From the NCBI GenBank assembly GCA_964436005.1, contig CAYTBK010000005.1, forward strand, positions 3,041 through 67,040: DNA of 64,000 nucleotides, in the 5' to 3' direction. Origin of the DNA: an uncultured Acidobacteriota bacterium. GTDB taxonomy: Bacteria > Acidobacteriota > JAAYUB01. Each line of letters opens with the position of its first letter. Positions within the stretch are counted from its first letter, which is position 1. This document shows positions 1 through 64,000 of this stretch, in pieces. A model generated the notes under the pieces. It saw nothing but the letters and a program-made list of their open reading frames with translations. It did not search any database and was not told the DNA's origin. Both the position numbers and the translations under genes were made by a program.

Positions 1-1
1 G

Positions 2-226
2 ATGGGGAAACTGCCCAAAACACTCCCCGGCCTCTTCTTGAAGGCGCTTGCGATGGCCGGGCTGGCTCTGGTGAGGTCCGGGGCCGCCGAAAAACTCTTG
101 CGCAGTGCGGTCAGACGCATGGGGACGACTACCCCAGGCAATCCACAAGGCCGGAAGCCACGGGTTGGCGGCACCTTCTCTCAGGAGGTCAAAGCCTGGT
201 GGCGTTCGCGCCGCCAAGCCCCCTGA
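2..226 (+). CDS. 3' end of a CDS truncated by window start; hypothetical
   Basis: ORF open to window edge, stop at 224-226; no recognisable motif. Confidence 0.3.
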   Translation: MGKLPKTLPGLFLKALAMAGLALVRSGAAEKLLRSAVRRMGTTTPGNPQGRKPRVGGTFSQEVKAWWRSRRQAP

Positions 227-254
227 TTTCCCTCGCACTCACGGAGAGTGATCC

Positions 255-581
255 ATGTCGAAAAGCAATTGGTTGGAAAGGTTGTTCCGTCCAGACCAGC
301 CGGTGGCAAAGGGAGCGAATTTTGGGCTGCTGTCTTGGTTGGGCGGAAAAATCTGCCAGGACGCCAAGCTGAAGCAGCTGGTCTTGCAGACCGAGCTGGT
401 GAAAGCCGAAACGGCCCTGCTCAACAGCATGGGCGATAACATGAAAGCCCGCCTGCGCCTTCACCTTCTCTGCGACCCGTCGTTCCAGGAATCGCTGGCG
501 AAGAAGCTGGCGGCCGAGGAAGTTGGCGTAGACCTGCTGGAAGAATTACTCAAACCGGAGGATTCCGATGAAGCCGTCTGA
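255..581 (+). CDS. hypothetical protein (first of three coupled genes)
   Basis: ATG start 12 nt after preceding stop; overlaps next ORF by 14 nt. Confidence 0.5.
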   Translation: MSKSNWLERLFRPDQPVAKGANFGLLSWLGGKICQDAKLKQLVLQTELVKAETALLNSMGDNMKARLRLHLLCDPSFQESLAKKLAAEEVGVDLLEELLKPEDSDEAV

Positions 582-1050
582 TGAAACACCTTATCGCGGT
601 CCCGGCATCGGCGAGTTCGGCCGGCGCCTGGTGGACTGCTGGCTGGATCGTAAGCGCAAACAAGCGGAGGTCCGCCGCTTTCTCGAAAAGGACTTCGTCT
701 TTTTTGTGAAGGGCCGCTCAGAATATCAGGACGCCTACCGTCACGTCATCGCCCAGCTCAAAGAGCCGGAACCCGCATTTCATGACCGAGGCCGTTTCGT
801 GGAAGTCATGCTGCGCCGCTGGCTCGAGATCGTGCTGTTCCACGGGGTGAAGGAAGAACAAGCGGACTACGCCGCTCCGGCCGAGTCGCCGGATTATGCG
901 CTCCTGTACGACCAGTTCAAAGCGGGCGGCTTTCCGGAAGACGTGGCCATCACCGTGCAGTTTCTGATGGAGCAGTCCGGCGACTCTTCGTTGGCCGGTT
1001 TTACCGAGGCCTACCGGACGGCTTGCCGGGAGGTGGACCATGAGCGCTGA
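568..1050 (+). CDS. hypothetical protein (second coupled gene)
   Basis: Overlaps the upstream ORF by 14 nt and the downstream ATPase gene by 11 nt, indicating translational coupling. Confidence 0.55.
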   Translation: MKPSDETPYRGPGIGEFGRRLVDCWLDRKRKQAEVRRFLEKDFVFFVKGRSEYQDAYRHVIAQLKEPEPAFHDRGRFVEVMLRRWLEIVLFHGVKEEQADYAAPAESPDYALLYDQFKAGGFPEDVAITVQFLMEQSGDSSLAGFTEAYRTACREVDHER

Positions 1051-3028
1051 ACAATCGCCGCGCCTCCTGGATGCCTTCCGGACATTGCACCCGCAATTCT
1101 ACGCCGGCCGCTTGCCGGATGCGTCCCGCCGGGACGACCGGTTCTTCATCGGGAACCTGGATGGCCGGCCCAATGAGCGAGCCTTTTTAGACCCGCAGGC
1201 CTTCGGCGTCCACACCTTCGTGCTGGGGGTGTCAGGGAGCGGCAAAACGCGTTACATCAGCTATTTGTTGTTTGATCTCATTCGGCGCGGGCAGAAGATC
1301 GTCCTGTTGGATCCTGTCGGCGGGCTGTTCGCCGCCGTGCGCAACTTTGTGGGTTTCCTGTACCGGGTCTTCCGGGATTCTCCCTGGTTCCGCCGGTACT
1401 ATCTTGACGAGTTTCAAGAGCGGTTTTACTTCGTCGACTTTTCGGATCCCGGCAATCCATTCCGCTGGAACCCGCTGGAACGGATGGGGGAAGAAAGCAT
1501 CGACGAGACAGCCGGCGACCTGTTGACGGCCATCGAGGACAAGATCGGCAGCATGCTGGACATGCGCCGCCTGCTCAACGTGCTGAACGGCTTGTTCCGG
1601 ATCGGCATCGAGCTGGGGCTTACCTTGCCCGAAGTCCGGGACATGCTGCAAAACACCGAGTTCCGGGAAGCCTGCCTTCGCCGGGCGGCCCCGTCGGACG
1701 CGAAGCGCTATTTCGAGGACTTTCTGCTCCACTTCAAGGGCCAGGAGCTCAACAGCCGCCTGGAGTCGGCCGTCAATGCACTGAACATGCTGCTGAACGA
1801 GCCCTGCATACGCAATTTCTGCTCCGCCCCGAACGGCAATCTCGACTTGGCGAAAATCGTCAACGACCCGGGGAAAAGCCTGGTCGTCCATTTGCCAGTG
1901 GCTGCGTCCCACCATGGGGCGGAACTCATGGGGACACTCCTGCAGACGAAGGTCCTGCGCATCGCCTTCCGCCGAACGCCCGAGCAGCGAAAGCGGCGGC
2001 TTCACCTGGTGACGGACGAAAGCCACCTTTTCGTCAGCGACTACATCTCCAAGGCCTACAGCATCGTCAGGAACTACGGCGTCAGCATGGTGTATTCGGG
2101 TCAGTTCGCGCGGCAAATCCCCCTCAACACGCCCGAAGGGGAAGGCAAGATCAACAACATCATCTCCAACTGCAAGCTCCGCATCCTATTCCGCCTGGAC
2201 CGCGCCGACGCCGAATCGTTTGCCAAGCGGGTGCAACTGGTGGATTTCCGCCGGCTGAAAATGGTGGTGGAAGACGTAGCCGTTTCCCGCACCCAGACGC
2301 GATCCGAAGGGACGTCCCGCTCCCGCGGGGAAAGCCGGGGCGAAACCAGCACGCAAACCTGGTCGGTGACCATGACGGAAGGAACTTCGCAATCTCATGG
2401 CGGAACGAACAGCCGGGGGGAAAGCTCGAGCGTGGGGACGTCGGACGGGAAAACCTTCGGCATCGGGCTGTTGGCGGATGAGGACCGTCCCTCCAGCCGC
2501 CAAGCCGTTTCCACGTTGGGGTCCGGGTTGACCATAACCACCGGCAGCTCCTACGCCGCCGGCGCATCGCAATCCCGCGGGGAATCTTCCGGCGGAAGCC
2601 GGGGCGAGACCTTCACCGTCACCCAGACCGACGGGAAAACCGTCACGGTGGGCAACAGCGACGGTCGAACCGTTACCGCCCGCAACGTGTTCTGGACTTT
2701 GGAAGAGCAACGGGAAGAGTTCATCCAGAAACATTTCCTGTTTTCCCCGACCCGCCTGGCCCTCTTCGCCCTTTCCGACGGTCTGGCCTTGCGAGTGGAA
2801 ACCCCGTTCGTGCCGGACCGTTTCCCCGTCGTGACGCCGGACGGGAAAACCGACTACGAAGCGGCGTACCTGGAGCAATCCTGCCGCCGGGCCGGCCTGC
2901 TGCGGGTGGAGCCGGCCCCGGAAGCGCCGGGAGCCCCGGAAGTCAAGGGGATGGCGGTTGCGGCCGAGGACCAGTCGGCAGAAGCCGGGGCGTCGGGGAC
3001 CAGGAAACGCAAGCGGACGAATCTTTGA
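1040..3028 (+). CDS. VirD4/TraD-like type IV coupling protein family ATPase (no N-terminal TM), C-terminal S/T/G/R-rich repeat tail
   Basis: Walker A GVSGSGKT followed by the T4CP-typical IVLLDPVGG motif; Walker B-like HLVTDESH; C-terminal degenerate SRGES..SRGET repeats encoded by an internal DNA duplication (~2320-2390 vs ~2570-2640). Confidence 0.6.
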   Translation: MSAEQSPRLLDAFRTLHPQFYAGRLPDASRRDDRFFIGNLDGRPNERAFLDPQAFGVHTFVLGVSGSGKTRYISYLLFDLIRRGQKIVLLDPVGGLFAAVRNFVGFLYRVFRDSPWFRRYYLDEFQERFYFVDFSDPGNPFRWNPLERMGEESIDETAGDLLTAIEDKIGSMLDMRRLLNVLNGLFRIGIELGLTLPEVRDMLQNTEFREACLRRAAPSDAKRYFEDFLLHFKGQELNSRLESAVNALNMLLNEPCIRNFCSAPNGNLDLAKIVNDPGKSLVVHLPVAASHHGAELMGTLLQTKVLRIAFRRTPEQRKRRLHLVTDESHLFVSDYISKAYSIVRNYGVSMVYSGQFARQIPLNTPEGEGKINNIISNCKLRILFRLDRADAESFAKRVQLVDFRRLKMVVEDVAVSRTQTRSEGTSRSRGESRGETSTQTWSVTMTEGTSQSHGGTNSRGESSSVGTSDGKTFGIGLLADEDRPSSRQAVSTLGSGLTITTGSSYAAGASQSRGESSGGSRGETFTVTQTDGKTVTVGNSDGRTVTARNVFWTLEEQREEFIQKHFLFSPTRLALFALSDGLALRVETPFVPDRFPVVTPDGKTDYEAAYLEQSCRRAGLLRVEPAPEAPGAPEVKGMAVAAEDQSAEAGASGTRKRKRTNL

Positions 3029-3048
3029 CGGGGAGCGTTAAGGAAGAA

Positions 3049-3223
3049 ATCATCCGGGCGGGCGAAATGTCCGTCGGGGATGGCCGCAAATGGCGTCCAG
3101 CATCCCCGACTACGTCGTCTCTTCCCCTGGCCGAGCCGACGTAGTCGGGGCTTGGCCCGACGGACATTTCGCCCGGATTTAGATGATCCGTCGCCCTATA
3201 CGTTGACGGATAGGGCGACGGAT
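3049..3223. promoter_or_regulatory. nested inverted-repeat cluster upstream of the replication-relaxation gene (candidate oriT/operator)
   Basis: Outer IR 3052-3078/3156-3178 (23 bp with 3-nt bulge); inner IR 3104-3117/3137-3150 (14 bp); IR gtcggggatg 3073-3082/catccccgac 3101-3110; separate 14-bp hairpin 3186-3199/3210-3223. Confidence 0.5.
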
Positions 3224-3245
3224 AAGGCTGGGGACAGGGTGCCGA

Positions 3246-4235
3246 ATGCAAAACGAAACCGACTCTGAGGAAACGACCATGGAAGAACAAAGCACGGATG
3301 CCGGCCGCGACAGCGCCCCCGTCCACCTCACGCCGAGGGACATCCACTTGTTTCAACTGCTGCGCTGCTATCGGTTCCTGACCAACGACCTGGTCCGCAA
3401 GCTGGTCTTCTTCACCCGAGACGCTTCGGGCCGGAGGATCTACACCAGCCCCAGGAACGTCCGCAGGCGGCTGCATATGCTGCTGGAGCAGAACTATCTG
3501 CGCGCCTTCCGCGCCCCGGTGAAAACCGGCGAAGAAGCTTTCGTCCATCACTACTGGCTGGGCCCCAAGGCGGTCCCCATCCTGGCGGAGGCCGCCGGGG
3601 TGAGCGATGTCGCGACTCTCTGCCGCCGGGAGGCCGGGAACAAAATATTTCTCCTTCATACCATGCTGACGGAAAGCGTCATGGCTTCCTTCGAGCTAGG
3701 TCTGGACGGCTGCGGCGTGTTGCGGCAGCTGCCGATCGGCCTTGCCGGCGGCCTGCCCTGGGTGAACGAATGGGCCTACCAGGACCCTTCGGCGGTGAAA
3801 AAGGAAGACCGCTACCTTTCCTATGACCGGGTCTATGACCATCAGTCCAAATTGACGTTGACCGTTTACCCGGACAGCGTGACCGTGCTGGCGGGGGTCA
3901 ACGAACTGGCGGGCCTGCGGCGCGTCGTCTTCATCGAGGCGGACCGGGCCACCGTGCCGCACAAGCGCATGGTGGAGAAGCTGGCCGCCTATGCCGCCTA
4001 CCAGGATCAGCATAGGTACCGCAAATATGCTCCGGAGGCCGATGGGATGAAGGTTCTCCTGGTGTTCAGTTCCGCTCGCCGGTTGCAATCCGTGCAATTG
4101 ACGCTGTCGCGCCTGTCACGCATCCAGGAACTGGCGTTGTTGGGCTATGCCGGGGATGTGTGCGACCCCAAGAAAATCCTGACGGACAAGATTTGGACGA
4201 CGCCGCGAGGGGAGAAACTCTCCTTGCTCACCTGA
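3246..4235 (+). CDS. replication-relaxation family (Replic_Relax, wHTH) protein
   Basis: N-terminal wHTH-like motif HLTPRDIHLFQLLRCYRFLTNDLVRKLVFF...RRRLHMLLEQNYLRAFR typical of the PF13814 family. Confidence 0.65.
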   Translation: MQNETDSEETTMEEQSTDAGRDSAPVHLTPRDIHLFQLLRCYRFLTNDLVRKLVFFTRDASGRRIYTSPRNVRRRLHMLLEQNYLRAFRAPVKTGEEAFVHHYWLGPKAVPILAEAAGVSDVATLCRREAGNKIFLLHTMLTESVMASFELGLDGCGVLRQLPIGLAGGLPWVNEWAYQDPSAVKKEDRYLSYDRVYDHQSKLTLTVYPDSVTVLAGVNELAGLRRVVFIEADRATVPHKRMVEKLAAYAAYQDQHRYRKYAPEADGMKVLLVFSSARRLQSVQLTLSRLSRIQELALLGYAGDVCDPKKILTDKIWTTPRGEKLSLLT

Positions 4236-4447
4236 AGCTGAAGAGGAGCCGTTTCATCCGGCCTCACCAAGTTGCATTTCAGTTCATTCCATTTCATAAT
4301 ATTTTTTAGGGCAACTAGCTTATTATTCTTGATTTTAACTGCTATTTGACGATAATGAAATTAGGTTGATTGAAAGCCCCTTTTAGTCATCCTTTTTAGT
4401 TTTTCTCCCCTGAGTATGACGCCAGAAGTCCTGCTCCTGCTGGGAGG
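4236..4447. other. AT-rich island in a high-GC background (candidate origin/att/promoter region)
   Basis: ~210 bp with a strong GC drop and short catttca/cattcca/tttcata iterated motifs. Confidence 0.4.
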
Positions 4448-4726
4448 ATGCGCGATGATCGCGGCCGTGAACCTGTCATGTACGTGGTTGTTGCGCGGCT
4501 CCCGAGGGAAGAAACGATCCGGGAAACCCAGCCCCGGATCCAAAGCCGCTCGCCGTCCGCGAGCCCTTTGAAGACGCCGGATTTCGGGCCTACGCCTGGA
4601 ACCCGCTCCTTCTCCCTGCCGGGAGGGTCTCCCCAGACCCTCCCTTTCCTCCTCGTTTTCCGGCTTTCCCTGATCTTTGACAATCCGGTCTTCCCGCTCC
4701 GATTTTACTTGTTAACCTTGCTGCCT

Positions 4727-5152
4727 ATGCTGTGCTATCTCGACTCCAAGCTCCAGGACGATCCCGACATTGAGGACGTCACGGTGGAACCCCTCAAATG
4801 CTCCTGCTCCTATTGCGGCGCGGAACTGCAAGACGACGACTGCGCTTCGTGGAAAGAGACGCCCGACGCGGAAGGCGTTTGCCCCGAATGCGGCCATCTA
4901 TCCAGTTATTGCTGGAATGACCTTGACGGCCGCGCAGACTGGTTCAATTGGGCGAACATCTCCACCGACCGTCACGGTTGTCTTTACTTCAACGTGAGCG
5001 TCGCCGATCCCCGCGGCTCGGATCTCACCTTCATCCTCTACGTGGACCGCAACGATCAGGCGTACAAGGTGGTTCTGCCCGACGGCGGCCTGTCCTACCT
5101 CAAACCCAAGGACGAGCTGAAGGAGCGCGTGCTCGCCTACGTCTACAGTTGA
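4727..5152 (+). CDS. hypothetical zinc-ribbon protein
   Basis: CSCSYCG...CPECGH motif pair; no SD before 4727, so the start is uncertain (the ORF opens at 4448). Confidence 0.4.
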   Translation: MLCYLDSKLQDDPDIEDVTVEPLKCSCSYCGAELQDDDCASWKETPDAEGVCPECGHLSSYCWNDLDGRADWFNWANISTDRHGCLYFNVSVADPRGSDLTFILYVDRNDQAYKVVLPDGGLSYLKPKDELKERVLAYVYS

Positions 5153-5174
5153 TCTATTCTTTAACCCTCTCCCT

Positions 5175-5492
5175 ATGGAAAAATCGGACCCAACGCCGGA
5201 AAAAGAGCGGCTGCGCTACTTCGTGCTCCTGTTCGAGCTGAAGTTCCCCTCCGCCCGGCCCGGACTGACGGAAGACCGGATCGTCCTGGAAAAGCTGGTG
5301 CTGGCCGTCGACGAATCCGCCGCCGGATTCATCGGCAAACGCTGGGAAGCCGCCCAGGCCAAACGCAGCGACTGGGGCGCGGTCAAGTTCCTGGCCGTCA
5401 AGAAGGCCACCCAGCAAGCCAACGCCAACCTCGACCATCTGCGCAAGCTGGCCGTGGAAGCGGAAAAGGATGTGAAAAGCGCAGGGGCCTAG
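5175..5492 (+). CDS. hypothetical protein
   Basis: Plausible composition; no SD. Confidence 0.4.
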   Translation: MEKSDPTPEKERLRYFVLLFELKFPSARPGLTEDRIVLEKLVLAVDESAAGFIGKRWEAAQAKRSDWGAVKFLAVKKATQQANANLDHLRKLAVEAEKDVKSAGA

Positions 5493-5733
5493 CCTCGCCG
5501 GCAGCTCTGGAACCAGGGCTGCCGGTCCCTCTGCCGATTGTCGTCGTGAACTGCGACGTTTCCCTTTTTCGGCTCCTGGGCTGTGAAAGGATACCGTTTC
5601 CCGGCATGAAGAAGGCCGCAGACTTCGGCCGTCTCCGCCGGACCAGAAACCGGCCGTCACCACGGCCGCAGCCGGCCAGGCTGGATCAGCCCTCCGGAAC
5701 GGGCGCAACCCATTTCACAGGAGGAAACGAATC

Positions 5734-5949
5734 ATGGCCGAGAAAAAAGTGCTGATGAACTCGTCCGAAGCGGCCCAGTATCTGGGCGTGGCCCGGAGAA
5801 CGCTCTACAATTTAGTTTACTTCCGGAAAGTCCCCTTCACCAAGGCGTTCGGGAAACTCCAATTCGACCTCGAATTGCTCAACAGCTTCCTGATGGAGCG
5901 CACTTTCATGCCCCCGAAACCCAAGCCGCGGCCTGGGCAGAGCCTATGA
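5734..5949 (+). CDS. excisionase/AlpA-like HTH (HTH_17) DNA-binding protein
   Basis: SD caggagg 8 nt upstream; motif SSEAAQYLGVARRTLYNLVYFRKVP. Confidence 0.65.
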   Translation: MAEKKVLMNSSEAAQYLGVARRTLYNLVYFRKVPFTKAFGKLQFDLELLNSFLMERTFMPPKPKPRPGQSL

Positions 5950-5961
5950 AGGAGGTGGTCC

Positions 5962-6180
5962 ATGCCTGAAGGGATCAAACTGAAAAAGAGACTGGCGACC
6001 ATCAAGGAATTCTGCCGTGAAAACACCCAATTCCGGGAAGGCGGCATCCGAGCCCTAATCTTTCACTCCGACGACAACGGCTTCCGGAAAGTCCTGGTGC
6101 GCGTCGGCCGGAAAATCCTCCTGGACGTGGACGCCTTCGAGCTGTGGCTGGACCAGGCTAATGGCCGCCCGGGAAAATAA
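5962..6180 (+). CDS. excisionase-family HTH DNA-binding protein (paralogue of the preceding gene)
   Basis: SD gaaggaggtgg; motif IRALIFHSDDNGFRKVLVRVGRKILLDVDAFELWL. Confidence 0.65.
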   Translation: MPEGIKLKKRLATIKEFCRENTQFREGGIRALIFHSDDNGFRKVLVRVGRKILLDVDAFELWLDQANGRPGK

Positions 6181-6189
6181 TCAAGCTCA

Positions 6190-6230
6190 GGAGAGCGGGC
6201 AATCAGACTCGCTCTCCTAATTTCTTCTCC
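6190..6230 (+). terminator. intrinsic terminator after the xis-like genes
   Basis: 8-bp stem ggagagcg/cgctctcc with a 12-nt loop, followed by taatttcttctcc. Confidence 0.5.
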
Positions 6231-6364
6231 CCATGGCCCTCTCTTGTCCGCGCAACGTCTCCCCACATTTTCCCTGAGCTTTTTCCAAACTATTTCTCGA
6301 AGAGCCGAGGATATAGGCTTCCACTCCGAAGCCGAAAAGGCAACTCCCCCAAATTTCCCCCAAG

Positions 6365-6404
6365 GGCCTAAAAACAACAAGGACTTGCTAGTGCAAGTCC
6401 TTGA
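6365..6404 (-). terminator. intrinsic terminator of the tRNA-Val/tRNA-Asp transcript
   Basis: 10-bp perfect stem aaggacttgc/gcaagtcctt; on the minus strand it is followed by ttgttgttttt. Confidence 0.55.
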
Positions 6405-6410
6405 TTTAAA

Positions 6411-6487
6411 TGGCGGGGTCGACGAGACTCGAACTCGCGACCTTCGGCGTGACAGGCCGACGTTCTAACCAACTGAACTACGACCCC
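6411..6487 (-). tRNA. tRNA-Asp (GTC)
   Basis: Cloverleaf: acceptor GGGGTCG/CGACCCC, anticodon loop CTGTCAC, T-loop TTCGAGT, CCA encoded. Confidence 0.9.
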
Positions 6488-6559
6488 GCTCAATTCTGCT
6501 CGACATGATCCGCGGAACCTGGGTTCCGGCGGCGTGGCAAACCATGGAAAGATCGTTTC

Positions 6560-6635
6560 TGGTGGGCGGTACAAGGCTCGAACTTGTGACCCTCGGCTTG
6601 TAAGACCGATGCTCTACCAACTGAGCTAACCGCCC
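6560..6635 (-). tRNA. tRNA-Val (TAC)
   Basis: GGGCGGTTAGCTCAGTTGG...CTTACAA anticodon loop...TTCGAGC T-loop; CCA encoded. Confidence 0.9.
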
Positions 6636-6744
6636 GAGCGAATTGTAACCATAGCCCAGCTCCGATTCGTTGTCAAGAAAAACCTGGGGGAGGTGTGCAA
6701 TTTTTTCGCCGCGGGAGCGCGTGGGCCCGGCCGGAAAAACCGGG

Positions 6745-7248
6745 CTACCGATAGGCGGGCGGCAGCAGCTTTCGCCAGGCGAGGCCGTGCTTTCCCGGGC
6801 CGTAGTAGTCCGGCAACCGACCGGCCGGGCGGAACCCCGTGGCCTGGTAGAGGGCGGTGGCGGCCGGGTCGCCCTGACGGGATTCCAGCCGCAGGCTCCT
6901 GGCCCCGTGGGCACGGGCGCGGTCCTCGGCCAGGCCCATCAGGCGGCGGCCCCACCCCTGTCTCCGGGCCGCGGGGCAGACCGCCACGGAGAGGACGCGG
7001 GCCCAGGGGCTTCCGTGGCGGCTTCCCCCGAAGGCCAGGACGATGGAGCCGAGGGGGGCGCCGGCTCCGCTCTCCACGAGGTAGAGCTCGCAGCCGGGCT
7101 GGGCCAGGAAATGCCGGTACAGTTCCTCGGAATAGGCGTTTTCGGTGAAGCACTCGTTCTCGACGGCCATCAGGGCCGCCAGGTCGCGCTCGGCGGCCGG
7201 CCGGATGGACGCCCCCTGGGCGAAGTCTTCCGTCTCCATGCTTTTCAT
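6745..7248 (-). CDS. GNAT family N-acetyltransferase (RimI-like)
   Basis: GNAT motifs RRQGWGRRLM and ATALYQATGF. Confidence 0.8.
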   Translation of the reverse strand: MKSMETEDFAQGASIRPAAERDLAALMAVENECFTENAYSEELYRHFLAQPGCELYLVESGAGAPLGSIVLAFGGSRHGSPWARVLSVAVCPAARRQGWGRRLMGLAEDRARAHGARSLRLESRQGDPAATALYQATGFRPAGRLPDYYGPGKHGLAWRKLLPPAYR

Positions 7249-7530
7249 TCGCTTTCTTCTCCCAGCGCAGCCCCGTTTCGAAAATACCGGCCGCTTCCTC
7301 GCGACGAAGCGAAACCGGCACCGGCGCCGTCCTCGAACTTCGCCACCCGACTCTCCGAATTTGTTGGTGTCCTGCTGCTTCTGCGGTTAAGCCGGGTTCC
7401 GGGCGGAAATCATAACAGGCGCCCGTCGGCTGGCGGATTTTTTTCAGGGAAAAGTTCGGAAAAATTCCGGCTCGTGCGTTGTGTAGGTGGGGCCTTTCCC
7501 CGGACGAAAAGACGAGGCGGGAGGTGTTTT

Positions 7531-8292
7531 GTGCGCAACTTTATTATTTCCATGCTGTTGACGTTCTGGTGGGGTTGGCTGCCCGCGTCGGGGGCGGAGG
7601 GCGGGGCCGGGCTCTTCGAGGCCTGCCGACGGGGGGATGCCGAAGCGGTGGCGCGGCTGCTGGACGGGGGAGCGCCCGTGGATGCCGCCGGCCGGGAGGG
7701 CGAGACCCCGCTCATGGAAGCTTCCGTCCATGGCCAAGGCGAAGTCGTGGTCCTCCTGCTGGCCAGGGGCGCCGACGTCCACGCGGCCACGTCCGCCGGG
7801 CTGAACGCCCTCATGCTGGCGGCGGCCAACGGCCGGCCGGAGATCGTGGAAGGGCTCCTGGCGGCCGGGGCCCGGGTGAACGAGGCCCGCCGGGACGGGT
7901 TCACCGCCCTGACGCTGGCCGCCGCGTACGGGCAGGCGGAGGCTTGCCGGGTCCTCCTGGCGGAGGGGGCCGACCCCCACGCGCGGACCTCCGCGGGCTG
8001 GACCCCCCTGCACTGTGCGGCGGCGGGGGGCTTCGTCGACGTCCTGGCCGCCCTGGTGGCCCATCACGCCGACGTGAACGCCCCGGCGGAGGGCGGGTTT
8101 TCCCCGCTGCGGGCCGCGGCGGCCAACGGCCACCGCGAGGCGGCCCTTTTCCTGCTGGCGGCCGGAGCGGGGGACGCCGCCGGCGCCGCCGAACTGGCCC
8201 GCCGGAACGGGCACCCGGCGGTGGCCGACGTGCTCGCGGGGAAGGACAAGACCCTTGACACGGCCGGCTCTTTCGCTAACATGGTCCGTTGA
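7531..8292 (+). CDS. ankyrin-repeat protein with N-terminal signal peptide
   Basis: GTG start with GGAGG 6 nt upstream; ~7 ankyrin repeats (TPLMEAS..GQGEVVVLLLARGADV etc.). Confidence 0.8.
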   Translation: MRNFIISMLLTFWWGWLPASGAEGGAGLFEACRRGDAEAVARLLDGGAPVDAAGREGETPLMEASVHGQGEVVVLLLARGADVHAATSAGLNALMLAAANGRPEIVEGLLAAGARVNEARRDGFTALTLAAAYGQAEACRVLLAEGADPHARTSAGWTPLHCAAAGGFVDVLAALVAHHADVNAPAEGGFSPLRAAAANGHREAALFLLAAGAGDAAGAAELARRNGHPAVADVLAGKDKTLDTAGSFANMVR

Positions 8293-8314
8293 TCTAACCA
8301 ACAGGGAGTTCCGC

Positions 8315-8998
8315 ATGAAGAAAGGCAGTCCAGGGAAAGAGAAAGCGAAGTCCGGCAAGCCCGCCGAAGCCAGGAAGGGTGGTGCCCCCCGGGGGGCGTC
8401 GAAGAAGGACCATGATCGCAAGGCATTGAACGCCATGGATATCGTAATCGCGGCGATGTTCGTCGGCGGGCTGATCTTCGCCATCGTGGCCTTTTCCATG
8501 GCCCGCCTGCCGCTGAAGGATTCCTTCGTCCTCTGGCCCCTGTGCATCGGCGGGGCCGTGGGCGCCGTCGCCGGGCTGGTGACCTGGAAGATCACGCACT
8601 TCGAGTCGATGGCGTTCATGGCCGTGGTCATGCTTCTGGGCGGAGCCTCCATCTCCATCGGGACGGTGCTCGCCCTCAACCGGCCGCTCGACCGTTCCCA
8701 GGGCGAGGTCCGGAAGCTCAAAGTGGCCTACCGGCACTCTTCCGGCACCGATGAGCACAAAAAGTACTTCGCCGACATCGACCCGGACGAGAAATTCCCC
8801 GTGAAGACCATCGAGGTGGAAAAAGAGGTGTACGACAGCCTGTCCACCGACACCCCCGGGGACGATTTCATCCGCGTCCGCATCCGTCCCGGCTTCTTCG
8901 GTTTCGCCTATTTGGAGGAGGTTCTCCAGGCGGAGGCGGCCCCGAAGGGAGAGACGCCGAAATTCCAGCCGCCGGCGGAGCGCCTGCCGGTCCAGTGA
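8315..8998 (+). CDS. hypothetical membrane protein (K-rich N-terminus, 3-4 TM helices)
   Basis: SD agggag; hydrophobic segments. Confidence 0.6.
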   Translation: MKKGSPGKEKAKSGKPAEARKGGAPRGASKKDHDRKALNAMDIVIAAMFVGGLIFAIVAFSMARLPLKDSFVLWPLCIGGAVGAVAGLVTWKITHFESMAFMAVVMLLGGASISIGTVLALNRPLDRSQGEVRKLKVAYRHSSGTDEHKKYFADIDPDEKFPVKTIEVEKEVYDSLSTDTPGDDFIRVRIRPGFFGFAYLEEVLQAEAAPKGETPKFQPPAERLPVQ

Positions 8999-9492
8999 TG
9001 AGCGTCGTCGGCCCCGGGCCCGCCGCCGGGGGTGACCCCGGCCGGGAAATGTTGCCTGCGCCGGCTGTCGCCGAAGCCGTCCGGGGTGTTCTGCCCGGCG
9101 TCATCCTTGTCGTCGCCGCCGTGGTGGTGGAGGACGGGCGCCTGCTGTTGGCCCGTCGGCGCGAGGGCGACCACCTGGCCGGCCACTGGGAATTTCCCGG
9201 CGGCAAGGTCGATCCCGGGGAGACGCCGCCGGCGGCCCTCGTGCGCGAGCTGGCCGAGGAACTGGGGGTCCGGGCGGAAACCGGGGCGCCGTTCCTCTTC
9301 TCCTGGTGGGAGTACCCGGAAAAGAGAGTCCTGATCCTGTTTTATCGTTGCCGCATCGCGGAAGGCGTCCCCGAGCCCGTGGAGTGCGCCGAGGTGGGCT
9401 GGTTCGGGCGGCCGGACCTGCCGGGACTGCTGGTTCCGGATGCCGACCGGGCCGCCCTGGAGGCGCTTTTGCCGGAACTCCGCGATCGTTGA
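8998..9492 (+). CDS. NUDIX hydrolase (MutT-like)
   Basis: Nudix box GHWEFPGGKVDPGETPPAALVRELAEELG; its ATG overlaps the upstream stop (TGATG). Confidence 0.8.
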   Translation: MSVVGPGPAAGGDPGREMLPAPAVAEAVRGVLPGVILVVAAVVVEDGRLLLARRREGDHLAGHWEFPGGKVDPGETPPAALVRELAEELGVRAETGAPFLFSWWEYPEKRVLILFYRCRIAEGVPEPVECAEVGWFGRPDLPGLLVPDADRAALEALLPELRDR

Positions 9493-9652
9493 GGGCGAAG
9501 TTTCCAATTCATCGCTTTCGGCGGGAGTCTGCCGCTCGCGCCGGCGCCCGTCCGGTTTCCGGGAGGTGTCTGTGGGATTCCACCGCCTGGTCCGCAGGTT
9601 CAAGGAAGGCCTGGGCCGCTGCCGGGGGCGGGCCCGGGTGTCCCGTCGCGCC

Positions 9653-10009
9653 ATGGGCGAACCGGCCCGGCTGGGCTGGGAAGGCGAGCGACTGGCCTAC
9701 CGGCTGCTCGTGCAGGAAGGGTACGACGTGCTGCTGCGGAACTGGCGGGCCCCTTTCGGGGAAGTGGACCTCATCGCCCGGCGCGACGGCGCGGTGCACT
9801 TCGTGGAAGTGAAGACCCGGCGCCGGAACCCCGACTTCCGGCCGGAGCGGCGCGTGGACGACGACAAGCAGGACCGCCTTCGCCAGCTGGCCCGCTACTT
9901 CCTCAAGATGAACGGCTGGACGGGCCTGGCCTGCCGCTTCCACGTGGTGTCCATCGAGGTGGGGGACGACCGCCGGGCGGAGGTCCGGTTAATCGCCAAC
10001 GCTTTCTGA
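9653..10009 (+). CDS. YraN family (UPF0102) endonuclease
   Basis: GERLAYRLLVQEGYDVLLRNWR...EVDLIAR...VHFVEVKTR; start uncertain (an alternative GTG lies near 9574). Confidence 0.7.
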   Translation: MGEPARLGWEGERLAYRLLVQEGYDVLLRNWRAPFGEVDLIARRDGAVHFVEVKTRRRNPDFRPERRVDDDKQDRLRQLARYFLKMNGWTGLACRFHVVSIEVGDDRRAEVRLIANAF

Positions 10010-13000
10010 GGAAGGGGGCTCCAGGGGGATCTGGAAACGGAACACGCTTCCCCCGTCGGCCCCTTTTTCGGCCCATATCCGGCCGTGATGGTGCTCCACG
10101 ATCTGCCGGCTGATGGAGAGGCCCAGGCCGGTGCCCCTGGGCCGGTCGGTCAGCGAGTCGCCCACCTGGAAGAACTTGTCGAAAATATTGTTGACGTGGT
10201 CGGGGTGGACGCCGATGCCCGTGTCGCGAACCTCGAACAGCACGCCGTCGTCCAGCCGGCCGGCCTGAAGGCGAATCTGCCCCTCCTCGGTGAACTTGAT
10301 GGCGTTGGAGAGCAGGTTCAGGATGACCTGCAGGATCCGGTTCCGGTCGCACACGAGCGGCGGCAGGGCCGGCGCGGTCTCGACGACGATCCGCAGGTTC
10401 TTCTGGGCGGCCAGCGGTTCCATGGTCGCCGCGCTCTGGTCCAGCAGTTCCCGGATGTCCACCTCTTCCCGCTTCCAGTCCACCTTGCCGGCCTCCAGCT
10501 TGGCGATGTCGAGCAGGTCGTTGATGAGGTTGGTCAGCCGTTCCCCCTCGTCGACGATGATCTTCATGTTCTGCAGGACCTGGTCGCGGGTCTTGTCCGG
10601 TCCGCTGTCCGGGGTGGGCAGGACGGCGGCCGACTCCAGCTTCTTCAGGGTGATCCGGGCGAAGCCGACCACCGAGGTGAGGGGCGTGCGCAGTTCGTGG
10701 GAAGCGATGTTGAGGAAGTCCGTCTTCATGGCGTCGATCTCGCGGAGGCGCTCCAGCGAACGCTGCAGCATCTCCCCTTCCAGCTTGCGGTAGTTGGCGG
10801 TCATCCGCATGCGCACCAGGACGAAAACCGCTCCTGCGCCCAGGGTCAGGTAGAGGGCCAGGGCCCACCAGGCCCGCCACCAGGGGGGGGTGATGACGAT
10901 GCGGAGGCGGGCCGGTCGGTTGCACCGGATGCCGTCGTTGTTGGCTCCCTCCACGAGGAAGACGTATTCGCCGGGCGAAAGGTTGCCGTAGGTGGCGTAG
11001 CGCCGGTTCCCCGCCGACACCCAGTCGTTGTCCACCCCTTCCATCCTGTAGCGGTACCGGTTCCGTTCCGGGCACTGGAAGTTCAGGGCGGCGAACTCGA
11101 AGGTGATCACGTTCTCGTCGTGGTTCAGGGTTATGCTGTCGATGTATTCGGGCTGCTGGCCGGCCGCGGTTCCCGGTCGGGCCGTCAGGGGTTCGTTGAG
11201 CACGCGGATGCCCGTGAAGCGGACCGGCGGCCGGAAGGTGTTGGGCCGGATCTTGTCCGGCCAGAAGCAGTTCGTGCCGTGGGTGCCGCCGAAGTAGAGG
11301 CAGCCTGAGCGGCCCCGGCAGTAGGCGCCCTGGTTGAACTCGTCGGACTGGAGCCCGTCGGCCTTGCCGAAATTCCAGAAGGCGCCCGAATCGGGGTTGA
11401 AGCGGGAGAGACCCCCGTTCGTGCTGAGCCACAGGAAGCCCGCGTCGTCGGGGATGATTCCGTGCACGGTGTTGGCGGGCAGGCCGTCTTCGATGCTGTA
11501 CAGCTCCCAGCGGCCGCTTCGCGGATCGAACCGGCTCAACCCCATGTCGCTGCCGACCCAGAGTATCCCGTGGCGGTCGAAGCGGAGGCAGCGGATGCCG
11601 CTGCACGGCGGCCCCTGCTTGCCGGAACGGTCGGCCCGGATCAGCGAGGCCCGGCCGGACGAGGGGTCCAGCCTGGCCAGGCCGCCGCCCAGTCCGCCGA
11701 CCCAGATCGCGCCGTCCTCGGACTGGGTGATGGCCCGCACTACCTCCCGTTCCGGCGATTTGTCCGGCAGCCGGTACTGGTGGACCCGTTCCGTTTCCGG
11801 ATCGAGCCATTTCAGCCCGTTTTCGGTGCCGGCCCACAGCGTCCCGTCCCGGCTGGCGAAAACGGTTCGGCAGGTTTCGTCCAGCCGCGAGGGTTGCCCG
11901 GCGGGAGAGAGGGCGAAGTGGCGAAACCGCCGGGTCGCCGGGTCGAGGCAGTCGAGCCCCCGGCCGTAGGTGGCGCACCAGAGGCGCCCCGACCCGTCCG
12001 TTACGAGGCCCCAGACCCCGTCGACGGACAGGGAGTGGGGGTTTTTCGGGTCGTGCCGGTATTGTTCCACCTCGCCCGTCCGGGGGTCGCAGCAGAAGAT
12101 GCCCTGTGAAAGGGTGCCGATCCATATTTTTCCCTGGGGATCCTCGACGATAAACATCACGAAGGCCTGGCCGAACCGGGAGTCGTCGGCGGGGAAAGCG
12201 CCGAGGTTGCGAAAGGCGTTCTGGCGATCGGAAAGGGTGCAGAGGCCGTTCATGGTGCCGATCCAGATCAGCCCGCTCCGGTCCCGGCAGAGACAGTCGA
12301 TGATGTCGAAGGGCAGGCTGGCGCTGTCCTGCGGGTCGTTGACGGCCCGCCGCAGGCTGCCGTCCCGGCTGTTCCAGAGCAGGAGGCCGCTCCCGCTGGT
12401 GCCGATCAGCAACTGGTCGGCATCCTTCCACAACAGGGCCTGGATTCCCGGCCGCGCCGTTTCGCCCAGCAGCGGTTGCGCCAGCCCGACGAACCGCAGG
12501 CGTACCGGGTCCAGCGTGAACAGCCCCTGCTGCGTTCCGATCCAAAGGAGGCCCTTGCCTTCGCCGAGGTGGAGGATCCCGTTCGGCGTGCCCCGGCCGC
12601 CGGGTGTTCCGGGGGCCGGGAAAAAGCGGCGGACCTTCCCCGTGGACGGGTCCAGCCGGTTCAGGCCGTTCTCCGTGCCGATCCACACGAATCTCCGGGA
12701 GTCCCGGAGGAGAAAGGTGACGCTGCCGTTGCTCAGGTCTGTGCCGGACGGCCCGGCGACGAGCCGGCGAAGGATTTTCCCGTCGCCGGTGACCAGGTAC
12801 AGCCCGACGTTTGTGCCGACCCAGAGGGTGCCGCCGGGCTCCCGCAGCAGGGCGGCTACCCGGGCACGGGGAAGGCCCGCGGAGGCGGGGCCGGCTTTCG
12901 GGAAACGGCGGAAGGTCTGGGTCCGCGGGTCCATGGCGGCCAGGCCGCCTTCCGTGCCGACCCAGAGGGTGCCGTCCTCCCCCTCGCACAGGGCGTTGAT

Positions 13001-13273
13001 CCAGTCGCTGGGCAGCGAATCGGGGGAGCGGGGCTTCATGCGAAAAACCTTGAAGGAATAGCCGTCGAAACGGTTCAGCCCGTCGTAGGTGCCGAACCAC
13101 ATGAACCCCTGGCGGTCCTGCAGGGAGGTGAGGATGGAGTTCTGCGACAGGCCGCTGGGATAGCGGCTGAAATGGACCCCGGCCGACAGCACGCCGTTCG
13201 GGGGCGGGGCTGTCAGGCTCCAGAGGCCCGGCACGAGAGACATCAAGGCTGCCAGGAAGAAGGCCTTTCGCAT
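9989..13273 (-). CDS. sensor histidine kinase with periplasmic two-component-regulator beta-propeller/Y_Y_Y domains
   Basis: Repeated propeller blades (GTxxGLxxxD), TM helix, HisKA motif ASHELRTPL, HATPase motifs DTGIGV and GTGLGLSI; signal/TM at the chosen ATG; the ORF extends to 13399. Confidence 0.8.
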
Positions 13274-13425
13274 GGCGGTATTTTTCCACACCCCGAGGGG
13301 GAAATCAAGACGGCCCGACGGGGTCTTGTTCAGGAAAACGCTTCCCCGGACCGGGCCTTTGGCGGATAATGAATCCGGGACCGCGACCAGGGAAGACACC
13401 GGCGGTGCAGGGCGGAGGCGGACAG

Positions 13426-13740
13426 ATGGCCATCACGCGGACGGAGCGGGAGGAAGGGGTCGACACGGTGGAGCGGGAAGCCACGGAGGCGCCGCGGCAT
13501 TTCCACGTCATCCTCCACAACGACAACTATACGACCATGGATTGCGTCGTGGAGATCCTGGAGTCCATTTTCCACCACCCGCACCCCGCGGCGGTGCAGA
13601 TCATGCTGCAGGTCCACCGGAACGGCGCGGGGATCGCCGGCACCTATCCCAGGGACATCGCCGAAACCTTGCGGGATGAAGCCCGCGCTTTCGCCCGCGA
13701 ACGCGGCTACCCTTTGATGCTGACCGTGGAACCGGCGTGA
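13426..13740 (+). CDS. clpS: ATP-dependent Clp protease adaptor ClpS
   Basis: [24 protein letters not shown]; SD ggagg 7 nt upstream. Confidence 0.85.
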
Positions 13741-13767
13741 CCACGGCAGAAAAGAGCGGAACACAAC

Positions 13768-16074
13768 ATGGGACAACCGGAACTTGAATTCGCCATCCAG
13801 GCCGCCATCCGTGAAGCCCACCTGCGCGAACACGAGTTCGTGACGGTGGAGCACCTCCTCTACGCCCTCCTCTTCGAACCCGTGGCCCGGGAAGTCCTGG
13901 AACAGTGCGGCGCCGACCCCGTGGCCATGCAACTGGACCTGGAGGCCTATTTCGAAAAGGAAATCCCCCGGCTGGGCAAGGTCAAGGGGCGGGAACCCCG
14001 GCAGACCGTCGGCTTCCGGCGGGTGCTGGAGCGGGCGGTGATCCAGGTCCAGGCCAGCGAGCGGGAAGAGGAGATCAACGGCGCCGACGTGCTGGTGTCC
14101 ATCCGGGAGGAGCAGGACGCGCACGCGGCCTGGCTGCTGGACAAGCACGGGGTCGGGCGCATGGAGCTGCTGGAGTGCGTATCGCACGGCTCGTTCGGGA
14201 CGCACCGCAAGCGGGCGGCGCAGCCGGCCGGGGACGGGCGCGAGGCGCGCGCCGAGTCGCCCCAGACCGCGGTTCGGAAATATGTGGTCAACCTGACCGG
14301 CCTGGCCCGGGAGGGAAAGCTGGACCCGCTGGTGGGGCGGGAGCGGGAGCTCCGGCGCATGCAGCAGGTCCTCTGCCGCCGGACAAAGAACAACCCGGTG
14401 CTGGTGGGGGAGGCCGGGGTGGGGAAATCGGCCATCGTGGAAGGCTTCGCCCAGGCCGTGGCCGCCGGGAAGGTCGCCGACATCCTGGAGGGGAGCGAGG
14501 TGCTCGCCCTGGACCTGGCCGCCATGGTGGCCGGAACGAAGTACCGCGGCCAGTTCGAGGAACGGATGAAGTCGGTGCTCGACGCCCTGAAGAAGATGGG
14601 CCAGGTCATCCTGTTCATCGACGAGATTCACATGATCGCCGGCGCCGGGGCGGCGACGGGCAACTCCATGGACGCCGCCAACCTGCTGAAGCCGTTCCTG
14701 CAGCGGGGGGACCTCCGGTGCATCGGCGCGACCACCTACGAGGACTTCCGGACCCTGGAAAAGGACCGGGCCCTGGTGCGGCGGCTGCAGAAGATCGACA
14801 TCGCCCCTTCCTCGGTGGACGAGACCGTCGTCATCCTGGAGGGGCTGCAGGAACGCTTCGAGGCCCACCACACCGTGCACTACGAGCGGGAGGCCCTCTC
14901 GGCCGCGGCGGAATTGTCCGACCGCTTCCTGCACGAGCGCTGGCTGCCCGACAAGGCCATCGATCTCCTGGACGAGGCGGGGGCCGAGAACCGGCTCAAC
15001 CCGCCCGAGTCGCGCAAGCAGACCCTGGGCCGGGCCGACATCGTGTCCGTGCTGGCCAAGGTGGCCAACATCCCCGACCTGGAAGCCGGGCGGAGCGAGA
15101 AGGACCGCCTGGCCACGCTGGAGAACGATCTGCGCAAGGTTGTCTTCGGCCAGGACGAGGCGATCCGGGCGGTGTGCGAGGCCGTGAAGCTGTCGCGGGC
15201 CGGCTTGACCGCCCACGACCAGCCGGTGGGGTCCTTCCTCTTCGTGGGGCCGTCCGGGGTGGGGAAGACGGAGCTGGCGCGGCAGCTGGCCTCCATCCTG
15301 GGCATCGCTTTCCTCCGTTTCGACATGAGCGAGTTCATGGAGAAGCACGCGGTGTCCCGGCTCATCGGCGCGCCTCCGGGGTACGTCGGCTTTGAGCAGG
15401 GGGGGCTGCTGACCGCGGCGGTGCGCAAGACGCCGAGCTGCGTCCTGCTGCTGGACGAAATCGAAAAGGCCCACCCCGACCTCTTCGACATCCTGCTGCA
15501 GGTCATGGACCACGCGGCCCTCACCGACCACAACGGCCGGACGTCCGACTTCCGCAACGTGGTGCTGGTCATGACCAGCAACGCCGGCACGCGCGACTTC
15601 AGCAGCCGGGGCATCGGCTTCCGCGAGGAGCGGCACCAGGGGAAGGTGCAGAAGGAAGTGGAGCGCCTGTTCAGCCCGGAGTTCCGCAACCGCCTTACCG
15701 GCGTGGTCCGTTTCGCGGCCCTGAGCCCTTCCGTGGCGGCCAGCATCGTCGACAAGTTCGTCGGCCAGTTGGAGGGACGCCTCCAGCCACGGGGGATTGC
15801 CCTGGCCATCACGCCGGCAGCGCGCGCCTGGTTCGCGGACCGCGGCGTGGACCCCGTGTACGGGGCCCGGCCCCTGCGACGGTTGATCCACGACCAGCTG
15901 CACCTGCGTCTGGCGGAGGAGATTCTCTTCGGCCGCCTGTCGGAAAGGAGCGGACGGGTGACGGTGGAGTTGACGGAAAAGGGCGAAATCGACCTCTCGA
16001 TTTCCACCGACGGCGAAAGCGGCGCCGGACCCGCTCCGGCGGGGGGGGGCTCGGATCCCGCCGGAAAAAACTGA
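13768..16074 (+). CDS. clpA: ATP-dependent Clp protease ATP-binding subunit ClpA
   Basis: Two AAA+ modules (GEAGVGKS, GPSGVGKT) and ClpA N-domain. Confidence 0.9.
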   Translation: MGQPELEFAIQAAIREAHLREHEFVTVEHLLYALLFEPVAREVLEQCGADPVAMQLDLEAYFEKEIPRLGKVKGREPRQTVGFRRVLERAVIQVQASEREEEINGADVLVSIREEQDAHAAWLLDKHGVGRMELLECVSHGSFGTHRKRAAQPAGDGREARAESPQTAVRKYVVNLTGLAREGKLDPLVGRERELRRMQQVLCRRTKNNPVLVGEAGVGKSAIVEGFAQAVAAGKVADILEGSEVLALDLAAMVAGTKYRGQFEERMKSVLDALKKMGQVILFIDEIHMIAGAGAATGNSMDAANLLKPFLQRGDLRCIGATTYEDFRTLEKDRALVRRLQKIDIAPSSVDETVVILEGLQERFEAHHTVHYEREALSAAAELSDRFLHERWLPDKAIDLLDEAGAENRLNPPESRKQTLGRADIVSVLAKVANIPDLEAGRSEKDRLATLENDLRKVVFGQDEAIRAVCEAVKLSRAGLTAHDQPVGSFLFVGPSGVGKTELARQLASILGIAFLRFDMSEFMEKHAVSRLIGAPPGYVGFEQGGLLTAAVRKTPSCVLLLDEIEKAHPDLFDILLQVMDHAALTDHNGRTSDFRNVVLVMTSNAGTRDFSSRGIGFREERHQGKVQKEVERLFSPEFRNRLTGVVRFAALSPSVAASIVDKFVGQLEGRLQPRGIALAITPAARAWFADRGVDPVYGARPLRRLIHDQLHLRLAEEILFGRLSERSGRVTVELTEKGEIDLSISTDGESGAGPAPAGGGSDPAGKN

Positions 16075-16077
16075 CGA

Positions 16078-16506
16078 ATGGACCCGGAGGTGCCGATGGA
16101 ACCGTTGCGCTGGGATTTCTCACCGGAAATGTTCCGGGAGGTGGAGAAACTGTGGATCGAAACCGGCGTCGGCCGTCCGGAGCGCGGGGACGACTGCGCC
16201 CAGGTGGAGCGTACGCTGGCCGCCGGCGGCCGTCTGGTCACCCAGTGGGAAGGGGATCGGTTGCTGGGCGTGGCCTGGGTGACGCACGATTCCCGGCGGG
16301 CGTATGTCCATCACATGGCGGTCCGTCCGGACTGCCAGAACCGAGGCATCGGCCGGCGCCTCCTGGCAGCCGCCGTCGAGGCGGCCGGGGAACTGGGGCT
16401 CCAGGCCAAGCTGGAGGTGCACGTCGACAATGCGGGGGCCCGCAAGATTTACGAGGAGGCCGGCTTCCGGCCGCTCGAGGGCTACATTTCCATGATCCGT
16501 CGCTGA
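16078..16506 (+). CDS. GNAT family N-acetyltransferase
   Basis: QNRGIGRRLL and ARKIYEEAGF motifs. Confidence 0.75.
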   Translation: MDPEVPMEPLRWDFSPEMFREVEKLWIETGVGRPERGDDCAQVERTLAAGGRLVTQWEGDRLLGVAWVTHDSRRAYVHHMAVRPDCQNRGIGRRLLAAAVEAAGELGLQAKLEVHVDNAGARKIYEEAGFRPLEGYISMIRR

Positions 16507-16534
16507 GGGGGGATGGTCCGCTCCCGGACCGCGG

Positions 16535-16756
16535 CTAGGCGTAAATGTCGATGGTCTGCTCTCCCTGGGCCAGGGCGGGCGTCTGTTCCGCCATCATCTG
16601 GACCAGCGCGGCGACTTCCGCTTCCTGGATGTTCAGGCTCGCTTTCAGCGCACCCATGCCGACGGCCTGCAGGACATTGCTGCTGGACTCGAGGGAAGGG
16701 CTCTGGGCCAACGCCGTCACGCTGCTGAGGTCCACGCTCCACCTTCCTTCCGACAT
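16535..16756 (-). CDS. YjfB-family putative motility protein (small)
   Basis: 73 aa with LSSVTALAQS...ALKASLNIQEAEVAALVQMM pattern resembling PF14070; a GCCGATAT sigma28-like -10 lies ~26 nt upstream on the minus strand. Confidence 0.45.
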   Translation of the reverse strand: MSEGRWSVDLSSVTALAQSPSLESSSNVLQAVGMGALKASLNIQEAEVAALVQMMAEQTPALAQGEQTIDIYA

Positions 16757-16896
16757 CTCGACCTTCGTCGACGTGTTGGAATATCGGCAATCCGGAGAAA
16801 ATCATGAGTGATGGCCGTCACACCCGGCAAAAACGGCGGAAAACATCCCCACCGGCAGACTGCCACCTGGCCTGACCCGAAGATTGCCGCCGGGCG

Positions 16897-19800
16897 TCAA
16901 AGCGCCTGCCGTCTCTTCTTCCCTTTGCTTTTCGACTTGCTGCCGGTGGCCTTGACTGGCTTTTTCTTGTGGACGCTCTGCTTCTTCTGTTTCGTGCTGG
17001 CCTTGTGGACGTGACGGGAAGGCCTGGGGGAAGGCTTCTGCTTCTTCACGGCCGGCCGGGGGGCGGCCGGCTTGTCCTTCGCCACGGCGGGGGCTGGCCC
17101 GGACGGGGGCTCCGCTGCCGGCGTGGGTTCCACGGCCACCGGCCGGGCCGGGAACAGGGCGCCGTCGCGCATGGCCGTGAGCAGGTCGCGGGCGGCGGGG
17201 GCCGCGGCCCGGCCGCCGTAACCGCTGTTCTCGAGGAGGAAGGCGAAGGCGACCGGGGCCCCGGGCTCGGGCCGGTCTGCCGGAGTGGCCGGCGGGGCAT
17301 CGGCCCCGGCGGACTTCCCCGCCGTCGGCCGCTCCGGCTTCTCCGGACGAATGTATTTCCCCGGGTCGGGCGGCGGGTCGGCGAACCCGATGAACCAGGC
17401 GTGGGATCGGCCGTCCCCCGATGCCGTCTGCGCTGTGCCGGTCTTCCCCCCCGTCACCAGGCCCTCCACCGCCGCCTGCCGACCGGTCCCGGACACGGTG
17501 ACGCTGACCATCCAGCTGCGCAGCTGGCGGGCGGCTTCTTCGGGGAGCAACGTAGCCAGATGGCCGGGTTTCGGCTCTTCCGGGTAGAGGGTGAGCCCCG
17601 GGACGACGCGGCGGCCGTCGTTGCGCACCATGGCCGCCACGGCGGCCATTTCCATGGGGGTCACGGCGACGAGGGCCTGGCCGTAGGCGTTGTCGGGCAG
17701 ATTCACGTCCATGGCGGCGGCGTTTGGAATGGCCGGCAACGTCAGTCCCAATTCTTTCTTGCAGAAGGAGAAGAAGTCGGGGGCGCCGACGCGGGTGCCC
17801 AGCCAGGCGAAGTACACGTTGCACGATTCGATCAGGGCCCTCGGCATGGCGATGCGTCCGTGCGCCGATTCCGTTTCGTCGTCGGTGACGCTGCGTTTGT
17901 GCAGGATTCGGTCGTATGTCCAGGGGATGACGTTCTTGTGCCGGCAGTCGATGGTTTCGGCATTCGGGGACAGGCCTTTCCAGAGGGCCGCGGCGGCCGT
18001 GACCACCTTGAAGGTGGAGCCCGGCGGGTAGATCTCTTTTCGGCACCGGTCGGCGACCGGGCGTTCTCCCGGGCCGTAGATGGACTGGAGCAGGGCCGGC
18101 GTGGGCGGGATGTTCGGGTCGTATCCGGGGAGGCTGAGGCAGGCCAGGATGTCCCCGGTGAGGGCGTTCAGCACGACGGCGGCGCCTGCCGAGCGGCGGA
18201 CCCCGTCGAATTCGGGGAAATTGTTCTGCAGGGCCCGGGCGGCGGCCGCCTGGATGCGGATGTCGAGCGACAGACGCACGTCGCGGTCCTGGCGCAGGAT
18301 GTCCCCCAGCCGGCCGGCGGGGAACAGCGCCCGATCGCGAAACGGCCCGGCCAGGCCGGAATAGTCGGGCTTGACGATGCGCACGCCTCCCACCACCTCC
18401 ACGCGCTCGCTGTACGGATAGCCCCGGAGGTGGGTGTCGAACTTCTTCTCGACGGTGTCCTGGTCCGACCAGTAATCCTGCGTGCACCCCAGCAGGTGCA
18501 CCGTCAGCGGGCCGAAGGGCTGGACGCGCCGCCGCCCGTCGGCGGCGGGGGGGGATCCCCCCAGGGCGCGGACGAGAGGCGCCACTTCCTCCGCCTCGAG
18601 CGGATCGTTGAGCGCCAGCGGAACTCCGCGGCAGTCGCGGATCGCGCCGCGGGGGATGAGAGCAGCCAGTGTCGTCAGGCGACGGTTGCAGGCGTAGCGG
18701 CGCACGCCGTCCCCCTGGGGGACGAGGCACGGTTTGACCAGGATGGCGTCGGCGGAGGGCCCCATGATGACCCACGCCTTCCCCGCCGCCAGGATCAGGG
18801 CGGCGGCGATGACGGCCGGCACGACCAGGGCGGCGGCCGGCAGCCTGACCGGACGCGGTTCGCCGGGCGGGCGCCGGGAGGCGATGTTGATCATGAGGCC
18901 GATCAGGATGAACGTGGCGATGGTGGCGGATTTCCCATAGCCCAGCAGGGGGAAGGGGATCCCGGTCAGGGGAAGGATCCCCAGCGAGGCCGCCGAGATC
19001 ACCGCGGCCTGGACGCCGAAGAGGAGGGCGAGCCCGAAACCCAGCCCGGACGCGTAGGCGTGCCGCGCCTGGTAGGCGTGGTAGATCATCATGACGAAGA
19101 TCGCGGTGCTCCCGGCGAGCAGGAGAGCGACGGCCGGGAAGCCGAAGACCTCGCCGCAGGAGGCCAGGATCAGGTCGGTATGGCCGGCGGGGATGTAGTT
19201 GGGTGACGACAGGCCGGGGCCGCTGCCCGCTCGTCCTCCCGAGGCGAGGGCCCAGAGCGACTCCGCCAGCTGGACGCCGCCCGGGCGGTGGTTGTCCCAG
19301 GGGGAAAGCCACATCTCGATGCGGGTGGAAACCGTCTGGAACACGGAGTGACGATAGGCCAGCCAGAACGCGGTGGTGAGGACGGCCAGCCCGGCCAGGC
19401 CCAGCATGAGCCGCCTGGCGATGGAGGCGAAGAGGCAGACGAACACCAGGTACAGGACCATGGCGGGGCCCAGGTCCTTTTGCACGAAAAAGAAGGCCAG
19501 CGACGTGCACATGAAGATCGCCACCGGCAGGACGTCCCGGATCCTGGGAATGGAAAATGGGCCCAGGCGGAAGGCGTTCAGCGCCTTCAGTTCGTTCTCC
19601 CGGTCGCTCAGGTAGGCGGCCAGGAAAAGGACCACCATGAGCTTGATGAATTCCACGGGCTGGAAACCGAACAGGTTGATGCGGGTGTCGGTCCCCTCGG
19701 GGCCGGAACCGTACAGGATGAGCAGGAGCGACAGGCCGAGAGCGGACAGAATGGTGATGTATTTGAAATCTTCCAGCGTGGACAGCCTGATGAAGCCCGC

Positions 19801-20556
19801 GGCTGCCACCAGCCCCACCATGGCCACCGCTACGCCTTCGGCAAAGGCGAACGCCAGCATGTTGTCGCGCAGCGGGTCCTGGAACTGGTAGAGGACAATG
19901 GCCGTAAAAGACGAGAAGAGCAGGACGGCGGGCAGGTAGAATTCGCCGCCCCGTCGTCGGCAGAAGCGCAGGGCCAGGTGCGCTGCGACGAAGAGGGTGG
20001 GGAAAGCCCACAGGTAGATTCGCCAGGTCTCCCGGGCCGTTTCGGCGGAACGAACGACGACGACATTCCGGATCTTCTGCAACTGGTCCGGTGACAGCGG
20101 GCGTACCTGCCCACGGTGGCCGGCTTTGCTTTCCGCCAGCAAGGCACTGAGGGACAGGTGGGTTTTCTCCCACCAGCCGGCTTCGTCCATCCGCCTGGCC
20201 ACGCGGGCCGCCAGCGGCCGGAGATCTTCGGGGGGAAGAAGGGTGGAAAGGGCCTGTTCGATTTCCGTCTCGGTGGCGGTTGACAATAATGTTATTCTGG
20301 GTGGTGCGATCCGCGAGGCAAAGGGTCGCATCCTGATCGGGGAAGAGGAGGCTGCTTCCGCGGGTTTTCCGGAAGACCCCGCCCCCCCTCCCGTTTGAGG
20401 CCCGAAAACACTGATTTTCCAGGGGAGCGGGGCGACGGAAGCGGCGATCCTGGCGTCACCGGAACGCAAACCGAGCTGAAGTATCCAGACACTGGCCAGG
20501 AGAATGAGGGCCAGTTCAATGTTCCGGCAGAGCAACACCACCCGCAATTTCTTCAT
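16897..20556 (-). CDS. SEDS glycosyltransferase (FtsW/RodA family) fused to a class B penicillin-binding protein transpeptidase, with a Lys-rich C-tail
   Basis: SEDS motifs (GFQPVEFIKLMVVLFLAAYL); additional TM helix and pedestal; STFK, SxN, KTGT transpeptidase motifs; single 1219-aa ORF. Confidence 0.85.
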   Translation of the reverse strand: MKKLRVVLLCRNIELALILLASVWILQLGLRSGDARIAASVAPLPWKISVFGPQTGGGAGSSGKPAEAASSSPIRMRPFASRIAPPRITLLSTATETEIEQALSTLLPPEDLRPLAARVARRMDEAGWWEKTHLSLSALLAESKAGHRGQVRPLSPDQLQKIRNVVVVRSAETARETWRIYLWAFPTLFVAAHLALRFCRRRGGEFYLPAVLLFSSFTAIVLYQFQDPLRDNMLAFAFAEGVAVAMVGLVAAAGFIRLSTLEDFKYITILSALGLSLLLILYGSGPEGTDTRINLFGFQPVEFIKLMVVLFLAAYLSDRENELKALNAFRLGPFSIPRIRDVLPVAIFMCTSLAFFFVQKDLGPAMVLYLVFVCLFASIARRLMLGLAGLAVLTTAFWLAYRHSVFQTVSTRIEMWLSPWDNHRPGGVQLAESLWALASGGRAGSGPGLSSPNYIPAGHTDLILASCGEVFGFPAVALLLAGSTAIFVMMIYHAYQARHAYASGLGFGLALLFGVQAAVISAASLGILPLTGIPFPLLGYGKSATIATFILIGLMINIASRRPPGEPRPVRLPAAALVVPAVIAAALILAAGKAWVIMGPSADAILVKPCLVPQGDGVRRYACNRRLTTLAALIPRGAIRDCRGVPLALNDPLEAEEVAPLVRALGGSPPAADGRRRVQPFGPLTVHLLGCTQDYWSDQDTVEKKFDTHLRGYPYSERVEVVGGVRIVKPDYSGLAGPFRDRALFPAGRLGDILRQDRDVRLSLDIRIQAAAARALQNNFPEFDGVRRSAGAAVVLNALTGDILACLSLPGYDPNIPPTPALLQSIYGPGERPVADRCRKEIYPPGSTFKVVTAAAALWKGLSPNAETIDCRHKNVIPWTYDRILHKRSVTDDETESAHGRIAMPRALIESCNVYFAWLGTRVGAPDFFSFCKKELGLTLPAIPNAAAMDVNLPDNAYGQALVAVTPMEMAAVAAMVRNDGRRVVPGLTLYPEEPKPGHLATLLPEEAARQLRSWMVSVTVSGTGRQAAVEGLVTGGKTGTAQTASGDGRSHAWFIGFADPPPDPGKYIRPEKPERPTAGKSAGADAPPATPADRPEPGAPVAFAFLLENSGYGGRAAAPAARDLLTAMRDGALFPARPVAVEPTPAAEPPSGPAPAVAKDKPAAPRPAVKKQKPSPRPSRHVHKASTKQKKQSVHKKKPVKATGSKSKSKGKKRRQAL

Positions 20557-20885
20557 CAGTGGCCTCTTCGCCCATAGCGGCTCCGACAGAAAAAAATACG
20601 GGTTCCTTTAGCTTGGGGAGGCGGAACCCGCTTAGGGGGTAGTTAACATTGAAGTCCAAACCTATGCCTGATTCTCATAATTGTCAAGTCAATTTATGGA
20701 AGGGTGTTCCCGTGCGTTGCGCGAACCAACCTCGAATCGGGCGTGGCATATTATCCTGTTCGTTATCATGGCGGTTTTCTGCCGGAGACGCAGCCTGGTA
20801 TTGGGAAGAAAATTGAGTGAAACGGCCGATTTCGGCATCCATAAGTTGTAAGGGATTTGTCTGGCCGGGACCTGAGGGAGGCGGA

Positions 20886-21590
20886 ATGGGCAAGGTGAAA
20901 ACCATTGTATTGATAATAGGAATATTGTCTTGTCTGGGCAGTGCGGCCATGGCCAGGGAGTTGCCCAATTGGGTGGTCCGGGCGGAGTATCCCGTGCCCA
21001 CGGCGGCGGCGGACCGGTGGGCCGTGGTGGACTGGCTGTACCGGGTGACGGAAATCCGGGTGATCGACGGGGAAGAATGGTGGGCTGTCACGGTGGACAG
21101 CGTGCGGGGGAATGCCGTTTCCTCCGGTTCTTTTCTCTTCCAGCCGGAAACGAGGGTGGTCAGGAATGCCTGCTGCCTGACGAAGCGAAACGGTGTGGAC
21201 ATGGAGGTCGATCTGGATAGCATCCAGGGGGAAGGCGTCTCTCTGCACCCGTACAGCCCTTTCCCTCTGGATCAGGCGGTTTCGCCTTCCCTAGCCGCGG
21301 GCCGGTTGGCCGCCCGTTCGTCCGGGGGCAGCGGTTGGTCTTTCCAGGCTGAATTCACGGTCCGCCAGGGGACCGCCGAGGAGTTGTCCTCCTCCCCCCT
21401 GGCCGCGAAGGCCCGCCAGTCGGCGGGGGAAGTGTCGACTTTCGTGGTGGAAGGTCAAAAGGGGAGTATCTTGTCTGGCCGGCGCACCCTTCAATACGGA
21501 AGCCGGTTCCCCTGGTGGATCTGTTGCGAAACTTCGTCTTGCCGGTCGGTAATGGTAGAATTTCAAGGAGTTGTCTTGAAAGATGAATAG
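20886..21590 (+). CDS. hypothetical secreted protein
   Basis: SD gagggagg; signal peptide MGKVKTIVLIIGILSCLGSAAMA; overlaps the next gene by 8 nt. Confidence 0.5.
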   Translation: MGKVKTIVLIIGILSCLGSAAMARELPNWVVRAEYPVPTAAADRWAVVDWLYRVTEIRVIDGEEWWAVTVDSVRGNAVSSGSFLFQPETRVVRNACCLTKRNGVDMEVDLDSIQGEGVSLHPYSPFPLDQAVSPSLAAGRLAARSSGGSGWSFQAEFTVRQGTAEELSSSPLAAKARQSAGEVSTFVVEGQKGSILSGRRTLQYGSRFPWWICCETSSCRSVMVEFQGVVLKDE

Positions 21591-24168
21591 AGCTTTTCTA
21601 CTGTTCACAGCGGTGCTGGCGGCCGTACTGTCGAACGCTCCCGTCTTGGCGGACGGCTCGGAGGAATACTACGCCACAAAAGCGGCCTGGAGCTCTTTCT
21701 GGTTTCCGTATATCGACGGCACCCTGGTGACGGGGAAAGCTTCCTCGGGCACGGTGGGCGGAGGCTACTACTACACGGACTGGGAAGGCGGCTTTGCTCC
21801 GCTGGAGAAACTGGGGGCCGCCTTCGGGCTGGATCCCCGTGGCGAGGCCTTCCAGTGGGAAAGCGAGCACCATTACGACACGGAAGCGGAGGAATGGTAC
21901 GGGCACTGCAACGGATTCGCGGCGGCCAGCTGCGTCGAGGCGGCCCCCACGGCCCCCGGCCAGGTGGGAGACGTGTATTTCCGGGTGGGAGACAAGAAGG
22001 CCCTTCTGTGCGAATCCCACCAGGGGGACGGGGCCCTGTTGACCGGCAGCCGCTTCACCGGTGCGGAGGGGGAGGATTCGCAGGACATCTACCCGAATGT
22101 CTTCCACGCCGTTCTGCAGCGGAACATCAAAACACTGGGCGTTCCGTTCGTGGTCGAGGTCGATCCGGGAATCCAGATATGGAACTTTCCCTGCTACGGG
22201 TACAGCTCGACCTGGATCGACGATGGGGATGTGCGCCACGTGACGACGAAAGTATACCTGGCCAGCGATGTCGTCCGCCCCGACGTCACGGAAATCAAGA
22301 AAAAAACCGCCACCTACACCTACGACCTGAAGATGAGCGGCGAAACCGTGCTTTCCGGGACCTGGACAGGAAAGTCGGTGTACGACCATCCTGATTTCGT
22401 GTGGGAGGTCATCACCATCGAGAGCGCCAACCCGTATCTAACCATAGACGATGCTCGCAACGTGGCCTCCTCCACCCTGGCGGGCAGCGTGACGGACGAT
22501 TCCTGGGAGCCCAACAACAGCCGCCAGGAGGCCGAGCCCATGAACTACGACGTCCTGTTCGCGCGGTTGCTGGATGATGATTGGTTCGGCATTCCCGTGG
22601 AAGCCGGGGAAAAGGTGAGCGCGACCGTCATGACCCAGAAAATCGACAACCAGTTGTCGGTTTCGCTGGAAGACGCCCAGGGAAACCCGTTGGCCGCTTC
22701 CCAGAGCGGGAAGGGGCCGTTCACCCTGTCGAGCGACGTCGTCGAGAACAGCGGGAACGCCTATCTGCACCTCGATCCCGTTACTCCGCAGACCGTTTTC
22801 CGGAACTATGAGATCGAAGTCGGCCGAACCGGTTGCCAGGCGGTCATGCCCCACGTGGCCAACTCCTGCCAGTGGTCTTCGGAGCTGTTTCTGCTGAACC
22901 CGAACGCGACGTCGGTCAGGGTATTCAACCATTTTTACGATGCTTCCGTATCTCCGGTCCGGCACGTGTCGTATGACGGCGGAATCGGGACCATGCCCGG
23001 GAAGGCCCTGATCCGGGGCTATCTCGAAACGCTGTTCAACGATTTCGGGGAGGACTGCCAACGCTGGATGCGGTTGCGCTCCCTCGAAAATATCGACGGG
23101 TTCTGCCTGTTTCGGGCGGACGGCGGAAAAAACCTTACGGCGGTGCGGCTGCAGAGTCCTGTGTCCACCAATTTGAATTTCAACAGTTTGGCCTACGACA
23201 GCACCTGGTGGACAGGCGTGGGCATCGTCAACCCCGATTACCGGCACACGACGAAGGTGCAGATCAAGCCGATCCGGGCGAGCGGTTCCGTCAATACCCA
23301 GGCGGTCAAGGAAGTCGTCCTGGAACCGAGCGGGAGAGTCCTGGCCATGCTGAACGAGTATTTCGACCTCGATGTGCTGGCGGAAACGAACTGGATCCGC
23401 ATCGAAGCCGACCGTCCCATCGCCGGTTTTGAAGTCTTCGGAACGCAGAATTTCGAGATGTGCGAGGGACTGCCGCTGCAGGATGACGGCGCAGCGGAAT
23501 CGTACGCGGCCTGGCTGCCGCCGCCGACCGACGGGTGGTGGTCGGGCATCACGCTCGTCAATCCGAGCTCCGATACGGTCAGCGTCAAGGTCTACCCGTT
23601 CAACGTCAATGGGATCTACCTGCTGAACCCGCCCTACTACACCGAAGTGCCTTTGGGGAGAAGGGGCAAGTCCGCTTTGATGATGGAGCAGCTGCTCCCC
23701 GGCGGGAAGCGCGAACAGTTGGCCTACCTGAAGATCGCCGTTCCGGAGGACCGAAAGGTGACGGGCTTCGTCATGAACGGTAATTTCCAATCGGGAATCA
23801 TGTGCGGGTATCCGCTGACGAAGGCATCCGAAATGCAGACGCAGGGAACCATCTGCGCCGTGGATGGGTTGACGGTGATCTTCAACAACGTGAAAAGCGG
23901 GAACAGCGACAAGAAGGTGACGATCCGGTTCCTGGACACTCAGGGAAACGCCCTGGGGGAGGAACGTGAGATGGCGTTGCCTCGCTACGTTGTCAAGCGG
24001 GCGACCCCGGAGGAGCTGTATCAGGGCACTCCCCCGGAAGGGTGGGCGAGGCTGGTCTGGAAATGCGACTCTCCCCTCATCGTGATGGGCGAGGTCATTC
24101 AGGACGACAAGGGCACGTACATTCCTTCCCTGGTCGAGGAGCCGGCGGAGGGCGCCGTCACCCGATGA
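21583..24168 (+). CDS. large secreted protein: transglutaminase-like Cys motif, PPC-like domain, three copies of a shared C-terminal module
   Basis: Signal peptide; YGHCNGFAAAS (compare the transglutaminase motif YGQCWVFAA); EPNNS PPC-like motif; three repeats ending ...IAGFEVFG. Confidence 0.75.
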   Translation: MNRAFLLFTAVLAAVLSNAPVLADGSEEYYATKAAWSSFWFPYIDGTLVTGKASSGTVGGGYYYTDWEGGFAPLEKLGAAFGLDPRGEAFQWESEHHYDTEAEEWYGHCNGFAAASCVEAAPTAPGQVGDVYFRVGDKKALLCESHQGDGALLTGSRFTGAEGEDSQDIYPNVFHAVLQRNIKTLGVPFVVEVDPGIQIWNFPCYGYSSTWIDDGDVRHVTTKVYLASDVVRPDVTEIKKKTATYTYDLKMSGETVLSGTWTGKSVYDHPDFVWEVITIESANPYLTIDDARNVASSTLAGSVTDDSWEPNNSRQEAEPMNYDVLFARLLDDDWFGIPVEAGEKVSATVMTQKIDNQLSVSLEDAQGNPLAASQSGKGPFTLSSDVVENSGNAYLHLDPVTPQTVFRNYEIEVGRTGCQAVMPHVANSCQWSSELFLLNPNATSVRVFNHFYDASVSPVRHVSYDGGIGTMPGKALIRGYLETLFNDFGEDCQRWMRLRSLENIDGFCLFRADGGKNLTAVRLQSPVSTNLNFNSLAYDSTWWTGVGIVNPDYRHTTKVQIKPIRASGSVNTQAVKEVVLEPSGRVLAMLNEYFDLDVLAETNWIRIEADRPIAGFEVFGTQNFEMCEGLPLQDDGAAESYAAWLPPPTDGWWSGITLVNPSSDTVSVKVYPFNVNGIYLLNPPYYTEVPLGRRGKSALMMEQLLPGGKREQLAYLKIAVPEDRKVTGFVMNGNFQSGIMCGYPLTKASEMQTQGTICAVDGLTVIFNNVKSGNSDKKVTIRFLDTQGNALGEEREMALPRYVVKRATPEELYQGTPPEGWARLVWKCDSPLIVMGEVIQDDKGTYIPSLVEEPAEGAVTR

Positions 24169-24266
24169 ATATGGAACGGCATGTCCTGGATTGGTGACGT
24201 GCGCCACTGTCGGGCGCATATACAGATTGGTATACTAATAAGTCAGATAAAGAAGGGAGGTCTATC

Positions 24267-27200
24267 ATGAAAAGCAAGGGGTGGGGTGTGAAGGGGGGGG
24301 TGTTCCTGATCCTATTGATGTTGACAGGCGGGGGCCTGTTCGCCGTGGAGCCGATCAACTCCTTTTCGGTCATTTATTTCGCCGATGTCAACAACGACAG
24401 CCTGCAGGACCTGCTCATCAGCAACAACCGCACGATCAGGGCCTACCTGAACCGGGGGACCGCCAGCGCGCCTTCCTATGGCTCGGCGGATTACGATCTG
24501 CCGATGGACGCCAACGCCTACCGGGTCATCGGCTCTTTCGCCGACATTTTTTACAGCGGCAAGATGGACGTCTTCTTCGGCGCCGAGGCCGGGGGAATCG
24601 GCCGCATCGCCAATACGGGGACGGCCTCCAACCCCGTCTGGACCACGGTCCGCAACACGGGGCTGCGAACCAATTCCTTCCTGGGCATCACCCACGACCC
24701 CTTCATCGAAACCGTCCTGTTCCACGACTTCGACAGCGACGGCGACCTGGACCTGATCTTTACGGACCCGTATTCTTTCCTCACCTACTATGTCAACCAG
24801 GATCGCGAATCCGACGGATGGGTGGATGGAAAGTGGAGCGGCACGACGACGCCTTCCTTCACCGTGCTGGTCAGCTGGTCCCCCCTCGTCGGCTGCGGCG
24901 CCACGTCCGCCAAGCCCGCCCTGTTGGACTGGACGGCCGACGGCCTGTTCGACCTGTATGCCGGTGACAACTTCAGCGGAGGAGTTCGTTCGTATGTCAA
25001 TTCAGGAACACTCACCAGACCTTCCTTGACCAGTGCTGGAATTGTTCTCACCGACGTTGTCACCGGGCTGTACCCGACCTGCGCCTTCCGCGATTTCACC
25101 GGCGACGGCTTCCTGGACTTGTACTACGGGAACGCCGCCGGGGCTTTCACCCTGGTCAGCTCCGTGAACCGAAGTTCCACCGATGTGGACGTCCTCCCTC
25201 CCCCCATGCCGGTCAGCGGGCTGACGAAAGACTCTCTGGAGGCGGGCGGCCTGACCCTGAAATGGCCCTTCGTGAACGACGCCGCCGTCACCAGCGGGTC
25301 CAAATACCGTTCCGGAGTCTACTCCTATGCCTTGTACCGCGACGACACGGGCGATTCCGATTTCACCCCGTCGCAGAACAATCTTCTGTGGAAGCACTAC
25401 CAATGGCATTACAGCCCCGACTACGCCCCGGAATTCGCCGACGGGGACGGCTTCAAGATCGTTAACAACTACTTCTACTACCACGACGCGGGGCTTTCGG
25501 GCGGGAATACATACTGCTACAAGCTCGTGGTGACGGACGCTGCCGGCAATTCCGTCACGACCGATGCCGTCTGCCAGACTTTCGACCCGCCCTACTTCGA
25601 TTCCGTCAGCGTGCAGGTTTCGCCGCTCGTGACCACGAACGCGTTTCTCCTGTCGTTCTCCACGCTGGACCAGTATGCCAACCTGTACCCCATCGAGCCC
25701 AACGGTACGGAGCCCAACATCTCGGTTCAGGTGTACAAGGGCACCCCGCCGGCTCCCTCCGGAGAAACGCTCGTGGACGCCGTTTCGAGCGAACCCGTCG
25801 CCTCCATGACATTCGACGGAACGTCCAACTACACGGGGACGGTGACCATCGCCGACAGTTCGTGCGAGCAGTTCTACGTTCACGTGACCGCCGTGCACAA
25901 CGCGACCACCGCCTTGATTACCAAGGAGAAACTGTCCTCTCAGGTGATCATCGACCGGGCCGCTCCCCCGATGCCGACCCTGACGGGAACCCCGCAGGGA
26001 TACTCCAGCATCGTGTTCAGCTGGACCCCCGTCACCGACAACTGTTCGTTGATCGCGCGGTACCGGCTTTTCATCAAGGGGCCCACCGACACGGCGTATT
26101 CGCAGCAGTATTCCGGTACGTTGACGAGCTACACGAAAACGGTGCTGCCCTGCCAGAGCTACCGGGCCTATGTCACCGCCGTGGACACGGCCGGGAACGA
26201 AACCGTCGTGGCCTCGCCGGATGCAGTGGCCGGCACCTACGCCGCGCTGCCCGATACCACGGCCCCCAACAACCCTACCGGCCTGACGGGAACGTATTAT
26301 AGCAGCGACACCAAGATACAGCTGAACTGGAACGACGTGGCGGATTCTCAGAGCGGCCTGTACCGCTACGAAATCCAGAAGCACCTGACCGGCGCCGAGT
26401 ACGCATTCCTTTGCTACGTCACCTATTCCGAGCATTCGGACAACCAGACCAATCCGGGAACGCCGGTGTACTACCGGGTCCGCGCCATCGACAAGTGCAA
26501 CAACGCGTCCGGATGGACGGAAGTGTCCGTAACCAAAATCGTCGACACCACCGCCCCGACGGTGCCGACCGGGCTTGCCGGCAGCGCCCTGAGCCCCTCC
26601 TCCATCGGACTGACCTGGAACGCATCCACCGACAGCGGCAGCGGCGTGCGCGGGTACAACATCTACCTGAACTCCAGTTCGACTCCTTTTGTGGAGGCCC
26701 CGACCAATTCCTACACCCATACGGGCCTGACCGCGAACACATCCTATACCTACCAGGTGGCGGCCGTCGACAATGTCGGAAACGTTTCGGCCAAGACTTC
26801 CGCGATTTCGGTGCGGACGCTTCCTTCCACTTCGGAAAAGCCGAATCCGCCCACCGATTTGCGGACTTCGCTGGTCGAGGCTTCGCGCGTGACGCTCCGC
26901 TGGACCGCCCCGACCGCCAGGGTGCCCGTCAGTTCCTACCGGGTATACCGCCACGCCAGCGCCACCTCGGCGGACTCCAGCGGCGTCCTGGTCGGGTCGT
27001 CGACCACAACGGAGTATACCGTTACCGGCCTGACGGCAGCGACGACCTATTATTACACCGTGAAATCCGTCAGTTCCACGAGCGTGGAGTCGAATCCGTC
27101 CAACCGCCTGGCCGTGACTACGGCCTCCGTGGCCACTCCGACGGTGCCCCAGAACTTCCGGGTCACCGATATCGGCAGCAACACGGTGGACCTGGCCTGG

Positions 27201-29642
27201 AGCGCTTCGACTCCTTCCGCCGGGGTGGTCTACTCTATCTGCATCGGCCGGGACACGCTCTTCGGACCGGCCTGCATCCAGACTGCCGTCACCACCACGA
27301 ACCTAAGCATCCAGATCACCGGCCTTTCGCCCAGCCATGAGTACATTTTCCTGATTTCGGCCCAGCTCCCGGGCGGGGTTTCCTCGGACTTCAACAAGCT
27401 GGAAACGACCACCCTGGTAGCCGACACGACTCCGCCTTCCGCACCCACGAACCTGACCGGCGTCGCCCTGAGCAAAACGTCGATCCAGCTGACCTGGACG
27501 GCATCCTCGGACGGCGAAGGTTCCGGAATCGACCATTACCGGATCTACCGCAATGGCGCGTATTACCTCAACGTCACGGATACCACCTTCACCGACCTGG
27601 GGCTGCAGGCCGGCACGACATATTCGTATGGTGTCGAGGCCGTCGACAACGCCGATCTCATTTCGGACCGGGCGACGGTGGACGTGACCACCTTGTCGGA
27701 CGACACCACCGGGCCGTCTACGCCCGGGAACTTTACGGCGGTCGTGCTGACCGGCTCCAGCGTCGCTTTGTCCTGGGGCGCCTCCACGGACAATGAAGGG
27801 GGGTCCGGCCTGGACGGGTACGAAATCTACCGCAACGGCGTGCTCCTGATCCAGGTGGAGGGCCTGAGCCATGTGGACACGGGCCTGACCAGCGGGACGG
27901 ACTACTCCTACTATGTCATGGCGATCGATGAGATGGACAACCGCTCGCCCGCCAGCAACACCGTCACCGTACGGCCGCAGGACCTGCACGTCCTCTACGT
28001 GGGGCACGTCTGCGAATCGGACCTCTGGTTCAGCCGGCTCACCATCGTCAACGTGGGGGCGACCGACAATCCCATCGATGTCTACGCCTACAACCACGAT
28101 GGCACCCAGTTGGAAAAGGTCACCCTGCCGTCGCTGCCCACGCACGCCAAGTTCGAATCCGATCTGGCCACCCTGTTCAGTCCCGCGGTTTTCCAGGCCG
28201 GCAACGATGTCTGGCTCAAGATCGAAAGCGTGTCGGAAATCCAGGGCGTGGCGAGCTTCGGCACCAAGGACAACCAGGGCATGACGGCCTTGCCCCTGTT
28301 CGGGGTTTCGGCCACCGACCTGGTCTTCCCCTACGTGTACATCGACAATATCTGGATGACCGGCCTCACCGTCATCAACACCGGGCAGGAAACGGCCGGC
28401 GTGACCTTCCGGGCCTTCTCCGAAATCGGCGAACTCCTCTCCACCGTCAACGCGGAATTGCCCGTGAACAACAAGTCCGCGAAGCTGATCGACCAGCTGT
28501 TCCCGGAAGTCGAAAACCCCTCCCGCATCCGCTTCGTGAAGGCGGATTCCACCCAGCCGCTGATCGGCTTCGAGGCCTTCGGCTCCCTGGCCCAGCCGGG
28601 CTGGTCCAGCTTGCCCTGCTTCTCCCTCTCCAAGGACCTGTTCAAGTTCTCCTCTTCCGACCAGGGCGAGCAAGGCCGGGAAGCGATCGTCCAGGCCATT
28701 CCTTCCACGCCGACCGGGCTGACCGCCCAGGCGGTGTCGAGCGACAAGGTTCTCCTGTCCTGGAACAAGAATCCGGAAGAGGACATCGACCACTACGAAG
28801 TGCTCAACAACGACAGCTTCATGGCCGTGCTCGTCGGAACCGCGTCCGGCACTTCCTATACCGTCTCCGGCCTGACGGCCGAATCGACCCACAAGTACTC
28901 CATCAAAGCGGTCAACACGTCTGCGCAGACTTCCGAAGCGACGGCCCAGGTTTCCGTGGTCACGCTGCCGACGGGCCAGGTGGCCTACCCGTACAAGGCG
29001 TATTTCAACGAAATCCCTGATCCGAGCTTCTACGGTCTGGGCGTGACTTTCTCCAACATCGGGACGGACGTTACCGAAATGAAACTGGACCTGTACAACA
29101 AGGAAGGCGTCCGGATCGGGGAAAAGCTGGTCCCCTCCGTGGCGCCCAACGCCCAGGTCTCGTACGAAATCCGTTACTTCTTCGACAACGTTTTGCCGGA
29201 GGGGGCCGCCTACATGACCATCGGCAGCCTCCAGCCCGTGCTCGGCTTCGAGATCTTCCTCACCGCCGACACCAATGCGCATCCGTTCCAGATGGAAGGG
29301 ATCAACATCGTCAAGAAAGGCGTCCACCGGATGAATTTCCCCATGCTGATCAACACGGCGGACTGGACTTCCATCTGCAAGCTGACGAACACGGAAACGG
29401 CGGAAGCCTCCGTCACCGTGACGGGGTACGGCCAGGATGGGGTGTCCAAGGGCGATGTCGTCCTGACGATTCCCGCCCTGGGCAAGGTGGAGCGTTCCCT
29501 CGCCGAGCTCTTCCCTTCCATTACCGATCTGGCCTGGTTCACCGTTTACAGTGAAAAGGAGCTGATCGGAGACATGTTCATCGTCTCCGCGGACGCGACC
29601 CGGCTGATCTCTTACCTGGGAATGGCTCAAGATACGGAGTGA
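24267..29642 (+). CDS. giant secreted protein: FG-GAP repeats, ~10 fibronectin type III domains, C-terminal shared modules
   Basis: SD aagggagg; signal peptide; FTGDGFLDLYYGN/FDSDGDLDLIFTD FG-GAP; repeated Fn3 (LTWNASTDSGSGVRGYNIY...); C-terminal modules ending LIGFEAFG / VLGFEIF. Confidence 0.85.
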   Translation: MKSKGWGVKGGVFLILLMLTGGGLFAVEPINSFSVIYFADVNNDSLQDLLISNNRTIRAYLNRGTASAPSYGSADYDLPMDANAYRVIGSFADIFYSGKMDVFFGAEAGGIGRIANTGTASNPVWTTVRNTGLRTNSFLGITHDPFIETVLFHDFDSDGDLDLIFTDPYSFLTYYVNQDRESDGWVDGKWSGTTTPSFTVLVSWSPLVGCGATSAKPALLDWTADGLFDLYAGDNFSGGVRSYVNSGTLTRPSLTSAGIVLTDVVTGLYPTCAFRDFTGDGFLDLYYGNAAGAFTLVSSVNRSSTDVDVLPPPMPVSGLTKDSLEAGGLTLKWPFVNDAAVTSGSKYRSGVYSYALYRDDTGDSDFTPSQNNLLWKHYQWHYSPDYAPEFADGDGFKIVNNYFYYHDAGLSGGNTYCYKLVVTDAAGNSVTTDAVCQTFDPPYFDSVSVQVSPLVTTNAFLLSFSTLDQYANLYPIEPNGTEPNISVQVYKGTPPAPSGETLVDAVSSEPVASMTFDGTSNYTGTVTIADSSCEQFYVHVTAVHNATTALITKEKLSSQVIIDRAAPPMPTLTGTPQGYSSIVFSWTPVTDNCSLIARYRLFIKGPTDTAYSQQYSGTLTSYTKTVLPCQSYRAYVTAVDTAGNETVVASPDAVAGTYAALPDTTAPNNPTGLTGTYYSSDTKIQLNWNDVADSQSGLYRYEIQKHLTGAEYAFLCYVTYSEHSDNQTNPGTPVYYRVRAIDKCNNASGWTEVSVTKIVDTTAPTVPTGLAGSALSPSSIGLTWNASTDSGSGVRGYNIYLNSSSTPFVEAPTNSYTHTGLTANTSYTYQVAAVDNVGNVSAKTSAISVRTLPSTSEKPNPPTDLRTSLVEASRVTLRWTAPTARVPVSSYRVYRHASATSADSSGVLVGSSTTTEYTVTGLTAATTYYYTVKSVSSTSVESNPSNRLAVTTASVATPTVPQNFRVTDIGSNTVDLAWSASTPSAGVVYSICIGRDTLFGPACIQTAVTTTNLSIQITGLSPSHEYIFLISAQLPGGVSSDFNKLETTTLVADTTPPSAPTNLTGVALSKTSIQLTWTASSDGEGSGIDHYRIYRNGAYYLNVTDTTFTDLGLQAGTTYSYGVEAVDNADLISDRATVDVTTLSDDTTGPSTPGNFTAVVLTGSSVALSWGASTDNEGGSGLDGYEIYRNGVLLIQVEGLSHVDTGLTSGTDYSYYVMAIDEMDNRSPASNTVTVRPQDLHVLYVGHVCESDLWFSRLTIVNVGATDNPIDVYAYNHDGTQLEKVTLPSLPTHAKFESDLATLFSPAVFQAGNDVWLKIESVSEIQGVASFGTKDNQGMTALPLFGVSATDLVFPYVYIDNIWMTGLTVINTGQETAGVTFRAFSEIGELLSTVNAELPVNNKSAKLIDQLFPEVENPSRIRFVKADSTQPLIGFEAFGSLAQPGWSSLPCFSLSKDLFKFSSSDQGEQGREAIVQAIPSTPTGLTAQAVSSDKVLLSWNKNPEEDIDHYEVLNNDSFMAVLVGTASGTSYTVSGLTAESTHKYSIKAVNTSAQTSEATAQVSVVTLPTGQVAYPYKAYFNEIPDPSFYGLGVTFSNIGTDVTEMKLDLYNKEGVRIGEKLVPSVAPNAQVSYEIRYFFDNVLPEGAAYMTIGSLQPVLGFEIFLTADTNAHPFQMEGINIVKKGVHRMNFPMLINTADWTSICKLTNTETAEASVTVTGYGQDGVSKGDVVLTIPALGKVERSLAELFPSITDLAWFTVYSEKELIGDMFIVSADATRLISYLGMAQDTE

Positions 29643-29667
29643 TTTCTCCGTCCGAGCGTCGAGGAGA

Positions 29668-29688
29668 GGGGCGCCCTGCGGGGCGCCC
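29668..29688. terminator. bidirectional hairpin between convergent genes
   Basis: gggcgcc/ggcgccc 7-bp stem with a 5-nt loop. Confidence 0.4.
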
Positions 29689-29691
29689 TTC

Positions 29692-30858
29692 CTATTTGGG
29701 GGGCGTTGTGCCGAGGGCGGCCCGGAAGAGTTTCACGTAACTTTCCACCACTGATTCCCAGGAGTATCGATCCCGCGCCCGGCGTTCCGCCTTTTCTTTC
29801 AGCTCGGCGTGGGCCTCGGCCCGGTCTTCGACTTGCTGGAGCAGGCGGAGCGCCTCGTCCAGGTCCGACGAGCGGAAAAGGATGCCGGCATCCCCGACGA
29901 CCTCCCGGTTTTCCGGGGTGTCCAGGGAGAAGATGACGTTGCCCACCGCCATGTTCTCCACCAGCGCCGGGTGTGTGCCGCCCACCTCGGTGGCGTGGAT
30001 GTAGCAGAAGGCGTTGGAAACGAGTTCGCGGTACCCGTCCCCGTAGATGGCCCCGGGGAACAGGACGCGAGGATCGGGCGTGGCTTTCAGGCTGGCGATG
30101 TACTCCCGGGAATAGGGGGCATCGCCGAGAATCACCAGTCGTTTGCCCGTCCGGAGGCCGGCGAACAGGCGAATGACGAGGTGGGCGTTGTTTTCCGGTT
30201 CCAGGCGGCTCACGTACAGGTAGTATTCGCCGGGCTTCAGGCCGAGTGCGGCCAGCGTTTCGCCGGGCGGGGCGACGACCGGCTGGGCGCCATACGGTAT
30301 CATCACGGATTCCTTGCGATAGCGTGTCTGGTAGTACTGCCGGATGTGCTCGGCGTCGGTGACCACCGCGGTCGGCATGAAGCAGGACAACCTTTCGGAA
30401 AGCCGGTACCAGGCACGGCCGATGACGTTCCATTTTTTCCGGTTCTTCTCCAGCCCGTCGACGTTGAGGATTACCCTGGTGCCCAGGAGGCGGGGCAGAA
30501 AGCAGAAGACGGCGTTGGCGGCGTTGCAGGCCAGGATGATGTCGTAGCGGCTCCCCAGCGAGTGTAGCATGGAAAGAAACGTGTGGGAGACGGTGTCGAA
30601 GTACTTGTGCCGCAGGGCGGGCAAGGTGATCAGCCTGACTCCCTGGAACAGCCGGAGGCCCGGGACCGCGTAATGCTTTCGGCAGTATACGGTTACCTGA
30701 TGGCCAGACACGGCCAGGCGCGTCGAGAGTTCCTGGGCGAAGGTTTCGAAGCCGCCGTAATTGGCCGGGATGCCTCGCGTGCCCATGACGGCGATGCGAA
30801 GCGCGCGGCCTTCGGTTCCGGCGGACGAGGCGGATGGGGGACGGTTTTCTTTCAGCAT
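29692..30858 (-). CDS. glycosyltransferase family 4 (DUF1972 N-domain + Glycos_transf_1)
   Basis: RIAVMGTRGIPANYGGFETF N-terminal domain; EGFGL-type C-terminal motifs; start chosen at the second ATG. Confidence 0.8.
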   Translation of the reverse strand: MLKENRPPSASSAGTEGRALRIAVMGTRGIPANYGGFETFAQELSTRLAVSGHQVTVYCRKHYAVPGLRLFQGVRLITLPALRHKYFDTVSHTFLSMLHSLGSRYDIILACNAANAVFCFLPRLLGTRVILNVDGLEKNRKKWNVIGRAWYRLSERLSCFMPTAVVTDAEHIRQYYQTRYRKESVMIPYGAQPVVAPPGETLAALGLKPGEYYLYVSRLEPENNAHLVIRLFAGLRTGKRLVILGDAPYSREYIASLKATPDPRVLFPGAIYGDGYRELVSNAFCYIHATEVGGTHPALVENMAVGNVIFSLDTPENREVVGDAGILFRSSDLDEALRLLQQVEDRAEAHAELKEKAERRARDRYSWESVVESYVKLFRAALGTTPPK

Positions 30859-30956
30859 GGTCGGTTCATTCCGGTTCGAATTCGTTCCTTGGCATTGGAG
30901 TCGGGTTGCATGATAGAATTCTTTTGCCGTCTTGCTTCGCACTGCGGGAGGATCCC

Positions 30957-31577
30957 ATGAACAGACCCCTGACTTTCCTGGAGCGTTTCTACCTGGTCGA
31001 AATATGCCGAGGTCTATGGGTTACGTCCACCCGGTTTTTCAAGAACCTGGGGCTGCATACGCTTCACCGCCTCGGGGTGTGCCGGAAACGGAAAGCCGGG
31101 GTTACCTGCCAGTGGCCGGAGGAGCCCCGCCCGCCGGCCCGCCGGCTCCGTGCCCGGCACCGCATCATGAAACGCCCCGACGGTTCCCCCCGCTGTGTGG
31201 CCTGTATGATGTGCGAAACCATCTGCCCGGCCCGCTGCATCTCCATTGTAGCGGAAGAACACCCGGATGTTCGCATCGAAAAACGGCCAAAAAGCTTCGA
31301 CATCAACATCGGCATGTGCGTCTACTGCGGCTATTGCGTGGAGGCCTGCCCGGAAGACGCCATCCGGATGGACTCCTATGATGTCCGTACGGCGTCCTGG
31401 ACGAGGGAGGGGCTGATCCTTCACCTCGAGAATCTGACCGATCATGGAAACGAGGACTGCTACATGGCCGGGGCCGGCGGTCGCGCTTTTTCCTCCTCGC
31501 CTGATGCGGCGCCCCGGCTCGGGGTTCCACCCCGGGACCGGAAAGACCCGCTGGCGCACCTGGCCGAAAGCGGTTGA
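30957..31577 (+). CDS. NuoI-like 2x[4Fe-4S] ferredoxin (NADH-quinone oxidoreductase subunit I homologue; orphan)
   Basis: CVACMMCETICPA and CVYCGYCVEACPEDAI motifs; SD gggagg. Confidence 0.8.
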   Translation: MNRPLTFLERFYLVEICRGLWVTSTRFFKNLGLHTLHRLGVCRKRKAGVTCQWPEEPRPPARRLRARHRIMKRPDGSPRCVACMMCETICPARCISIVAEEHPDVRIEKRPKSFDINIGMCVYCGYCVEACPEDAIRMDSYDVRTASWTREGLILHLENLTDHGNEDCYMAGAGGRAFSSSPDAAPRLGVPPRDRKDPLAHLAESG

Positions 31578-31609
31578 CCACCTGGCCGGCGGCGAACATG
31601 GGGTCGGGC

Positions 31610-32602
31610 ATGACCTTTCGGGACGCGACGAGCGATGGGCGGGCCGTGTGCGGGCGATTCGCTCCGACGCCGAGCGGCCCCCTGCATTTCGGGTCCATCC
31701 TGGCGGCCCTGGCGAGCTTCCTCAATGCCCGCTCCCAGGGCGGGGCGTGGCGCCTCCGCATCGACGACCTGGACGAGCCCCGCGTGGTGCCCGGCGCGTC
31801 CGACCAGATCCTCCGCACCTTGGAGGCCTTCGGGTTCGATTGGGACGGCGAGGTCGTGTACCAGAGCCGCCGGCAGGAAGCCTACCGGGAAGCCTTTTCC
31901 TTTCTGAAGAAATCAGGTGCCCTGTACCGGTGTTCCTGCTCGCGGCGGGACATCGGGGCGGGGCGCGTCCGGGGGGTCGACAACACCCCCGTCTACCCGG
32001 GAACCTGCCGGGAGGCTCCGGCCGACCCGGCTGGGCGGCTGTCCTGGCGGTTCCGCGTGCCCGCGGGCGAGTTCATCTTCACGGATGCCGTTCAGGGGGA
32101 ACGCCGCTTCCGCCTGGAAGAGGATTTCGGCGATTTCGTGGTCGTCCGCGCTGACAACACCTTATCCTACCATGTCGCGACCGTGATCGACGACCACTTC
32201 CAAGGCGTCACCGAGGTCGTCCGGGGCAGCGACCTGCTGGGCTCGGCCTGCCGGCAGGCGCTCCTGTACCGGGCCCTGGCGCTCCCTTGGCCGGTTTGGG
32301 CGCATATTCCGGTGGCCGTGGACGAGAATGGCGACAAGCTCAGCAAGCAGACCAAAGCGGCACCCGTCTGCACGTCGAGGTCTGGCGTCGCCCTGTGGGA
32401 AGCGTTGGCATTTCTCGGGCAGGGCCCGCCCCCCGCACTGCGGAACGGTCCGCCCGCGGAGGTGATCGCCTGGGGCCGGAGCCACTGGGCGGTCCCGGCC
32501 ATTCCGGCCCGGGAGTCCATCAGGCTGTCACGCAGGGATCCTCTGGCGTCGGCGGGAAAAACTGTTTCTCCAACGATTCGTAGTAATCGATCACCCTCCT
32601 GA
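31610..32602 (+). CDS. gluQ: glutamyl-Q tRNA(Asp) synthetase (GluQRS/YadB)
   Basis: GRFAPTPSGPLHFGSILAAL class I HIGH-like motif and KLSKQ; start chosen by similarity to the E. coli YadB N-terminus (the ORF opens at TTG 31574). Confidence 0.8.
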   Translation: MTFRDATSDGRAVCGRFAPTPSGPLHFGSILAALASFLNARSQGGAWRLRIDDLDEPRVVPGASDQILRTLEAFGFDWDGEVVYQSRRQEAYREAFSFLKKSGALYRCSCSRRDIGAGRVRGVDNTPVYPGTCREAPADPAGRLSWRFRVPAGEFIFTDAVQGERRFRLEEDFGDFVVVRADNTLSYHVATVIDDHFQGVTEVVRGSDLLGSACRQALLYRALALPWPVWAHIPVAVDENGDKLSKQTKAAPVCTSRSGVALWEALAFLGQGPPPALRNGPPAEVIAWGRSHWAVPAIPARESIRLSRRDPLASAGKTVSPTIRSNRSPS

Positions 32603-33764
32603 CGTAGCTGCGCTTTTCCGTGTAGGGCCCCGGGAAGAAACTGCGCTTGAAACCATAGATCAGCATGTTGCGCAAGTCTTTTCGGGTAAATGGGAAGTGC
32701 CGCAAGGCGAGGGAAAGCTCGCGGCACGTGTCGGTGCGGGAAACCAGCCGGTTGTCCGTTCCCAGCGTGTAGCTGAGTTTCCTTTTCTTCATCTCGCCGA
32801 AGGGGTGGTTGGACAAGTCCCCGATGGTGGCGTCCGTCTGCAGGTTGCTGGACAGGCACACCTCCAGGGTGACCCGTCCGTCCGCGATGAACTGGCTCAG
32901 TTTGTCCACGTAGCGTTTCCGCTCTTCCACGGAGCCGTTGGGCATCAGTTCGTGGTGGTAGAGGTGGCAGCCGTGCCCGATGCGGTCGGCGTACAGCTCC
33001 GTGATGGCCTGGAAGATGCTGGGCGGGCCGAAGGCTTCGCCCGCGTGCACCGTCTTCTTCATGAAGTTCTTGTGCACGTACTGGAAAGCTTCCTTGTGGT
33101 CGATGGCCGGCCAGCCGCTCTCGTCCCCCGCCAGGTCGAACCCCACGATGGGCAGGCCGAGCCGGTCACGGATGCTGACGACGGCCCTGGCCAGTTCCAT
33201 GGATGCCTGCTTGAAGACCTCCTTGGGCGGAGCGAAGCGGTTCACGTCGAATAGCCGCTTGTAATACTGGGAGAAAAACGGCTCGAATTTGCGCATGGCG
33301 CAGACGATGATGCCGTATTCGGCCGGGGGTTCGCTGCCGTTGAGAACGCCGGCGCAAGTCTGGTTGAAGAGGTCGCGGGCCCGTTTCAGGCCGCGGTCCA
33401 CGGAAAGCAGGATGTCCTCCCAGGACAAACCGTCATGGACGTGGAGCTGGGGGGCGAAGCGGACTTCGATGTACCGGCAGCCTTCCCGCAGGTTGTCTTC
33501 CATCAACTCGAAAGAGGCTCGTTCCAAATTTTCGGCGGTCTGCAGGACGGCAACCGTGTACTGGAAACCTTGCAGGTACTCGGTAAGATCGGCGTAGGTC
33601 TCTCGAAATACTTGTTTGTAAAGCCCTTCTGGAGAATAGGCGGGAAGCTTGACATTTTCCTGTTTCGCCAGCTCGATCAGCGTGCCGATGCGGAGAGAGC
33701 CGTCCAGGTGCAGGTGCAGATCGCATTTGGGGAGGCGTCGGATGATTTCCGGGCTGAGTATCAT
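32520..33764 (-). CDS. adenosine deaminase family protein
   Basis: CDLHLHLDGS metal-binding signature; SD gaggagg; 3' end overlaps gluQ convergently by ~80 nt. Confidence 0.8.
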   Translation of the reverse strand: MILSPEIIRRLPKCDLHLHLDGSLRIGTLIELAKQENVKLPAYSPEGLYKQVFRETYADLTEYLQGFQYTVAVLQTAENLERASFELMEDNLREGCRYIEVRFAPQLHVHDGLSWEDILLSVDRGLKRARDLFNQTCAGVLNGSEPPAEYGIIVCAMRKFEPFFSQYYKRLFDVNRFAPPKEVFKQASMELARAVVSIRDRLGLPIVGFDLAGDESGWPAIDHKEAFQYVHKNFMKKTVHAGEAFGPPSIFQAITELYADRIGHGCHLYHHELMPNGSVEERKRYVDKLSQFIADGRVTLEVCLSSNLQTDATIGDLSNHPFGEMKKRKLSYTLGTDNRLVSRTDTCRELSLALRHFPFTRKDLRNMLIYGFKRSFFPGPYTEKRSYVRRVIDYYESLEKQFFPPTPEDPCVTA

Positions 33765-33855
33765 GAGGGAACCCTCCTCGCACAATTTGGCCCACTATAC
33801 AGGAAAAGCGGGGTAATGCAAAAGGGACAATCATATTGACAAACGACTTCACGCC

Positions 33856-34593
33856 ATGTACCATCCTTTGAAACCGTCTGCTTGGGCGGCGGTTAGAGGG
33901 CAATGGGTAATGAAGCACACCCGGGATAAAGACGTCGTTCGACACTGCACTGAAACCCTCCGCAACGGCCCGATTCAGGAAGCCTACGCACTTCTTCCCC
34001 ATTTGAGCGTTTGCAAGGAAAACAGGATTCTGCCTGTGGTGTTGGAACTGCTTTTTTCGGGCGACCGGGAGAGGGAGGAATTCGCGGCCTGCGCCATCGC
34101 CGCCCTGTGCGATTCGTCCTGCCTGGAGAGCTTGCTGCGGAAACTGGAAGACGGGACCATCTACAGCGGGCCGGGCAGCCAGCGGCTGCAGATGGCGGTC
34201 CTGGAGGCCATCGGGGAACTGGGGGAGGATTCTGCGTCGGACAGCTTGCTGGCGCTCTTCCACCGCCGGATTCCGCGGGACAACTTCCGCCGGAAACGGC
34301 TCATCGTCGTCCAGGACGCGTTGGGGGCCATCGCCATGCAGGGCGGGGTGCGTGCCCTGGAGATCCTCACGGGTTTCCTCTCCCACGAGGACTACCTGGT
34401 CCGCGCCAATAGCATCACGAATATTTCAAATGCTTTCTGGCATCGTCCGAACGAAATGCCGCAGGAACTCTTCGATGCGCTGCTGGCCATGTTCAAGGAT
34501 CACAACCTTTACGTCCAGCACTCCCTGATCTCGGCCCTGGAGAACCTGGCAGACGTCGGCTGCCAGATGGCAGCCGACATCTTCGCCTCCTGA
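33856..34593 (+). CDS. HEAT/PBS-lyase-like repeat protein
   Basis: Repeated helical hairpins (VLELLFSGDRE...AACAIAALCD); start uncertain (alternative ATG at 33910). Confidence 0.55.
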   Translation: MYHPLKPSAWAAVRGQWVMKHTRDKDVVRHCTETLRNGPIQEAYALLPHLSVCKENRILPVVLELLFSGDREREEFAACAIAALCDSSCLESLLRKLEDGTIYSGPGSQRLQMAVLEAIGELGEDSASDSLLALFHRRIPRDNFRRKRLIVVQDALGAIAMQGGVRALEILTGFLSHEDYLVRANSITNISNAFWHRPNEMPQELFDALLAMFKDHNLYVQHSLISALENLADVGCQMAADIFAS

Positions 34594-35607
34594 TCAATTG
34601 GCCATTTTCTTGATTTCCGGCAGCAGGTCCTTCGCACTCTGGGAGTACTGGCCGGTGGGTTCCATCTTCATGTAGGTCTCGAGCGCTTCGAGCGAGCCCT
34701 TGGCGTCGCCCTTGTTCAGCAGGCACATGGATTTCTGGTAGTAGGCGGTGGCGTACTTGGGGTTGGCGTCCAGGCACTTGTTGAAAGCGTCCAGGGCCTC
34801 GTCGATCTTGGCGCTGTTGAGCATGATGACGCCCATGTTGTAGTAGTTCACATCGGCCCGCAGCGGGTCGACCTTGGCGGCTTCCGCGAAGGTCGCCTGC
34901 GCTTCGGCCGCCATGCCCTTCTTGTGGTAGATGGTGCCCAGGTTCGTCCGGAGGGCGCCGTCCTTGGGGGAGGATTCGATGGCCTTCTTGTACCAGTTGA
35001 TGGCCTCATCGTCCTTACCGGCCAGGGAGTAGCACTCGGCGATCTGGCCGAGGACCACGGGCTGGGTCGGGTCGATGGTGAGGGCCTGCTGAAGCTTCTG
35101 CGCGGCGCCTTCGTAATCCTTGTTGCTCTTGAGATCCATGGCTTCGTCGAAGTGCATCTTCACTTCCGCCGTGAGCTTCTCTTTCTTCTTGCGCTCTTCT
35201 TCCTCCTTCATCAGCTTCTCGCGTTCCTCCTTGGTCAGTTCCGAGGCGATGAAGCCGGTGCCGGGGGCCAGGGTGAAATCGAGGGGCGTCTCGTCCGTTC
35301 CCTCAGGCTTGGGGACCTGGGCGATCTCCTGGGGAGCGTAGCCCTCGATCTTGGTGAAGGCCTTGTATCGGCCCCACTGCAGGCGCTGCATGTACTGGCC
35401 GTCCTTGTTGGTCTTGATCGTGATGACCTTGCCCTGGTCGAGATCCTTGAAGGTGATCGTTACGTTGGGGATGGGCTGCCCGGTGCTGGCATCGAGAACC
35501 TTGCCCTTCACGAGGAAGGTCGAGGCGCCGAAACCGGAAAATGAAAAGAGCGCCAGGGCCAGGATCATCAGGCACGAAACGGTGACGAAAAGGCGTGCGT
35601 ATCTCAT
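34594..35607 (-). CDS. carboxypeptidase-regulatory-like + TPR repeat protein (secreted)
   Basis: SD aaggagg; signal peptide; VKGKVLDASTGQPIPNVTITF; multiple TPRs. Confidence 0.75.
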   Translation of the reverse strand: MRYARLFVTVSCLMILALALFSFSGFGASTFLVKGKVLDASTGQPIPNVTITFKDLDQGKVITIKTNKDGQYMQRLQWGRYKAFTKIEGYAPQEIAQVPKPEGTDETPLDFTLAPGTGFIASELTKEEREKLMKEEEERKKKEKLTAEVKMHFDEAMDLKSNKDYEGAAQKLQQALTIDPTQPVVLGQIAECYSLAGKDDEAINWYKKAIESSPKDGALRTNLGTIYHKKGMAAEAQATFAEAAKVDPLRADVNYYNMGVIMLNSAKIDEALDAFNKCLDANPKYATAYYQKSMCLLNKGDAKGSLEALETYMKMEPTGQYSQSAKDLLPEIKKMAN

Positions 35608-35682
35608 TGTATCCTCCTTGAATATGGCCAGTGCGACGCCGCTTCTGGACGCGTGTTGCAGCCGGCGAAACAAAAAATTATA

Positions 35683-36384
35683 TCAGACCGTCCTTACCGT
35701 TAGAACCCTCTTTTTGTAAGGGATCGGATCATCGATCCCCGCTTCGGCAAACCCTCGCAGCCTGAGGGCGCAACTGTCGCAGTCTCCGCAGGCCTCGTCG
35801 CCTGCGCGGTAGCAGGACCAGGTGAGGTGCAGCGGAGTTCCCAAACGGACACCTGTCCGGACGATTTCCGCCTTGGTCATGTGGATGACCGGGGCGACGA
35901 CCCGGATCCTGGTTGCCGGCGCCGTTCCAGCGTCCACCGCTCCTTGAAAGGCGTCGAGGAAGGCCTGGCTGCAGTCCGGGTAGCCGGACGAATCCTCCGC
36001 CACCGCCCCGATGACCACCGCCTCTGCCCTGGTGGCCTCCGCCCAGCTCACCGCGGCGGCCAGCAGGTTCGCGTTGCGGAAGGGCACATAGGTCCCCGGC
36101 AGGGTTTTTCGGTGCAGATCGGGCGTTTCGATGCTCCGGCTGCGGTCGGTCATGGAAGACCCGCCGATGGCCGCGATGTGCCCCATGTCGATCACCAGGC
36201 GCTCGCTGGCCCCGAAATGGTCGGCCAGGGCGTGAAAACAGGCCAGTTCCTTCTCTTCCGTCCTTTGCCGGTAGTTCGCGTGCAGGAACAGGAGTTCCCG
36301 GCACCACTCGCGAGCGATGGAGGCGCACACGGCGCTGTCCATCCCTCCGCTGACGACGACCACGGCTTTTTCGCAGGCGATCAT
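35683..36384 (-). CDS. queC: 7-cyano-7-deazaguanine synthase QueC
   Basis: VVVVSGGMDSAV PP-loop; C-terminal CxxCxxC zinc motif. Confidence 0.9.
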   Translation of the reverse strand: MIACEKAVVVVSGGMDSAVCASIAREWCRELLFLHANYRQRTEEKELACFHALADHFGASERLVIDMGHIAAIGGSSMTDRSRSIETPDLHRKTLPGTYVPFRNANLLAAAVSWAEATRAEAVVIGAVAEDSSGYPDCSQAFLDAFQGAVDAGTAPATRIRVVAPVIHMTKAEIVRTGVRLGTPLHLTWSCYRAGDEACGDCDSCALRLRGFAEAGIDDPIPYKKRVLTVRTV

Positions 36385-36755
36385 GACTCCTTCTCCCGAT
36401 AGGTGGCGGACATGCCGGGGGTTTCGAAGACTGTTACGGAAAGCAGCCGGCAGGGTGCCGGGATGGCGGCCCCGAGCTCCCGGAAAATGAAGGCGGCCAG
36501 GTTCTCCGCCGACGGGTTGGCTTCGCGGAACGGCTCCAGTTCGTTCAGCACCTGGTGGTCGAGTCGGTCCAGCACTTTTCGGGCCTCCGCGTTGACGTCG
36601 CAGAAGTCCATGGCCAGTCCGCAGTCGTCCAACCGGTCGCTTCCCAGGCGCACTTCCACGATCCAGTTGTGCCCGTGCATGCGCTCGCAGCGGCCCCGGT
36701 AGTTGCGCAGCTGGTGGGCGGCGGAAAATTCGAGGCGGACCATCAATTCCCACAT
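36381..36755 (-). CDS. queD: 6-carboxy-5,6,7,8-tetrahydropterin synthase QueD
   Basis: EFSAAHQL...CERMHGHN motif; ATGA overlap with queC. Confidence 0.9.
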   Translation of the reverse strand: MWELMVRLEFSAAHQLRNYRGRCERMHGHNWIVEVRLGSDRLDDCGLAMDFCDVNAEARKVLDRLDHQVLNELEPFREANPSAENLAAFIFRELGAAIPAPCRLLSVTVFETPGMSATYREKES

Positions 36756-36811
36756 AGTCGTTTCCCCCGTTACGGTCTCTGCCCGATAGATGTCACGATC
36801 GATGAAATGTT

Positions 36812-37426
36812 TCAGGGGTTCGGGGGCGGTTCGTAGACCAGGCGTTTATGGGAGTCCCAGAGATCCCCCGAGGGATTCATCCGATAAGTGGGGAACAAGG
36901 GATCATCCGGAACGGCCGATATTTCGAAAGACGCTTCGTCCCTTTCTCCATTGCATTTGCAGGAAAAAGTATAGCCATTGATATGGACGTCCGTCGAGGC
37001 GAAGCGGGCATCCAGCAGGCCGGCGGCAGCCAGTTCCCGAAAGCTTCCGTAACGGGCGTTGTCCATGAGGAATGTACCCTGGGCCGACCGGATCGTGGTG
37101 AAGACATCCGTGACGTTGGGAACCGGTTTGACAGTGGGCAGCGCGTATCCCGTCATCGGGGTGCTGTATTCCACGGCTTTTTCCTTCGGGGGAAGCGCCC
37201 CCTGGTCTTCTTTCGCCATATCGCCCGTCCGCACCTTCTCCCCGGTGGCGGTCAGCATCCAGATCAGCAGGAAAAGGAGCAACAAGCCGGCGAATGCCGC
37301 CCCGTAGCGGAATTTCCAGTCTGCCAACCATTCCCGCTTGATCCGGAAAACGCTCTTCCAGGCCTTGTTTCCGAACACACGATCCTCCGGTGTCTGCCAT
37401 CGTTTGCAAATTGCAATTGTAAACAT
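36812..37426 (-). CDS. hypothetical single-pass membrane protein
   Basis: Forms the 3' end of a 2600-aa antisense shadow ORF, but has protein-like composition and one TM helix (AAFAGLLLLFLLIWMLTA); no clear SD. Confidence 0.5.
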   Translation of the reverse strand: MFTIAICKRWQTPEDRVFGNKAWKSVFRIKREWLADWKFRYGAAFAGLLLLFLLIWMLTATGEKVRTGDMAKEDQGALPPKEKAVEYSTPMTGYALPTVKPVPNVTDVFTTIRSAQGTFLMDNARYGSFRELAAAGLLDARFASTDVHINGYTFSCKCNGERDEASFEISAVPDDPLFPTYRMNPSGDLWDSHKRLVYEPPPNP

Positions 37427-37663
37427 CTGCCCTGCCGGAATCAAGTGGGAAGCAAGGTCGGGGCGGGTGCGGCTTTCCAGCGGGGTGCACGCCGTTTCGC
37501 GGCGTTTTCCGGAGGGGGCCCCGGGCGGGCGTTCACCGGGCCAGGCGTGCCCGCGGCCGTTACAACTTTGGCAAGTCCCGGTATTTCGGAAAGTGAAAAA
37601 CGGGCGGTTCGGGGTAAAATCAGAGGAAAACACCGGTATGAATCTGTCCTGGGGAGGTTGCCG

Positions 37664-40600
37664 ATGCGAAAGGGAAGTGCGGGGGGGCGGCTGGGGGCCG
37701 CTGCCGTTTGGACACTGTTGGTCGGGTGCCTGCTCGCGGTCCATTCCGTTCCGCTGCGAGCCGGGTACTACACGTATTCCTGGGGCAGCAATGCCTACGG
37801 CCAGCTGGGAGATCCGGCCGCCGGGACGGTGCAGCTCTCCCCCTACTTCATTTCCGCCCTGGGGGACAGCTATCTGACCGTGCACGCCGGCAACGGCTTT
37901 TCCGTTGCGCTCCTGTCCGAAGGGATGGTGAAGGCCTGGGGGAAAAACAACCAGGGCCAACTGGGGAACGGGACCATGGGCACCGACATGCCCTACCCGG
38001 TGGCCGTCTCGGGCCTGACTGACGTGAAGGCGCTTTCGGCAGGAGACTCCCATGTGCTCGCGGTCCGTTTCGACCGGACGGTCTGGACCTGGGGCGCCAA
38101 CACGAGCGGCCAACTGGGCGACGGGACCAGCGCCAGCCGGGATGTCCCCTCCATGGTCGGGCAACTGGCGGGCGTGGTGGCTGTCGCTGCCGGCGGCGGG
38201 CATTCCCTGGCCCTCCGGGACGACGGAACGGTCTGGGCCTGGGGCGGAAACAGCCAGGGGCAACTGGGGATTGGCGACACCAGGAACCGGTGGACGCCCG
38301 TTCAGGTTCCGGGTCTGACCGGCGTGGCTGTCATCGCCTGCGGAAAGGACCACTCGCTCGCCCTGAAATGCGACGGCACGGTCTGGGCCTGGGGAAGCAA
38401 TGACAAGGGCCAGCTCGGGATCGGTTCTTCGGCGTCGTATGTCGCTTCGCCTGCGCAGGTCAGGACGCTGGGCGCGGACGAGGCCAGCAAGGCGATGGCC
38501 CTGGCCGCGGGGGCCAGGCACTCGGTGGCCGTGGCGGCGGACGGCACGGCCTGGGCCTGGGGTTGGAACGCCTACGGCCAGTTGGGCAACGGGGGGACCA
38601 GCGACGCCAGTTCCCCGGTCCGCTGCAAGTTGGCGGACGGAGGCGAGACCGTGGCCGTGGCCGGCGGATCCGGTCATACCCTGGCGATCCGGACCAACAC
38701 GGGCGAAGCCAACTTCAACATCGTCTGGGCCTGGGGGCGGAACCGGGAAGGGCAGCTCGGGGTCAGTTCGCTCCAGGACAAGATCGACCCGGTTTCCACG
38801 GGCCTCGGGCAGGTGTCGAGCCTGTCCGCAGGGTACAACCACTCTCTGGCCCAGGCCAGCATGGTCGCCACGGCCCCTGCCATCCTCTTCCCGCCGCTGG
38901 GTGGCGACGTTCTGCGGGGAAGCTCGGCCACGCTGACCGTGGGCGCCTCGGGCAAGCCGAGGCTGCAGTTCCAGTGGTACCGGGGCCCCCAGTACTGCAC
39001 GACCGATCCGGTCGCGGGAGCAGTCTACCCGACGTTCGTCACGCCTCCCGTCACGGCGGAGGTTTCCTACTGGGTGAAAATCCAGTGCGAGGACGGATAC
39101 GTGTGCAGCACGGCGGCGGTCCTCACGCCGGTGGAGGGCCCCACCATCACCCGGCAGCCGAATTCCCCCGCCGGCTGTTTCGGGCAGAGCGTGTCGATTT
39201 CCCTGTCGGCGTCGGGGACGCGTCCCCTGAAATACCATTGGTACGAGGGGGAAAGGGGAGACACCAGCAAGCCGGTGGGTTCCAACAGCGAGGCCTATTC
39301 GCTCGTCATCGAGGAGACGAAGAAATTCTGGGTCAGGGTGACCAACGACTACGGGCAGGCGGACAGCGAGACGGCGACCGTGACCCTGCGGCAGGCGGTG
39401 GGAATCCTCTCGCATCCCTCCCCCACTTCCGTCTATGCCGGGGAGAGCGCCAGCCTGGTCGTCGTGCCCGTCGGCGACGGCGTGACCGGCCAGTGGTACC
39501 GCGGCGCTTCCGGCGACACTTCCGCTCCCGTCGGTACCGGCTTGACGCTGAACACCGGCCCACTGACGGCTTCCGCCGACTTCTGGGCCCGCCTGACCAA
39601 CCCATGCGGGGTGGCCGACAGCCGGGCGGCGAGAGTGACCGTGCTCACGGGCGGTCCGGTCGCGCCCGGCGATGTCCGGGCCGTCAACACGTCGTCCACG
39701 GCGGTTCTCCTGACCTGGTTCAGCGGAAACGCGGCTACGGCCCAGATCGAAATCCAGCGGAAAACCGGTGCGGGCGGGACGTTCGCCCACGTCGCCACCG
39801 TCCGCGGCGACCTGACTTCCTGGAGCGAGGACGGCCTGGTTTCCAACGAGACGTACTGCTACCGCCTCCGGGCCGTCCATGTCGGGGTCGCCTCGGCCTG
39901 GTCCAACGAGGCGTGCGCCTGGTTGCAGACCTGCGCGGTCCCGCAGGCGAAAACCGCCGGCGCCCAGGTGCTCGGCGCCAGTTCGGCCGTCCTGCGAGGT
40001 TCGGTGGTTTCGACGCAATGCGGAGCGACGGCCTGGTTCGAGTACGGGCCGACTTTGGAGTACGGTTCCTTCAGCAACCGGATCAGCGTCGGACAGGGAC
40101 CCGGGGAAACCCGGTTCTCCACCCAGCTCGACGGCCTGCAGAACGGTTCGGTCTACCATTTCCGGGCCGCGGCCCAGAATGAAGCCGGCACCGTCTACGG
40201 CGAGGACATGGTGCTGGAAATCCATGTGGGCACCTGGGTGGTCGGGACGCTGGACGACCCGGCCGCCGGGAAGACGGGCGACGCGCTCTCCCTGCGCGAG
40301 GCCCTCGCCCTGGCCGAAGCCGCGGCCGGTTCCGACCAGCAGATCGTCACCTTCGACCAGAGCCTGCCGGCTCCCCGCATCGTGCGGCTGAACGGCCCGC
40401 TGCCTCCCTTCCAGCGGGGGAATGTCACGCTGGAGGGCACCATGCCCGGCAGCAACGGCGGGCCCGGCACCATTCTCGTCACCTGGGCCGACGGGGCGAA
40501 CGTCAACCGGGAGAACGCTTTCTTCTCCATCCTCTCCCCCGGCAACGTTTTGGCCGACCTGACCATCGGCGGGAGCAACGGCGACGGCATCCGGATCCTG

Positions 40601-43600
40601 GGCTCCCGGGCCGTGGACAACACGGTGCGCGGGTGCCGGCTCGGCTTCGACGCGGAGTCGCGGCTCGCCCCGTCCGCGCTGGGGCTGAACAACGGCATCA
40701 TCGTGGAACAGGGCGCGTCGAGAAACCACATCGGCATGGATTCCGCCCCCCTCGGGCGGAAGATGCTGCCCGGAGAAGGGGCTCCCGCCGGCAACCTCAT
40801 CGCCAACTGCCGGGAAAACGGCGTGTGGATCCGAGACGACAAGACGACGGGCAACGTCCTGAATTGCAACCTGATCGGTTCGACGGACCAGTCCCTTGCG
40901 CCCGGCAACGGCAACGGGGTGAGCATCGCCTGGTCTCCCGCCAACTGCGTGGGCGGCGCCAGCGAGTACGCCGGCAACCTCATCGCGGGCAACGTCCTCA
41001 ACGGAGTGCTGGTGACCGGCGAGGCGGCCACGGGGAACCGCATCACCCGCAACTGCATCTACGGCAACGGCATGCTGGGCATCGACCTGAGCCACCTGGA
41101 CGGCGTGGGCGACGGTCCGGAAGCCGATCTCGCGCAGTGCAAGCGGCGCGGGCCGAACCACTTCATGCCCGCTCCGGCCATCGAGCGCTACGGGTATCGG
41201 GAAGGGGACGGCGCCGGCCTGTTCACCGTCTGGGGCAAGACCCTCCCGTTCGCCCGCGTGGAAGCCTACCAGGCGGAGCGGGACCCGTCCGGCTTCGGCG
41301 AGGGGCGGCTGTTCCTGGGGAACGCCGAGGCGGATGCCACCGGCGCCTTCGCCGTGACCTTCCCCCTGGCCGTGGGCCAGGCCGTGACGCTGCTGGCGGA
41401 AGCGGAAGGGGACTCCTCGGAGTTTTCCTCCTGTTTCGTCATGAACGCCGTGAGCGACGACCGCAGCGTCGACGACATCCGCAACGTCGAGAACATGCTC
41501 CTCTTCGCCGTGGGCGTGCCACGCCAGTGCGAGATCCTCTTCGGGCGCTCCCAGGAGGAGGGGGTGACCCTGAAGACCAGCCTGACCATGAATGGGGAAG
41601 CTCCCGTCACCGATACCGTCACGCTCAAGGCGCTCCGCAGCCTGGTGGCCTTCCCCATGACGGTGCCGACGGCGGGCACGGGCTGGCTGGACCTGGAACT
41701 GGCCGGCTCCGGGAGGGAAACCTCCCAGGCCAGGCTGCTCGTGTACGCCGACGACGCGGAGGCCGTCGAGCCGGGGGCGGACCTTTCCCTGACCCGCACC
41801 CTGGACGGCCCCACGCCCTTCCGGCTGTTCAAGGTGTCGGGGCAGGCCGGGCAGATCCTGGACGTGCAGGTCTCGAGCGCCGACGCTTCCGACCCGGCGG
41901 TGTACCCCTGCCTGAAGATCTTCGGGACGCGCGCCTCCTACCTGAACGTCAACAGCCGCAACGACGAGAGCACCCACGCCTTCGCCCAGGTCCGGCTGCC
42001 GGAGTCGGGGGACTTCTTCATCGCCGTGTCGGACCTGTACCTGCGGCAGGGAAGCGCCATGAGCTTCGTCCTGAAAGCCGTTCTGAACGACAATCCGGAC
42101 CCGGTGGAGGAATCGTTCGGGGTCCGGGACCCCCTCGCCATGCCCGGACGGCCCGGCCGCATCGCCGTGGGCGACCTGGACGGCGACGGCTGGCCCGACA
42201 TGGTCTCCACCCTGCCGTCCGCCCGGGCGCTGGCGGTTTCCTACAAGATCCCGGGGGAAACGGCCGGTTTCGCCTCCCCTGTACAAGTGAATCTGGATTA
42301 TGAGCCCTCCGACGTCACCCTCGAGGACGTCGACGGGAACGGCCGGCTGGACATCCTCGTCGCCGACGCCGCGGGCGGCGGGGTGCACGTCCTCTACAAC
42401 CCCGGGCGCGTCAGCGAGGCCAGCGGGGCCAGGCTGACCCGCGCGGGCCGGTTCTTCCGGGCCAGGGCGGCCGGCGGCGACGTGGGCGGCGGGGGCGACT
42501 TCAACGTGGACGGCTTTGCCGACTACGCGCTGCTCTCCTCCAGCGGCGGGACCCTCCAGGTGTTCCTGAACGACAAGACGGGGCTGCTGGTCGCCGGCCA
42601 GGTCATTTCGGCCGGCCCGTCTCCCCGCGGCATGGCCGTGGACGATTTCGACGTGGACGGTGCGCCCGACATCGCCGTGGCCGTTGCGGGAGACAACGAG
42701 GTGCCCGTGTTCCAGGGCGCGGGGGACGGCAACTTTTCCCTGGCGCGCACGCTCACCGGCTGCAGCACGCCGGTGGACGTCAAGTCCGGCGACCTCAACC
42801 TGGACGGGCTGCCCGACCTGCTCATCCTGAACCAGGGCGCCGCCCAGTTCCAGGGCTTCCTGGGGGTGGGTTCGCTCGAGTTCTCCTACCAGCAGGCGCA
42901 GTCCACCGGCGCCGTCCCCAACTCCATGGCCGTGAGCGACCTGAACGTGGACGGCTACAAGGACGTCTCCGTGGCCTGCACGGGCGACGGCAAGATCTAC
43001 GTGTACATGGGGTCCTCCTCCGGCCTCTTCCTCCCCCAGGCCGTCCTGACGAACTCCGGCGACATCAGTTCGCTGGTCTACTACACCACCGGCAACGGGG
43101 CGACCTATTTCGGCGTGCCCCCGGACGACGAGTTCGTGTCCGTGCTGCAGAGCGAGTACCTGGTCATCGATTTCCCCTGCGCCGAGACCGGCGGCGCCTT
43201 CGATTCCGCCTTCGCCCTGGCCAACCCCTCCGCGGAGGACGCCCTGGTGTATCTGTCGCTGGTGGGGCCGGACGGCAAGCTGGTGGTCGATCCCACGGTC
43301 AGCGACCCCGTGGCGGTCACCCTCAAGGCGCACCAGCAGATGTCCTTCTACGCCCAGGGTTTCTTCGGGGACGGGGCCGCGAACTACGCGGCCTGGATGC
43401 GGGTTTCCACCCAGAACCAGGCGGTGAACGGCTTCACCATCCAGGTCCTGACCGGCAGCACCCTGGCCATGGACGGAGCCGGGGGGCAGACCACGGCCAG
43501 CCCGAGGCTCTTCCTCCCGGTCCCGGGCGCTCTTGGCGCGGCGGCGGTCGGGCAGTACAGCGTCACCAACCCCGGCGAGTCCGCCACGGGCGTCACGGTG

Positions 43601-44506
43601 ACCTGCCGGAAAGCCGACGGAACGGTCACGGGCGGCACCTATTCCTTCACGCTGGCGGCCGGCGGGCGCCATTCGTTCGCCTACGCCAGTTGCTTCGCCG
43701 ACGCGGAGGACGCCCTTTCCCTGGAAATCGTGGCCGGCGCGCCCGTGGAATGCCAGTACCTGACCATGGTGTCCGACGTGATGGAGGCGGTCCTGCCGGG
43801 CCTGCCGGTGGACGAGACGGCCACTGGCACGGCGACCCTCTATCTTCCCCACTTCGCCGAGGGAACCATCTTCCGTTCCACCATCGAGCTCTTCAACCCC
43901 GCCGCCGCGGCCGCCGCCGTAACGGTGAGCGCCTGTTCCGACGACGGGTCGCCCCTCGGCGCCACCGCCTCGCTGTCCATTCCGGCCGGAGGCGCCCTGC
44001 GATCCTCCATCGCCGACCTGACCGGCCTCGACCCCGCCTCGGCGGCCGTCATCCAGGGCTTCCTGAAGGTGGAGTCCAGTCAGGCCGGGCTGCTGGGCTG
44101 CGTCACCTTCATGGACCGGGCGGGGGCGGTCATGGCCTCTTCCCTGCCGCTCCAGTCCAAGGTGGGGAACCGTTTCCTCTTCTCGCACCTGGCCGTGGGC
44201 ACCATCGGCGGCATTCCGTACTTCACGGGCATCGCCGTGCTCAACACCGGAGCGGCGGACGTCACGGCCCACTTCACCGTCTACGACATGCTCGGCAACA
44301 AGACGGGCGAAGCCGACGCGCTCATCCCCGCCGGCCGGAAGGTGAGCCGGATGCTCACCGATTTCGTGGGCGGCCTGCCGGCCCAGAACGGCGGGTACGT
44401 GACCCTGACGGCGCCGGAGGGTTCCTCCCTCATGAGCTTCGAGATCTTCGGTGACGATGACCTGACCTTCCTCTCCGCCGTCCCGGCGCAGACCCTGGCC
44501 GAGTGA
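37664..44506 (+). CDS. giant secreted multidomain protein: RCC1 repeats, Ig-like/Fn3 domains, right-handed beta-helix, PPC-like domain, FG-GAP propeller, C-terminal shared modules
   Basis: SD ggggagg; signal peptide; WGxNxxGQLG x7; beta-helix repeats; DLDGDGWPDMVS/DVDGNGRLDILV FG-GAP; C-terminal module ...LMSFEIFGDDD. Confidence 0.85.
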   Translation: MRKGSAGGRLGAAAVWTLLVGCLLAVHSVPLRAGYYTYSWGSNAYGQLGDPAAGTVQLSPYFISALGDSYLTVHAGNGFSVALLSEGMVKAWGKNNQGQLGNGTMGTDMPYPVAVSGLTDVKALSAGDSHVLAVRFDRTVWTWGANTSGQLGDGTSASRDVPSMVGQLAGVVAVAAGGGHSLALRDDGTVWAWGGNSQGQLGIGDTRNRWTPVQVPGLTGVAVIACGKDHSLALKCDGTVWAWGSNDKGQLGIGSSASYVASPAQVRTLGADEASKAMALAAGARHSVAVAADGTAWAWGWNAYGQLGNGGTSDASSPVRCKLADGGETVAVAGGSGHTLAIRTNTGEANFNIVWAWGRNREGQLGVSSLQDKIDPVSTGLGQVSSLSAGYNHSLAQASMVATAPAILFPPLGGDVLRGSSATLTVGASGKPRLQFQWYRGPQYCTTDPVAGAVYPTFVTPPVTAEVSYWVKIQCEDGYVCSTAAVLTPVEGPTITRQPNSPAGCFGQSVSISLSASGTRPLKYHWYEGERGDTSKPVGSNSEAYSLVIEETKKFWVRVTNDYGQADSETATVTLRQAVGILSHPSPTSVYAGESASLVVVPVGDGVTGQWYRGASGDTSAPVGTGLTLNTGPLTASADFWARLTNPCGVADSRAARVTVLTGGPVAPGDVRAVNTSSTAVLLTWFSGNAATAQIEIQRKTGAGGTFAHVATVRGDLTSWSEDGLVSNETYCYRLRAVHVGVASAWSNEACAWLQTCAVPQAKTAGAQVLGASSAVLRGSVVSTQCGATAWFEYGPTLEYGSFSNRISVGQGPGETRFSTQLDGLQNGSVYHFRAAAQNEAGTVYGEDMVLEIHVGTWVVGTLDDPAAGKTGDALSLREALALAEAAAGSDQQIVTFDQSLPAPRIVRLNGPLPPFQRGNVTLEGTMPGSNGGPGTILVTWADGANVNRENAFFSILSPGNVLADLTIGGSNGDGIRILGSRAVDNTVRGCRLGFDAESRLAPSALGLNNGIIVEQGASRNHIGMDSAPLGRKMLPGEGAPAGNLIANCRENGVWIRDDKTTGNVLNCNLIGSTDQSLAPGNGNGVSIAWSPANCVGGASEYAGNLIAGNVLNGVLVTGEAATGNRITRNCIYGNGMLGIDLSHLDGVGDGPEADLAQCKRRGPNHFMPAPAIERYGYREGDGAGLFTVWGKTLPFARVEAYQAERDPSGFGEGRLFLGNAEADATGAFAVTFPLAVGQAVTLLAEAEGDSSEFSSCFVMNAVSDDRSVDDIRNVENMLLFAVGVPRQCEILFGRSQEEGVTLKTSLTMNGEAPVTDTVTLKALRSLVAFPMTVPTAGTGWLDLELAGSGRETSQARLLVYADDAEAVEPGADLSLTRTLDGPTPFRLFKVSGQAGQILDVQVSSADASDPAVYPCLKIFGTRASYLNVNSRNDESTHAFAQVRLPESGDFFIAVSDLYLRQGSAMSFVLKAVLNDNPDPVEESFGVRDPLAMPGRPGRIAVGDLDGDGWPDMVSTLPSARALAVSYKIPGETAGFASPVQVNLDYEPSDVTLEDVDGNGRLDILVADAAGGGVHVLYNPGRVSEASGARLTRAGRFFRARAAGGDVGGGGDFNVDGFADYALLSSSGGTLQVFLNDKTGLLVAGQVISAGPSPRGMAVDDFDVDGAPDIAVAVAGDNEVPVFQGAGDGNFSLARTLTGCSTPVDVKSGDLNLDGLPDLLILNQGAAQFQGFLGVGSLEFSYQQAQSTGAVPNSMAVSDLNVDGYKDVSVACTGDGKIYVYMGSSSGLFLPQAVLTNSGDISSLVYYTTGNGATYFGVPPDDEFVSVLQSEYLVIDFPCAETGGAFDSAFALANPSAEDALVYLSLVGPDGKLVVDPTVSDPVAVTLKAHQQMSFYAQGFFGDGAANYAAWMRVSTQNQAVNGFTIQVLTGSTLAMDGAGGQTTASPRLFLPVPGALGAAAVGQYSVTNPGESATGVTVTCRKADGTVTGGTYSFTLAAGGRHSFAYASCFADAEDALSLEIVAGAPVECQYLTMVSDVMEAVLPGLPVDETATGTATLYLPHFAEGTIFRSTIELFNPAAAAAAVTVSACSDDGSPLGATASLSIPAGGALRSSIADLTGLDPASAAVIQGFLKVESSQAGLLGCVTFMDRAGAVMASSLPLQSKVGNRFLFSHLAVGTIGGIPYFTGIAVLNTGAADVTAHFTVYDMLGNKTGEADALIPAGRKVSRMLTDFVGGLPAQNGGYVTLTAPEGSSLMSFEIFGDDDLTFLSAVPAQTLAE

Positions 44507-44519
44507 AGGGGGGACCGTG

Positions 44520-45890
44520 ATGATGAGCGCTCGCCGTTTCCTCGCCGCCCTGCCCGCGTTCCTCGCCCTGTGGGCGGCCGCTCTGGCCCAGGGGCCCGGC
44601 AACCCCATGCCCAACTACCCTTTCCAGAGCTTCCGCTTCAACTTCATCAACCCGGGGGCCCGCGCCAGCGGCATGGGGCAGGCCTACATCGCCCTGGCCG
44701 ACGACGCCACCGGCGCGGAAACCAATCCCGCCGGCCTGTGCGCCCTCGTGCAGCCGCAGTTCTTCGTGGAGGGCCGCAACATCCGCAACCGCTTCGACAA
44801 CCTCTACCTGCAGGACGCCGACACCGTCGGCCGGGAGGATGTCTGGACCGGAAAATACTCCCCCACCTTCGTCAGCCTGGTGTTCCCCTTCCGGCAGTGG
44901 GCGGTGAGCGCCTACCGGCAGGAGCTGGCCAACTACGACCTGGGCAAGACCCAGGATTCCTTCACGGTCCCCGGTGTTCTGTTCCTGGGCCAGTATCCCG
45001 TCACGCTGAACACCTACACCACGGACATTTCCCTGAAGACGGTGAACTGGGGCCTGTCCCTCTCCCGGCGCTGGGGGGAGCGCGTCAACGTGGGCTTCTC
45101 CGCCCGGGCCACGGAAGTGAGCCTGGACACCCGGGAGACCGTGCCGGCCAGCGAGCTCGGCCCGGCCTACGCGGTGCCCGCCGGCGACGTGTCGGCCCGG
45201 ATGATGCGCTGCCGGGGGTCCGCCCTCTCCTGGAGCTGGACGGCGGGCTTCATCGTCAAGCCGGTGGACTGGCTGCGGATCGGCGGCGTCTTCCGCTCCG
45301 GCTCGTCGCACCGGCTGGAGATGGTCTTCAACGAGAACCTGTTCCTGAAGCTGAACAACCAGCCCCTGCGGTCCACCATGGACTTCGACCTGCGGGTACC
45401 CCGGCGCTGGGGCGTCGGGGTGGCCGTCTCGCCCGACGACCGCACCGTCGTCACCTGCGATTTCGTGCGCATCGACTACAGCGAGATGACGCCCGCCTTC
45501 ACCGGGTACATCCAGCGGGAGTTCCGCGACGACTACGCCTTCGCCGACGGCACCTCCTTCCGCCTGGGCTTCGAGCGGACCTTCATCCTCGGCCGCACGC
45601 CCCTGGCCCTGCGGGCGGGCTACTATTCCGACCCCGACAACACCCTGCACTTCGTGGGCGACCGGTCCCACAACGACGTCATCTACTTCGCCGGCCTGTA
45701 CCACCCGGCCGACGAGGTCTACAGCAACTTCGAGAGCTTGCAGGGGATGATCTTCAGCGAGGCGGGCACCGACCACCACTTCACCTTCGGCGCCGGCGTC
45801 ACCGTGAAGAACCACCTGCAGCTGGAGTTCGCCGGCGACCTCGCTTCCGCCCGGACCAACCTCGTCCTCTCCGTCCTCTACAACTTCTGA
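44520..45890 (+). CDS. FadL/TodX/OmpP1-family outer-membrane beta-barrel transporter
   Basis: Signal peptide; N-terminal GARASGMGQAYIALADDATGAETNPAGL hallmark; C-terminal ...YNF. Confidence 0.7.
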   Translation: MMSARRFLAALPAFLALWAAALAQGPGNPMPNYPFQSFRFNFINPGARASGMGQAYIALADDATGAETNPAGLCALVQPQFFVEGRNIRNRFDNLYLQDADTVGREDVWTGKYSPTFVSLVFPFRQWAVSAYRQELANYDLGKTQDSFTVPGVLFLGQYPVTLNTYTTDISLKTVNWGLSLSRRWGERVNVGFSARATEVSLDTRETVPASELGPAYAVPAGDVSARMMRCRGSALSWSWTAGFIVKPVDWLRIGGVFRSGSSHRLEMVFNENLFLKLNNQPLRSTMDFDLRVPRRWGVGVAVSPDDRTVVTCDFVRIDYSEMTPAFTGYIQREFRDDYAFADGTSFRLGFERTFILGRTPLALRAGYYSDPDNTLHFVGDRSHNDVIYFAGLYHPADEVYSNFESLQGMIFSEAGTDHHFTFGAGVTVKNHLQLEFAGDLASARTNLVLSVLYNF

Positions 45891-46041
45891 AAATCGACCT
45901 GGAGGGGATATCTGATTTGACCACCAAGACACAAAGACAGAGGGAGCGTGTTTGGTCTTTCGGAAAACGATGAAAATGTTCAAGAAACCGATGCGCGAGA
46001 GGAAAGGGAGCAAACGTGAGGAGAGGAGGGGAGGTGCGGCG

Positions 46042-47208
46042 ATGAACAGACGGTGGCTGGTGCTGTGGCTGCAGGCGAGCGGGTGGCTGGCGCTGGCCGG
46101 CGGGGTGGCGGGGCAGGAGGCTCCCGCCCCGGGACCGGCGGCGGGGCGGGAGACTGTCGCGGCGGCGGGGGTTGACCGGGCGGCGGTGCCCGAGCTCATG
46201 CGGCAGGGGAAATGGGAGGAAGCGGGGCGGGCCGTCGCGGCCCTGCTCGCCGCGGACCCGGCGGACGCCGAGGCGTACGGGTGGCGCCGGCAGATCGAGC
46301 CCGTCGACCGCTGGCCCGTCGTGGTGAAGTGCGGCAACGAGATGGTGACGGCCGAACTCTGGCTGCGCCGCCAATGGCTGGGCCTGGACCTGCCCCAGCC
46401 CGACGGAAGCCTGCGGCGGCTGTTCCAGTGGCCGCTGGCGGCGGTGGACGCCAACTACGCCGAGTCCACCGCCTGGGTGCAGCCGGGTTACGGCGTGGTG
46501 GGCCACGGGCTGAAGATCAAGGTGGGGAGCGAGAAACACCAGGTGTTCACCCGCTTCCCCTTCTTCGAGGCGATCTCCATGGAGCGGCGCATCCGCAGCT
46601 GGCAGGTCAGGGCCGGCCGGCCCGAGGCGGCCCCGCCGGTGAACCCGGCCGCGGTCGTCCGCGGCAAGGACGCCGCCGGGCTGAAGGAGACCTTCCTCTC
46701 GTCCGCCCGTGACGGTCGCTGGGAAGCGGCCGCGGCCTGCCTGCAGGCCCTGGTGGCCCTGGCGCCCGACGACCCGGACCTGCCCCGGCTGCGGGCGGAG
46801 GCCGAGGTGGTGCGGCAGTGGCGGGTGCGGACCTGGTCGCCCTCCGACGGGTACGCGGGCACCCTGACCCTGCGCCGGGGCTGGCTCACCCTGGAGGCGG
46901 AGGACTACGGTGGCAACCCGAAGAAGCCCCAGAAGAACGAATCCTTCCACTTCCCCCTGTCGGCCCTGCGGGAGGCCTCGGTGTGCAGCGAGAGGGACTA
47001 TGGGGCCAAGGTGGGAAGCGGCGGGGCGCTGGACATGGTGCCGGGCTGGGCCTCGACCGTGGCCACGGGCAAGGTCTTCGGGGTGGAACTGTCCTTCGCC
47101 GGCGCCGGCGCCAGGTGGAAGCTGATCCTGCGCGGGGAGAGCTGCGGGAAGTACGACGCCGAGAACGCCGCCTCGGTCCTCAATGCCGGGCGGGGGGCGT
47201 CACGTTGA
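46042..47208 (+). CDS. hypothetical secreted protein
   Basis: Strong SD gaggaggggagg; signal peptide MNRRWLVLWLQASGWLALAGG. Confidence 0.55.
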   Translation: MNRRWLVLWLQASGWLALAGGVAGQEAPAPGPAAGRETVAAAGVDRAAVPELMRQGKWEEAGRAVAALLAADPADAEAYGWRRQIEPVDRWPVVVKCGNEMVTAELWLRRQWLGLDLPQPDGSLRRLFQWPLAAVDANYAESTAWVQPGYGVVGHGLKIKVGSEKHQVFTRFPFFEAISMERRIRSWQVRAGRPEAAPPVNPAAVVRGKDAAGLKETFLSSARDGRWEAAAACLQALVALAPDDPDLPRLRAEAEVVRQWRVRTWSPSDGYAGTLTLRRGWLTLEAEDYGGNPKKPQKNESFHFPLSALREASVCSERDYGAKVGSGGALDMVPGWASTVATGKVFGVELSFAGAGARWKLILRGESCGKYDAENAASVLNAGRGASR

Positions 47209-47210
47209 TT

Positions 47211-47240
47211 CCGTAGGCGCCTTCCGCCGGAAGGCGCACC
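47211..47240 (+). repeat. REP-like element (GTAG head + 9-bp perfect palindrome)
   Basis: ccGTAG-gcgccttcc-gccg-ggaaggcgc immediately after a stop codon; second copy at 62022. Confidence 0.6.
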
Positions 47241-47824
47241 CGCAGGCAGGATCTCGGGCGCATCGTGCGCCGCCCCGGAGTGTGGCGGCGAGTCGGCGAG
47301 CCGCCGCTTTCGGCACGGTCCATGGGCGAAAGCGGGCCCGTACCGACCGGACATCCTCATGCATTTCGTCGTGGCCTTCGTTCGGCTCGGAGGCATATTG
47401 CAGAACCCGGTTTCCGGTGCGGCACGGGCGCCGGTTTCGTTCTGCTTCCGCAGGCGAGGGACGTGTGCGGAAAGCGGCAGCTCGGGGCTCGCTGCCGCAC
47501 TCCTGACCTTCGGCTTCGGCACGGCAGCATGGAACGAGAATGCACCGGGCCGCACCCGGCGCCTTTCTCTTTGCCCTTGGGTGCGCCTTGCAGCGCAAGT
47601 CGCCTTCGCCCGGCGCTTGCGCCCCCCCGTGCCCCCGTGGGCCCGATGAGAGAATCCGCCAACCGCGGCCGGGAAGCCTGTTTCTTTTCTTGATCTTTGC
47701 CGGGCCGTCGGCAGGTCTTGCGGGAAGCCCATCCCTTGCCGGAATGCCGGGGCGGGCCGTGCAGCCCCCGATCAGTTTCCCGCAGGAAAACGATAACCAT
47801 AGCCCGACAATCCAGTTACCAAGA

Positions 47825-47961
47825 TCTTTCCCGTAGGGATCAATTTCCATGGGGTATCCGAGCCAATCGAATCCGAACGTCTGCAGGGTATTCATGCCCT
47901 CCGGGCAAGGGCACCGGGGAACGAATCCGGCGGCTATGGACATGTATGCCCTCCGGGCAAC
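47825..47961. repeat. composite dispersed repeat, copy A
   Basis: Units tttcccgtagggatcaat and 2x attcatgccctccgggcaa; ~85% identical to the reverse complement of 57625-57842. Confidence 0.6.
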
Positions 47962-47963
47962 CG

Positions 47964-48107
47964 AACAGCCCCGCTGTTTTTTCTCTGTCGGGACCCGATC
48001 AGTGCCCTTCCCACGCCATCGGCGTGGGATACCTCAGCCCGGGGTTGGCGTTTCGCCAACCCCGGGAAAGAGCGTCACACAACCGTGAATCCCTGAAGGG
48101 GATTCAC
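47964..48107. repeat. cluster of four hairpins, three of them perfect palindromes, in a convergent intergenic region
   Basis: aacagc-ccc-gctgtt+T-run (47964-47982); cccacgcc/ggcgtggg (48010-48028); 13-bp cccggggttggcg/cgccaaccccggg (48038-48066); gtgaatccc/gggattcac (48085-48107). Confidence 0.5.
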
Positions 48108-48213
48108 GGGCGTACGGAAAGGATGACGACGGCAGCTTCTGCCAAAATCCAGGTGCGCCTTGCATCGCCAGGCGGAAGTTCTCTTTAATTTCTGGTCGTC
48201 GATGGTTTGGACG

Positions 48214-49164
48214 TCAGCGTTCCGGGGGAGGATGAGACAAAAAATGCTGCCGGGCGAACTTCCTGGCCTTGGGATAGTGCCACCAGTTGTGCCAGGCAGC
48301 CTTCCGCAGCAGCCGCTTCTCGAGAACGAGGCTCGCGGTCTTTTGCCAGACCATGCCGTCGACCTGGGTGAACAACCGCTCCACGAGTTCCAGGCAGTAC
48401 GGGCGCAGGAAGTTGGCCTCCGGGGTGTGCCAGTCCCCCTCGATATTGTCGGGGAAGATGAAGATCAACAGCCCGCCCGGCTCGAGCGCCCGGATCAGTT
48501 GGATGAGTAATTCCAGCGGGTTCAGGGTGTGTTCCAACACATCCATGACGTGGATGACGTTGTGGCGGCCGAAGACGGTCCGCCTCCTGGTCCGGACCCG
48601 GCACTGGTCGCCGGTGACCTTGTCGTGGGTGGGGATTCTCTCCACCTTGACTTGAGGGACAGAGCGGAACTTATGCCGACAGTATGCCACCAGAACCGGG
48701 TTGATGTCGCAGAGATGGAAGTCGAATCCCGGCTGGTCGACCAGCGTTTCCACCAGGTTGGCAGTTCCGCAGCCGTAGTCCAGAAAGGACATTTTCCTGT
48801 CTACCGATTGTTGCTGGAAATCAAGAAGGATTTTTTTCAGATAGGAATAGCTGGCCAGGCTTTCGGGGGTGCGCCGATAAATCTCATTCTGCAATACGTT
48901 TACGCCGAGCGCGTTCCACCCCCCCCCTAAACCCTTGACATGCCAACATTTATCGCGTATGATGCCCTCCCGGATGATTTTCGTTTCCGCAGAATCGTAA
49001 CGCTCCACCCAGGGTTCGAGTTCGCCGAACGGATGCGGCCAATCCTGGACCCGGTTGCCCAGGAAGACTTGGTACACCAGTTTGATGTCCGCCACCGGCA
49101 TCTCAAAGTGATCCGCGAAATCCTTGATCCATTGCAATTGCGTGAAATCCTTGTCGTTGTTCAT
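48214..49164 (-). CDS. class I SAM-dependent methyltransferase (lower GC than surroundings)
   Basis: SD aaggaga; LDYGCGTANL and VIHVMDVLEH motifs; GC noticeably lower (~50-55%). Confidence 0.75.
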   Translation of the reverse strand: MNNDKDFTQLQWIKDFADHFEMPVADIKLVYQVFLGNRVQDWPHPFGELEPWVERYDSAETKIIREGIIRDKCWHVKGLGGGWNALGVNVLQNEIYRRTPESLASYSYLKKILLDFQQQSVDRKMSFLDYGCGTANLVETLVDQPGFDFHLCDINPVLVAYCRHKFRSVPQVKVERIPTHDKVTGDQCRVRTRRRTVFGRHNVIHVMDVLEHTLNPLELLIQLIRALEPGGLLIFIFPDNIEGDWHTPEANFLRPYCLELVERLFTQVDGMVWQKTASLVLEKRLLRKAAWHNWWHYPKARKFARQHFLSHPPPER

Positions 49165-49360
49165 CCTGTCGTCTCCTTGGCAAAGGCGCCGGAAGCAACC
49201 CGCGGCCGCCACCTCGCCCTGGCTGAAAATAACTCAATTTCCCGCCAAGAGCATGGAATGTCAAGCGAAAATACGCTGTAGCTACTTCTATTGTATTTAA
49301 GATGTAGCTTTCCGGTTCTCTGCGCCATCGCTGGCGGGAGAGGGAGAAAGTAGCGAACCG

Positions 49361-49993
49361 CTATTCCGACTCCAGCGCGATGCCGTCCAGGAAGACCACC
49401 GCGTCGACGGCCCTGCTGTCGACGCCCTTCTCCAGGCTGAACAGCCCGGTGAGGCCGGTGCTGCCGTCCGTGGCGAATTCGGCGGTGAGGAACTGCCACT
49501 CGCCTTTCCGGGCCAGGTCGTACTTGGCGGAGAAGTGGTTCTGCACGAAGGCGCCCCGGCGGTCGACCTGGCACTTGAAGAAGGGCGGCAGGTCGGGGGC
49601 GCTCCATTCCTGGACGTTCACCCAGCCGGACAGGCGGTAGCGGGTCCCCGGCTGCAGGTCGAAGACGGGGCCGGTGAGGAAGTTCCAGGCCTTCACCGGG
49701 CTGGCCCCCTCCGCCTGGAGGGCGGCGGCGCCGTCGTGCCGGGTGGCGGTGGACACGGAGAGGCGGACCGAGGCGGCGGCGGGCTTCCAGTCCGCCAGGC
49801 CCTTTTCGAAATCCCAGCCCAGCACGGGCCGGAAGCCCCGGGCGGGCGAGGCGGCGCCGCTGACGGCCGCGTTTTCGTCGGTGTCGAGGTCGTCGATGGT
49901 CTCGAAAGTCGTCTCCTTCTGGCAGCCGGACAGCAGCACGGCCACGATGGCCGCCAGCAGCAGGCGAAGGCCGTGCGACAAGGTCTTTCCCAC
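49361..49993 (-). CDS. hypothetical lipoprotein
   Basis: GTG start with SD gaggagg; lipobox LLSGC. Confidence 0.55.
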   Translation of the reverse strand: MGKTLSHGLRLLLAAIVAVLLSGCQKETTFETIDDLDTDENAAVSGAASPARGFRPVLGWDFEKGLADWKPAAASVRLSVSTATRHDGAAALQAEGASPVKAWNFLTGPVFDLQPGTRYRLSGWVNVQEWSAPDLPPFFKCQVDRRGAFVQNHFSAKYDLARKGEWQFLTAEFATDGSTGLTGLFSLEKGVDSRAVDAVVFLDGIALESE

Positions 49994-50098
49994 GGTGGCA
50001 CCTCCTCGGAAAAAGGGAATTATAGGGGAAGGGGGGCCTGATTCAACAGGAAAAGCGGCGGGCAGCGCTTGCCCGTCCGGCGAAAGCCCGGAAGGGGC

Positions 50099-50956
50099 CT
50101 ATGGTTTGACCGCGTATATGAAAAGGAGGTCATGGCCGAAATAGGCGTGCCTGCGGGAGTGTACGTTCACGAGGGCTGTTTTTGAGAAACCGAGTTCCGC
50201 CAAGGTCTTGAGAATGTCCCAACCGAAACGGGTGTAGCAAAGGCAGCCATGGCTTTTCCGGAAGGGGTCGCCGTGGTATTCGGGCGGCGACAGGAATGTC
50301 AACGTCCCGTCCGTTTCTCTTCTGGCCAAAGGAAACGACTGATCCAGTTCGTGGCAAAACGGCACGCTCAGCAGCAGGCGCCCGCCGTGGTTCAGGCAGC
50401 GGTAACACTCCCGCAGGGCGAGGCGGAAGTCCGGCACGTGTTCCAGCACGTCGAAGGCCATCAGCCAGGCGAAGCGGTCGCCTTCAAACGACAGGTTCTG
50501 CAGGTCTTCATGCCGGATTCGGCGAAACTTCAACCGGGAAAGCCGTTTCCAGCGCTTCTGGCCCGGCCGGCACCGGTCGCCCAGATATTCGCTGCCGGTC
50601 AGCCCTCCCCGCGCCCGGCGGGCGATCGCTTCGTATAATGGTGTCTGTGATTCGCCCAGGTACAAGGGACCGGCGATATGTCCTCCGGAGAGAAAGTCCA
50701 GCAGGTGGATCGAGGCCCGGGCCCGGTTGTTCAACCGGCACCCTGGGCAGGTCAACTGCTCCCGCCAGCTGACGTGACCGCGGGTTACCCTTTCGGTCGG
50801 ATGGCAACAGAACGTTTTTTCGCTGTTGCAGACATGGCAAAATCCCGTGACGGTCGACTGCTTGAAGGCCGGGACGGGGTCCGGGAAAGCAGAGGCCTGC
50901 ACGAATTTTTCGTATTCCTCACGAGAATGTAAAAATGTAATCTCTGGAGAAGGCAT
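50099..50956 (-). CDS. SAM-dependent methyltransferase with N-terminal Cys4 zinc ribbon
   Basis: CHVC...CPGC; FDVLEHVPD methyltransferase motif. Confidence 0.7.
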   Translation of the reverse strand: MPSPEITFLHSREEYEKFVQASAFPDPVPAFKQSTVTGFCHVCNSEKTFCCHPTERVTRGHVSWREQLTCPGCRLNNRARASIHLLDFLSGGHIAGPLYLGESQTPLYEAIARRARGGLTGSEYLGDRCRPGQKRWKRLSRLKFRRIRHEDLQNLSFEGDRFAWLMAFDVLEHVPDFRLALRECYRCLNHGGRLLLSVPFCHELDQSFPLARRETDGTLTFLSPPEYHGDPFRKSHGCLCYTRFGWDILKTLAELGFSKTALVNVHSRRHAYFGHDLLFIYAVKP

Positions 50957-51114
50957 GCCCAAGGAAATATTCCCGAACGGCGGCCATGTCAAGGGAAACC
51001 GGCAGGCGCCCACCCTCTCGGCGAACGGGTTACGAGGCCTGCTCCGGAGGAGTCCCGGATTCCCGATGTATGGTCTTCCGCCGTCTGTATGGCCGAAGAT
51101 CGCCGGTAGACAAT

Positions 51115-51924
51115 CTAGAATTTCGACGTTTCGAAAAGCCCCTTGAAGTTGGTGAAATCGATGTAGACCTGGCCGCCCGAGGCCTCCGTCAGGGCGGTGA
51201 GGGCGGTGTAGGCGAAGCTGTCCATGAGAGCGTCCTGCTCGTTGAGGGTGTGGGCGACGTACCGCATGTCGCCGGGGAAGAAGGAGGACGTCTGCCAGTC
51301 GTCGTTCCGGAACAGGTCCCCGCCGGCCACCTTCCAGAGCTGGACGGCGGTCAGGGTGACCTTCTCGTTCTGGAAGAACCGGATCAGCTCGCCCAGCGGC
51401 CTGTACTTGTCGATGGAGAAGACCTGGGCCCCCAGGACCAGGGGCCTCTGCAGGGTGGCGATGCGGTCGGGCCGGATGTTGGCGCGCAGCCACTCCTTGG
51501 CGGCTTCGGGGTTCATGCACTCCACCATCACCCGGTCCCGGCCGGTGGTGAACAGCACCACGTTCGCGTTCCGCAGGTTCCAGTTGACCAGGATGGCCAG
51601 CAGGTCCTTGACGGGCGTGGTGTTGCCGGAAGGGTTGGTGAAGCGGTAGCCCTTGGGCGGCCAGTGGAGCTCCGCCGCCCGCCCGTCCATGAGTTCGTAG
51701 ACGTTGCTGAGTTCGAACCCGTAGACGCTGACCCGGTCACCCGGGGGCAGTCGCCGCAGGTAGGCTTCGAAAGCCTTGTGGAAGCCCAGCGTGTCCGCCA
51801 GGGGGGCCATGTCCCGCTGGATGATGAAGACGTGGCGCGCCCCGCCGGCCGGGGGCGCCTCCGCGGCGCAGAGGCCGGACGTCACGGCGAGGGCGAGGCA
51901 AAGGGCGCACCAGGTTTTTTTCAT
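51115..51924 (-). CDS. hypothetical secreted protein (possibly vWA-like)
   Basis: SD aggaga; signal peptide MKKTWCALCLALAVTSGLCAA. Confidence 0.5.
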   Translation of the reverse strand: MKKTWCALCLALAVTSGLCAAEAPPAGGARHVFIIQRDMAPLADTLGFHKAFEAYLRRLPPGDRVSVYGFELSNVYELMDGRAAELHWPPKGYRFTNPSGNTTPVKDLLAILVNWNLRNANVVLFTTGRDRVMVECMNPEAAKEWLRANIRPDRIATLQRPLVLGAQVFSIDKYRPLGELIRFFQNEKVTLTAVQLWKVAGGDLFRNDDWQTSSFFPGDMRYVAHTLNEQDALMDSFAYTALTALTEASGGQVYIDFTNFKGLFETSKF

Positions 51925-52039
51925 GGGAGGATCTCCTGTTGAACAGTATTCGGTACCGTGTACGTTGGAAACGGACAAACCATTCGAGGCAGTGCGCCGA
52001 AAAACGGTTCAACGGTCACGGCGGTAGAGCCGGCGCGGC

Positions 52040-52528
52040 TCACGCCGGCAGGACGGCGCCGAGCACGGCGCGCACGTAGGCGTACATGCCGGGCGCCCCG
52101 GACTCGCGCGGGCCGGCCACGTTGAGCACGGCCGGTCGGACGGCGCGCAGCCAATCCCGAACCCGGGCCGTCGCTTCCGCCACGGTCAGCGCGTCCCGGT
52201 CGACGACCAGGAAAGGCCGGGCGTGCTGCCGCAGCAGGTCCAGGGTGAGGGAGGTTCCGCCCGACGGGGGCCCCGCCGTGAACACCAGCGTGGCGTCGGC
52301 GTCCCGGACGTTCCGTTCCGTCCGGTCCCGGTAGTCTGGGGAGTCCAGTTCCTCCAGGAAGGCATAGCGTGCGGGAATCGGCCCGTCCTCGGCCAGGCGC
52401 CCCCGGGGCACGGCGCCGCCGCAGGGCACGCCGGCCGCCAGGGCGGCGTCCAGGGCGGCCCGGTCGGCCCCGGTCTGGCCCCCGGAAATCACTTTCGCCA
52501 CCGGGGCGGTGTCCTGGTTTTCCCTCAT
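52040..52528 (-). CDS. SLOG-superfamily 'putative molybdenum carrier'/YpsA-like protein
   Basis: ISGGQTGADRAALDAALAAGVPCGG motif; SD aggagtg. Confidence 0.6.
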   Translation of the reverse strand: MRENQDTAPVAKVISGGQTGADRAALDAALAAGVPCGGAVPRGRLAEDGPIPARYAFLEELDSPDYRDRTERNVRDADATLVFTAGPPSGGTSLTLDLLRQHARPFLVVDRDALTVAEATARVRDWLRAVRPAVLNVAGPRESGAPGMYAYVRAVLGAVLPA

Positions 52529-52686
52529 GGCCGTTCACTCCTGTGGTTCGGGCGTCCGCCGGCCCGGGGCGGCGCCCGGCCGGCAAATTCCCGGTGCCAT
52601 TTCCGGGCGGCTGGCGTACAATACCACGTTCGTCTCCGGAAAGGATTCAATTTGTTGTAAATACAATATTACGAGGAGAGTGCAAG

Positions 52687-54402
52687 ATGGGGAAGAGGAT
52701 CCGGACTGTCGCCCTGGTCGCCTGCGCGGCGCTGCTGGCCGTCGGCCTGACGGGTGCGGCATCGGCCCAACAAAAGGGAGGACGCGACATGGAAAAAGAA
52801 GCCCAGGCGTTTCTGCAGCGGTTCACCGAGCAGATGGCCCCGCTGGAAAAAGAGGCGGCCATCGCCAACTACGACGCCACCATCAGCGGGAAGACGGAGG
52901 ACTTCGCCAAGGCTTCCGAGCTGGAGATCAAGATGAACGCCCTGCTGGCCGACAAGGAGACGTTCCGGCGGGTGAAGGAGCTGCGCGAGTCCAAGGCCGT
53001 CAAGGACCCGCTGACGGCCCGCCAGCTGGAAGTGGTCTACCTGTCCTGCCTGGGCAAGCAGCTCGACCTGGCCGACCTGGAGGCGCTGGTCCGCAAGCAG
53101 AAGGCCATCGAGGAGAAGTACTACACCTTCCGCGTCGCGGCCCGCGGCAAGACGCTGACGGACAACGACGTGGAGGCCGTCCTGCGCGGGTCCACCGACT
53201 CGGCCGAGCTGCGCGAGGTCTGGGAAGGGTCCAAGCAGATCGGTCCGGTGGTGGCCCGGGAAATCCGCGAGCTGGCCAGGCTGCGCAATGAAACGGCCCG
53301 CAAGCTGGGCTTCGCCGACTTCCACGCCATGCAGCTGACCCTGTCCGAGCAGGACCCCGCCGCCATCGGGAAGCTCTTCGACGAACTGGACGCCCTCACC
53401 CGCGACGCGTTCGCCGCCCTGAAGAAGGACATGGACGCCGTCCTGGCCAAGCGCCTGGGGATCGAGGCCAAGGACCTCCGGCCCTGGCACTACCAGGACC
53501 GCTTCTTCCAGGAGGCGCCGCGGATCTACCCCGTGGATTTGGACAAGTTCTACCAGGGCAAGGACGTGGTGGACCTCAACCGCCGCTATTTCGCCGGGAT
53601 CGGGCTGCCGGTGGAAGACATCCTCGCCCGCAGCGACCTCTACGAGAAGCCGGGCAAGTACCAGCACGCCTACTGCACGGACATCGACCGCTCCGGCGAC
53701 GTGCGCATCCTCTGCAACGTCAAGAACGACTACAACTGGACGGGCACGCTCCTGCACGAGCTCGGCCACGCCGTCTACGACAAGTACATGGACCGGCAGA
53801 TGCCCTGGCTCCTGCGCACGCCGGCCCACACCTTCACCACCGAGGCGGTGGCCATGTTCTTCGGCCGGATGGCCGCGTACCCGGGCTGGCTGCAGGCCAT
53901 GGCCGGGGTGCCGGCAGAGGACGCCCGCAAGGTCGCCGGCGACTGCGCCAGGGCCCTGCGCCTGCAGATGCTGGTGTTCAGCCGGTGGGCCCAGGTGATG
54001 TACCGCTTCGAGAAGGCCCTCTACGAAAACCCGGACCAGGACCTGGACGCGCTGTGGTGGCGGCTGGTCGAGAAATACCAGATGGTCAAAAAGCCCGAGG
54101 GGCGCCAGGCGCCCGACTGGGCGGCCAAGATCCACGTGGCTACGGTGCCCGCCTACTACCACAACTACCTGCTCGGCGAACTGCTGGCCTCCCAGTTCCT
54201 GGCCTGCGTGACCGGGAAGCTGGCCCCCGCCGGCGCCGCGGCGGACCCGTCCTTCGCCGGCCGCCCCGAACTGGGCGCCTTCTTCCGCGAGGCGGTTTTC
54301 GGGCCGGGCGCGCGGTACCCCTGGAACGACATGATCAGGAAAGCCACCGGCGAACCCCTGACGGCGAAGTATTTCGCCCGCCAGTTCGTCGGCGCGAAGT
54401 AG
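52687..54402 (+). CDS. M2-family peptidyl-dipeptidase (ACE-like), secreted
   Basis: Signal peptide; HELGHAVY zinc motif with downstream EA ligand. Confidence 0.8.
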   Translation: MGKRIRTVALVACAALLAVGLTGAASAQQKGGRDMEKEAQAFLQRFTEQMAPLEKEAAIANYDATISGKTEDFAKASELEIKMNALLADKETFRRVKELRESKAVKDPLTARQLEVVYLSCLGKQLDLADLEALVRKQKAIEEKYYTFRVAARGKTLTDNDVEAVLRGSTDSAELREVWEGSKQIGPVVAREIRELARLRNETARKLGFADFHAMQLTLSEQDPAAIGKLFDELDALTRDAFAALKKDMDAVLAKRLGIEAKDLRPWHYQDRFFQEAPRIYPVDLDKFYQGKDVVDLNRRYFAGIGLPVEDILARSDLYEKPGKYQHAYCTDIDRSGDVRILCNVKNDYNWTGTLLHELGHAVYDKYMDRQMPWLLRTPAHTFTTEAVAMFFGRMAAYPGWLQAMAGVPAEDARKVAGDCARALRLQMLVFSRWAQVMYRFEKALYENPDQDLDALWWRLVEKYQMVKKPEGRQAPDWAAKIHVATVPAYYHNYLLGELLASQFLACVTGKLAPAGAAADPSFAGRPELGAFFREAVFGPGARYPWNDMIRKATGEPLTAKYFARQFVGAK

Positions 54403-54415
54403 CCGGGAGGATGCG

Positions 54416-56122
54416 ATGAAAGCGAGGCGGACGCTGGCCGGGTGGTTGGTGGGCGTTTTCGCGGGGCTCTGCCTCGGGTTTGTTCCCGTGCGGGGGGAGG
54501 GGGCCGCTTCGGTCCTCCCCTCCCCGGCCACCCGGGCCGAGGCCACGGACTACCGGGAGACTTCGAGCCACGCCGACGTGCTGGCCTTCGTCCGCGCCCT
54601 GCAGGAAAAGAGCCCCTGCCTGCGGGTGGAAACCCTGCTGGTCACCCCCGAGGGAAGGGAGGTGCCCCTGGTGGTGGCGGCCGACCCGCTGCCCGTGTCC
54701 GCCGCCCTCGCCCACCGCGACGGGCGACCGGTCGTCTACCTCCAGGCCAACATTCACGCCGGGGAAGTGGAGGGGAAAGAGGCGCTGCTGATGTTCCTCC
54801 GCGACCTGGTGGCGGGGAAGCGCCGGGAGTGGCTCCGCTCGGCCGTCTTCCTCGTGGTGCCCATCTTCAACGCCGACGGCAACGACCGCATGTCGCCCGA
54901 CAACCGGTCCTACATGCCCAACCCGGAGAAGGGGGTGGGCGTCCGCCAGAACACGCAGAACCTGGACCTCAACCGCGACTACGTCAAGACGGAAACGCGG
55001 GAAGTCCGGGCCGTGCTGGAAAAGGTCCTCCTGACCTGGGACCCCCTGGTGTACGTCGACCTCCACACCACCGACGGCTCCTACCACCGGGAGACGGTGA
55101 CCTGGACCTCGCCGCAGGGGCCGAACGTCGACCCCGCCGTGAGCGGCTTCGTCTGGGACCGCCTGTTCCCGTCCCTGGACGGGACGTTGCGGGCCCAAGG
55201 CATCCACCCGCTGCCGTACGGCGACTTCGTGGACGACACCCAGCCGGAGAAAGGCTGGGCCACCTTCCCGGCCTACCCCCGCATCGGCGTCGACTACGTG
55301 GGCATGCGCAACCGGTTTTCCATCCTTTTGGAAATGTATGCCTACGCCCCATTCCCCGTGCGCGTGGCCCACAACCTGGCCTTCCTGGACGCCCTGGCCG
55401 ACTATGTGCGGAAGCATGCCGGGGAAATGGCGGAGCTGGCCCGCGCCGCCGACCGCCGGGCCGCGGCCATGGCGGCGCTGCCGCCGGCGGAACGGCCGTC
55501 CGTGGCCCTGGACTACGAGCGTTCGCCGGAACCCGCCCCCACCGTGACCATCGAGACCTTCGAGGTGGAGAAGGTGGCCGACCCCGTCGTATACCCCCGC
55601 TTCCGGCCGCGGCTGGACCGCCCGAAAACCGTCACGGTCCCCAACTACCGGAAATACCAGGCCAAGGTCTCCCGACGCCTGCCGGCCGCCTACCTCATCG
55701 CGCCTGGCTGCGAAGCGGCGGTGGCCCAACTGCTGCGGCACGGCCTCCGCGTCGACCGGCTGACCGGGCCGGCCGCCCTGGAGGCGGAGATCTTCGTTCC
55801 GGCCGCGCTGGAAGCCGAGACGCGCCCTTCCGAGGGGCACCAGCGGATCCGCCTGCAGGGCGAGTGGAAAAAGCAGCCGGTTTCCGCCGGGGCGGGGTGG
55901 TACGTCATTCCCATGACGCAACCCATGGCTTTCCTCGTCGCCGTCATGCTGGAACCCGAACACCCCGACAGCCTGGTCTCCTGGAATTTCTTCGATTCTT
56001 TCCTGACCCAGCAGTGGAGCGGCAAACTCCTCTCCCCGCCCGTCTACCGGCTGGAGGAGTGCCCGCCGCTGGCGACCCGGTCCCTGCTGCCGGTCGAGGC
56101 CGCCCGGTTGACGGTATTCTGA
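54416..56122 (+). CDS. M14-family zinc carboxypeptidase, secreted
   Basis: HAGEVEG, NRDY, DLHT motifs; SD gggagg. Confidence 0.8.
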   Translation: MKARRTLAGWLVGVFAGLCLGFVPVRGEGAASVLPSPATRAEATDYRETSSHADVLAFVRALQEKSPCLRVETLLVTPEGREVPLVVAADPLPVSAALAHRDGRPVVYLQANIHAGEVEGKEALLMFLRDLVAGKRREWLRSAVFLVVPIFNADGNDRMSPDNRSYMPNPEKGVGVRQNTQNLDLNRDYVKTETREVRAVLEKVLLTWDPLVYVDLHTTDGSYHRETVTWTSPQGPNVDPAVSGFVWDRLFPSLDGTLRAQGIHPLPYGDFVDDTQPEKGWATFPAYPRIGVDYVGMRNRFSILLEMYAYAPFPVRVAHNLAFLDALADYVRKHAGEMAELARAADRRAAAMAALPPAERPSVALDYERSPEPAPTVTIETFEVEKVADPVVYPRFRPRLDRPKTVTVPNYRKYQAKVSRRLPAAYLIAPGCEAAVAQLLRHGLRVDRLTGPAALEAEIFVPAALEAETRPSEGHQRIRLQGEWKKQPVSAGAGWYVIPMTQPMAFLVAVMLEPEHPDSLVSWNFFDSFLTQQWSGKLLSPPVYRLEECPPLATRSLLPVEAARLTVF

Positions 56123-56441
56123 CGCCGGCCCTTTCCCAGCCATGGTTTCATTGACGAAGGCTTGACACCTCGCCCCCCGGGTACGCGGAAAAATCTGCCG
56201 CCCGGGGGGCACTTTCTTCCCGCCGCCGACCCTCCGGTCCTTTCCCCTGCCGTTGCCGCCCTGCCGGCTTCCGGATGCCCCGCGACGAAGGGGCGTCCCC
56301 CTGTGCCGCAACATCTTGTGGTCTGCCCTGGAGGCCAGCCAAACCGGTAGACGGGCTTTTCCCGGGGCGCTGGCGCTGCCCGCTCCCCGGGCCCGCCCCC
56401 GGCGGGTTCCCGGGCCGATCCCGGGGAGGTGGGGATTTGTT

Positions 56442-56457
56442 TGGCACGTGACGTGCT
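56442..56457 (+). promoter_or_regulatory. candidate sigma54 (-24/-12) promoter of the flagellin gene
   Basis: TGGCACG-tgac-GTGCT vs consensus TGGCACG-N4-TTGCW, ~40 nt upstream of the ATG. Confidence 0.45.
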
Positions 56458-56498
56458 TGGATGGGGGTGTTTGTCGATTTTGCGGATGGGAGGATGCC

Positions 56499-57311
56499 AT
56501 GTCAATGAGTGTACTGAACAATCTGGCCAGTCTGCAGGCCCAGAACGAGCTCACGGTCAATGCCATGGGGATGCAGAAGACCCTGAACCGGCTCTCGACC
56601 GGCAAGCGCCTGAACACGGGCGCCGACGACGCCGCCGGCCTGGCCATCGCCGACGGCTTGCTGGGGCAGATCAACGCCCTGAGCCAGGCCAGCCGGAACG
56701 CCTCCGACGGCGTCGGCTACCTGCAGGTCGCCGACGGCGCCATGAGCCAGATCACCAACCTGCTTCACCGCGCCATCACCCTGGCCGAGCAGGCAGCCAC
56801 GTCCACCAACGCCGATTCCTGCGTGGTCATCGACTCGGAGTACCAGCAGATCAAGTCGGAGATCGACCGGATCTACACCAACACCAACTACAACGGCACC
56901 GACATCTTCGCCACCACCCTGTCGGTCTTCGTCGGCGACACCACCAGCACGAGCGTCATCGTGGCCTCCACCACCTCCTGGTCGCTCAGCTCGACGAGCC
57001 TGAACCTGGGGAACCTGACTTCCACTGGCTTCGCCACCAACGAGCTGGCCGTTCTCCGCGACGCCCTGGACTCGGTGGCCGGCTACCGCGGCGAAGCGGG
57101 CGCCGTCATCAACCGACTGCGCAGCGCCCAGAACGTCATTTTGACCCAGGTGCAGAACCTCACCACGGCCCAGTCGCAGATCCGCGACGCCAACATGGCC
57201 GAGGAGGTCTCCAACCTGACCAAGTTCCAGATCCTGGCGCAGTCCGGCATGGCCGCCCTGGCCCAGGCCAACTCCAACGCCCAGAACGTGCTGCAGCTCC
57301 TGCGGGGCTGA
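56499..57311 (+). CDS. fliC: flagellin (short, D0/D1-only, 270 aa)
   Basis: SD gggagg; N-terminal LSTGKRLNTGADDAAGLAIAD and C-terminal AQANSNAQNVLQLLRG flagellin signatures. Confidence 0.85.
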   Translation: MSMSVLNNLASLQAQNELTVNAMGMQKTLNRLSTGKRLNTGADDAAGLAIADGLLGQINALSQASRNASDGVGYLQVADGAMSQITNLLHRAITLAEQAATSTNADSCVVIDSEYQQIKSEIDRIYTNTNYNGTDIFATTLSVFVGDTTSTSVIVASTTSWSLSSTSLNLGNLTSTGFATNELAVLRDALDSVAGYRGEAGAVINRLRSAQNVILTQVQNLTTAQSQIRDANMAEEVSNLTKFQILAQSGMAALAQANSNAQNVLQLLRG

Positions 57312-57396
57312 GGCCGCCAGGCGGCTTGAATTTCAACCTGCTTCGGCAGGGTTCTTTTTCCGAACGATTCACGTTTGTCACCCTCCCACCGCAAAA

Positions 57397-57437
57397 GCCG
57401 GGCCCGCCTCTTCCAGGCGCGCCCGGCCGTTTTTTTC
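57397..57437 (+). terminator. intrinsic terminator after the flagellin gene
   Basis: GC-rich stem gccgggc...gcccggc followed by TTTTTTT. Confidence 0.6.
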
Positions 57438-57624
57438 GGCGCCCCTTCCGGGTTCGGGCCCGTCTTCCCGGCGCCCTTTCCGGGACGCGGGATCTCGGCC
57501 TTCCCGGCGCCGCATGCGCGAGCATTCCCGTCCTGGGGTGACGCCGCAACCGCCGCATCGCCGACGCTGGCGGCGTGCGTAGCGCACTGCCGATTCTCAT
57601 CAGGCAAATCATCCGTAGCCGTCC

Positions 57625-57842
57625 GTTTGCCCGGAGGGCATCCATATCCATAGCCGCCGGTTCTGTTCCCTGAGCCCCTTGCCCGGAGGGCATGAATATC
57701 CGTCGAAGTTGCGGCCGTTCAGGCCGGAATTGACAGGGATCCTTCTCGGAAAAGCGCAGTTCGCCCAGTGATATTGATTCCCTACGGGAAACCCCGAGGC
57801 GGATGTTTCGCCTGGCTATGGTCATGGATTCCCTACGGGAAA
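57625..57842. repeat. composite dispersed repeat, copy B (inverted relative to copy A)
   Basis: 2x ttgcccggagggcat units and 2x gattccctacgggaaa units as internal ~50-bp tandem repeats. Confidence 0.6.
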
Positions 57843-58127
57843 ACGACTCTCCCATCGACGGTCGTCTATTTTTTCGGGGCGGCCGGGGCCGTCGGCGGCC
57901 GCTTCCCGCGGGCCCCCGATCTGCTCGGAATCGGCGAAAATCCCTTCCCGGCCGGAACGGCCGGCCGAGAGTAGCCGGGCGGCGCCCGGCCCGCGGGGCG
58001 GGCCTCGCCGGGAAAGGCGTGCCACCTCGGTTGTGGCGCCCGGGAGGGGCGCCGGGATCATGTTCTTCGGAAATTTTCCTTTCCAAACGTTATGAGAGTA
58101 ACACTCGTTTGCCAAGGAGGATTTCCC

Positions 58128-58574
58128 ATGCCGTCCACGCTCGTCAGCCTGCATGTCCATCTCGTTTTCAGCACCAAGGATCGTCGCCCATCGATTCAGC
58201 CTTTCTGGAGAGAACGGTTGCACGCCTCTCTCGGCGGGGTGGTCCGCCGGTTGAAAGCGGTCCCGGAAGCCGTCGGCGGGGTGGAAGACCACGTTCATGT
58301 CCTGGCCAGCCTGCGCGCTGTCCATCAATTGTCGGATTGTGTTCGCGACCTGAAGCAGGCGTCTTCTCGTTGGGTGCACGAAAGCCTGCGACTCGACAAT
58401 TTTGCCTGGCAGGAAGGGTATGGCGCCTTTTCGGTCGGCGCAGGCCACTGCAACGCCCTGAAGGATTACATCGACGAACAACAACAGCACCATCATTCCA
58501 ATACATTCCAATCGGAATACATTCGGTTGCTGCAGCAGGAAGGCGTGACGTATGACGAGAGGTACCTGTGGTAG
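58128..58574 (+). CDS. tnpA: IS200/IS605-family Y1 (HUH) transposase, RAYT-like (no tnpB partner)
   Basis: SD aaggagg; LHVHLVFSTKDRRP and HUH motif EDHVHVLAS; catalytic Tyr region WQEGYGAF; stop codon overlaps a GTAG followed by a GC hairpin. Confidence 0.8.
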   Translation: MPSTLVSLHVHLVFSTKDRRPSIQPFWRERLHASLGGVVRRLKAVPEAVGGVEDHVHVLASLRAVHQLSDCVRDLKQASSRWVHESLRLDNFAWQEGYGAFSVGAGHCNALKDYIDEQQQHHHSNTFQSEYIRLLQQEGVTYDERYLW

Positions 58575-58785
58575 TTTTCCCGGCGCCCCTTCCGGGCGCT
58601 TTTCCGTTATTCTCTCCGCTTCACCGGCGGGGGTCCCGCCTTCGGCGGGCCGCCCGCCGGCTATTGTCCCGCCGGCCCGCCGGGCCGGAAGGCGAACCTA
58701 CGCGGCTCCGGCGCCCGGATTTTCTTCCCCTCGTTTGCACGGCGGAGTATAATAAACGATTATTTTGTCGGCGAGGGGGCAGGCC

Positions 58786-60392
<1,607 letters not shown>

Positions 60393-60396
<4 letters not shown>

Positions 60397-61214
60397 GCGC
60401 GTTCTCCATCGGAAACCTGCGGGTGGGCGATTCCCTGGCCGCGCCCTTCTTCATCGCCGGCCCCTGCGTCATCGAGAGCGGGGCGCACGCCTTCTTCCTG
60501 GCCGAGAGCCTGCGGGACATGTTCGCCCGCGTGGGGGCCCCCTTCATCTTCAAGGCGTCCTACGACAAGGCCAACCGGACGTCCATCGGCTCGTTCCGGG
60601 GGCCGGGGCCGGAAGAGGGGCTGCGCATCCTGGAGGACATCCGGAAGCGGCTGGGCGTGCCGGTCCTGACGGACGTGCACGCGGTGGCCGAGGTGGAGAA
60701 GGCGGCCGCCGTGGCCGACGTCCTCCAGGTCCCCGCCTTCCTGTGCCGGCAGACCGACCTCCTGGTCGCCGCCGGGAGGACGGGGCGGGCCGTCAACGTC
60801 AAGAAGGGCCAGTTCCTGGCGCCCTGGGACATGGCCAACGTGGCCGACAAGGTCCGCTCCACGGGGAACGGGCGGGTGATGCTGACCGAACGGGGCCACA
60901 CCCTCGGCTACAACAACCTGGTGGTGGACTTCCGCTCTTTCGCGGTCATGCGCGAGACCGGCTGCCCGGTGGTCTTCGACGCCACCCACTCGGTCCAGAT
61001 CCCTGGCGGGCAGGGGACCGCCTCGGGCGGCGACGCCCGGTTCATCGAGCCCCTGGCCCGGGCGGCGGCCGCCTGCGGCGTCGACGGCCTCTTCTTCGAG
61101 GTGCACGACGAGCCCGCCAGGGCCCTGTGCGATGGGCCCAACGCCCTGCGCCTGGACCGTTTCGAGGGTCTGGTGCGCCGGATCCTGGCGCTGGCCCACC
61201 TGGCCCACACCTGA
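60393..61214 (+). CDS. kdsA: 3-deoxy-8-phosphooctulonate synthase
   Basis: KDO8P synthase motifs ([16 protein letters not shown]); ATGA overlap with pyrG. Confidence 0.9.
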
Positions 61215-61228
61215 TTCAGGAGGGCGAA

Positions 61229-62008
61229 TTGCGCGTTTGCGTCCTGGGCAGCGGCAGCAAGGGGAACTGCACCCTCGTCTCGGAGGGCGGCACCCACGTG
61301 CTGGTGGACTGCGGGCTCTCGGCCCGCCGGACCGTGGCCGCCCTGCGCTCCTTCGGCGTGGACCCGCACAGCCTGGCCGCCATCCTGGTCTCCCACGAGC
61401 ACGCCGACCACGTCTGCGGCCTGCGCACCTTCCTGCGCCACCACGACGTCCCCCTCATGGCCTCGGAGGGGACGGACGCGGGCATCGCCATCCCGGACGC
61501 CGAACCGCGCCGGGTGACTTTCCGGACCGGCGCCGACTTCTCCCTCGGCGGCCTGGAGGTGACGACCTTCCCCGTGTCCCACGACTCCGCCGACCCCTGC
61601 GGCTTCGTCTTCCGCTCCGCCACGGCCGTGGCCGCCCACGTGACGGACTTCGGGTGCATGACCGAGGTGGTGCGCCAGCGCGTGCGGGGGGCCGGCTGCC
61701 TGGTCATCGAGTCCAACCACGACGAGGAGATGCTCAAGGTCGGGCGTTACCCCTGGGACCTCAAGCGGCGGATCCTGGGCCGGCTCGGCCACCTGAGCAA
61801 CCGCACCCTGGCCCGGTTCTTCCTGGAGGACTTCGACGGGGCGGCCCGCCACGTGGTGCTGGCGCACCTCAGCGCCGAGAACAACCACCCCGGCCTCGCC
61901 CTGTCCAGCGCGGAGGAGGCGCTCTCCCACCGCTTCGGGCCCGGGGCCGGGCGGCCGCAGGTGCACGTGGCCGCCCAGGACCGGCCCACGCCCCTCCTGG
62001 AATTCTGA
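61229..62008 (+). CDS. MBL-fold metallo-hydrolase
   Basis: TTG start 5 nt after AGGAGG; HEHADH motif. Confidence 0.7.
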   Translation: MRVCVLGSGSKGNCTLVSEGGTHVLVDCGLSARRTVAALRSFGVDPHSLAAILVSHEHADHVCGLRTFLRHHDVPLMASEGTDAGIAIPDAEPRRVTFRTGADFSLGGLEVTTFPVSHDSADPCGFVFRSATAVAAHVTDFGCMTEVVRQRVRGAGCLVIESNHDEEMLKVGRYPWDLKRRILGRLGHLSNRTLARFFLEDFDGAARHVVLAHLSAENNHPGLALSSAEEALSHRFGPGAGRPQVHVAAQDRPTPLLEF

Positions 62009-62021
62009 CCATCCGCCTTCC

Positions 62022-62050
62022 CGTAGGCGCCTTTCGCCGAAAGGCGCACC
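62022..62050 (+). repeat. REP-like element, second copy
   Basis: ccGTAG-gcgcctttc-gccg-gaaaggcgc; compensatory c->t/g->a change relative to the 47211 copy keeps the stem perfect. Confidence 0.6.
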
Positions 62051-62224
62051 CCCTTTCCCCACCAGGGGATCAAGACACAACGGCCTACCAGTTGGCCGTC
62101 CGCGGGCGTTCAAATCGCCGGCGCCTGTCCACTGCAGCGCCCCTGTGTTCTCCGTGAGAAAATCCGGGAGATCTTTTTCGGGAAAGCGGTGGGTGCGGGG
62201 ATGGTCGCCTGTTCCCGGCCTCCC

Positions 62225-63928
62225 TCACCCCCGGCAGCGGCCGCAGCGGGGGCAGGCGGCGAAACCGGGGCAGGGGGGCGTGAGGACGCCCTGCCGGGCC
62301 CGCTCCCTCTCCCCGTCCAGGTAACCCGGCCGGAAGCCCCGGTCCAGGATGGTCCAGGGCGCGGGGCCTTCGCCCGGGTCCTCCCGCGGCTCTTCGGCCA
62401 TTTCCTTCTCCGAAATCAGGCCCTCCGCCAGCCGGGCCAGTGACGCCGCCAGTTCCGGCCCCCCGGCGCCCAGCCGCCACTGCAGGCGGGCCTCGGAAAT
62501 GGACCCGCAGCGCACGTCCAGGTTCGGCAGGTGGGCCAGGCCCTCCCGGAACCGCTGCAGCCGCCGCCGCAGCACCCGCTCGGGGGCCATGGCCTCCCCC
62601 TGGAACGGCGTGTGCGGCCGGGGCACGAAGGGCGCCACGTTGACGGAGAGCGCCCCCGGGCGGTCCCACGAACGCTGGACCAGCAGGAAGTCGCGGTGGA
62701 GGTCCTGCACCAGCTTCACCGAGGTCTCCACGTCCGCGTCCTCCTCGTCGGGCAGCCCCGTCATGAAATACAAGCGCAATTTTTTTATGCCTGCGGAAAA
62801 GACGCTGGCGCCGAGGTCCCGGATGCGGGCGGGGTCGCAGTCCTTGTTGAGGTAGCGCCCCAGGCGGGGGCTGCCGGTCTCCGGGGCGAGGGTCACGCTG
62901 TCCTCCCCGCCGGCGGCGAGCAGGCGCAGCCGCTCCGGGGTGACGTCGGCCAGGCGCAGGGATGACACGCCCGTCCGGTACCCCAGGGAGAGCAGTTCCC
63001 GGAAAAGCTCGTCGGCCCCGGGGTGGCCGAAGACCGCGGTGGAGACCAGCCCGATCTTGCCGGTGTGCGGTCGGGCCGCCCGGGCCAGATCCAGGATGGC
63101 CTCGGCGGGGAAGGGGCGGGGCGGGCGGTGCCAGTGGCCGGCCCAGCAGAAGCGGCACCCCCCCGGGCAGCCGCGGGAGATCTCCACCAGCAGGGTGCCG
63201 GCGAACTCGGCGGCGTCGGACAGGAGGTTGGAAAAGGGCGGCCCGGACTCCGCCAGGACCTCCGCCCGGGCGGGTGGGACGGGCAGGGTGAAGGGCCGCT
63301 CCCGCGTCCAGGGCCAGAGCGCGGGCACCCAGACGCCGGGCAGTTCCGCCGCGCGCGCCAGGAAGCCGGCCCGGTCGGGGGCTTCCCGGTAGGCTTCCAG
63401 CAGGGCGGTCAGGCAGGTCTCGCCTTCCGCCGGGGCGATGACGTCCAGGAAGGGGGCGTAGGGCACGGGGTTGATCTGGAAGGCGGCCCCGCCGGCCAGG
63501 ATCAGGGGGTGCCGCCGGTCGCGCTCGGCGGACCGCAGCGGGATGCCGGCGGTCCGGAGGAAGCGCAGCAGGTCGGGGAAGTCGGGCTCGTAGGAGACCG
63601 TGCCGGCCAGCAGGTGGCATTCGCCGGCGTCGCGGCCGGTCTCCAGCGACTGGGCGCGCCCGCGGTCGGCCGGGCGGCCGCCGGGGTCCCGGGCCAGGAA
63701 CCGCTCGGCGCAGAAGCCCTCCGTCCGCCCGATCCGGTGCAGCAGCCACTGGAAGCCCAGGGAGCTCATGGCCACAGGGTAGGGGCCGGGCGCCACTACC
63801 CCGACGATCCAGTCGTCGTGGCGTTTGGGCGGGAACACCGGCGTTTCGGCCGGGGCCCCGCGCTCCGCCGGTCGGCCCGGCCGGCCGTTGCCCCGCCCCC
63901 GGGGGCGTTCCGGGGCCGGTCCCCTCAC
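62225..63928 (-). CDS. B12-binding-domain radical SAM protein
   Basis: CPGGCRFC radical SAM cysteine motif; GTG start forms a GTGA overlap with the upstream gene stop. Confidence 0.65.
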   Translation of the reverse strand: MRGPAPERPRGRGNGRPGRPAERGAPAETPVFPPKRHDDWIVGVVAPGPYPVAMSSLGFQWLLHRIGRTEGFCAERFLARDPGGRPADRGRAQSLETGRDAGECHLLAGTVSYEPDFPDLLRFLRTAGIPLRSAERDRRHPLILAGGAAFQINPVPYAPFLDVIAPAEGETCLTALLEAYREAPDRAGFLARAAELPGVWVPALWPWTRERPFTLPVPPARAEVLAESGPPFSNLLSDAAEFAGTLLVEISRGCPGGCRFCWAGHWHRPPRPFPAEAILDLARAARPHTGKIGLVSTAVFGHPGADELFRELLSLGYRTGVSSLRLADVTPERLRLLAAGGEDSVTLAPETGSPRLGRYLNKDCDPARIRDLGASVFSAGIKKLRLYFMTGLPDEEDADVETSVKLVQDLHRDFLLVQRSWDRPGALSVNVAPFVPRPHTPFQGEAMAPERVLRRRLQRFREGLAHLPNLDVRCGSISEARLQWRLGAGGPELAASLARLAEGLISEKEMAEEPREDPGEGPAPWTILDRGFRPGYLDGERERARQGVLTPPCPGFAACPRCGRCRG

Positions 63929-64000
63929 GCCAGGCGCTCCACGGCCGACTCCATGATCCAGCCCAGGAGCTGGTCGTAGGGAATGCCCAGCAGGCGGCAG
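63925..64000 (-). CDS. 3' end of an upstream minus-strand gene (truncated by window end)
   Basis: In-frame ...RLLGIPYDQLLGWIMESAVERLA* ending in a TGA that overlaps the radical-SAM GTG. Confidence 0.3.
   Translation of the reverse strand, partial: CRLLGIPYDQLLGWIMESAVERLA

What the first reader, a model, noticed from the sequence alone, without database searches (positions are those of the whole stretch)
1..6410. Mobile-element block abutting the 3' end of tRNA-Asp: coupled three-gene T4CP-like ATPase module + Replic_Relax + twin Xis-like genes, no integrase in window
Sequence shows: three ORFs with 14- and 11-nt overlaps ending in an ATPase with GVSGSGKT followed by VLLDPVGG (a VirD4/TraD-like signature) and DESH Walker B, but no N-terminal TM helix. 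A wHTH replication-relaxation-like gene follows. A 210-bp AT-rich island sits in an otherwise GC-rich context. Two paralogous AlpA/Xis-like HTH genes each have a strong SD. All of this lies within 230 bp of the tRNA-Asp 3' end, the classic integration target. Integrase, relaxase and VirB4 are absent. The element is therefore either truncated by the window, decayed, or a compact mobilisable/defence-carrying island. The two upstream coupled proteins have no motif I recognise, and the ATPase could alternatively be a HerA-like (DEAH-type) defence ATPase.
Basis: partly seen in the sequence, partly recalled or inferred. Interest (0 to 1): 0.6.

Follow-up and report, generated by a model that had tools for sequence, protein, structure and literature searches.

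The report
Mobilisable island end beside tRNA-Asp
This is the visible end of a foreign DNA island next to a tRNA-Asp gene that carries its own DNA-transfer kit (a coupling-type ATPase, a nicking enzyme and a likely transfer origin). The kit is a known kind, but its ATPase belongs to an undescribed, membrane-anchor-less branch with an odd serine/threonine-rich insert.

Summary
The described genes exist at the stated coordinates. Overlaps of 14 and 11 nt, the GVSGSGKT and DESH motifs, the PF13814 gene, the AT-rich gap and tRNA-Asp 230 bp away are all confirmed.

Three points need correcting:
- A relaxase is present. PF13814 (Replic_Relax) is the MOBC relaxase superfamily.
- The two small genes are not detectable paralogues. 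Only 5734-5949 is HTH_17.
- The HerA and MADS alternatives fail. The ATPase's fold best matches the coupling proteins Cag-beta, TrwB and DotL.

It is a candidate oriT.

In nine of ten independent related loci the same ATPase clade sits near a PF13814 gene. Four of these abut tRNA genes and three carry tyrosine integrases.

Best reading: the right end of an integrative mobilisable element with a CloDF13/MOBC1-like module of coupling protein plus MOBC relaxase.

The ATPase clade has no membrane anchor. It carries a disordered S/T/G-rich insert at a beta-hairpin tip and appears undescribed.

The integrase and the far att site lie outside the retrievable sequence.

The parts
2..226 (+). 74-aa ORF, the last of at least three further upstream genes of the same strand block. 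The 269-aa and 92-aa (about three TM segments) genes lie outside the window on contig L002.
   Evidence: No family hit.
255..581 (+). 108-aa orphan protein, first gene of the translationally coupled trio
   Evidence: No Pfam, NCBIfam, PADLOC or PHROG hit. Its 90%-identity cluster holds only itself.
568..1050 (+). 160-aa orphan protein. It overlaps the previous gene by 14 nt and the ATPase gene by 11 nt.
   Evidence: No family hits.
1040..3028 (+). 662-aa T4CP-like ATPase without a membrane anchor. The P-loop plus all-alpha core is aa 31-420 (Walker A G63-K69, Walker B D326-E327). An S/T/G-rich disordered insert spans aa 422-538 (nt 2303-2653) at the tip of a long beta-hairpin. A conserved C-terminal module spans aa 540-620.
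   Evidence: Pfam TrwB_AAD_bind 1.1e-7, DUF87 6.5e-6, T4SS-DNA_transf 2.4e-4. NCBIfam TraD/VirD4-like. Invariant catalytic residues. AlphaFold2 model. Foldseek top hits Cag-beta, TrwB, DotL. No TM segment.
3029..3245 (.). Inverted-repeat cluster, candidate oriT or relaxase binding region. 20-nt perfect arms 3059-3078/3156-3175 enclose an 18-nt hairpin 3104-3121/3133-3150. A further 18-nt hairpin lies at 3186-3203/3206-3223. The motif TCCGTCG occurs four times here and nowhere else in 1-6500.
   Evidence: No Rfam family. The function is inferred, not shown.
3246..4235 (+). 329-aa PF13814 (Replic_Relax) protein, a MOBC-type relaxase candidate. It has an N-terminal winged-helix region and a PD-(D/E)XK-like core (P209-D210, E231-x-D233-R234, K245).
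4236..4447 (.). AT-rich gap (GC 0.41) with a sigma-70-like site at 4329-4356. Probably the promoter region of the downstream genes. It is not structured as a single strand (z=-0.3).
4727..5152 (+). Probable 141-aa protein with a CxxC...CxxC zinc-ribbon-like motif. The open frame extends back to 4448 (234 aa), but that N-terminal part is low-complexity and its start is uncertain.
   Evidence: NCBI called a 224-aa version.
5175..5492 (+). 105-aa orphan protein
5734..5949 (+). 71-aa HTH_17 (excisionase/AlpA/MerR-type) DNA-binding protein: an excisionase or a relaxosome accessory factor
   Evidence: Pfam HTH_17 2.3e-7, TIGR01764 5.4e-6. 37% identical to the HTH_17 domain fused to the ATPase of P0002.
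5962..6180 (+). 72-aa orphan protein with a strong SD. Not a demonstrable paralogue of the preceding gene.
6181..6410 (.). Junction region between the last island gene and tRNA-Asp (GC 0.50). It holds a terminator-like hairpin at 6189-6218 (+), a tRNA terminator-like hairpin at 6378-6403 (-) and a 16-nt direct repeat at 6259-6274/6344-6359. The exact island boundary is not determined.
6411..6487 (-). tRNA-Asp (GTC), intact with encoded CCA. Presumed integration target.

Best explanation
Window 1-6410 is the right-hand part of a chromosomally integrated, mobilisable element (IME-like). The element extends at least 1.3 kb further left and has inserted beside or into the 3' end of tRNA-Asp.

Its core is a mobilisation module of the CloDF13/MOBC1 type:
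- a dedicated coupling-protein-like hexameric ATPase (1040-3028);
- a cis-acting, inverted-repeat-rich site (3029-3245) that probably serves as oriT;
- a PF13814/MOBC-type PD-(D/E)XK relaxase with an N-terminal winged helix (3246-4235);
- a small HTH_17 protein (5734-5949) that acts as an accessory DNA-binding factor and/or excisionase.

Proposed mechanism (inferred, not shown):
1. The element excises using an integrase that lies outside the retrievable sequence.
2. The relaxase binds the repeats and nicks the transfer origin.
3. The element's own ATPase recognises the relaxosome.
4. The ATPase delivers the DNA to the mating channel of a co-resident conjugative element, replacing that helper's coupling protein.

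The ATPase belongs to a distinct clade. It has no N-terminal membrane anchor. It has an S/T/G-rich disordered insert at the tip of a beta-hairpin, and a conserved C-terminal module. How it docks to a channel is unknown.
For: Shown:
- Gene content and coupling.
- T4CP assignment by sequence: TrwB_AAD_bind, T4SS-DNA_transf, TraG-D_C and TraD/VirD4 NCBIfam models.
- T4CP assignment by fold: the core has pLDDT about 90, and Foldseek ranks Cag-beta at 1.4e-10, TrwB at about 1e-9 and DotL ahead of HerA at 1.5e-8.
- Walker A/B and other catalytic-site residues are invariant across 25 relatives.
- PF13814 is hit above the gathering threshold. PF13814 proteins are recognised as MOBC relaxases, and streptococcal IMEs carry the same compact VirD4 + MobC arrangement.
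- MOBC relaxases are PD-(D/E)XK enzymes with an N-terminal wHTH. A PD...ExDR...K pattern is invariant in nine homologues.
- All three long inverted repeats in 1-6500 lie between the two genes. The ssDNA fold is -73 kcal/mol with z=-9, and the repeats are unique in the 64-kb window.
- Linkage is conserved. A homologue of this PF13814 protein lies near the ATPase homologue in L006, L008, L010, L011, L012, L013, L014/15, L019 and L030, which is nine of ten independent loci.
- Relatives abut tRNA-Phe in L010, L011 and L014, and tRNA-Arg in L013.
- Tyrosine integrases occur in L005, L006 and L012.
- GC is 0.60 in the block against 0.66 in the host part.
- All island proteins are singletons in a 15-billion-protein collection.
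Against: - No integrase, att repeat or left end is visible, so integration and mobility of this copy are unproven.
- No helper T4SS, and no second VirD4, is found in the 64-kb window.
- The ATPase lacks the N-terminal TM domain that VirD4-type T4CPs need.
- The PF13814 protein has no BLAST-detectable relative in 72,556 plasmids. Its link to characterised MOBC relaxases rests on the Pfam model and on the literature, not on a direct comparison.
- The strong inverted-repeat cluster is not conserved in position. Only L019 shows a weaker analogue (z=-3.5), and five other loci show none.
- ATPase plus PD-(D/E)XK nuclease pairs are also typical of defence systems, and the best PADLOC hit is mad8.
Confidence: 0.6

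Rival explanations
1. The ATPase and the PF13814 nuclease form a defence system carried as island cargo, analogous to the HerA-nuclease pairs or to MADS. The hexameric ATPase would load onto invading DNA and activate or feed the PD-(D/E)XK nuclease.
For: - The best PADLOC hit of the ATPase is mad8, 6.9e-14. The HTH_17 protein weakly hits mad1/MAD1.
- HerA, HerA-DUF4297 and SIR2-HerA structures are also significant Foldseek matches.
- PF13814 is a PD-(D/E)XK nuclease family.
- Some relatives sit beside Ser/Thr kinase-TPR proteins whose kinase domain hits mad6 and PD-T4-6 models. One relative sits near an N6/N4 methyltransferase.
Against: - MADS detection requires MAD6, MAD7 and MAD8, and the system includes a methylase and a specificity subunit. 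None of the other window proteins hits any mad model.
- T4CPs rank above HerA by Pfam, NCBIfam and fold.
- The pair recurs together with integrases, tRNA flanks and HTH_17 genes as the constant part of small islands. That is the behaviour of backbone genes, not cargo.
- A large cis-acting repeat structure between the two genes fits an origin better than a defence operon.
Confidence: 0.15
2. The block is part of a compact, self-transmissible element that uses a non-canonical transfer apparatus. The anchor-less ATPase, the upstream small membrane and coiled-coil proteins (large coiled-coil proteins in relatives) and the S/T/G-rich hairpin insert would together form the DNA conduit, with no classical VirB4-type T4SS.
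For: - The ATPase is translationally coupled to two orphan proteins. These are preceded by a 92-aa protein with about three TM segments and a 269-aa protein.
- Relatives conserve a 395-1225-aa coiled-coil/SMC-like protein and a second small protein just upstream of the ATPase.
- No VirB4 was detected in 10-kb flanks of the relatives examined.
- The S/T/G-rich insert is a clade hallmark: 19 of the 20 closest cluster representatives have it.
Against: - The upstream proteins of this element show no similarity to those of relatives.
- The insert is predicted disordered and polar, not membrane-spanning.
- One relative (L014) carries a canonical VirD4 nearby, which suggests dependence on a classical system.
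- No experimental precedent was found.
Confidence: 0.12
3. The PF13814 protein acts mainly as a nicking replication initiator and the ATPase as a DNA pump or partition motor. They would maintain the excised circular form (plasmid-like or satellite-like), rather than serve conjugation.
For: - PF13814 is annotated for plasmid replication as well as relaxation.
- The PF13814 protein weakly hits a PHROG annotated 'replication initiation by nicking', 3e-4.
- Relatives of the ATPase exist in large Bacillus phages (phrog_5156 at 3.8e-14; BFVD hits).
- Relaxases of other families double as rolling-circle initiators.
Against: - No match to 50,697 phage genomes by tblastn.
- No structural phage genes in the block.
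- The T4CP + MOBC pairing is a documented mobilisation signature.
- This role is compatible with, rather than exclusive of, the main explanation.
Confidence: 0.08

Closest known systems
MOBC1 mobilisation modules (CloDF13 MobB T4CP + MobC relaxase) and streptococcal IME_Class_8 (VirD4 + Rel_PF13814/MobC + integrase)
   Same: A mobilisable element that encodes its own coupling-protein ATPase next to a PF13814/MOBC relaxase, in a compact arrangement and without a mating-pore gene set. It is an integrated form, like IME_Class_8.
   Different: - The ATPase has no TM domain and carries an S/T/G-rich insert plus a distinct C-terminal module.
- Related elements use tyrosine integrases and tRNA-adjacent sites, whereas IME_Class_8 uses a serine integrase.
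- No BLAST-level similarity to any plasmid PF13814 gene.
- The host is an uncultured high-GC bacterium.
pAD1 TraX (MOBC prototype) with its oriT
   Same: A PD-(D/E)XK-type relaxase with an N-terminal winged helix. Its oriT carries repeats, with the binding site 70-120 bp from nic. From my own memory, not checked here: pAD1 oriT2 lies between the TraG-like gene and traX and contains a large inverted repeat, which would mirror 3029-3245.
   Different: Only family-level (Pfam) similarity. The repeat architecture here is inverted repeats sharing TCCGTCG, not five direct repeats. No nic site is known.
VirD4/TrwB/Cag-beta/DotL type IV coupling proteins
   Same: Nucleotide-binding domain plus all-alpha domain fold, Walker A/B motifs, and linkage to a relaxase.
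   Different: About 15% structure-based identity. No N-terminal TM stem. A 117-aa disordered insert. No adjacent T4SS.
MADS MAD8 / HerA-type defence ATPases
   Same: FtsK-HerA superfamily P-loop. mad8 profile hit at 6.9e-14 over aa 56-396.
   Different: The partner genes that define those systems are absent. HerA ranks below the T4CPs structurally.

Membership tests
Type IV coupling protein (VirD4/TrwB/TraD) | P-loop nucleotide-binding domain with Walker A and Walker B | tested here: met
   GVSGSGKT (G63-K69-T70) and D326-E327 are present. G63, G68, K69, D326 and E327 are invariant in 25 relatives.
Type IV coupling protein (VirD4/TrwB/TraD) | All-alpha domain inserted in the NBD, with an overall fold like TrwB | tested here: met
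   Pfam TrwB_AAD_bind is above its cutoff (31.6 bits against 20.5). The model has a helical block at aa 154-275. Foldseek top 35 hits are Cag-beta, TrwB and DotL, with TM-score normalised to target length (TMt) 0.50-0.57.
Type IV coupling protein (VirD4/TrwB/TraD) | N-terminal transmembrane domain | tested here: not met
   No 19-residue window has Kyte-Doolittle hydropathy >=1.6. Only 8 of the 150 best relatives have a hydrophobic segment before Walker A. TMD-less T4CPs are a recognised minority.
Type IV coupling protein (VirD4/TrwB/TraD) | Works with a T4SS mating channel | not testable with these tools
   No T4SS gene was identified among the island's genes, and tblastn finds no second VirD4 or ATPase homologue elsewhere in the 64-kb window. 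A helper could be anywhere in the genome.
MOBC relaxase (PF13814 Replic_Relax) | Match to PF13814 above the gathering score | tested here: met
   E=1.3e-14, 55.2 bits against 25.3, covering 183 of 191 model positions. Five relatives also match. The link from PF13814 to MOBC comes from PMC5357655.
MOBC relaxase (PF13814 Replic_Relax) | PD-(D/E)XK-type catalytic core | tested here: met
   P209-D210, E231, D233-R234 and K245 are invariant in a nine-sequence alignment. The fold was not confirmed, because the single-sequence model is unusable at pLDDT 35.
MOBC relaxase (PF13814 Replic_Relax) | N-terminal winged helix-turn-helix | tested here: inconclusive
   A profile of nine homologues gives only weak hits to MarR-type regulators over profile positions 46-100 of the nine-homologue alignment (E 0.08-0.4).
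MOBC relaxase (PF13814 Replic_Relax) | Site-specific nicking at a cognate oriT | not testable with these tools
   A candidate site at 3029-3245 is identified only from its structure and position.
Integrative mobilisable/conjugative element at a tRNA gene | Integrase gene | tested here: not met
   None in 1-6410 or in the extra 1.3 kb of L002. Present in relatives L005, L006 and L012. The left part of this element is not retrievable.
Integrative mobilisable/conjugative element at a tRNA gene | Direct repeat of the tRNA 3' segment at the far end (att sites) | tested here: inconclusive
   No repeat longer than 11 nt in window 1-6380 plus the L002 upstream 1274 nt. The far end is not in the data.
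Integrative mobilisable/conjugative element at a tRNA gene | Foreign composition, patchy distribution, position at a tRNA 3' end | tested here: met
   GC 0.60 against 0.66. All proteins are singleton clusters. The block abuts the CCA end of tRNA-Asp. Relatives abut tRNA-Phe or tRNA-Arg.
HerA/DUF87 defence or repair ATPase | HerA-specific architecture and a partner nuclease (NurA, Sir2, DUF4297) | tested here: not met
   The DUF87 hit covers only the P-loop, aa 36-94. HerA chains rank below T4CPs. No partner models are hit.
MADS (methylation-associated defence system) | MAD6, MAD7 and MAD8 together, with a methyltransferase and specificity subunit | tested here: not met
   Only mad8 (6.9e-14) and a weak mad1 hit. 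Requirements are taken from the MADS preprint.
HTH_17 / excisionase family | Match to PF12728 or TIGR01764 | tested here: met
   For 5734-5949: PF12728 at 31.4 bits against a cutoff of 27. TIGR01764 at 26.7 bits is just below its cutoff of 28.8. For 5962-6180: not met.

The most novel reading that the evidence does not exclude
The anchor-less T4CP-like ATPases with an S/T/G-rich hairpin insert, always partnered with a PF13814 nuclease and usually with a large coiled-coil protein and an HTH_17 factor, may define a previously undescribed DNA-mobilisation or DNA-targeting machine. It would be carried on small tRNA-associated islands of uncultured high-GC soil and water bacteria. Its docking and transport mechanism would differ from classical coupling proteins. 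The insert might replace the TM stem as the element that contacts the envelope or a helper channel.
Probability: 0.2. Interest if true: 0.7.

Novelty: new variant of a known kind. Interest (0 to 1): 0.45.

Why it matters
Integrative mobilisable elements are thought to be very abundant but are described almost only in Firmicutes, Bacteroidetes and Proteobacteria. MOBC relaxases are the least understood relaxase family: no covalent intermediate has been observed, and I know of no solved structure (none was found by sequence).

This locus and its relatives offer three things:
- a compact, recognisable signature for finding such elements in uncultured high-GC bacteria (TM-less T4CP with an S/T/G-rich insert, plus PF13814, plus HTH_17, next to a tRNA gene);
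- a candidate oriT with very clean repeats for biochemical work;
- a natural example of a coupling protein that must work without a membrane anchor.

If the insert-bearing ATPase clade turns out to have a different job (defence, or an autonomous conduit), it would be a new system.

Tried and rejected
- MADS membership was rejected. Only the mad8 and mad1 profiles hit, and the mandatory partners are absent.
- The HerA reading was rejected, for three reasons. The DUF87 hit is P-loop only, HerA ranks lower by fold, and no partner nuclease is present.
- A prophage or satellite reading was rejected. tblastn finds no match in phage genomes and no structural PHROGs are hit.
- Extending the element upstream gave only 1,274 nt, from Logan contig L002. 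The 70,059-nt source contig does contain the upstream 269-aa gene but could not be fetched.
- The search for an empty site or a junction failed. The host-side contig L031 stops inside tRNA-Val. I first considered the end of L001 inside tRNA-Asp as evidence of an att repeat. I rejected this because tRNA k-mers shared between organisms break metagenome assemblies anyway.
- The genome-contig scan found only a distant Saccharibacteria relative.
- Alignment-based locus scans failed twice for lack of conserved stretches before A3 worked.
- The PF13814 protein found no homologues by the word-indexed search or in plasmids.
The single-sequence model was useless at pLDDT 35, so no fold search was made on it.
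- Direct comparison with CloDF13 MobB/MobC failed. The deposited record is riddled with frameshifts and its ORF fragments hit no Pfam model.
- Host taxonomy could not be established. Cluster look-ups returned no names, and no paper mentions the runs.
- The upstream orphan proteins show no similarity to the conserved upstream families F3 and F8 of relatives.

Full report
OBSERVATION

- On the + strand lie 255-581 (108 aa), 568-1050 (160 aa) and 1040-3028 (662 aa), overlapping by 14 and 11 nt.
- The 662-aa protein carries GVSGSGKT, VLLDPVGG and TDESH. It has no hydrophobic stretch that could span a membrane.
- 3246-4235 encodes a PF13814 Replic_Relax protein, E=1.3e-14 and well above the gathering score.
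- The gap 4236-4447 has GC 0.41. The block has GC 0.60 and the remaining 57 kb of the window 0.66.
- tRNA-Asp (6411-6487, -) and tRNA-Val (6560-6635, -) are intact. The CCA end of tRNA-Asp faces the block.
- No integrase, VirB4 or other T4SS model is hit by any protein of the block.

Two statements do not hold.
- The two small genes are not demonstrable paralogues. BLASTP finds nothing. Only 5734-5949 is an HTH_17/excisionase-family protein. 5962-6180 stays unassigned even against a profile of the family's own HTH_17 proteins.
- 'Relaxase absent' is wrong, as explained below.

THE BLOCK CONTINUES TO THE LEFT

Identical metagenome contigs from four runs of one project carry the same genes. One of them, L002, adds 1,274 nt upstream. 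It brings a 269-aa protein, a 92-aa protein with about three TM segments, and the 74-aa ORF that starts at window position 2. The 70-kb source contig also holds the 269-aa gene, but I could not retrieve it. No repeat of the tRNA-Asp 3' part occurs in any of this sequence. All island proteins are singletons in a 15-billion-protein collection.

THE ATPASE

Sequence evidence:
- The models hit are those of coupling proteins: TrwB_AAD_bind, T4SS-DNA_transf, TraG-D_C and the TraD/VirD4 NCBIfams. The DUF87 and HerA profiles match only around the P-loop.
- An exhaustive HMMER search with aa 1-420 found 4,020 cluster representatives at E<1e-3 but only 20 below 1e-30. The best are 33-36% identical.

Shared architecture of the closest relatives:
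- a core of about 400 aa, without a membrane anchor;
- then 100-400 aa of S/T/G/R/E-rich low-complexity sequence;
- then a conserved module of about 60 aa;
- then usually an acidic tail ending in an acidic, aromatic motif such as PF(L/E/V)D, where this protein instead ends RKRKRTNL.

Nineteen of the 20 closest and 61 of the 150 best representatives have the S/T/G-rich stretch. Only 8 of 150 have a hydrophobic segment before Walker A. Walker A, Walker B and several other residues are invariant.

Structure evidence:
- An AlphaFold2 model built on 25 relatives is confident for aa 31-420 and 540-620 (pLDDT about 90). It places the low-complexity part (422-538, pLDDT below 30) at the tip of a long beta-hairpin, strands 406-426 and 532-551.
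- Foldseek against the PDB ranks Cag-beta, TrwB and DotL first (1e-10 to 1e-8). HerA, DndH and the HerA defence complexes come after them.
- The insert shows [ST]x[ST]xG pentads at roughly six-residue spacing, and four SRGE[ST] motifs. There is no DNA-level tandem repeat.

THE REPLIC_RELAX GENE IS THE RELAXASE CANDIDATE

- PF13814 proteins are recognised by CONJscan as the MOBC relaxase superfamily. Streptococcal IME_Class_8 has the same compact VirD4 + PF13814 arrangement (PMC5357655).
- The family was assigned to the PD-(D/E)XK fold, usually fused to an HTH (PMC3424549).
- The prototype TraX of pAD1 has an N-terminal winged helix and a restriction-enzyme-like active site. It binds repeats 70-120 bp from nic (PMC12857230).
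- The few known mobilisable plasmids that encode their own coupling protein also encode a MobC relaxase; CloDF13 is the prototype of that MOBC1 subfamily (PMC5704250 and PMC7434980).
- In an alignment of this protein with eight homologues from related loci, H138, R189, P209-D210, E231, D233-R234, K245, Y249 and Y261 are invariant. This gives a PD...ExDR...K pattern.
- The N-terminal part weakly resembles MarR-type winged helices.
- There is no BLAST-level relative in 72,556 plasmids. Family membership therefore rests on the Pfam model.

The 217-nt gap between the ATPase and relaxase genes contains the only three inverted repeats of 13 nt or more in 1-6500.
- 20-nt perfect arms (3059-3078/3156-3175) enclose an 18-nt hairpin (3104-3121/3133-3150).
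- A further 18-nt hairpin follows (3186-3203/3206-3223).

As single-stranded DNA the gap folds at -73 kcal/mol, with z=-9.0 against dinucleotide shuffles. As RNA, z=-7.0. The arms occur nowhere else in the 64 kb. They share the heptamer TCCGTCG, whose four copies are the only ones in 6.5 kb. No Rfam family matches.

The position, between the coupling-protein gene and the relaxase gene, and the repeat architecture are what one expects of an oriT. That is an inference. Among relatives only L019 has a weaker structured gap at the same place (z=-3.5), and five others have none.

RELATED LOCI

I examined ten independent loci carrying the ATPase clade with usable flanks.
- Nine have a PF13814 homologue of this protein within a few kb: L006, L008, L010, L011, L012, L013, L014/15, L019 and L030.
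- An HTH_17 gene directly precedes the relaxase gene in L008 (18-nt gap) and overlaps it by 8 nt in L030. It is fused to the C-terminus of the ATPase in L005, where that domain is 37% identical to the window's 71-aa protein.
- Tyrosine integrases occur in L005, L006 and L012.
- Four loci abut tRNA genes: tRNA-Phe in L010, L011 and L014, and tRNA-Arg in L013. In L013 the tRNA 3' end faces the ATPase gene, and high-GC3 host genes begin beyond it.
- Other recurrent neighbours are a 395-1225-aa coiled-coil/SMC-like protein, a small protein upstream of the ATPase, and a pair (about 390 aa, and 317 aa with an N-terminal HTH_17) next to tRNA-Phe. None resembles the window's orphan proteins.
- One locus also has a canonical VirD4.
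- One neighbour among 60 scanned carries ArdC domains.

INTERPRETATION

The constant partnership of ATPase, PF13814 and HTH_17 with integrases and tRNA flanks marks these genes as island backbone, not cargo. The best-supported reading is an integrative mobilisable element with a CloDF13-like module of own coupling protein plus MOBC relaxase, here seen only as its tRNA-proximal end. The steps from excision to transfer are inferred.

Rivals:
- An ATPase-nuclease defence system. It is supported by the mad8 hit and by the general logic of HerA-nuclease pairs. It is weakened by the absence of every defining partner and by the backbone behaviour.
- A self-contained non-canonical transfer machine.
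- A replication or maintenance role for the excised circle.

WHAT REMAINS UNKNOWN

- The left end, the integrase and the att sites of this copy.
- Whether the copy is active.
- The host taxon.
- The function of the two coupled orphan proteins.
- The role of the S/T/G-rich insert.

VERDICT

This is a real mobile-element end of a known general kind. The ATPase clade looks undescribed. It is moderately interesting.

Noticed in passing
window 3029-3245: Dense nested inverted repeats between the ATPase and PF13814 genes (ssDNA fold z about -9). They are unique in the window and share TCCGTCG four times. No Rfam match. Proposed as oriT.
   Followed up: yes
L001:1-30 versus window 56-85: In run SRR10083294 the contig carrying the island has 30 different bases to the left of window position 86, inside the 74-aa gene. 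This indicates a second variant or junction of the element in that sample. The 30-mer occurs nowhere else in the held sequences.
   Followed up: partly
window 2303-2653 (ATPase aa 422-538) and relatives P0017-P0035: The S/T/G-rich region has [ST]x[ST]xG pentads at about six-residue spacing and SRGE[ST] four times. Longer relatives have conserved motifs inside it (TLTEGxG, SESxGxTE). It is predicted disordered, at the tip of a long beta-hairpin. Its function is unexplained.
   Followed up: partly
L010:701-2845, L011:3618-5780, L014:16956-19067: A conserved gene pair sits directly against tRNA-Phe in three related loci, where an integrase would be expected. One protein is about 390 aa with no Pfam hit and a weak PHROG match to 'replication initiation O-like'. 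The other is 317 aa with an N-terminal HTH_17.
   Followed up: partly
L014:3926-5596 (-): A canonical VirD4-type coupling protein (PF02534, 4e-60) lies 4 kb from the insert-bearing ATPase + PF13814 pair. In that element the two ATPase types coexist.
   Followed up: no
L013:2889-5411, L014:14-1456, L006:13535-15442: Large TPR-repeat proteins grouped in one similarity cluster lie next to the PF13814 gene in L013 and L006, and in the same locus (about 7.5 kb away) in L014. The L013 one carries a Ser/Thr kinase domain that hits mad6 and PD-T4-6 defence profiles.
   Followed up: partly
window 6181-6410: The terminator-like hairpin of tRNA-Asp (6378-6403, - strand) lies on the island side of the tRNA. 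A 16-nt imperfect direct repeat (6259-6274/6344-6359) sits in the low-GC junction. These may be att-arm features.
   Followed up: no
window 16897-20556 (-): A 1,219-aa ORF matches both RodA/FtsW (aa 211-562) and PBP2 transpeptidase (aa 675-1060) models. It looks like a fused SEDS glycosyltransferase and class B PBP.
   Followed up: no
window 36812-44614 (-) / 36848-44506 (+), and 24267-29642 (+): Two overlapping open frames of about 2,550-2,600 aa lie on opposite strands and were not examined. A 1,791-aa protein has six stretches matching an exoglucanase CbhB model.
   Followed up: no
window about 7600-8292 (+): The C-terminal part of the long + strand ORF reads like ankyrin repeats (for example GADVHAATSAGLNALMLAAANGRPEIVEGLLAAGARVN). 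This was seen by eye in the translation and not tested.
   Followed up: no

Follow-up and report, generated by a model that had tools for sequence, protein, structure and literature searches.

An unusually dense cluster of inverted repeats lies between a gene for an ATPase resembling type IV coupling proteins (T4CP) and a gene of the replication-relaxation family, and the question raised by this locus is what function such DNA serves at that position. The first-pass annotation, made on the window (the whole stretch of 64,000 nt that was analysed), had proposed three options: an oriT/nic site, a replication origin, or an autoregulatory operator. The first of these is favoured here because the repeats are exceptional, because their neighbours are T4CP and MOBC relaxase genes, because the layout resembles that of the enterococcal plasmid pTEF1, and because a covarying family of nested repeats, referred to as R1, has a weak match in the window. 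The second option gained no specific support, while an operator role, judged from the sequence, may be exercised by the second hairpin of the cluster alongside a role in transfer. Taken together, positions 3049-3228 are probably (with a probability of about 0.7) the origin of transfer (oriT) of an integrated element that has a MOBC relaxase and is either mobilizable or conjugative, as far as sequence comparison can tell.

To our knowledge, no part of conjugative systems is catalogued less well than the transfer origins, and we know of only a few oriTs that have been defined for the non-HUH MOBC relaxases, i.e. those of pAD1, pAM373 and CloDF13, together with some recent plasmid predictions. 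OriTs next to MOBC relaxase genes belong to a known type, of which none has been described before in this lineage.

Inverted and direct repeats between the two genes

The repeats and the short motifs around them are, from left to right:

3025..3053 (+), promoter-like match, TTGACG-17 nt-AATCAT, from a sigma-70 consensus scan only (9/12; weak)
3052..3078, outer left arm, with the core 3059-3078 = CGGGCGAAATGTCCGTCGGG, whose 3' end is the junction motif GTCGGGG
3081..3099, small hairpin within the 25 nt that separate the outer left arm from the inner hairpin, seen in the folds and in the repeat search
3104..3150, inner hairpin, with arms 3104-3121 and 3133-3150 and an 11-nt loop, beginning with CCCCGAC and ending with GTCGGGG
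3156..3178, outer right arm, CCCGACGGACATTTCGCCCGGAT, 5 nt past the inner hairpin
3186..3223, second hairpin, with arms 3186-3203 and 3206-3223 and a 2-nt loop, no T-run following
3205..3228 (+), tandem 12-bp direct repeat, GACGGATAGGGC / GACGGATAAGGC

The first-pass annotation had described an outer inverted repeat enclosing a 14-bp and a 10-bp repeat, followed by a further perfect 14-bp hairpin, and both reading of the sequence and a repeat search recovered all of these where it had placed them. The outer repeat is perfect over 20/20 positions (3059-3078 / 3156-3175) and reaches 23 bp through 3052-3054 / 3176-3178; its arms had been given unequal lengths of 27 and 23 nt because of a 4-nt bulge (3055-3058) in the left arm. 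The inner repeat pairs at 14/14 positions over 3104-3117 / 3137-3150 and at 17/18 over 3104-3121 / 3133-3150, the nested repeat as a whole spanning 117-127 bp (outer stem 20(23) bp, inner stem 14(18) bp). The proposed nesting stands for these two stems, whereas the 10-bp repeat (3073-3082 / 3101-3110), itself perfect, shares bases with both of them, which makes it an alternative to them; the idea of a third stem beside these two was rejected, and in the minimum-energy and centroid folds the small hairpin at about 3081-3099 replaces it. The second hairpin does have all 14/14 pairs over 3186-3199 / 3210-3223, extending to 17/18 over 3186-3203 / 3206-3223, and the two repeated heads were seen as well, atcatccg at 3049-3056 and atgatccg at 3183-3190.

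Folding of 3040-3230 on both strands, which had been suggested as a check, placed the region well beyond its shuffled counterparts: as single-stranded DNA the + strand reached -71.6 kcal/mol (z = -11.4) and the - strand -73.6 kcal/mol (z = -12.5), and none of 200 shuffles was as stable in either case. In the predicted fold, a long outer stem leads into a three-way junction, from which the small and the long hairpin emerge, with a separate hairpin after it. Across the scan of the whole 64 kb, the outer, inner and second-hairpin repeats are the top three among repeats with separated arms. The helix ends of the nested repeat carry four copies of GTCGGG(G)/CCC(C)GAC.

Short direct repeats accompany these structures. 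The motif GACGGAY is present in five copies within 3069-3223, those additional to the tandem 12-mers, at 3069-3075 (-), 3159-3165 (+) and 3186-3192 (-), being inverted or diverged; of the nine matches to the octamer GACGGAYA in the window, four fall inside 3068-3224. Between the tandem 12-mers and the inside of the nested repeat there are 70-120 bp, and the 12-mers number two copies only, against five direct repeats in pTEF1. By analogy with the phased repeats of pTEF1 and with the site bound by TraX, positions 3205-3228 are a candidate binding site for the predicted winged-helix (wHTH) domain of the relaxase.

With regard to known RNAs, Rfam 15 at the gathering score returned two tRNAs only in the whole window, and a permissive search of 2900-3400 yielded at best 20 bits, far under the cutoffs. 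A terminator scan made no call at the nested repeat or at the second hairpin; the sequences 3' of the stems read GGATTTAGATG and AAGGCTGGGG, and an intrinsic (Rho-independent) terminator was ruled out as no T-run follows either structure. Two open reading frames, 3080-3268 (+) and 2943-3659 (-), were rejected as genes, because both run through the palindromes and are of a type that arises as a high-GC artefact. The promoter-like match at 3025..3053 overlaps the stop codon of the T4CP gene and reads into the repeats, but as a mere consensus match it is no indication of function.

The T4CP and relaxase genes and their chromosomal setting

The genes that define the setting of the repeats are:

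1040..3028 (+), T4CP-like ATPase gene, 662 aa, with an internal Ser/Thr/Gly-rich insert
3279..4235 (+), MOBC-family (Replic_Relax, PD-(D/E)XK-like) relaxase gene, with an alternative start at ATG 3246
5734..5949 (+), HTH_17 (excisionase/AlpA-like) gene, Pfam HTH_17 31.4 bits, near the element end
6411..6487 (-), tRNA-Asp gene, called by ARAGORN and Rfam, flanking the low-GC segment
6560-6635, tRNA-Val gene, called by ARAGORN and Rfam

The product of 1040-3028 matches the Pfam families TrwB_AAD_bind, DUF87/HerA and T4SS-DNA_transf, with weak TraD / VirD4-like matches in NCBIfam. The product of the downstream gene scores 55.2 bits against PF13814 (cutoff 25.3; E = 1.3e-14), which according to published work is the MOBC relaxase family, has a PD-(D/E)XK, restriction-endonuclease-like fold, and includes TraX of pAD1 and MobC of CloDF13 as its prototypes. 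A GAGGA ribosome-binding site lies 7 nt upstream of ATG 3279, a start that also agrees with the 318-aa NCBI gene model (P0001); the T4CP and relaxase genes are therefore 250 bp apart, the 217 bp given by the first-pass annotation holding only for the less well supported ATG 3246.

Residues H138, D210, E231 and D233 of the relaxase are invariant in an alignment of 30 homologues, and K245 is nearly so. Its AlphaFold model (pLDDT 90.7, pTM 0.88) gave weak best matches in Foldseek (E = 0.02-0.1), namely PaqCI, MunI, the nickase N.BspD6I, BstEII and PadR-type wHTH proteins; these matches of a predicted structure fit the published fold assignment of PF13814, short of proof. Close relatives are absent from the collections searched: exhaustive HMMER among 1.84 billion cluster representatives found none above 32% identity, a word-index protein search returned the relaxase itself as sole match, a scan of genome contigs found no relative, and tblastn against 72,556 plasmids gave no match. 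Logan contigs covering the repeat region are identical to the window and hence carry no variation.

The first ~6 kb of the window have a lower GC content than the DNA beyond, and to the right of the two tRNA genes lies ordinary chromosome, including e.g. ClpA. The low-GC segment, the HTH_17 gene, the tRNA genes and the chromosomal genes to their right therefore indicate that the T4CP-relaxase module sits at the edge of an integrated element, the left part of which extends beyond the window. The tRNA-Asp region is the probable neighbourhood of the integration site; a Logan contig (L001) ends inside the tRNA-Asp gene, and a second copy of the 3' end of this gene, as an att repeat, was not found within the window. 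Logan sequence extends the element by 1.27 kb, containing small ORFs without annotation, and in the part of the element covered by the window and this extension no type IV secretion genes and no integrase are visible.

Nested repeats beside related modules

A site of comparable layout is found on pTEF1 of Enterococcus faecalis V583, a pAD1-type pheromone plasmid that is typed MOBC. Its T4CP gene (19757-21970) is separated by a gap of 700 bp from a replication-relaxation gene (18114-18899), the TraX-type product of which scores 28.5 bits against PF13814; aligned by hhalign with the relaxase family of the window, this protein matched over the N-terminal wHTH and the H motif only, with a probability of 80%. 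The gap contains an outer repeat (19498-19515 / 19622-19639; 18/18, perfect) around an inner one (19528-19552 / 19580-19604; 25/25, perfect), the total span being 142 bp, and five direct repeats phased at 12 bp adjoin it. This layout agrees with what Francia and Clewell are said to have described in 2002 for oriT2 of pAD1, reportedly an inverted repeat of ~140 bp containing nic, with adjacent short direct repeats that give specificity. According to a 2025 review, the five direct repeats to which TraX of pAD1 binds are 70-120 bp away from nic, and the wHTH domain of this protein is at its N terminus.

Distant relatives keep the gene order, T4CP and then relaxase, and in several of them the two genes overlap. 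A large nested inverted repeat was present beside all five distant modules with enough flanking sequence (L005, L007, L008, L010 and L092). Where such a repeat sits relative to the genes, and with which polarity, depends on the subfamily: before the T4CP gene, in the gap that follows it, or after the relaxase gene. It precedes the T4CP gene in L008 and L010. It lies just downstream of the relaxase gene in L005 and L007, where it is followed by T-runs and could be a terminator; direct repeats phased at 24 and 12 bp are found ~150 nt from it. L092, which belongs to the clade nearest to the relaxase of the window, has a nested repeat of 170 nt with the polarity of the window's + strand; its spacers measure 22 nt on the 5' side and 5 nt on the 3' side, and its helices end in GTCAGGG/CCCTGAC. 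GTCGGG/CCCGAC occupies the same four helix ends in the window, in L008, in L010 and in the R1 consensus.

The R1 family emerged from a genome scan with relaxases related to those of L008 and L010, which yielded 80 loci, mostly from Verrucomicrobiota MAGs. A nested element of ~170 nt was found in 37 of them, mostly Verrucomicrobiota (members include MAGs labelled Akkermansia) and some Acidobacteriota MAGs, using a covariance model that was built, after nhmmer, without the window. The element is found 200-450 nt ahead of a T4CP-like gene with a Walker A motif, which is followed by the relaxase gene, and it is on the gene strand in 36 loci, being inverted and downstream in the remaining one (L036). 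One copy is present per locus, and 1.6-4.8 kb separate it from the relaxase gene. Short tandem direct repeats were looked for beside the R1 elements and not found, and no published description of the family was found.

The R1 stems covary, clearly showing in this family the conservation with compensatory changes that the first-pass annotation had asked for in relatives. Paired cells account for 96.2% of the alignment, a fraction inflated by the fitting of the alignment to the structure, compared with 36-47% when the partners are slid by 1-3 columns; both partners change in 20 of the 32 pairs, covariation scores 0.383 vs 0.03-0.09 in the slid controls, and no shuffle reaches the R1 values. Compensatory changes are also seen in an unfitted MAFFT alignment (TTCGCGC/GCGCGAA, TGGCGTG/CACGCCA, AATTCTC/GAGAATT). 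Because the stems covary with almost no G-T pairs (~0.6% of cells), the pattern fits a constraint that acts on duplex DNA and not on structured RNA. This covariation describes the repeat of a related T4CP-MOBC family, the window's own arms lying outside the alignment.

When positions 1-7000 of the window were searched with R1, unfiltered, the best match was full length and fell at 3049-3189 on the - strand, with 21.8 bits and E ~8.5e-4 on a rough calibration. The next match was the inner hairpin alone, and unrelated matches scored no more than 8 bits. The alignment pairs the inner hairpin of the window with the inner stem of R1. Part of this score stems from generic nested pairing, which in the controls gave 8.5 bits for the perfect pTEF1 repeat and 11 bits for that of L005, and the excess over these controls is due to the shared helix-end sequence ...CGTCGG-(3-5 nt)-CCCGACT...AGTCGG...CCGAC.... 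Judged from the sequences, the resemblance can be read as a distant relationship or as a convergent recognition motif. The window repeat was not filed as a member of R1, as it scores 21.8 bits against 90-163 for true members, is missing the CGGCTATCGGG loop, and differs in position and orientation.

Function of the site and comparison with known systems

If the site is an oriT, the DNA-processing module of the element would consist of two genes, 1040-3028 for the T4CP and 3279-4235 for the MOBC relaxase. The N-terminal winged helix of the relaxase would bind the phased copies of GACGGAYA within and beside the second hairpin (3186-3228), and its endonuclease-like domain would nick one strand within the nested repeat (3052-3178), ~70-120 bp away, a distance between binding and nicking like the one that TraX of pAD1 is reported to span. 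The nested repeat could extrude as a branched cruciform, or form a three-way junction in the transferred single strand; either fold would bring the four GTCGGG(G)/CCC(C)GAC copies together where the helices meet, and the folded repeat might serve recognition, termination and religation, or both. From the T4CP the nicked strand would go on into a type IV secretion channel, belonging either to the element itself or to a helper. Since the site lies ~55 nt upstream of the start codon, binding of the relaxosome would probably also repress transcription of the relaxase gene. Points that count against an oriT are the low score of the R1 match and the rough E-values of that model, the varying place of the repeat among subfamilies, the T-runs after the repeats of L005 and L007, the two tandem 12-mers where pTEF1 has five direct repeats, and the lack of type IV secretion genes and of an integrase in the part of the element covered.

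A bolder version of this mechanism, in which the nested repeat is more than a hairpin for recognition and forms a branched DNA substrate, either a three-way junction or a cruciform, while a dimeric, restriction-endonuclease-like MOBC relaxase acts as a structure-specific nickase reading the four GTCGGG/CCCGAC half-sites that meet at the junction, is doubtful. If true, it would imply an architecture conserved from enterococcal pAD1 to Verrucomicrobiota, and it would explain how MOBC transfer starts and finishes without a detectable covalent protein-DNA intermediate.

Among the alternatives to an oriT, a purely regulatory region with no role in transfer, acting through autorepressor operators, promoter occlusion, or a structure that stabilises or attenuates the transcript, is unlikely. 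The cluster does lie in the 5' region of the relaxase gene, with a weak promoter-like site reading into it, and the second hairpin is a near-perfect palindrome of 38 bp ~55 nt from the start, of the type bound by dimeric repressors. As RNA, the region folds to -114 kcal/mol (z = -9.9), and the T4CP and relaxase genes are probably co-transcribed, because they overlap in several relatives. Against a structured transcript stand the missing T-run, terminator call and Rfam match, and the near absence from the covarying R1 stems of the G-T/G-U pairs that RNA should show. Against an operator stands the branched palindrome of 127 bp, which far exceeds known operators in size, and across the 37 R1 loci the repeat keeps to the T4CP gene at 1.6-4.8 kb from the relaxase gene, so that in those loci it is no relaxase operator. 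The counterpart of the same architecture in pTEF1/pAD1 is an oriT; moreover, regulation and oriT function commonly coexist, and a purely regulatory site needs the latter to be absent.

A rolling-circle or single-strand replication origin, used for maintenance of the excised element and not for its transfer, is suggested by the name of the Pfam family ('replication-relaxation') and by the large hairpins typical of single-strand origins, and in integrative elements a relaxase is able to start rolling-circle replication at the oriT (PMC5714925). Nonetheless, the characterised PF13814/MOBC members, TraX and MobC of CloDF13, act as relaxases, neither of them being a Rep protein, the site goes together with a T4CP gene, a kind of gene that plays no part in vegetative replication, and replication driven from an oriT would be an extra use of the site and not a separate identity; this explanation is accordingly very improbable. 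Equally remote is a selfish palindrome (MITE/REP-like) or a recombination or resolution site placed in the gap by chance: the unit is compact (127 bp, with 23-bp terminal inverted repeats), it could be an insertion given that relatives with overlapping T4CP and relaxase genes have no gap here, and TraX also mediates site-specific recombination between oriTs (PMC5714925), but no other copy of the arms was found in the 64 kb at up to 2-3 mismatches, no target-site duplication was seen at the repeat ends, the R1 match and the junction motif tie the repeat to others that are syntenic with T4CP-MOBC modules, and the related loci have one copy each in a fixed relation to the module.

With an oriT as the preferred reading, the window alone would offer an expected feature of a known module type; a credible oriT marks the tRNA-adjacent island as potentially transmissible and supplies a defined fragment of 180 bp. 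The by-product of more general use is R1, a widespread covarying family that accompanies the T4CP-MOBC modules of dozens of Verrucomicrobiota genomes; its members, if they are oriTs, could help to annotate mobile elements in the phyla concerned. The branched geometry that recurs in R1 and pAD1 provides a handle on the MOBC mechanism.

Compared with R1, the window has the same outer stem around a long inner hairpin and a small hairpin, the same GTCGG(G)/CCCGAC at four helix ends, and the same neighbourhood of T4CP and PF13814 relaxase genes. R1 members differ in possessing the conserved loop CGGCTATCGGG and an inner loop of ~50 nt, whereas the window has no such conserved loop and an inner loop of 11 nt. 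The window element is oriented opposite to the genes and placed between them, while R1 lies upstream of the T4CP gene on the gene strand, and the T4CP of the window is longer (662 aa vs ~430-480 aa).

In plasmids, the T4CP gene usually precedes the MOBC gene, with the oriT ~2 kb upstream, and one such oriT has been validated together with its T4CP-MOBC operon (preprint on plasmid oriTs). The site in the window departs from this generic layout, in which the oriT comes before the T4CP gene and ~2 kb from the relaxase gene, by lying between the two genes. CloDF13, the relaxase of which (MobC) belongs to the same family, has the same tight linkage of oriT, T4CP and relaxase.

The closest parallel in position is oriT2 of pAD1, with its homologues in pTEF1 and pAM373, its relaxase TraX and its TraG-like TraW. 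The pTEF1 and window repeats have no sequence similarity, as judged from the R1 scores and by inspection, and the two sites differ in several respects: the window has an extra small hairpin, which makes a three-way junction, its direct repeats are on the relaxase side and within a hairpin whereas those of pTEF1 are on the T4CP side, and its host is a high-GC chromosome with an integrated element as opposed to a Firmicute plasmid. What they have in common is the location between the T4CP gene and the relaxase gene, and a nested inverted repeat of large size (142 bp in pTEF1, 117-127 bp in the window). Possible further parallels are the short direct repeats beside it, phased at 12 bp, and, comparing TraX of pAD1 with the window system, an N-terminal wHTH domain with a binding site distant from nic.

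A nested inverted repeat beside T4CP-MOBC gene pairs

A conserved nested inverted repeat of about 170 nt was identified upstream of gene pairs encoding a type IV coupling protein (T4CP) and a MOBC relaxase at 37 loci, comprising the two loci L008 and L010 and 35 others, among which are L037, L062 and L073:

Positions of the nested inverted repeat of about 170 nt at five of the 37 loci
L008, 6105-6276
L010, 3506-3683
L037, 3192-3363
L062, 1287-1460
L073, 1935-2105

The outer stem reads CCCCAACGTGTCG.. and the inner stem CCCGACTTCGCGCTTTTT.., with CGGCTATCGGG as the loop motif, and across the 37 loci the repeat displays strong covariation, with G-T pairs being nearly absent. The loci come mostly from Verrucomicrobiota and in some cases from Acidobacteriota, and several are in MAGs that carry the label Akkermansia. 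No published description of this T4CP-MOBC nested repeat was found. At a single locus, L036, an element of the type described by R1, the covariance model of the repeat, is inverted and located downstream of the relaxase gene (7923-8093, minus strand), thus indicating that neither the position nor the polarity of such elements is fixed with respect to the module.

Element edges and the tRNA-Asp gene

A clean hairpin (aaggacttgc-tagt-gcaagtcctt; window 6380-6410) lies directly at the 3' end of tRNA-Asp and, when read on the minus strand, its stem is followed by a T-rich run. This hairpin is probably the terminator of tRNA-Asp itself, in which case any element boundary would fall to its left. Within the 64-kb window, a repeat of the tRNA-Asp 3' end was not found. 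The Logan contig L001 (SRR10083294) matches window 86-6439 without a difference and ends inside tRNA-Asp, but the 30 nt at its start bear no relation to window 56-85. The start of this contig is an alternative junction inside ORF 2-226, the source of which is strain variation, a point of recombination or a branch in the assembly.

Coding features of the window

The T4CP-like protein (gene 1040-3028) carries a long low-complexity insert rich in Ser, Thr, Gly and Arg (residues ~419-541, window 2294-2662), which contains …SRTQTRSEGTSRSRGESRGETSTQTW…, weakly matches a 'serine-rich protein' model and is unusual among coupling proteins. Two small genes of the element, both without family assignment, may have an accessory role or act in excision:

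4448-5152, 234-aa product, weak zinc-ribbon match
5962-6180, 72-aa product, adjoining the HTH_17 gene

Elsewhere, very long ORFs, reaching 2,600 aa, overlap on opposite strands (36812-44614, minus, with 36848-44506, plus; further overlapping long ORFs at 9903-13399 and 16802-20556). Such overlaps are a usual consequence of 65-70% GC, and each pair contains at most one real gene.

Phased direct repeats in relatives

In two related loci, short direct repeats occur about 150 nt from large inverted repeats downstream of relaxase genes:

L005, 9313-9369, AATTTATAGG, three copies at 23-24 bp spacing
L007, 9227-9249, AAGTTATAGGT, two copies at 12 bp spacing

The direct repeats of pTEF1, a pAD1-type MOBC plasmid, are phased at 12 bp, as are those of L007 and of window 3205-3228.

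Follow-up and report, generated by a model that had tools for sequence, protein, structure and literature searches.

Genes and composition of the locus

In the 64-kb stretch of Acidobacteriota DNA analyzed here (the window; 64,000 nt), two inverted copies of a repeat, A and B, bracket a 9.7-kb segment. Pfam searches bore out the gene content given in the initial annotation: the segment encodes two methyltransferases, a CBM_4_9 protein, a cpYpsA SLOG protein, M2/M3 and M14 peptidases, and a flagellin with N and C domains, along with one 287-aa ORF that had no match whatever. The M2-M14 gene pair is also adjacent in the nearest relatives, where it lies in a different neighborhood. The segment had been described as partly low in GC. 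A GC profile did reveal low GC, but it is confined to 48.6-49.4 kb and 50.0-51.2 kb. GC3 is 0.77 and 0.73 in the two methyltransferase genes and 0.89-0.96 in all remaining segment genes; the lipoprotein gene that sits between the two methyltransferase genes has a GC3 of 0.95. The segment is compositionally mosaic, and the methyltransferase genes are its sole atypical genes.

Beyond copy B lies a Y1 (HUH) transposase gene with a Pfam Y1_Tnp match (2e-21) starting 286 bp past B, in agreement with the previous estimate of ~290 bp. The gene has a GC3 of 0.69, which is atypical for the genome, and its product has 1,542 homologues. Judged by its motifs DHVH, WQ, and YIDEQQQHH (Y---Q--HH), the protein fits TnpA-Y1 subclass 1.2 as defined in PMC6006769. 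It scored 60.8 bits against the NCBIfam IS200 model (cutoff 55) and 21 bits against REP_Tyr_transpos, far under the cutoff of 80. The coordinates of all features are given in Table 1.

Table 1. Repeat copies, hairpins, boxes, and the Y1 gene in the window
Feature	Position	Strand	Description
Composite copy A	47774-47969	+	Nested imperfect palindrome; left-to-right orientation same as Y1 cassette
Copy A, left half, hairpin	47776-47789		TTTCC-CGCA-GGAAA
Copy A, left half, box	47797-47804		CCATAGCC
Copy A, left half, hairpin	47829-47839		TCCC-GTA-GGGA
Copy A, right half, hairpin	47894-47908		ATGCCCTCCGGGCAA
Copy A, right half, box	47932-47939		GGCTATGG
Copy A, right half, second hairpin	47946-47960		ATGCCCTCCGGGCAA
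Extra two-hairpin module beside copy A	48012-48066	-	CCCGGGGTTGGCG-AAA-CGCCAACCCCGGG, CTGAGGTA, TCCCACGCC-GAT-GGCGTGGGA
Composite copy B	57618-57845	-	Copy A's element, inverted
Copy B, hairpins	57627-57641 and 57679-57693	-	ATGCCCTCCGGGCAA
Copy B, box	57648-57655	+	CCATAGCC; equals GGCTATGG on the - strand
Copy B, hairpins	57776-57791 and 57827-57842	-	TTTCCCGTAGGGAATC
Copy B, small middle hairpin	~57798-57814		AGGCG..CGCCT, retained
Copy B, box	57814-57821	+	GGCTATGG
Y1 cassette, left-end two-hairpin module	57945-57991	-	Middle hairpin, GGCTACTCTC linker, outer hairpin
Y1 cassette, inner hairpin	58035-58053	-	GGCGCCC-CTCCC-GGGCGCC; 75 nt upstream of Y1 start codon
Y1 (HUH) transposase gene	58128-58574	+	148 aa, no extra domain
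Y1 cassette, inner hairpin	58582-58600	+	GGCGCCC-CTTCC-GGGCGCT, then T-run; 8 nt past Y1 stop codon
Y1 cassette, right-end two-hairpin module	58640-58690	+	Middle hairpin, GGCTATTGTCC linker, outer hairpin

Copies A and B as nested imperfect palindromes built of short hairpins

Copy A (~196 nt) and copy B (228 nt) are inverted relative to each other and 83% identical; A begins at ~47774, not at 47825 as first annotated. A repeat search returned two pairs of inverted arms, 47886-47969 with 57618-57701 (84 nt, 85% complementary) and 47776-47839 with 57779-57842 (64 nt, 70%), and a MAFFT alignment of 47770-47990 against the reverse complement of 57600-57870 spanned the entire element. Global alignment of A with the reverse complement of B gave 158 identities over 191 positions and a score of 86.5, compared with 8.0 ± 2.9 (maximum 17) for shuffled controls. 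The match between the proposed inverted copies far exceeds chance. Self-complementarity was also significant, with scores of 31 for A and 57 for B against their own reverse complements, and direct (non-inverted) alignment of A and B scored 45.5.

Each copy contains four short hairpins, two TTTCCCGYAGGRA and two ATGCCCTCCGGGCAA, and the boxes CCATAGCC / GGCTATGG. Because reverse complementarity relates the two hairpin types, each copy folds end to end. The central spacer of B is longer than that of A by ~31 nt. Tandem duplications of ~50 bp had been noted in B only; they are present there, but hairpin doublets spaced by 51-52 nt occur in both copies. ATGCCCTCCGGGCAA is found four times in the window, every time at copy A or B, against an expectation of 0.4 (four occurrences were reached in 0 of 100 shuffles), and TTTCCCGTAGGGAATC-like sites likewise cluster at the two copies. 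The window holds two composite copies plus one extra module. Both copies are intergenic and lie among many other hairpin repeats, copy A between convergent TPR and methyltransferase genes and copy B 3' of the flagellin gene, and they are, as had been surmised, members of a dispersed repeat.

Inverted hairpin modules flank Y1 genes at independent loci

The Y1 cassette, which lies ~100 nt from copy B, reads from left to right as outer hairpin, (A/T)TAGCC box, middle hairpin, inner hairpin, and Y1 gene, followed by inner hairpin, middle hairpin, GGCTA(A/T) box, and outer hairpin. The right-hand inner hairpin is the inverted partner of the left-hand one and looks like a terminator. The layout of the composite copies mirrors the ends of this cassette. 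The nearby transposase gene is relevant, as the initial annotation had implied. The flanking hairpins of the window's own Y1 gene are GC-rich and unlike the composite hairpins in sequence; the cognate enzyme of the composites may be another Y1 copy that lies outside the window or has since been lost.

Inverted two-hairpin modules (hairpin-GGCTAAT-hairpin) flank the Y1 gene in the window and at seven independent loci (8/8). In the anchored Y1 flanks of six loci (L042, L043, L046, L047, L048, and L051), the hairpins are nested and inverted, (A/T)TAGCC and GGCTAAT boxes accompany them, and changes in the stems are compensatory. A covariance model, R1, was trained only on cassette ends from other loci, with the window left out. 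Its two best matches in the window, 57945-57991 (21.5 bits, E 2.6e-4) and 58640-58690 (17.3 bits, E 3.8e-3), fall precisely to the left and right of the Y1 gene, in inverted orientation. At a further independent locus of 20 kb (L054), R1 found three modules upstream (-) and three downstream (+) of the Y1 gene and none besides, and it found no matches at the Y1-less control loci L037 and L039. The composite copies were scored neither by Rfam (E up to 1) nor by R1 (E up to 10). Because the middle hairpins of these copies are degenerate, the link between the copies and the cassette rests on the boxes, spacing, hairpin identity, and bridging loci.

Gene-less pairs of cassette ends also occur elsewhere. 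At L051, a left-end/right-end pair lies ~130 nt upstream of that locus's own Y1 gene. On a high-GC contig, L002 carries an inverted module pair at 760-822 (-) and 997-1058 (+), ~175 nt apart, and a search of the locus found no Y1 homologue. This pair has TGCCCTCCGGGCA as outer hairpins, and the boxes CCAATAGCC / GGCTATTGG in it are close to the window's CCATAGCC / GGCTATGG. That contig carries a second, near-identical gene-less pair, L006, of which R1 scores the + strand module (1206-1267) alone; the - strand module was seen by eye. The exact Y1 proteins P0132, P0230, and P0237 each occur in one fixed genomic context across samples, which fits a low-copy resident gene and not a multi-copy insertion sequence.

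Related units occur in Bacteroidota

A pattern search for two ATGCCCTCCGGGCAA hairpins recovered nine intergenic arrays in Bacteroidota MAGs, in which the 15-nt hairpin and a CTA box form tandem or inverted clusters. These loci, like L002 and L006, were retrieved by the window's 15-mer, and the independent evidence they provide lies in their flanks, not in the hairpin. Of 29 units, 20-24 have the CTA box at -12 to -10, two of the four window units among them. Window CTATGGATATGG-ATGCCCTCCGGGCAAA matches CTATGGATATAG-ATGCCCTCCGGGCAAA of L033, and window GTTTCCCGTAGGGAATCAATATCA matches L029 at 23 of 24 positions. L027 has a subclass-1.2 Y1 homologue with an array 80 bp upstream and an inverted variant hairpin downstream; array and gene are oriented relative to each other as they are in the window.

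Origin of the composite copies

We consider it likely that A and B belong to a family of small, palindromic, non-autonomous elements that can be compared with REP/REPIN/BIME clusters and in which the hairpin sets from the left and right ends of a Y1 cassette are joined without the gene. This reading draws on the repeat itself, its hairpin anatomy, the cassette conserved around the Y1 clade, and the hairpin-plus-box units by a Y1 homologue in another phylum. The action of the enzyme on the units, the position of its cut, and the route of deposition we infer by analogy, with TnpA of IS200/IS605 and TnpA-REP of E. coli as the models. A Y1 enzyme of subclass 1.2 would recognize the hairpins when they fold on single-stranded DNA, such as that at replication forks, and cut close to the CTA box at the foot of the hairpin. 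Units could then be excised, copied, or inserted into intergenic DNA, and tandem and inverted multimers would form locally. Once deposited, the hairpins would probably act only as passive 3'-end structures (terminators or mRNA stabilizers), for the convergent TPR and methyltransferase genes at copy A and for the flagellin gene at copy B. The 9.7-kb bracket would have arisen incidentally from two deposits, made independently in intergenic regions prone to repeats, and would not be a functional unit.

Alternatively, A and B could be in situ relics of two full Y1 cassettes after gene deletion, and not mobilized miniature elements. Both copies keep the cassette's left-end to right-end order, their middle hairpins have decayed, indels separate them, and a frameshifted Y1 gene at L027 suggests that such decay may occur. 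We nevertheless regard this history as unlikely. A tblastn search near both copies detected no Y1 gene remnant, gene-less pairs recur twice on one contig (L002 and L006), and A and B have a common internal junction and spacer, with 83% identity across the center, which points to the copying of an element that already lacked the gene.

The modules might instead be small structured RNA genes or cis-elements, with A and B as two paralogous RNA loci, one of which follows the flagellin gene. Weinberg et al. (PMC2864571) rated the matching motif, Rfam RF01687 (Acido-Lenti-1), a probable RNA, with 10 covarying pairs in their alignment. In the L042 cassette both ends score above the gathering threshold of RF01687, and in the L047 cassette one end does; the extra module beside copy A falls below it (27 bits against a gathering score of 37; E 8.7e-4 in a 1.2-kb search). 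Stem changes at the cassette ends are compensatory, but a DNA hairpin predicts stem covariation equally. At 8/8 loci the modules form inverted pairs around the gene for a DNA-processing enzyme, so that any single transcript would carry the motif sequence for only one of the two. The Rfam seed set includes both orientations, tandem and inverted clusters, and dozens of copies per genome, which is the signature of REP-type DNA repeats. Folding of the composites was no better than that of shuffled sequences (z = -1.0 and -0.7 for A and -2.0 for B), and a search for promoter-like sites found none. On this evidence, an RNA function is quite improbable.

It is very unlikely that A and B delimit a mobile or invertible 9.7-kb unit that, like a composite transposon or by flipping through its repeats, shuffled a flagellin/methyltransferase cassette, as the initial annotation had suggested. 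The inverted pair does bracket the segment, two low-GC3 methyltransferase genes lie just within A and the low-GC3 transposase gene just beyond B, and the location of the M2-M14 pair elsewhere in relatives implies that the region was rearranged at some time. Against this, neither repeat is an insertion sequence; both are non-coding clusters of hairpins, ~200 nt in length. The only transposase gene is located beyond the bracket, and no segment ORF has a serine or tyrosine recombinase domain (Pfam and NCBIfam searches). The segment is mosaic, its genes other than the methyltransferases are native-like, and across the copy B-Y1 junction the window is colinear with a Logan contig from another sample. 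Identity between the copies is 83%, indels interrupt the alignment, and their longest common exact tract of 23 nt is marginal for homologous recombination. Enzymes of the HUH/Y1 class work on single-stranded hairpins, and no such enzyme (IS200/IS605, TnpA-REP) is known to act on inverted repeats that are long.

Comparison with known systems

Composite transposons and site-specific invertible segments also have two inverted repeats bracketing several kilobases of genes, but terminal insertion sequences, a recombinase, and uniform foreign composition are absent here. The proposed Y1-derived elements resemble gene-less IS200/IS605 derivatives (PATEs/MITEs) in being made of two ends, and the window protein passes the NCBIfam IS200 model. 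IS200/IS605 elements, however, have same-strand end hairpins and are multi-copy and near-identical, whereas the ends here are inverted, each exact protein occurs in a single context, and there is no tnpB.

RF01687 has been described as a probable sRNA with no known function and without a link to a transposase (PMC2864571). The motif, two hairpins joined by a GCUA linker, is one and the same as the cassette-end module, and its seeds, like the cassette modules, show an extra upstream hairpin and tandem clustering. The composite copies reach no Rfam score; in the window only 48012-48066 is scored, below threshold.

TIRtrons, whose TIRYT gene examples include Acidobacteria (Di Nocera et al. 2013, PMC3733652), likewise have terminal inverted repeats flanking Y1 genes. 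Some of these repeats are "double palindromic", and some belong to dispersed families, as dimers or clusters. In contrast to the 148-aa protein here, which has no extra domain, TIRYTs are long, with a C-terminal HTH, and mostly of subclass 2.1. Many TIRs share GGGGWSAS, and the boxes here differ.

The "REPtron" combines REP/REPIN/BIME repeats with a RAYT (TnpA-REP) gene (Nunvar 2010; Bertels and Rainey 2011; Ton-Hoang 2012; PMC6006769). As in the REPtron, we find short intergenic palindromes as singlets, inverted doublets, or clusters, a low-copy Y1/HUH gene between inverted hairpins of the same kind, and a conserved short box at the hairpin foot. The REPtron enzyme is of class 2 (Y---NP), whereas the enzyme here is of class 1 (subclass 1.2, Y---Q--HH), a subclass for which a published survey reports no REP association (PMC6006769). 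The REPtron box is GTAG directly at the foot; here it is (A/T)TAG / CTA(A/T), 12-13 nt from the outer hairpin, and each end has two or three different hairpins. Finally, classical REPs are species- or genus-specific, whereas the hairpin-plus-box unit described here is nearly identical across phyla.

RESULTS

Copies A and B are nested imperfect palindromes

The initial annotation described two inverted copies of a composite repeat around a 9.7-kb segment, and this pair was borne out by a repeat search, by MAFFT, and by global alignment against shuffled sequences. The repeat search recovered inverted arms at 47886-47969 and 57618-57701 (84 nt, 85%) and at 47776-47839 and 57779-57842 (64 nt, 70%), and MAFFT aligned the regions of copy A and copy B across ~196 and ~228 nt, respectively. 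Globally aligned, copy A and the reverse complement of copy B were identical at 158/191 positions; the alignment scored 86.5, compared with 8.0 ± 2.9 for the shuffles. The central part of B holds ~31 extra nt relative to A. All four occurrences of ATGCCCTCCGGGCAA in the 64 kb fall within the copies (0.4 expected), and TTTCCCGTAGGGAATC-like sites likewise cluster there.

Each copy contains four short hairpins, with a spacing of 51-52 nt inside each pair. The left half carries two TTTCCCGYAGGRA-type hairpins, the outer one followed by CCATAGCC, and the right half carries two ATGCCCTCCGGGCAA hairpins, the outer one preceded by GGCTATGG. Because the hairpin types of the two halves are approximately reverse complements, each copy is a nested imperfect palindrome. 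Self-complementarity scores were 31 for A and 57 for B against a null of 8, and the predicted fold of B pairs end to end. Tandem duplications had been ascribed to B; they are present there but are not specific to it, as the MAFFT alignment revealed them in A too. Tandem Repeats Finder reported none of the 51-52-nt doublets. A long structured RNA was rejected as a candidate: with whole copies folded as RNA, A performed no better than shuffles and B only marginally better. Scans for terminators and promoters gave results at chance level.

Both copies fall between genes. A is bordered by the ends of two convergent genes, that of a TPR gene at 47208 and that of a methyltransferase gene at 48214, and B by the flagellin stop codon (57311) and the Y1 transposase gene. 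Both intergenic regions carry further hairpin repeats, among them GTAG-tagged hairpins that resemble classical GTAG-REPs; no class-2 RAYT gene was found within the window. Immediately right of A stand three long perfect hairpins, the first two of which jointly match the Rfam family Acido-Lenti-1 (RF01687) at 48012-48066 (-) with 27 bits, the gathering threshold being 37. The third reads CCGTGAATCCC-TGAAG-GGGATTCACGG. The flagellin gene (56253-57311, +) has its own terminator-like hairpin at 57337-57350, ahead of copy B, and no other flagellar genes were found among the annotated ORFs (~44.5-64 kb). The gene that follows the giant ORF encodes an OMPP1/FadL/TodX-family outer-membrane protein.

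Features described in this section. Positions are those of the window; features of retrieved loci (L027, L033, and L054) are placed within those loci.
Feature	Position	Strand	Remarks
Giant ORF	36806-44506	+	~2567 aa; RCC1-like repeats (150-nt period, 37.8-38.8 kb) and FG-GAP/VCBS-like repeats
GTAG-tagged hairpin family, (C)GTAGGCGCCTTYCGCCGRAAGGCGCACCC	47213-47240 and 62022-62051	+	GCGCCTTYCGCCGRAAGGCGC at 47213, second copy at 62022
GTAG-tagged hairpin family, degenerate inverted copy	47579-47608		
Three long perfect hairpins in a row, immediately right of copy A	48009-48109		Stems of 9, 13, and 11 bp
SAM-methyltransferase gene	48214-49212	-	
SAM-methyltransferase gene	50099-~51100	-	Long ORF runs 50099-51520
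L027, Bacteroidales subclass-1.2 Y1 gene	2806-3216	-	Frameshift right after YIKNQ; C-terminal HHKKKSFRDEYLELL... goes on in other frame
L033, array in a marine Bacteroidota MAG	380-1100		700 nt; doublets of ATGCCCTCYGGGCAA units alternate with doublets of TTCCCCNNNGGGGAT units
L054, cassette-end modules	9444-9808	-	Three in tandem, 152-nt period (upstream)
L054, cassette-end modules	10493-10882	+	Three in tandem (downstream)

The bracketed segment is a mosaic

Pfam and NCBIfam reproduced the gene content first listed for the segment, namely two methyltransferases, a CBM_4_9 protein, a cpYpsA SLOG protein, an M2/M3 peptidase, an M14 peptidase, and the flagellin, as well as the Y1 gene beyond B (Y1_Tnp, 58128-58574), which begins 286 bp past the copy. 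On the 3' side of the Y1 gene lie pyrG, a DAHP_synth_1 (KdsA-type) gene, and a radical SAM gene. In a search with pyrG, the named best matches were all Acidobacteriota at ≤84% identity, which places the MAG in that phylum, and the pyrG genes of closer relatives were at 84-93%.

In GC3, the two methyltransferase genes are atypical (the initial annotation had noted the one at 48214-49164) and the rest of the segment is native-like, giving a mosaic and not a single island. GC3 was 0.77 and 0.73 in the methyltransferase genes, 0.69 in the Y1 gene, and 0.89-0.96 in every other gene. That range includes the native-looking CBM_4_9 lipoprotein gene; because it lies between the two methyltransferase genes, these were probably acquired separately. 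The second methyltransferase probably starts near 51100, since the long ORF overlaps the better-supported ORF 51115-51978 (-), which encodes 287 aa with native codon usage (GC3 0.91) and has no Pfam or NCBIfam match.

The M2 and M14 genes (52687-56122) are adjacent in all relatives found, in a different neighborhood and without the composite repeats, suggesting a conserved two-peptidase unit. In the nearest retrieved relatives (loci L037-L041), the M2 peptidase is 65-67% identical and the gene order is H+-PPase, PTA_PTB, M2, M14, and a GAF histidine kinase; the M2-M14 pair is all they have in common with the window.

An inversion of the 9.7-kb segment through rare homologous recombination between A and B is conceivable but unlikely. 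L001, a short contig of the source organism from another sample (Logan), is colinear with the window over the junction of B and the Y1 gene and offers no alternative junction; L037-L041 are uninformative on inversion because they share only the peptidase pair and carry none of the repeats. The composite transposon-like or invertible unit proposed initially found no support: a composite transposon holds cargo between two autonomous insertion sequences (ISs) with a transposase gene, whereas A and B (196 and 228 nt) are not IS ends and contain no ORF homologous to a transposase; a site-specific invertible segment has a dedicated serine or tyrosine recombinase, adjoining or internal, and both orientations in the population, and no recombinase domain was found in the ORFs of 45.9-61.2 kb; the composition is mosaic; and the longest exact identity between A and B is 23 nt.

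The Y1 gene lies within nested hairpin modules

By its length and motifs, compared with Table 1 of Quentin et al. 2018 (PMC6006769), the Y1 protein belongs to TnpA-Y1 subclass 1.2. Members of this subclass have a median length of 148 aa, the motifs DH[IV]H, WQ, and Y---Q--HH, a conserved C-terminal tail, and low copy number (PMC6006769). The translated protein has 148 aa and contains EDHVHV, AWQEGYG, and DYIDEQQQHHH, that is, DHVH, WQ, and YIDEQQQHH, with a Pfam Y1_Tnp match of 2e-21. It passed the NCBIfam IS200 cutoff (60.8 bits; cutoff, 55) and failed that of REP_Tyr_transpos (21 bits; cutoff, 80). A search returned 1542 homologues, the best 120 of which were 54-72% identical, and each exact homologue that was checked occurred in one genomic context. 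The window itself has one Y1 gene, and the 9.7-kb segment holds no second gene or remnant.

We took the flanks of seven different Y1 homologues (L042, L043, L046, L047 from Luteolibacter, L048, L051, and L054; L044 and L045 are the L043 locus in other assemblies). In all seven, the gene sits inside nested inverted hairpin sets, in the order outer hairpin, (A/T)TTAGCC, middle, inner, gene, inner, middle, GGCTAAT, and outer hairpin, and the hairpin stems show compensatory changes between loci. A covariance model of the two-hairpin cassette-end module (R1) was built from 12 cassette ends of other loci, with the window left out. Across both strands of the whole window, its top two matches, at 57945-57991 (-; E = 2.6e-4) and 58640-58690 (+; E = 3.8e-3), fell exactly on either side of the Y1 gene, in inverted orientation. 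Inner hairpins flank the gene at 58035-53 (-) and 58582-600 (+). In L054, which was outside the training set, R1 placed three modules on each side of the Y1 gene, on the - strand upstream and on the + strand downstream, and none elsewhere in 20 kb, and it had no match in the Y1-less Acidobacteriota controls L037 and L039. The source annotation of L054 had called two of the upstream modules as 39-aa genes.

Rfam assigned the cassette-end module to RF01687, which scored above gathering (37 bits) at each end of the L042 cassette and at one of the two ends in L047. At gathering level in the whole window, Rfam returned two tRNAs only. In the RF01687 seed alignment, a single genome can contribute dozens of copies, dispersed as well as in tandem, with an extra upstream hairpin of the same sequence, a distribution that is REP/BIME-like. 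Weinberg et al. 2010 presented Acido-Lenti-1 as a probable sRNA with no known function, making no reference to a transposase, and a 2026 preprint still gives its function as unknown. In a searchable literature that is incomplete, we found no paper that ties subclass 1.2 to Acido-Lenti-1 or to a repeat family of any kind.

Copies A and B share the cassette layout

Degenerate middle hairpins kept copies A and B from being scored by either Rfam (E up to 1) or R1. What links them to the cassettes is therefore layout, gene-less pairs elsewhere, Bacteroidota units, and conserved flanks. Each composite copy consists of an outer hairpin, 10-13 nt, ATAGCC, inner hairpins, GGCTAT, 12-13 nt, and a second outer hairpin, which is the cassette layout minus the gene. 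The boxes (A/T)TAGCC and GGCTA(A/T) stand 12-13 nt off the outer hairpin in composites and cassette modules alike.

Gene-less pairs also occur at other loci. L051 has a complete left-end/right-end pair at ~5700-5900, ~130 nt upstream of its Y1 gene. The Y1 gene of L051, apart from this minicassette, has a right-end module only. Locus L002 holds an inverted canonical module pair ~175 nt apart, with outer hairpins TGCCCTCCGGGCA and boxes CCAATAGCC and GGCTATTGG, and L006 is a near-identical second copy on the same high-GC contig, of which R1 scores the + strand module only.

The two-ATGCCCTCCGGGCAA-hairpin pattern, applied to genome contigs, yielded nine intergenic arrays, all in Bacteroidota MAGs; a metagenome scan for GGCTATGG ahead of the hairpin gave a single match, L035, which is unrelated. 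Including hairpins fetched with the window's own 15-mer in a model would make its test circular. The hairpin flanks lay outside the search pattern and are conserved: 20-24 of 29 units carry CTA at -12 to -10, the CTATGGATATGG foot of the window is one base off its counterpart in L033, and GTTTCCCGTAGGGAATCAATATCA shares 23 of its 24 positions with L029, to which the entire right-half doublet also aligns, spacer included (score, 45; null maximum, 30). The L027 array precedes a subclass-1.2 Y1 homologue by 80 bp, the two being oriented relative to each other as they are in the window; downstream there is a variant hairpin in inverted orientation. The broken frame of this homologue is possibly that of a pseudogene or a homopolymer (sequencing) error in a long-read MAG. 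The units of L033 each have CTATGG and CCATAG boxes, and its array is a BIME-like super-cluster of the composite hairpin family.

DISCUSSION

The best-supported reading of copies A and B derives them from subclass-1.2 Y1 cassettes, as REPIN/BIME-like elements without the gene. They would have been deposited independently in two repeat-prone intergenic regions and would now probably serve as mere passive 3'-end hairpins for the adjoining genes. If IS608 TnpA and E. coli TnpA-REP are a guide, a subclass-1.2 enzyme would act on them, cutting near the CTA box on single-stranded DNA. The resident Y1 gene has end hairpins whose sequence is unlike that of the composite hairpins, so the cognate enzyme may come from a different gene copy elsewhere in the genome, or it may have disappeared. 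For the window, the unsupported idea of a mobile or invertible flagellin cassette gives way to palindromic repeat clutter beside its likely enzyme gene, and ordinary palindromic repeat biology accounts for the inverted pair.

Our results suggest that a Y1/HUH subclass thought to be repeat-less has cognate hairpin repeats, with conservation across phyla far above that of classical REPs. They also suggest that an orphan Rfam "sRNA" family would become a REP-like DNA element. We tentatively propose, as a possibility rather than as our expectation, that Acido-Lenti-1 is not an RNA gene but a DNA element, the end module of a REPtron-like system that subclass 1.2 operates, whose gene-less derivatives, such as A and B, form REP/BIME-like clusters. 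Their hairpin-plus-box sequence is nearly unchanged across Acidobacteriota, Verrucomicrobiota, Bacteroidota, and Lentisphaerota, which would then imply either that enzyme and repeat have moved together between phyla more than once or that the enzyme imposes an unusually tight constraint. The 148-aa protein and ~50-nt module make a compact putative enzyme-substrate pair for which direct in vitro testing is feasible, and for annotators this reading would guard against naming cassette-end modules RNA genes.

Compared with known systems, IS200/IS605 elements are multi-copy and near-identical with end hairpins on the same strand, whereas the window has a single Y1 gene, the ends are inverted, and each exact homologue checked was seen in one context. 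The REP/RAYT system likewise places its gene between inverted palindromic repeats, as do the R1 matches and inner hairpins here. However, the RAYT is a class 2 enzyme with Y---NP, in contrast to the class 1 Y motif found here, and GT[AG]G stands at the 5' foot of the REP hairpin, whereas (A/T)TAGCC or GGCTA(A/T) stands 12-13 nt from the outer hairpin here. REPs are dispersed in many intergenic copies per genome; the 64-kb window holds two composites and one extra module, and the RF01687 seed genomes have dozens of copies each. The present system would work like REPtrons and TIRtrons (PMC6006769; PMC3733652), but with a class 1 enzyme, a box other than GTAG at the hairpin foot, two or three hairpins per end, and a repeat sequence nearly identical across phyla. 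Finally, Quentin et al. 2018 (PMC6006769) report no REPs or IS200-type ends for TnpA-Y1 subclass 1.2, whereas inverted two-hairpin modules flank its gene in the window and at seven other independent loci.

Follow-up and report, generated by a model that had tools for sequence, protein, structure and literature searches.

A probable REPtron-like cassette around a solitary subclass 1.2 Y1 transposase gene in an uncultured Acidobacteriota bacterium

A Y1 transposase gene that stands alone between hairpins may be a mobile copy of an IS200-type element or a transposase taken over by its host, and we asked which of the two, if either, is present in a 64-kb stretch of DNA from an uncultured Acidobacteriota bacterium (hereafter the window). 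The textbook example of a bacterial transposase taken into the service of its host is the RAYT/REPIN system. The gene in question is located at 58128 to 58574 on the plus strand, where an intact open reading frame encodes a 148-aa Y1 HUH transposase resembling TnpA-Y1 subclass 1.2. It is preceded by a ribosome-binding site (AAGGAGG, 58114 to 58120, plus strand) within a leader of about 70 nt (58058 to 58127) that is conserved with the homologous locus L091 in a leader alignment. The gene is flanked by a flagellin gene (56502 to 57311) and the CTP synthase gene pyrG (58786 to 60396), the latter followed by kdsA. The CTP synthase showed 84% identity to proteins named as Acidobacteriota. No tnpB was found among these neighbours (flagellin, CTP synthase and kdsA), and the earlier sequence-only reading of this locus was right in calling the gene solitary and without a tnpB partner. 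Rfam searches gave no known RNA family in the flanks and only two tRNAs in the window at gathering thresholds, and the region 57250 to 58850 yielded nothing but sub-threshold noise at E values up to 5. A sigma-70 promoter scan of 57200 to 58900 found nothing.

Based on Pfam analysis we found that Y1_Tnp (PF01797) is the sole domain of the 148-aa protein (77.2 bits against a cutoff of 23, E 1.5e-21, covering profile positions 3 to 121 of 121). The catalytic HUH motif is H55-V-H57 in DHVHVL, which aligns with H64 and H66 of IS608 TnpA, and the other histidine pair, H9-V-H11 in LHVHLVF, corresponds in the alignment to beta strand one of that enzyme (YHIVW). The catalytic tyrosine is Y114 in KDYIDEQ, aligned to Y127 of IS608 in KQYIENQ, and Q118 aligns with Q131, the metal-binding glutamine of IS608. 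The open reading frame, the two histidine motifs and the C-terminal tyrosine pointed out before are thus all present, and as judged from its sequence the protein is an enzyme with a complete IS608-type active site (HUH, Tyr and Gln). Across 58 homologues D54, H55, H57, W94, Q95, Y114, Q118, H121, H122, E130, Y131 and L135 were invariant. The ratio of nonsynonymous to synonymous substitution (dN/dS) was 0.22 against the 72%-identical homologue L091, indicating that the gene is under purifying selection.

The protein had been called RAYT-like, with an alignment against RAYT and IS200 profiles proposed as a check, and this check went against the assignment. The NCBIfam equivalog for IS200 (NF033573) was passed with a small margin (60.8 bits against a cutoff of 55), whereas the model of REP-associated tyrosine transposases (NF047646) was failed with 21.2 bits against a cutoff of 80. 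The tyrosine motif YIDEQ has the form Y-x3-Q in place of the canonical RAYT form Y-x3-NP. An AF2 model built on the 58 homologues (pLDDT 83) was closest to the TnpA proteins of ISDra2, IS608 and IS200 (E 5e-8 to 6e-6), and E. coli TnpA-REP ranked thirtieth among its structural matches. Quentin et al. 2018 described TnpA-Y1 subclass 1.2 by a median length of 148 aa, the motifs DH[IV]H, WQ and Y-x3-Q-x2-HH, and a conserved C-terminal tail. Our protein carries DHVH, AWQ, YIDEQQQHH and a conserved C-terminal tail, and all three motifs occurred together in 76 of 81 relatives. Judged by length and motifs, the protein fits subclass 1.2, which is IS200-proximal, and lies outside the canonical RAYT class. 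The family is large, with 9205 clusters at 50% identity (E <= 1e-3). Genes of this family are annotated inconsistently, either as 'IS200/IS605 family transposase' or as 'RayT'.

Copy number had been named before as a way to tell a single-copy gene from a multi-copy IS200. The 64-kb window holds one copy of the Y1 gene, and the identical protein is recorded on three contigs that share the same neighbours, that is, in a single context, in agreement with the earlier expectation. The relative P0012 was likewise found on seven contigs, all in one context. Within one genome, paralogues shared 58% and 84% identity, and no two members of the set were more than 90% identical. Neither flagellin nor pyrG stood beside the gene in any of 80 relatives.

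The hairpins closest to the gene are built on the motif CCCGGCGCCCCTTCCGGG. Allowing up to two mismatches, it matched four times in the window against 0.09 expected, at 57435-57452, 57467-57484 and 58579-58596 on the plus strand and at 58039-58056 on the minus strand, all within 1.2 kb of the Y1 gene and nowhere else in the 64 kb. A 22-nt form of this motif makes an inverted pair around the gene with 95% complementarity. We refer to its members as the inner hairpins C (58036-58057, minus strand, 70 nt before the ATG) and C' (TCCCGGCGCCCCTTCCGGGCGC, 58578-58599, plus strand, 3 nt past the stop codon); hairpin C' is also terminator-like. Further C-type units are found towards both edges of the intergenic block described below. 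At the left edge there are three direct units at 32-nt spacing on the plus strand (57437-57452, 57469-57484 and a partial unit at 57503-57520), and at the right edge there is a terminal palindrome, TCCGG-cgc-CCGGA followed by TTTT, with the C-type core CGGCGCCC (58707-58719).

The hairpin units named in the sequence-only reading are these C hairpins. They are real, but the upstream units end at 57520 and not at 57600, and the inverted copy at 58039-58056 had been overlooked. That reading had also drawn attention to a stop codon embedded in GTAG and followed by a GC hairpin. The sequence is as described, with TGG-TAG at 58569-58574 and then GGCGCC(C)-cttcc-(G)GGCGC at 58582-58600, but the idea that this GTAG is a meaningful foot did not hold up. 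Since relatives end in TGA or TAA, the GTAG is a by-product of a Trp codon followed by a TAG stop. We rejected it as a REP foot on the grounds that homologues differ in their stop codon and that the conserved foot is part of another hairpin, B, described below. Nor was the motif itself shown to be a dispersed REP, being confined to a 1.29-kb block round the gene. In a metagenome collection that does not contain the source organism, the 22-mer TCCCGGCGCCCCTYCCGGGCGC gave two matches, both to the same unrelated GC-rich coding sequence. These are chance coding matches, and an abundant repeat family in the source genome was not demonstrated.

Additionally, we analysed the flanks of 80 loci of relatives (43-61% identity) from Verrucomicrobiota, Acidobacteriota, Planctomycetota and others; the best Y1 match among GTDB representatives had 61% identity. 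A motif-agnostic search compared the 250 nt upstream of each gene with the 200 nt downstream and kept the best inverted repeat. Flanking inverted repeats of 20-100 nt were found in about 60 of the 80 relatives, far above shuffled controls. The arms share a layout in which a small hairpin A (e.g. GGCCC-gga-GGGCC) is followed by a spacer of about 10 nt, the trinucleotide TAG, and a hairpin B with CC at the start of its stem (e.g. CCGGTGGC-gcaa-GCCACCGG; the B stem of L081 has 14 bp and is perfect). A third hairpin, C, often abuts the open reading frame on both sides, as in L084, and inner hairpins homologous to C of the window were found in L084 and L091. Within 300 nt of the genes there were 105 TAG-footed hairpins, compared with 8-32 for nine control trinucleotides. 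RAYT systems have the tetranucleotide GT[AG]G at the hairpin foot; here TAG is the common foot, and the base before it varies in relatives (T, G or A). Hairpin A, which had not been chosen for pairing, was 89% paired, with both sides changed in five of six pairs. The sequences behind both the invariance of TAG in alignment A5 and the pairing statistics of hairpin B had been picked for TAG plus a perfect stem, so that both measures are circular and were left out as independent evidence.

From 21 arms of relatives, and no sequence of the window, we built a covariance model, R1. At E <= 1e-3 it matched in 62 of 82 loci. A plus-strand arm lay upstream in 39 loci, ending a median of 52 nt before the ATG, and a minus-strand arm lay downstream in 43, starting a median of 49 nt past the stop; arms on both sides and in inverted orientation were found in 31 loci. 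Across Acidobacteriota, Verrucomicrobiota and Planctomycetota the mirror-image arm layout is the conserved mark of this family.

When R1 was run across every position of the 64-kb window, the best matches were 57940-57993 (plus strand, 28 bits, E 2e-5), 48003-48070 (plus strand, 27 bits, E 3.8e-5) and 58638-58696 (minus strand, 23.4 bits, E 3e-4), and the weaker matches after these three were both C hairpins. The first and the third of the best matches frame the gene. The upstream composite arm (57940-57993, plus strand) consists of hairpin A (CCGGCCG-gaa-CGGCCGG, 57948-57964), a spacer, a TAG foot at 57972-57974 (GTAG from 57971) and hairpin B (CCGGGC-ggc-GCCCGG, 57975-57989). The downstream composite arm is inverted (58624-58696, minus strand) and consists of hairpin B' with a 17-bp stem (58624-58660), the minus-strand TAG foot (CTA at 58661-58663) and hairpin A' (CCGGCCC-gcc-GGGCCGG, 58672-58688). 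Because a model made without the window finds both flanks in the right orientations, we place the Y1 gene in an arrangement A-B-C-gene-C'-B'-A'. These two TAG-footed arms, with GTAG upstream and ATAG downstream, are the family-conserved elements and are distinct from the C-type unit. The arms of the window have diverged: B and B' differ in sequence and A and A' are only about 72% complementary. The upstream flank folds no better than shuffled sequences (z = -1.4). IS200/IS605 elements carry subterminal left-end and right-end hairpins on the same strand. The arms here are inverted and without such same-strand subterminal hairpins, which agrees with the earlier description of hairpins in place of IS ends.

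Arms of this kind also occur without a gene between them. Between the flagellin gene and the upstream arm there is a gene-less paired-arm element of about 222 nt (57624-57845, plus strand), whose ends pair over 32 nt with 84% complementarity. Its left end reads GCCC-gga-GGGC, 11 nt, TAGCC and its right end GGCTA, 10 nt, TCCC-tac-GGGA, and its DNA fold gave z = -5.0. We had also considered this 222-nt repeat beside flagellin as a CsrA-type sRNA with GGA in its loops; its ends fit the arm layout, which we take as the better reading. A second, inverted gene-less copy is found 10 kb away (47776-47971, minus strand). It adjoins a solo composite arm, the R1 match at 48003-48070 (plus strand), which consists of a hairpin CCCACGCC-atc-GGCGTGGG, a CAG foot and a 13-bp hairpin, and is followed by a C-type hairpin at 48085-48110. 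No Y1 remnant was seen near this solo arm. The relatives contained 16 doublets of a plus and a minus arm, 164-261 nt long, with no gene between, and the size of the element at 57624-57845 matches these. L005 had three near-identical 215-nt doublet copies within 6.4 kb, and the related acidobacterial contig L090 had two arms, dispersed, at yet another place. The REPtron-like organisation proposed for the locus was thereby borne out, since inverted arms recur in most relatives and gene-less arm pairs recur as well.

Comparison with a close relative, L088, whose CTP synthase is 93% identical to that of the window, showed that the region between flagellin and pyrG is polymorphic. L088 has the flagellin gene, 187 nt, and then pyrG-kdsA-lactamase, and is collinear with the window at 89-93% nucleotide identity; it has no Y1 gene and no R1 match. 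The block present in the window and absent from L088 extends from 57435 to 58723 (1289 nt, or about 1.3 kb) and takes in the whole cassette together with the doublet next to it and each of the six C-type motifs. As L088 lacks gene and arms alike, we regard the block as a presence/absence polymorphism. A clean junction falls within the T-run of the terminator of flagellin, where L088 reads GGCCG-T5-CTTC and the window GGCCG-T7-CGGCGCC...CCCGGA-T4-CTTC. Clean excision is known from IS200/IS605 enzymes, and by analogy we infer that excision of this type could account for the junction in L088. At 1289 nt the block exceeds the cassette (about 756 nt), so more than one event may lie behind it, or a deletion on the way to L088; its origin may lie in one event, in several nested events or in clean loss. 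Homology with L091 begins at hairpin C, spans the gene and stops where A' ends (about 58689), with 76% identity over 654 nt, and in L091 no pyrG was found in the 470 nt of contig after the gene. The absence of the block from L088 and the lack of pyrG in those 470 nt of L091 are both compatible with recent mobility of the cassette.

Given a single-copy gene, mirror-image hairpins and a block that is lacking in a close relative, we favour a REPtron-like element over a classical IS200 copy, and consider it probable, if far from certain, that the locus is a REPtron-like cassette around a subclass 1.2 Y1 (HUH) single-strand DNA transposase. The element appears to be low in copy number, to move slowly, and to lie between insertion sequences and domesticated RAYTs.

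An alternative is that the gene is a fully domesticated RAYT, immobile and vertically inherited, which does no more than maintain or mobilise dispersed REP or REPIN sequences for the host. The single copy in the window with one recorded context, the divergent paralogues and purifying selection, and the inverted flanks with gene-less doublets would all suit such a role, and so would Group 3 of Bertels et al. 2017 (RAYT-like IS200), which is without duplicates and has abundant flanking 16-mers. However, an immobile gene is hard to reconcile with a block that is missing from a relative with a 93%-identical CTP synthase, with the lack of pyrG in the 470 nt after the gene in L091 or with synteny in 0 of 80 relatives. 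The failed RAYT model, the missing Y-x3-NP and an abundant REP family that was not demonstrated in the source genome also count against it, and we regard full domestication as unlikely. The same polymorphism, with its junction beside a T-run, would be expected of an ordinary mobile IS200/IS605 copy that has no tnpB and whose hairpins are its left and right ends, and the passed NF033573 model and the fold shared with IS608 and ISDra2 TnpA point the same way. Yet the flanking hairpins are inverted where IS200/IS605 ends lie on the same strand, no near-identical copies were found in the 64-kb window or in the set of relatives, and the protein bears the subclass 1.2 signature Y-x3-Q-x2-HH, for which low-copy, non-IS behaviour has been published. 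In addition, the polymorphic block is composite and about 1.3 kb, against about 700 bp for an IS. An ordinary IS200 copy is thus quite improbable in our judgement.

It could also be argued that the hairpins have nothing to do with the gene, and that a long intergenic region contains GC-rich terminators or regulatory stems that happen to be symmetrical. Hairpin C' does resemble a terminator, GC-rich DNA folds readily, and the z score of the upstream flank was unremarkable. This is difficult to maintain when the motif occurs four times against 0.09 expected, when training on other genomes yields a model that detects the two arms in their correct orientation, when the same layout recurs at fixed distances in dozens of unrelated genomes, and when arms and gene are missing together in L088. 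The R1 matches in the window, the layout in relatives and the joint absence in L088 largely refute it, and we give it very little credence.

The REPtron-like cassette that we favour shares features with several described systems. Quentin et al. 2018 reported subclass 1.2 as low-copy, without IS200 ends, 'REP: no', and mainly from Cyanobacteria and Bacteroidetes. The gene in the window has the length and motifs of this subclass, low copy, divergent paralogues and no IS200-type ends, but unlike the published 'REP: no' description the gene and its relatives sit in conserved inverted arms, with gene-less derivatives. Bertels et al. 2017 (PMC5581495) defined a 'RAYT-like IS200 Group 3' without duplicates and with abundant flanking 16-mers, to which subclass 1.2 may be equivalent. 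With RAYT/REPtron systems (E. coli TnpA-REP, PDB 4ER8; Pseudomonas REPIN-RAYT) the locus shares a single Y1 gene, inverted palindromic flanks, a TAG-ending foot and low copy, and its gene-less inverted doublets resemble REPINs. It differs from RAYTs in that the protein fails NF047646, has Y-x3-Q and is structurally nearer to IS608, in arms that are composite, with two or three hairpins over 55-100 nt, where RAYTs have single REPs, and in a block that is polymorphic between close relatives. Of the cognate REPs that RAYT genomes carry dispersed at high copy number, the counterparts seen in the 64 kb are one solo arm and two gene-less doublets, and relatives do have dispersed copies.

With the TnpA of IS200/IS605 elements (IS608, ISDra2, IS200) it has in common the fold, the HUH motif, a tyrosine on the C-terminal helix with a glutamine four residues on, hairpin DNA adjoining the gene and a score above the NF033573 cutoff. 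Inverted ends, the lack of tnpB and of near-identical copies, the extra HH motif and the conserved tail set it apart from them. The TIRYT/TIRtron genes of Di Nocera et al. 2013 (PMC3733652) are also Y1 genes between long inverted repeats, some of them self-complementary, with moderately abundant solo, dimeric or clustered copies. According to Quentin et al. 2018, TIRYTs belong mostly to subclass 2.1; these proteins have about 238 aa and end in an HTH, and their repeats carry the motif GGGGWSAS. The protein in the window, in contrast, has 148 aa and no C-terminal HTH, and GGGGWSAS is absent from the arms; the motif, as GGGG[AT][CG]A[CG], was not seen on reading the arms of the window. RAYTs and REPtrons (including those of the PVC group), TIR-flanked Y1 genes, subclass 1.2 and the RAYT-like IS200 group are already in the literature. 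The conserved arm architecture of subclass 1.2 together with its gene-less derivatives appears to be undescribed in the literature that we searched.

If the enzyme works like IS608 TnpA and E. coli TnpA-REP, it would bind as a dimer to the hairpins of the arms in single-stranded DNA, such as that of the lagging-strand template. The TAG bases at the hairpin foot would position cleavage, a 5'-phosphotyrosine link would form through Y114, and the strands would then be rejoined. The predicted outcome is that segments bounded by arms are excised and reinserted. Likely substrates would be the gene-less arm pairs of 200-260 nt, acted on in trans, and probably also the gene-carrying cassette itself, at low frequency.

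More broadly, and with somewhat less than even confidence, we put forward that subclass 1.2 Y1 enzymes form a third, separate partnership of the REPIN/RAYT kind. Such a partnership, widespread across Acidobacteriota, Verrucomicrobiota and Planctomycetota, would combine a Y-x3-Q enzyme with composite TAG-footed arms and gene-less pairs of about 200-260 nt. The cassette would be still mobile or precisely excised, and would represent a living intermediate between an insertion sequence and a domesticated transposase. The covariance model approach could be used to annotate the cognate repeats of these genes. Bertels et al. 2017 (PMC5581495) speculated that the RAYT-like IS200 group is a link from IS200 to RAYT. 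For the step from an IS200-like element to a RAYT, the present locus offers a concrete architecture on the IS200 side. With a defined arm structure, a TAG foot, gene-less derivatives and a pair of filled and empty sites, the intermediate state becomes testable.

The gene-less doublet, a pair of cassette arms with no gene between them, contained two GCCC-GGA-GGGC hairpins in which GGA lies in the loop (window 57624-57701, and 47886-47969 in the second copy of the doublet), and the first copy was located immediately downstream of the flagellin gene. This arrangement resembles CsrA/FliW-type binding sites. A search of Rfam gave no match for the doublet. It may act as an RNA, but we read it as a derivative of the transposase arms.

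Contig L081 (Logan, run SRR10083294) matched the window identically across 1.3 kb, except for one cluster of approximately 12 substitutions within the upstream-arm hairpin B of the Y1 cassette (window 57966-58004, L081 326-364). The stem of this hairpin was a perfect 14-bp stem in L081, whereas in the window it was split into two small hairpins. This cluster could be strain variation, the result of template switching in the hairpin, or an assembly artefact.

A further TAG-footed hairpin, TAG-GAAGGGCGCCC-cgca-GGGCGCCCCTC, was detected at window 29694 on the reverse strand, and its stem included the core GGCGCCCC of the C-type motif, the GC-rich hairpin unit repeated around the Y1 gene. Additionally, a canonical-looking GTAG-footed palindrome, GTAGGCGCCTT(C/T)CGCCG(G/A)AAGGCGCACC, was present in two copies in the window (47213-47240 and 62023-62050), both directly past a gene end. 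The close relative L088 also had two copies (4615-4642 and 4967-4988), the second without GTAG. This palindrome is a REP-like family of its own and has no sequence relationship to the Y1 cassette arms. Elsewhere in the window, at 37779-38770, six tandem repeats, each approximately 150 nt long, were found to encode WG.N..GQLG-type units, which points to a gene with an RCC1-like beta-propeller repeat.

Many representatives of the cassette's protein family carried two tandem Y1 domains in one chain of approximately 270-300 aa (among others P0241-P0244, P0246-P0248 and P0254), and these are possibly single-chain counterparts of the obligate TnpA dimer. In the loci of two relatives, a second, partial Y1-like stretch was found close to the intact gene, namely a C-terminal fragment 440 nt upstream of it in L042 (2415-2561) and a stretch near it in L021 (4139-4369). 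These partial stretches may be leftovers of earlier copies.

Comparison of the region upstream of pyrG (window 58730-58760, L088 1335-1365) identified a conserved TATAAT (58747-58752) ahead of the gene. The 1.29-kb block, which holds the cassette and is absent from L088, has its right edge approximately 25 nt upstream of this TATAAT. The pyrG promoter may therefore have its -35 region replaced or supplied by the block.
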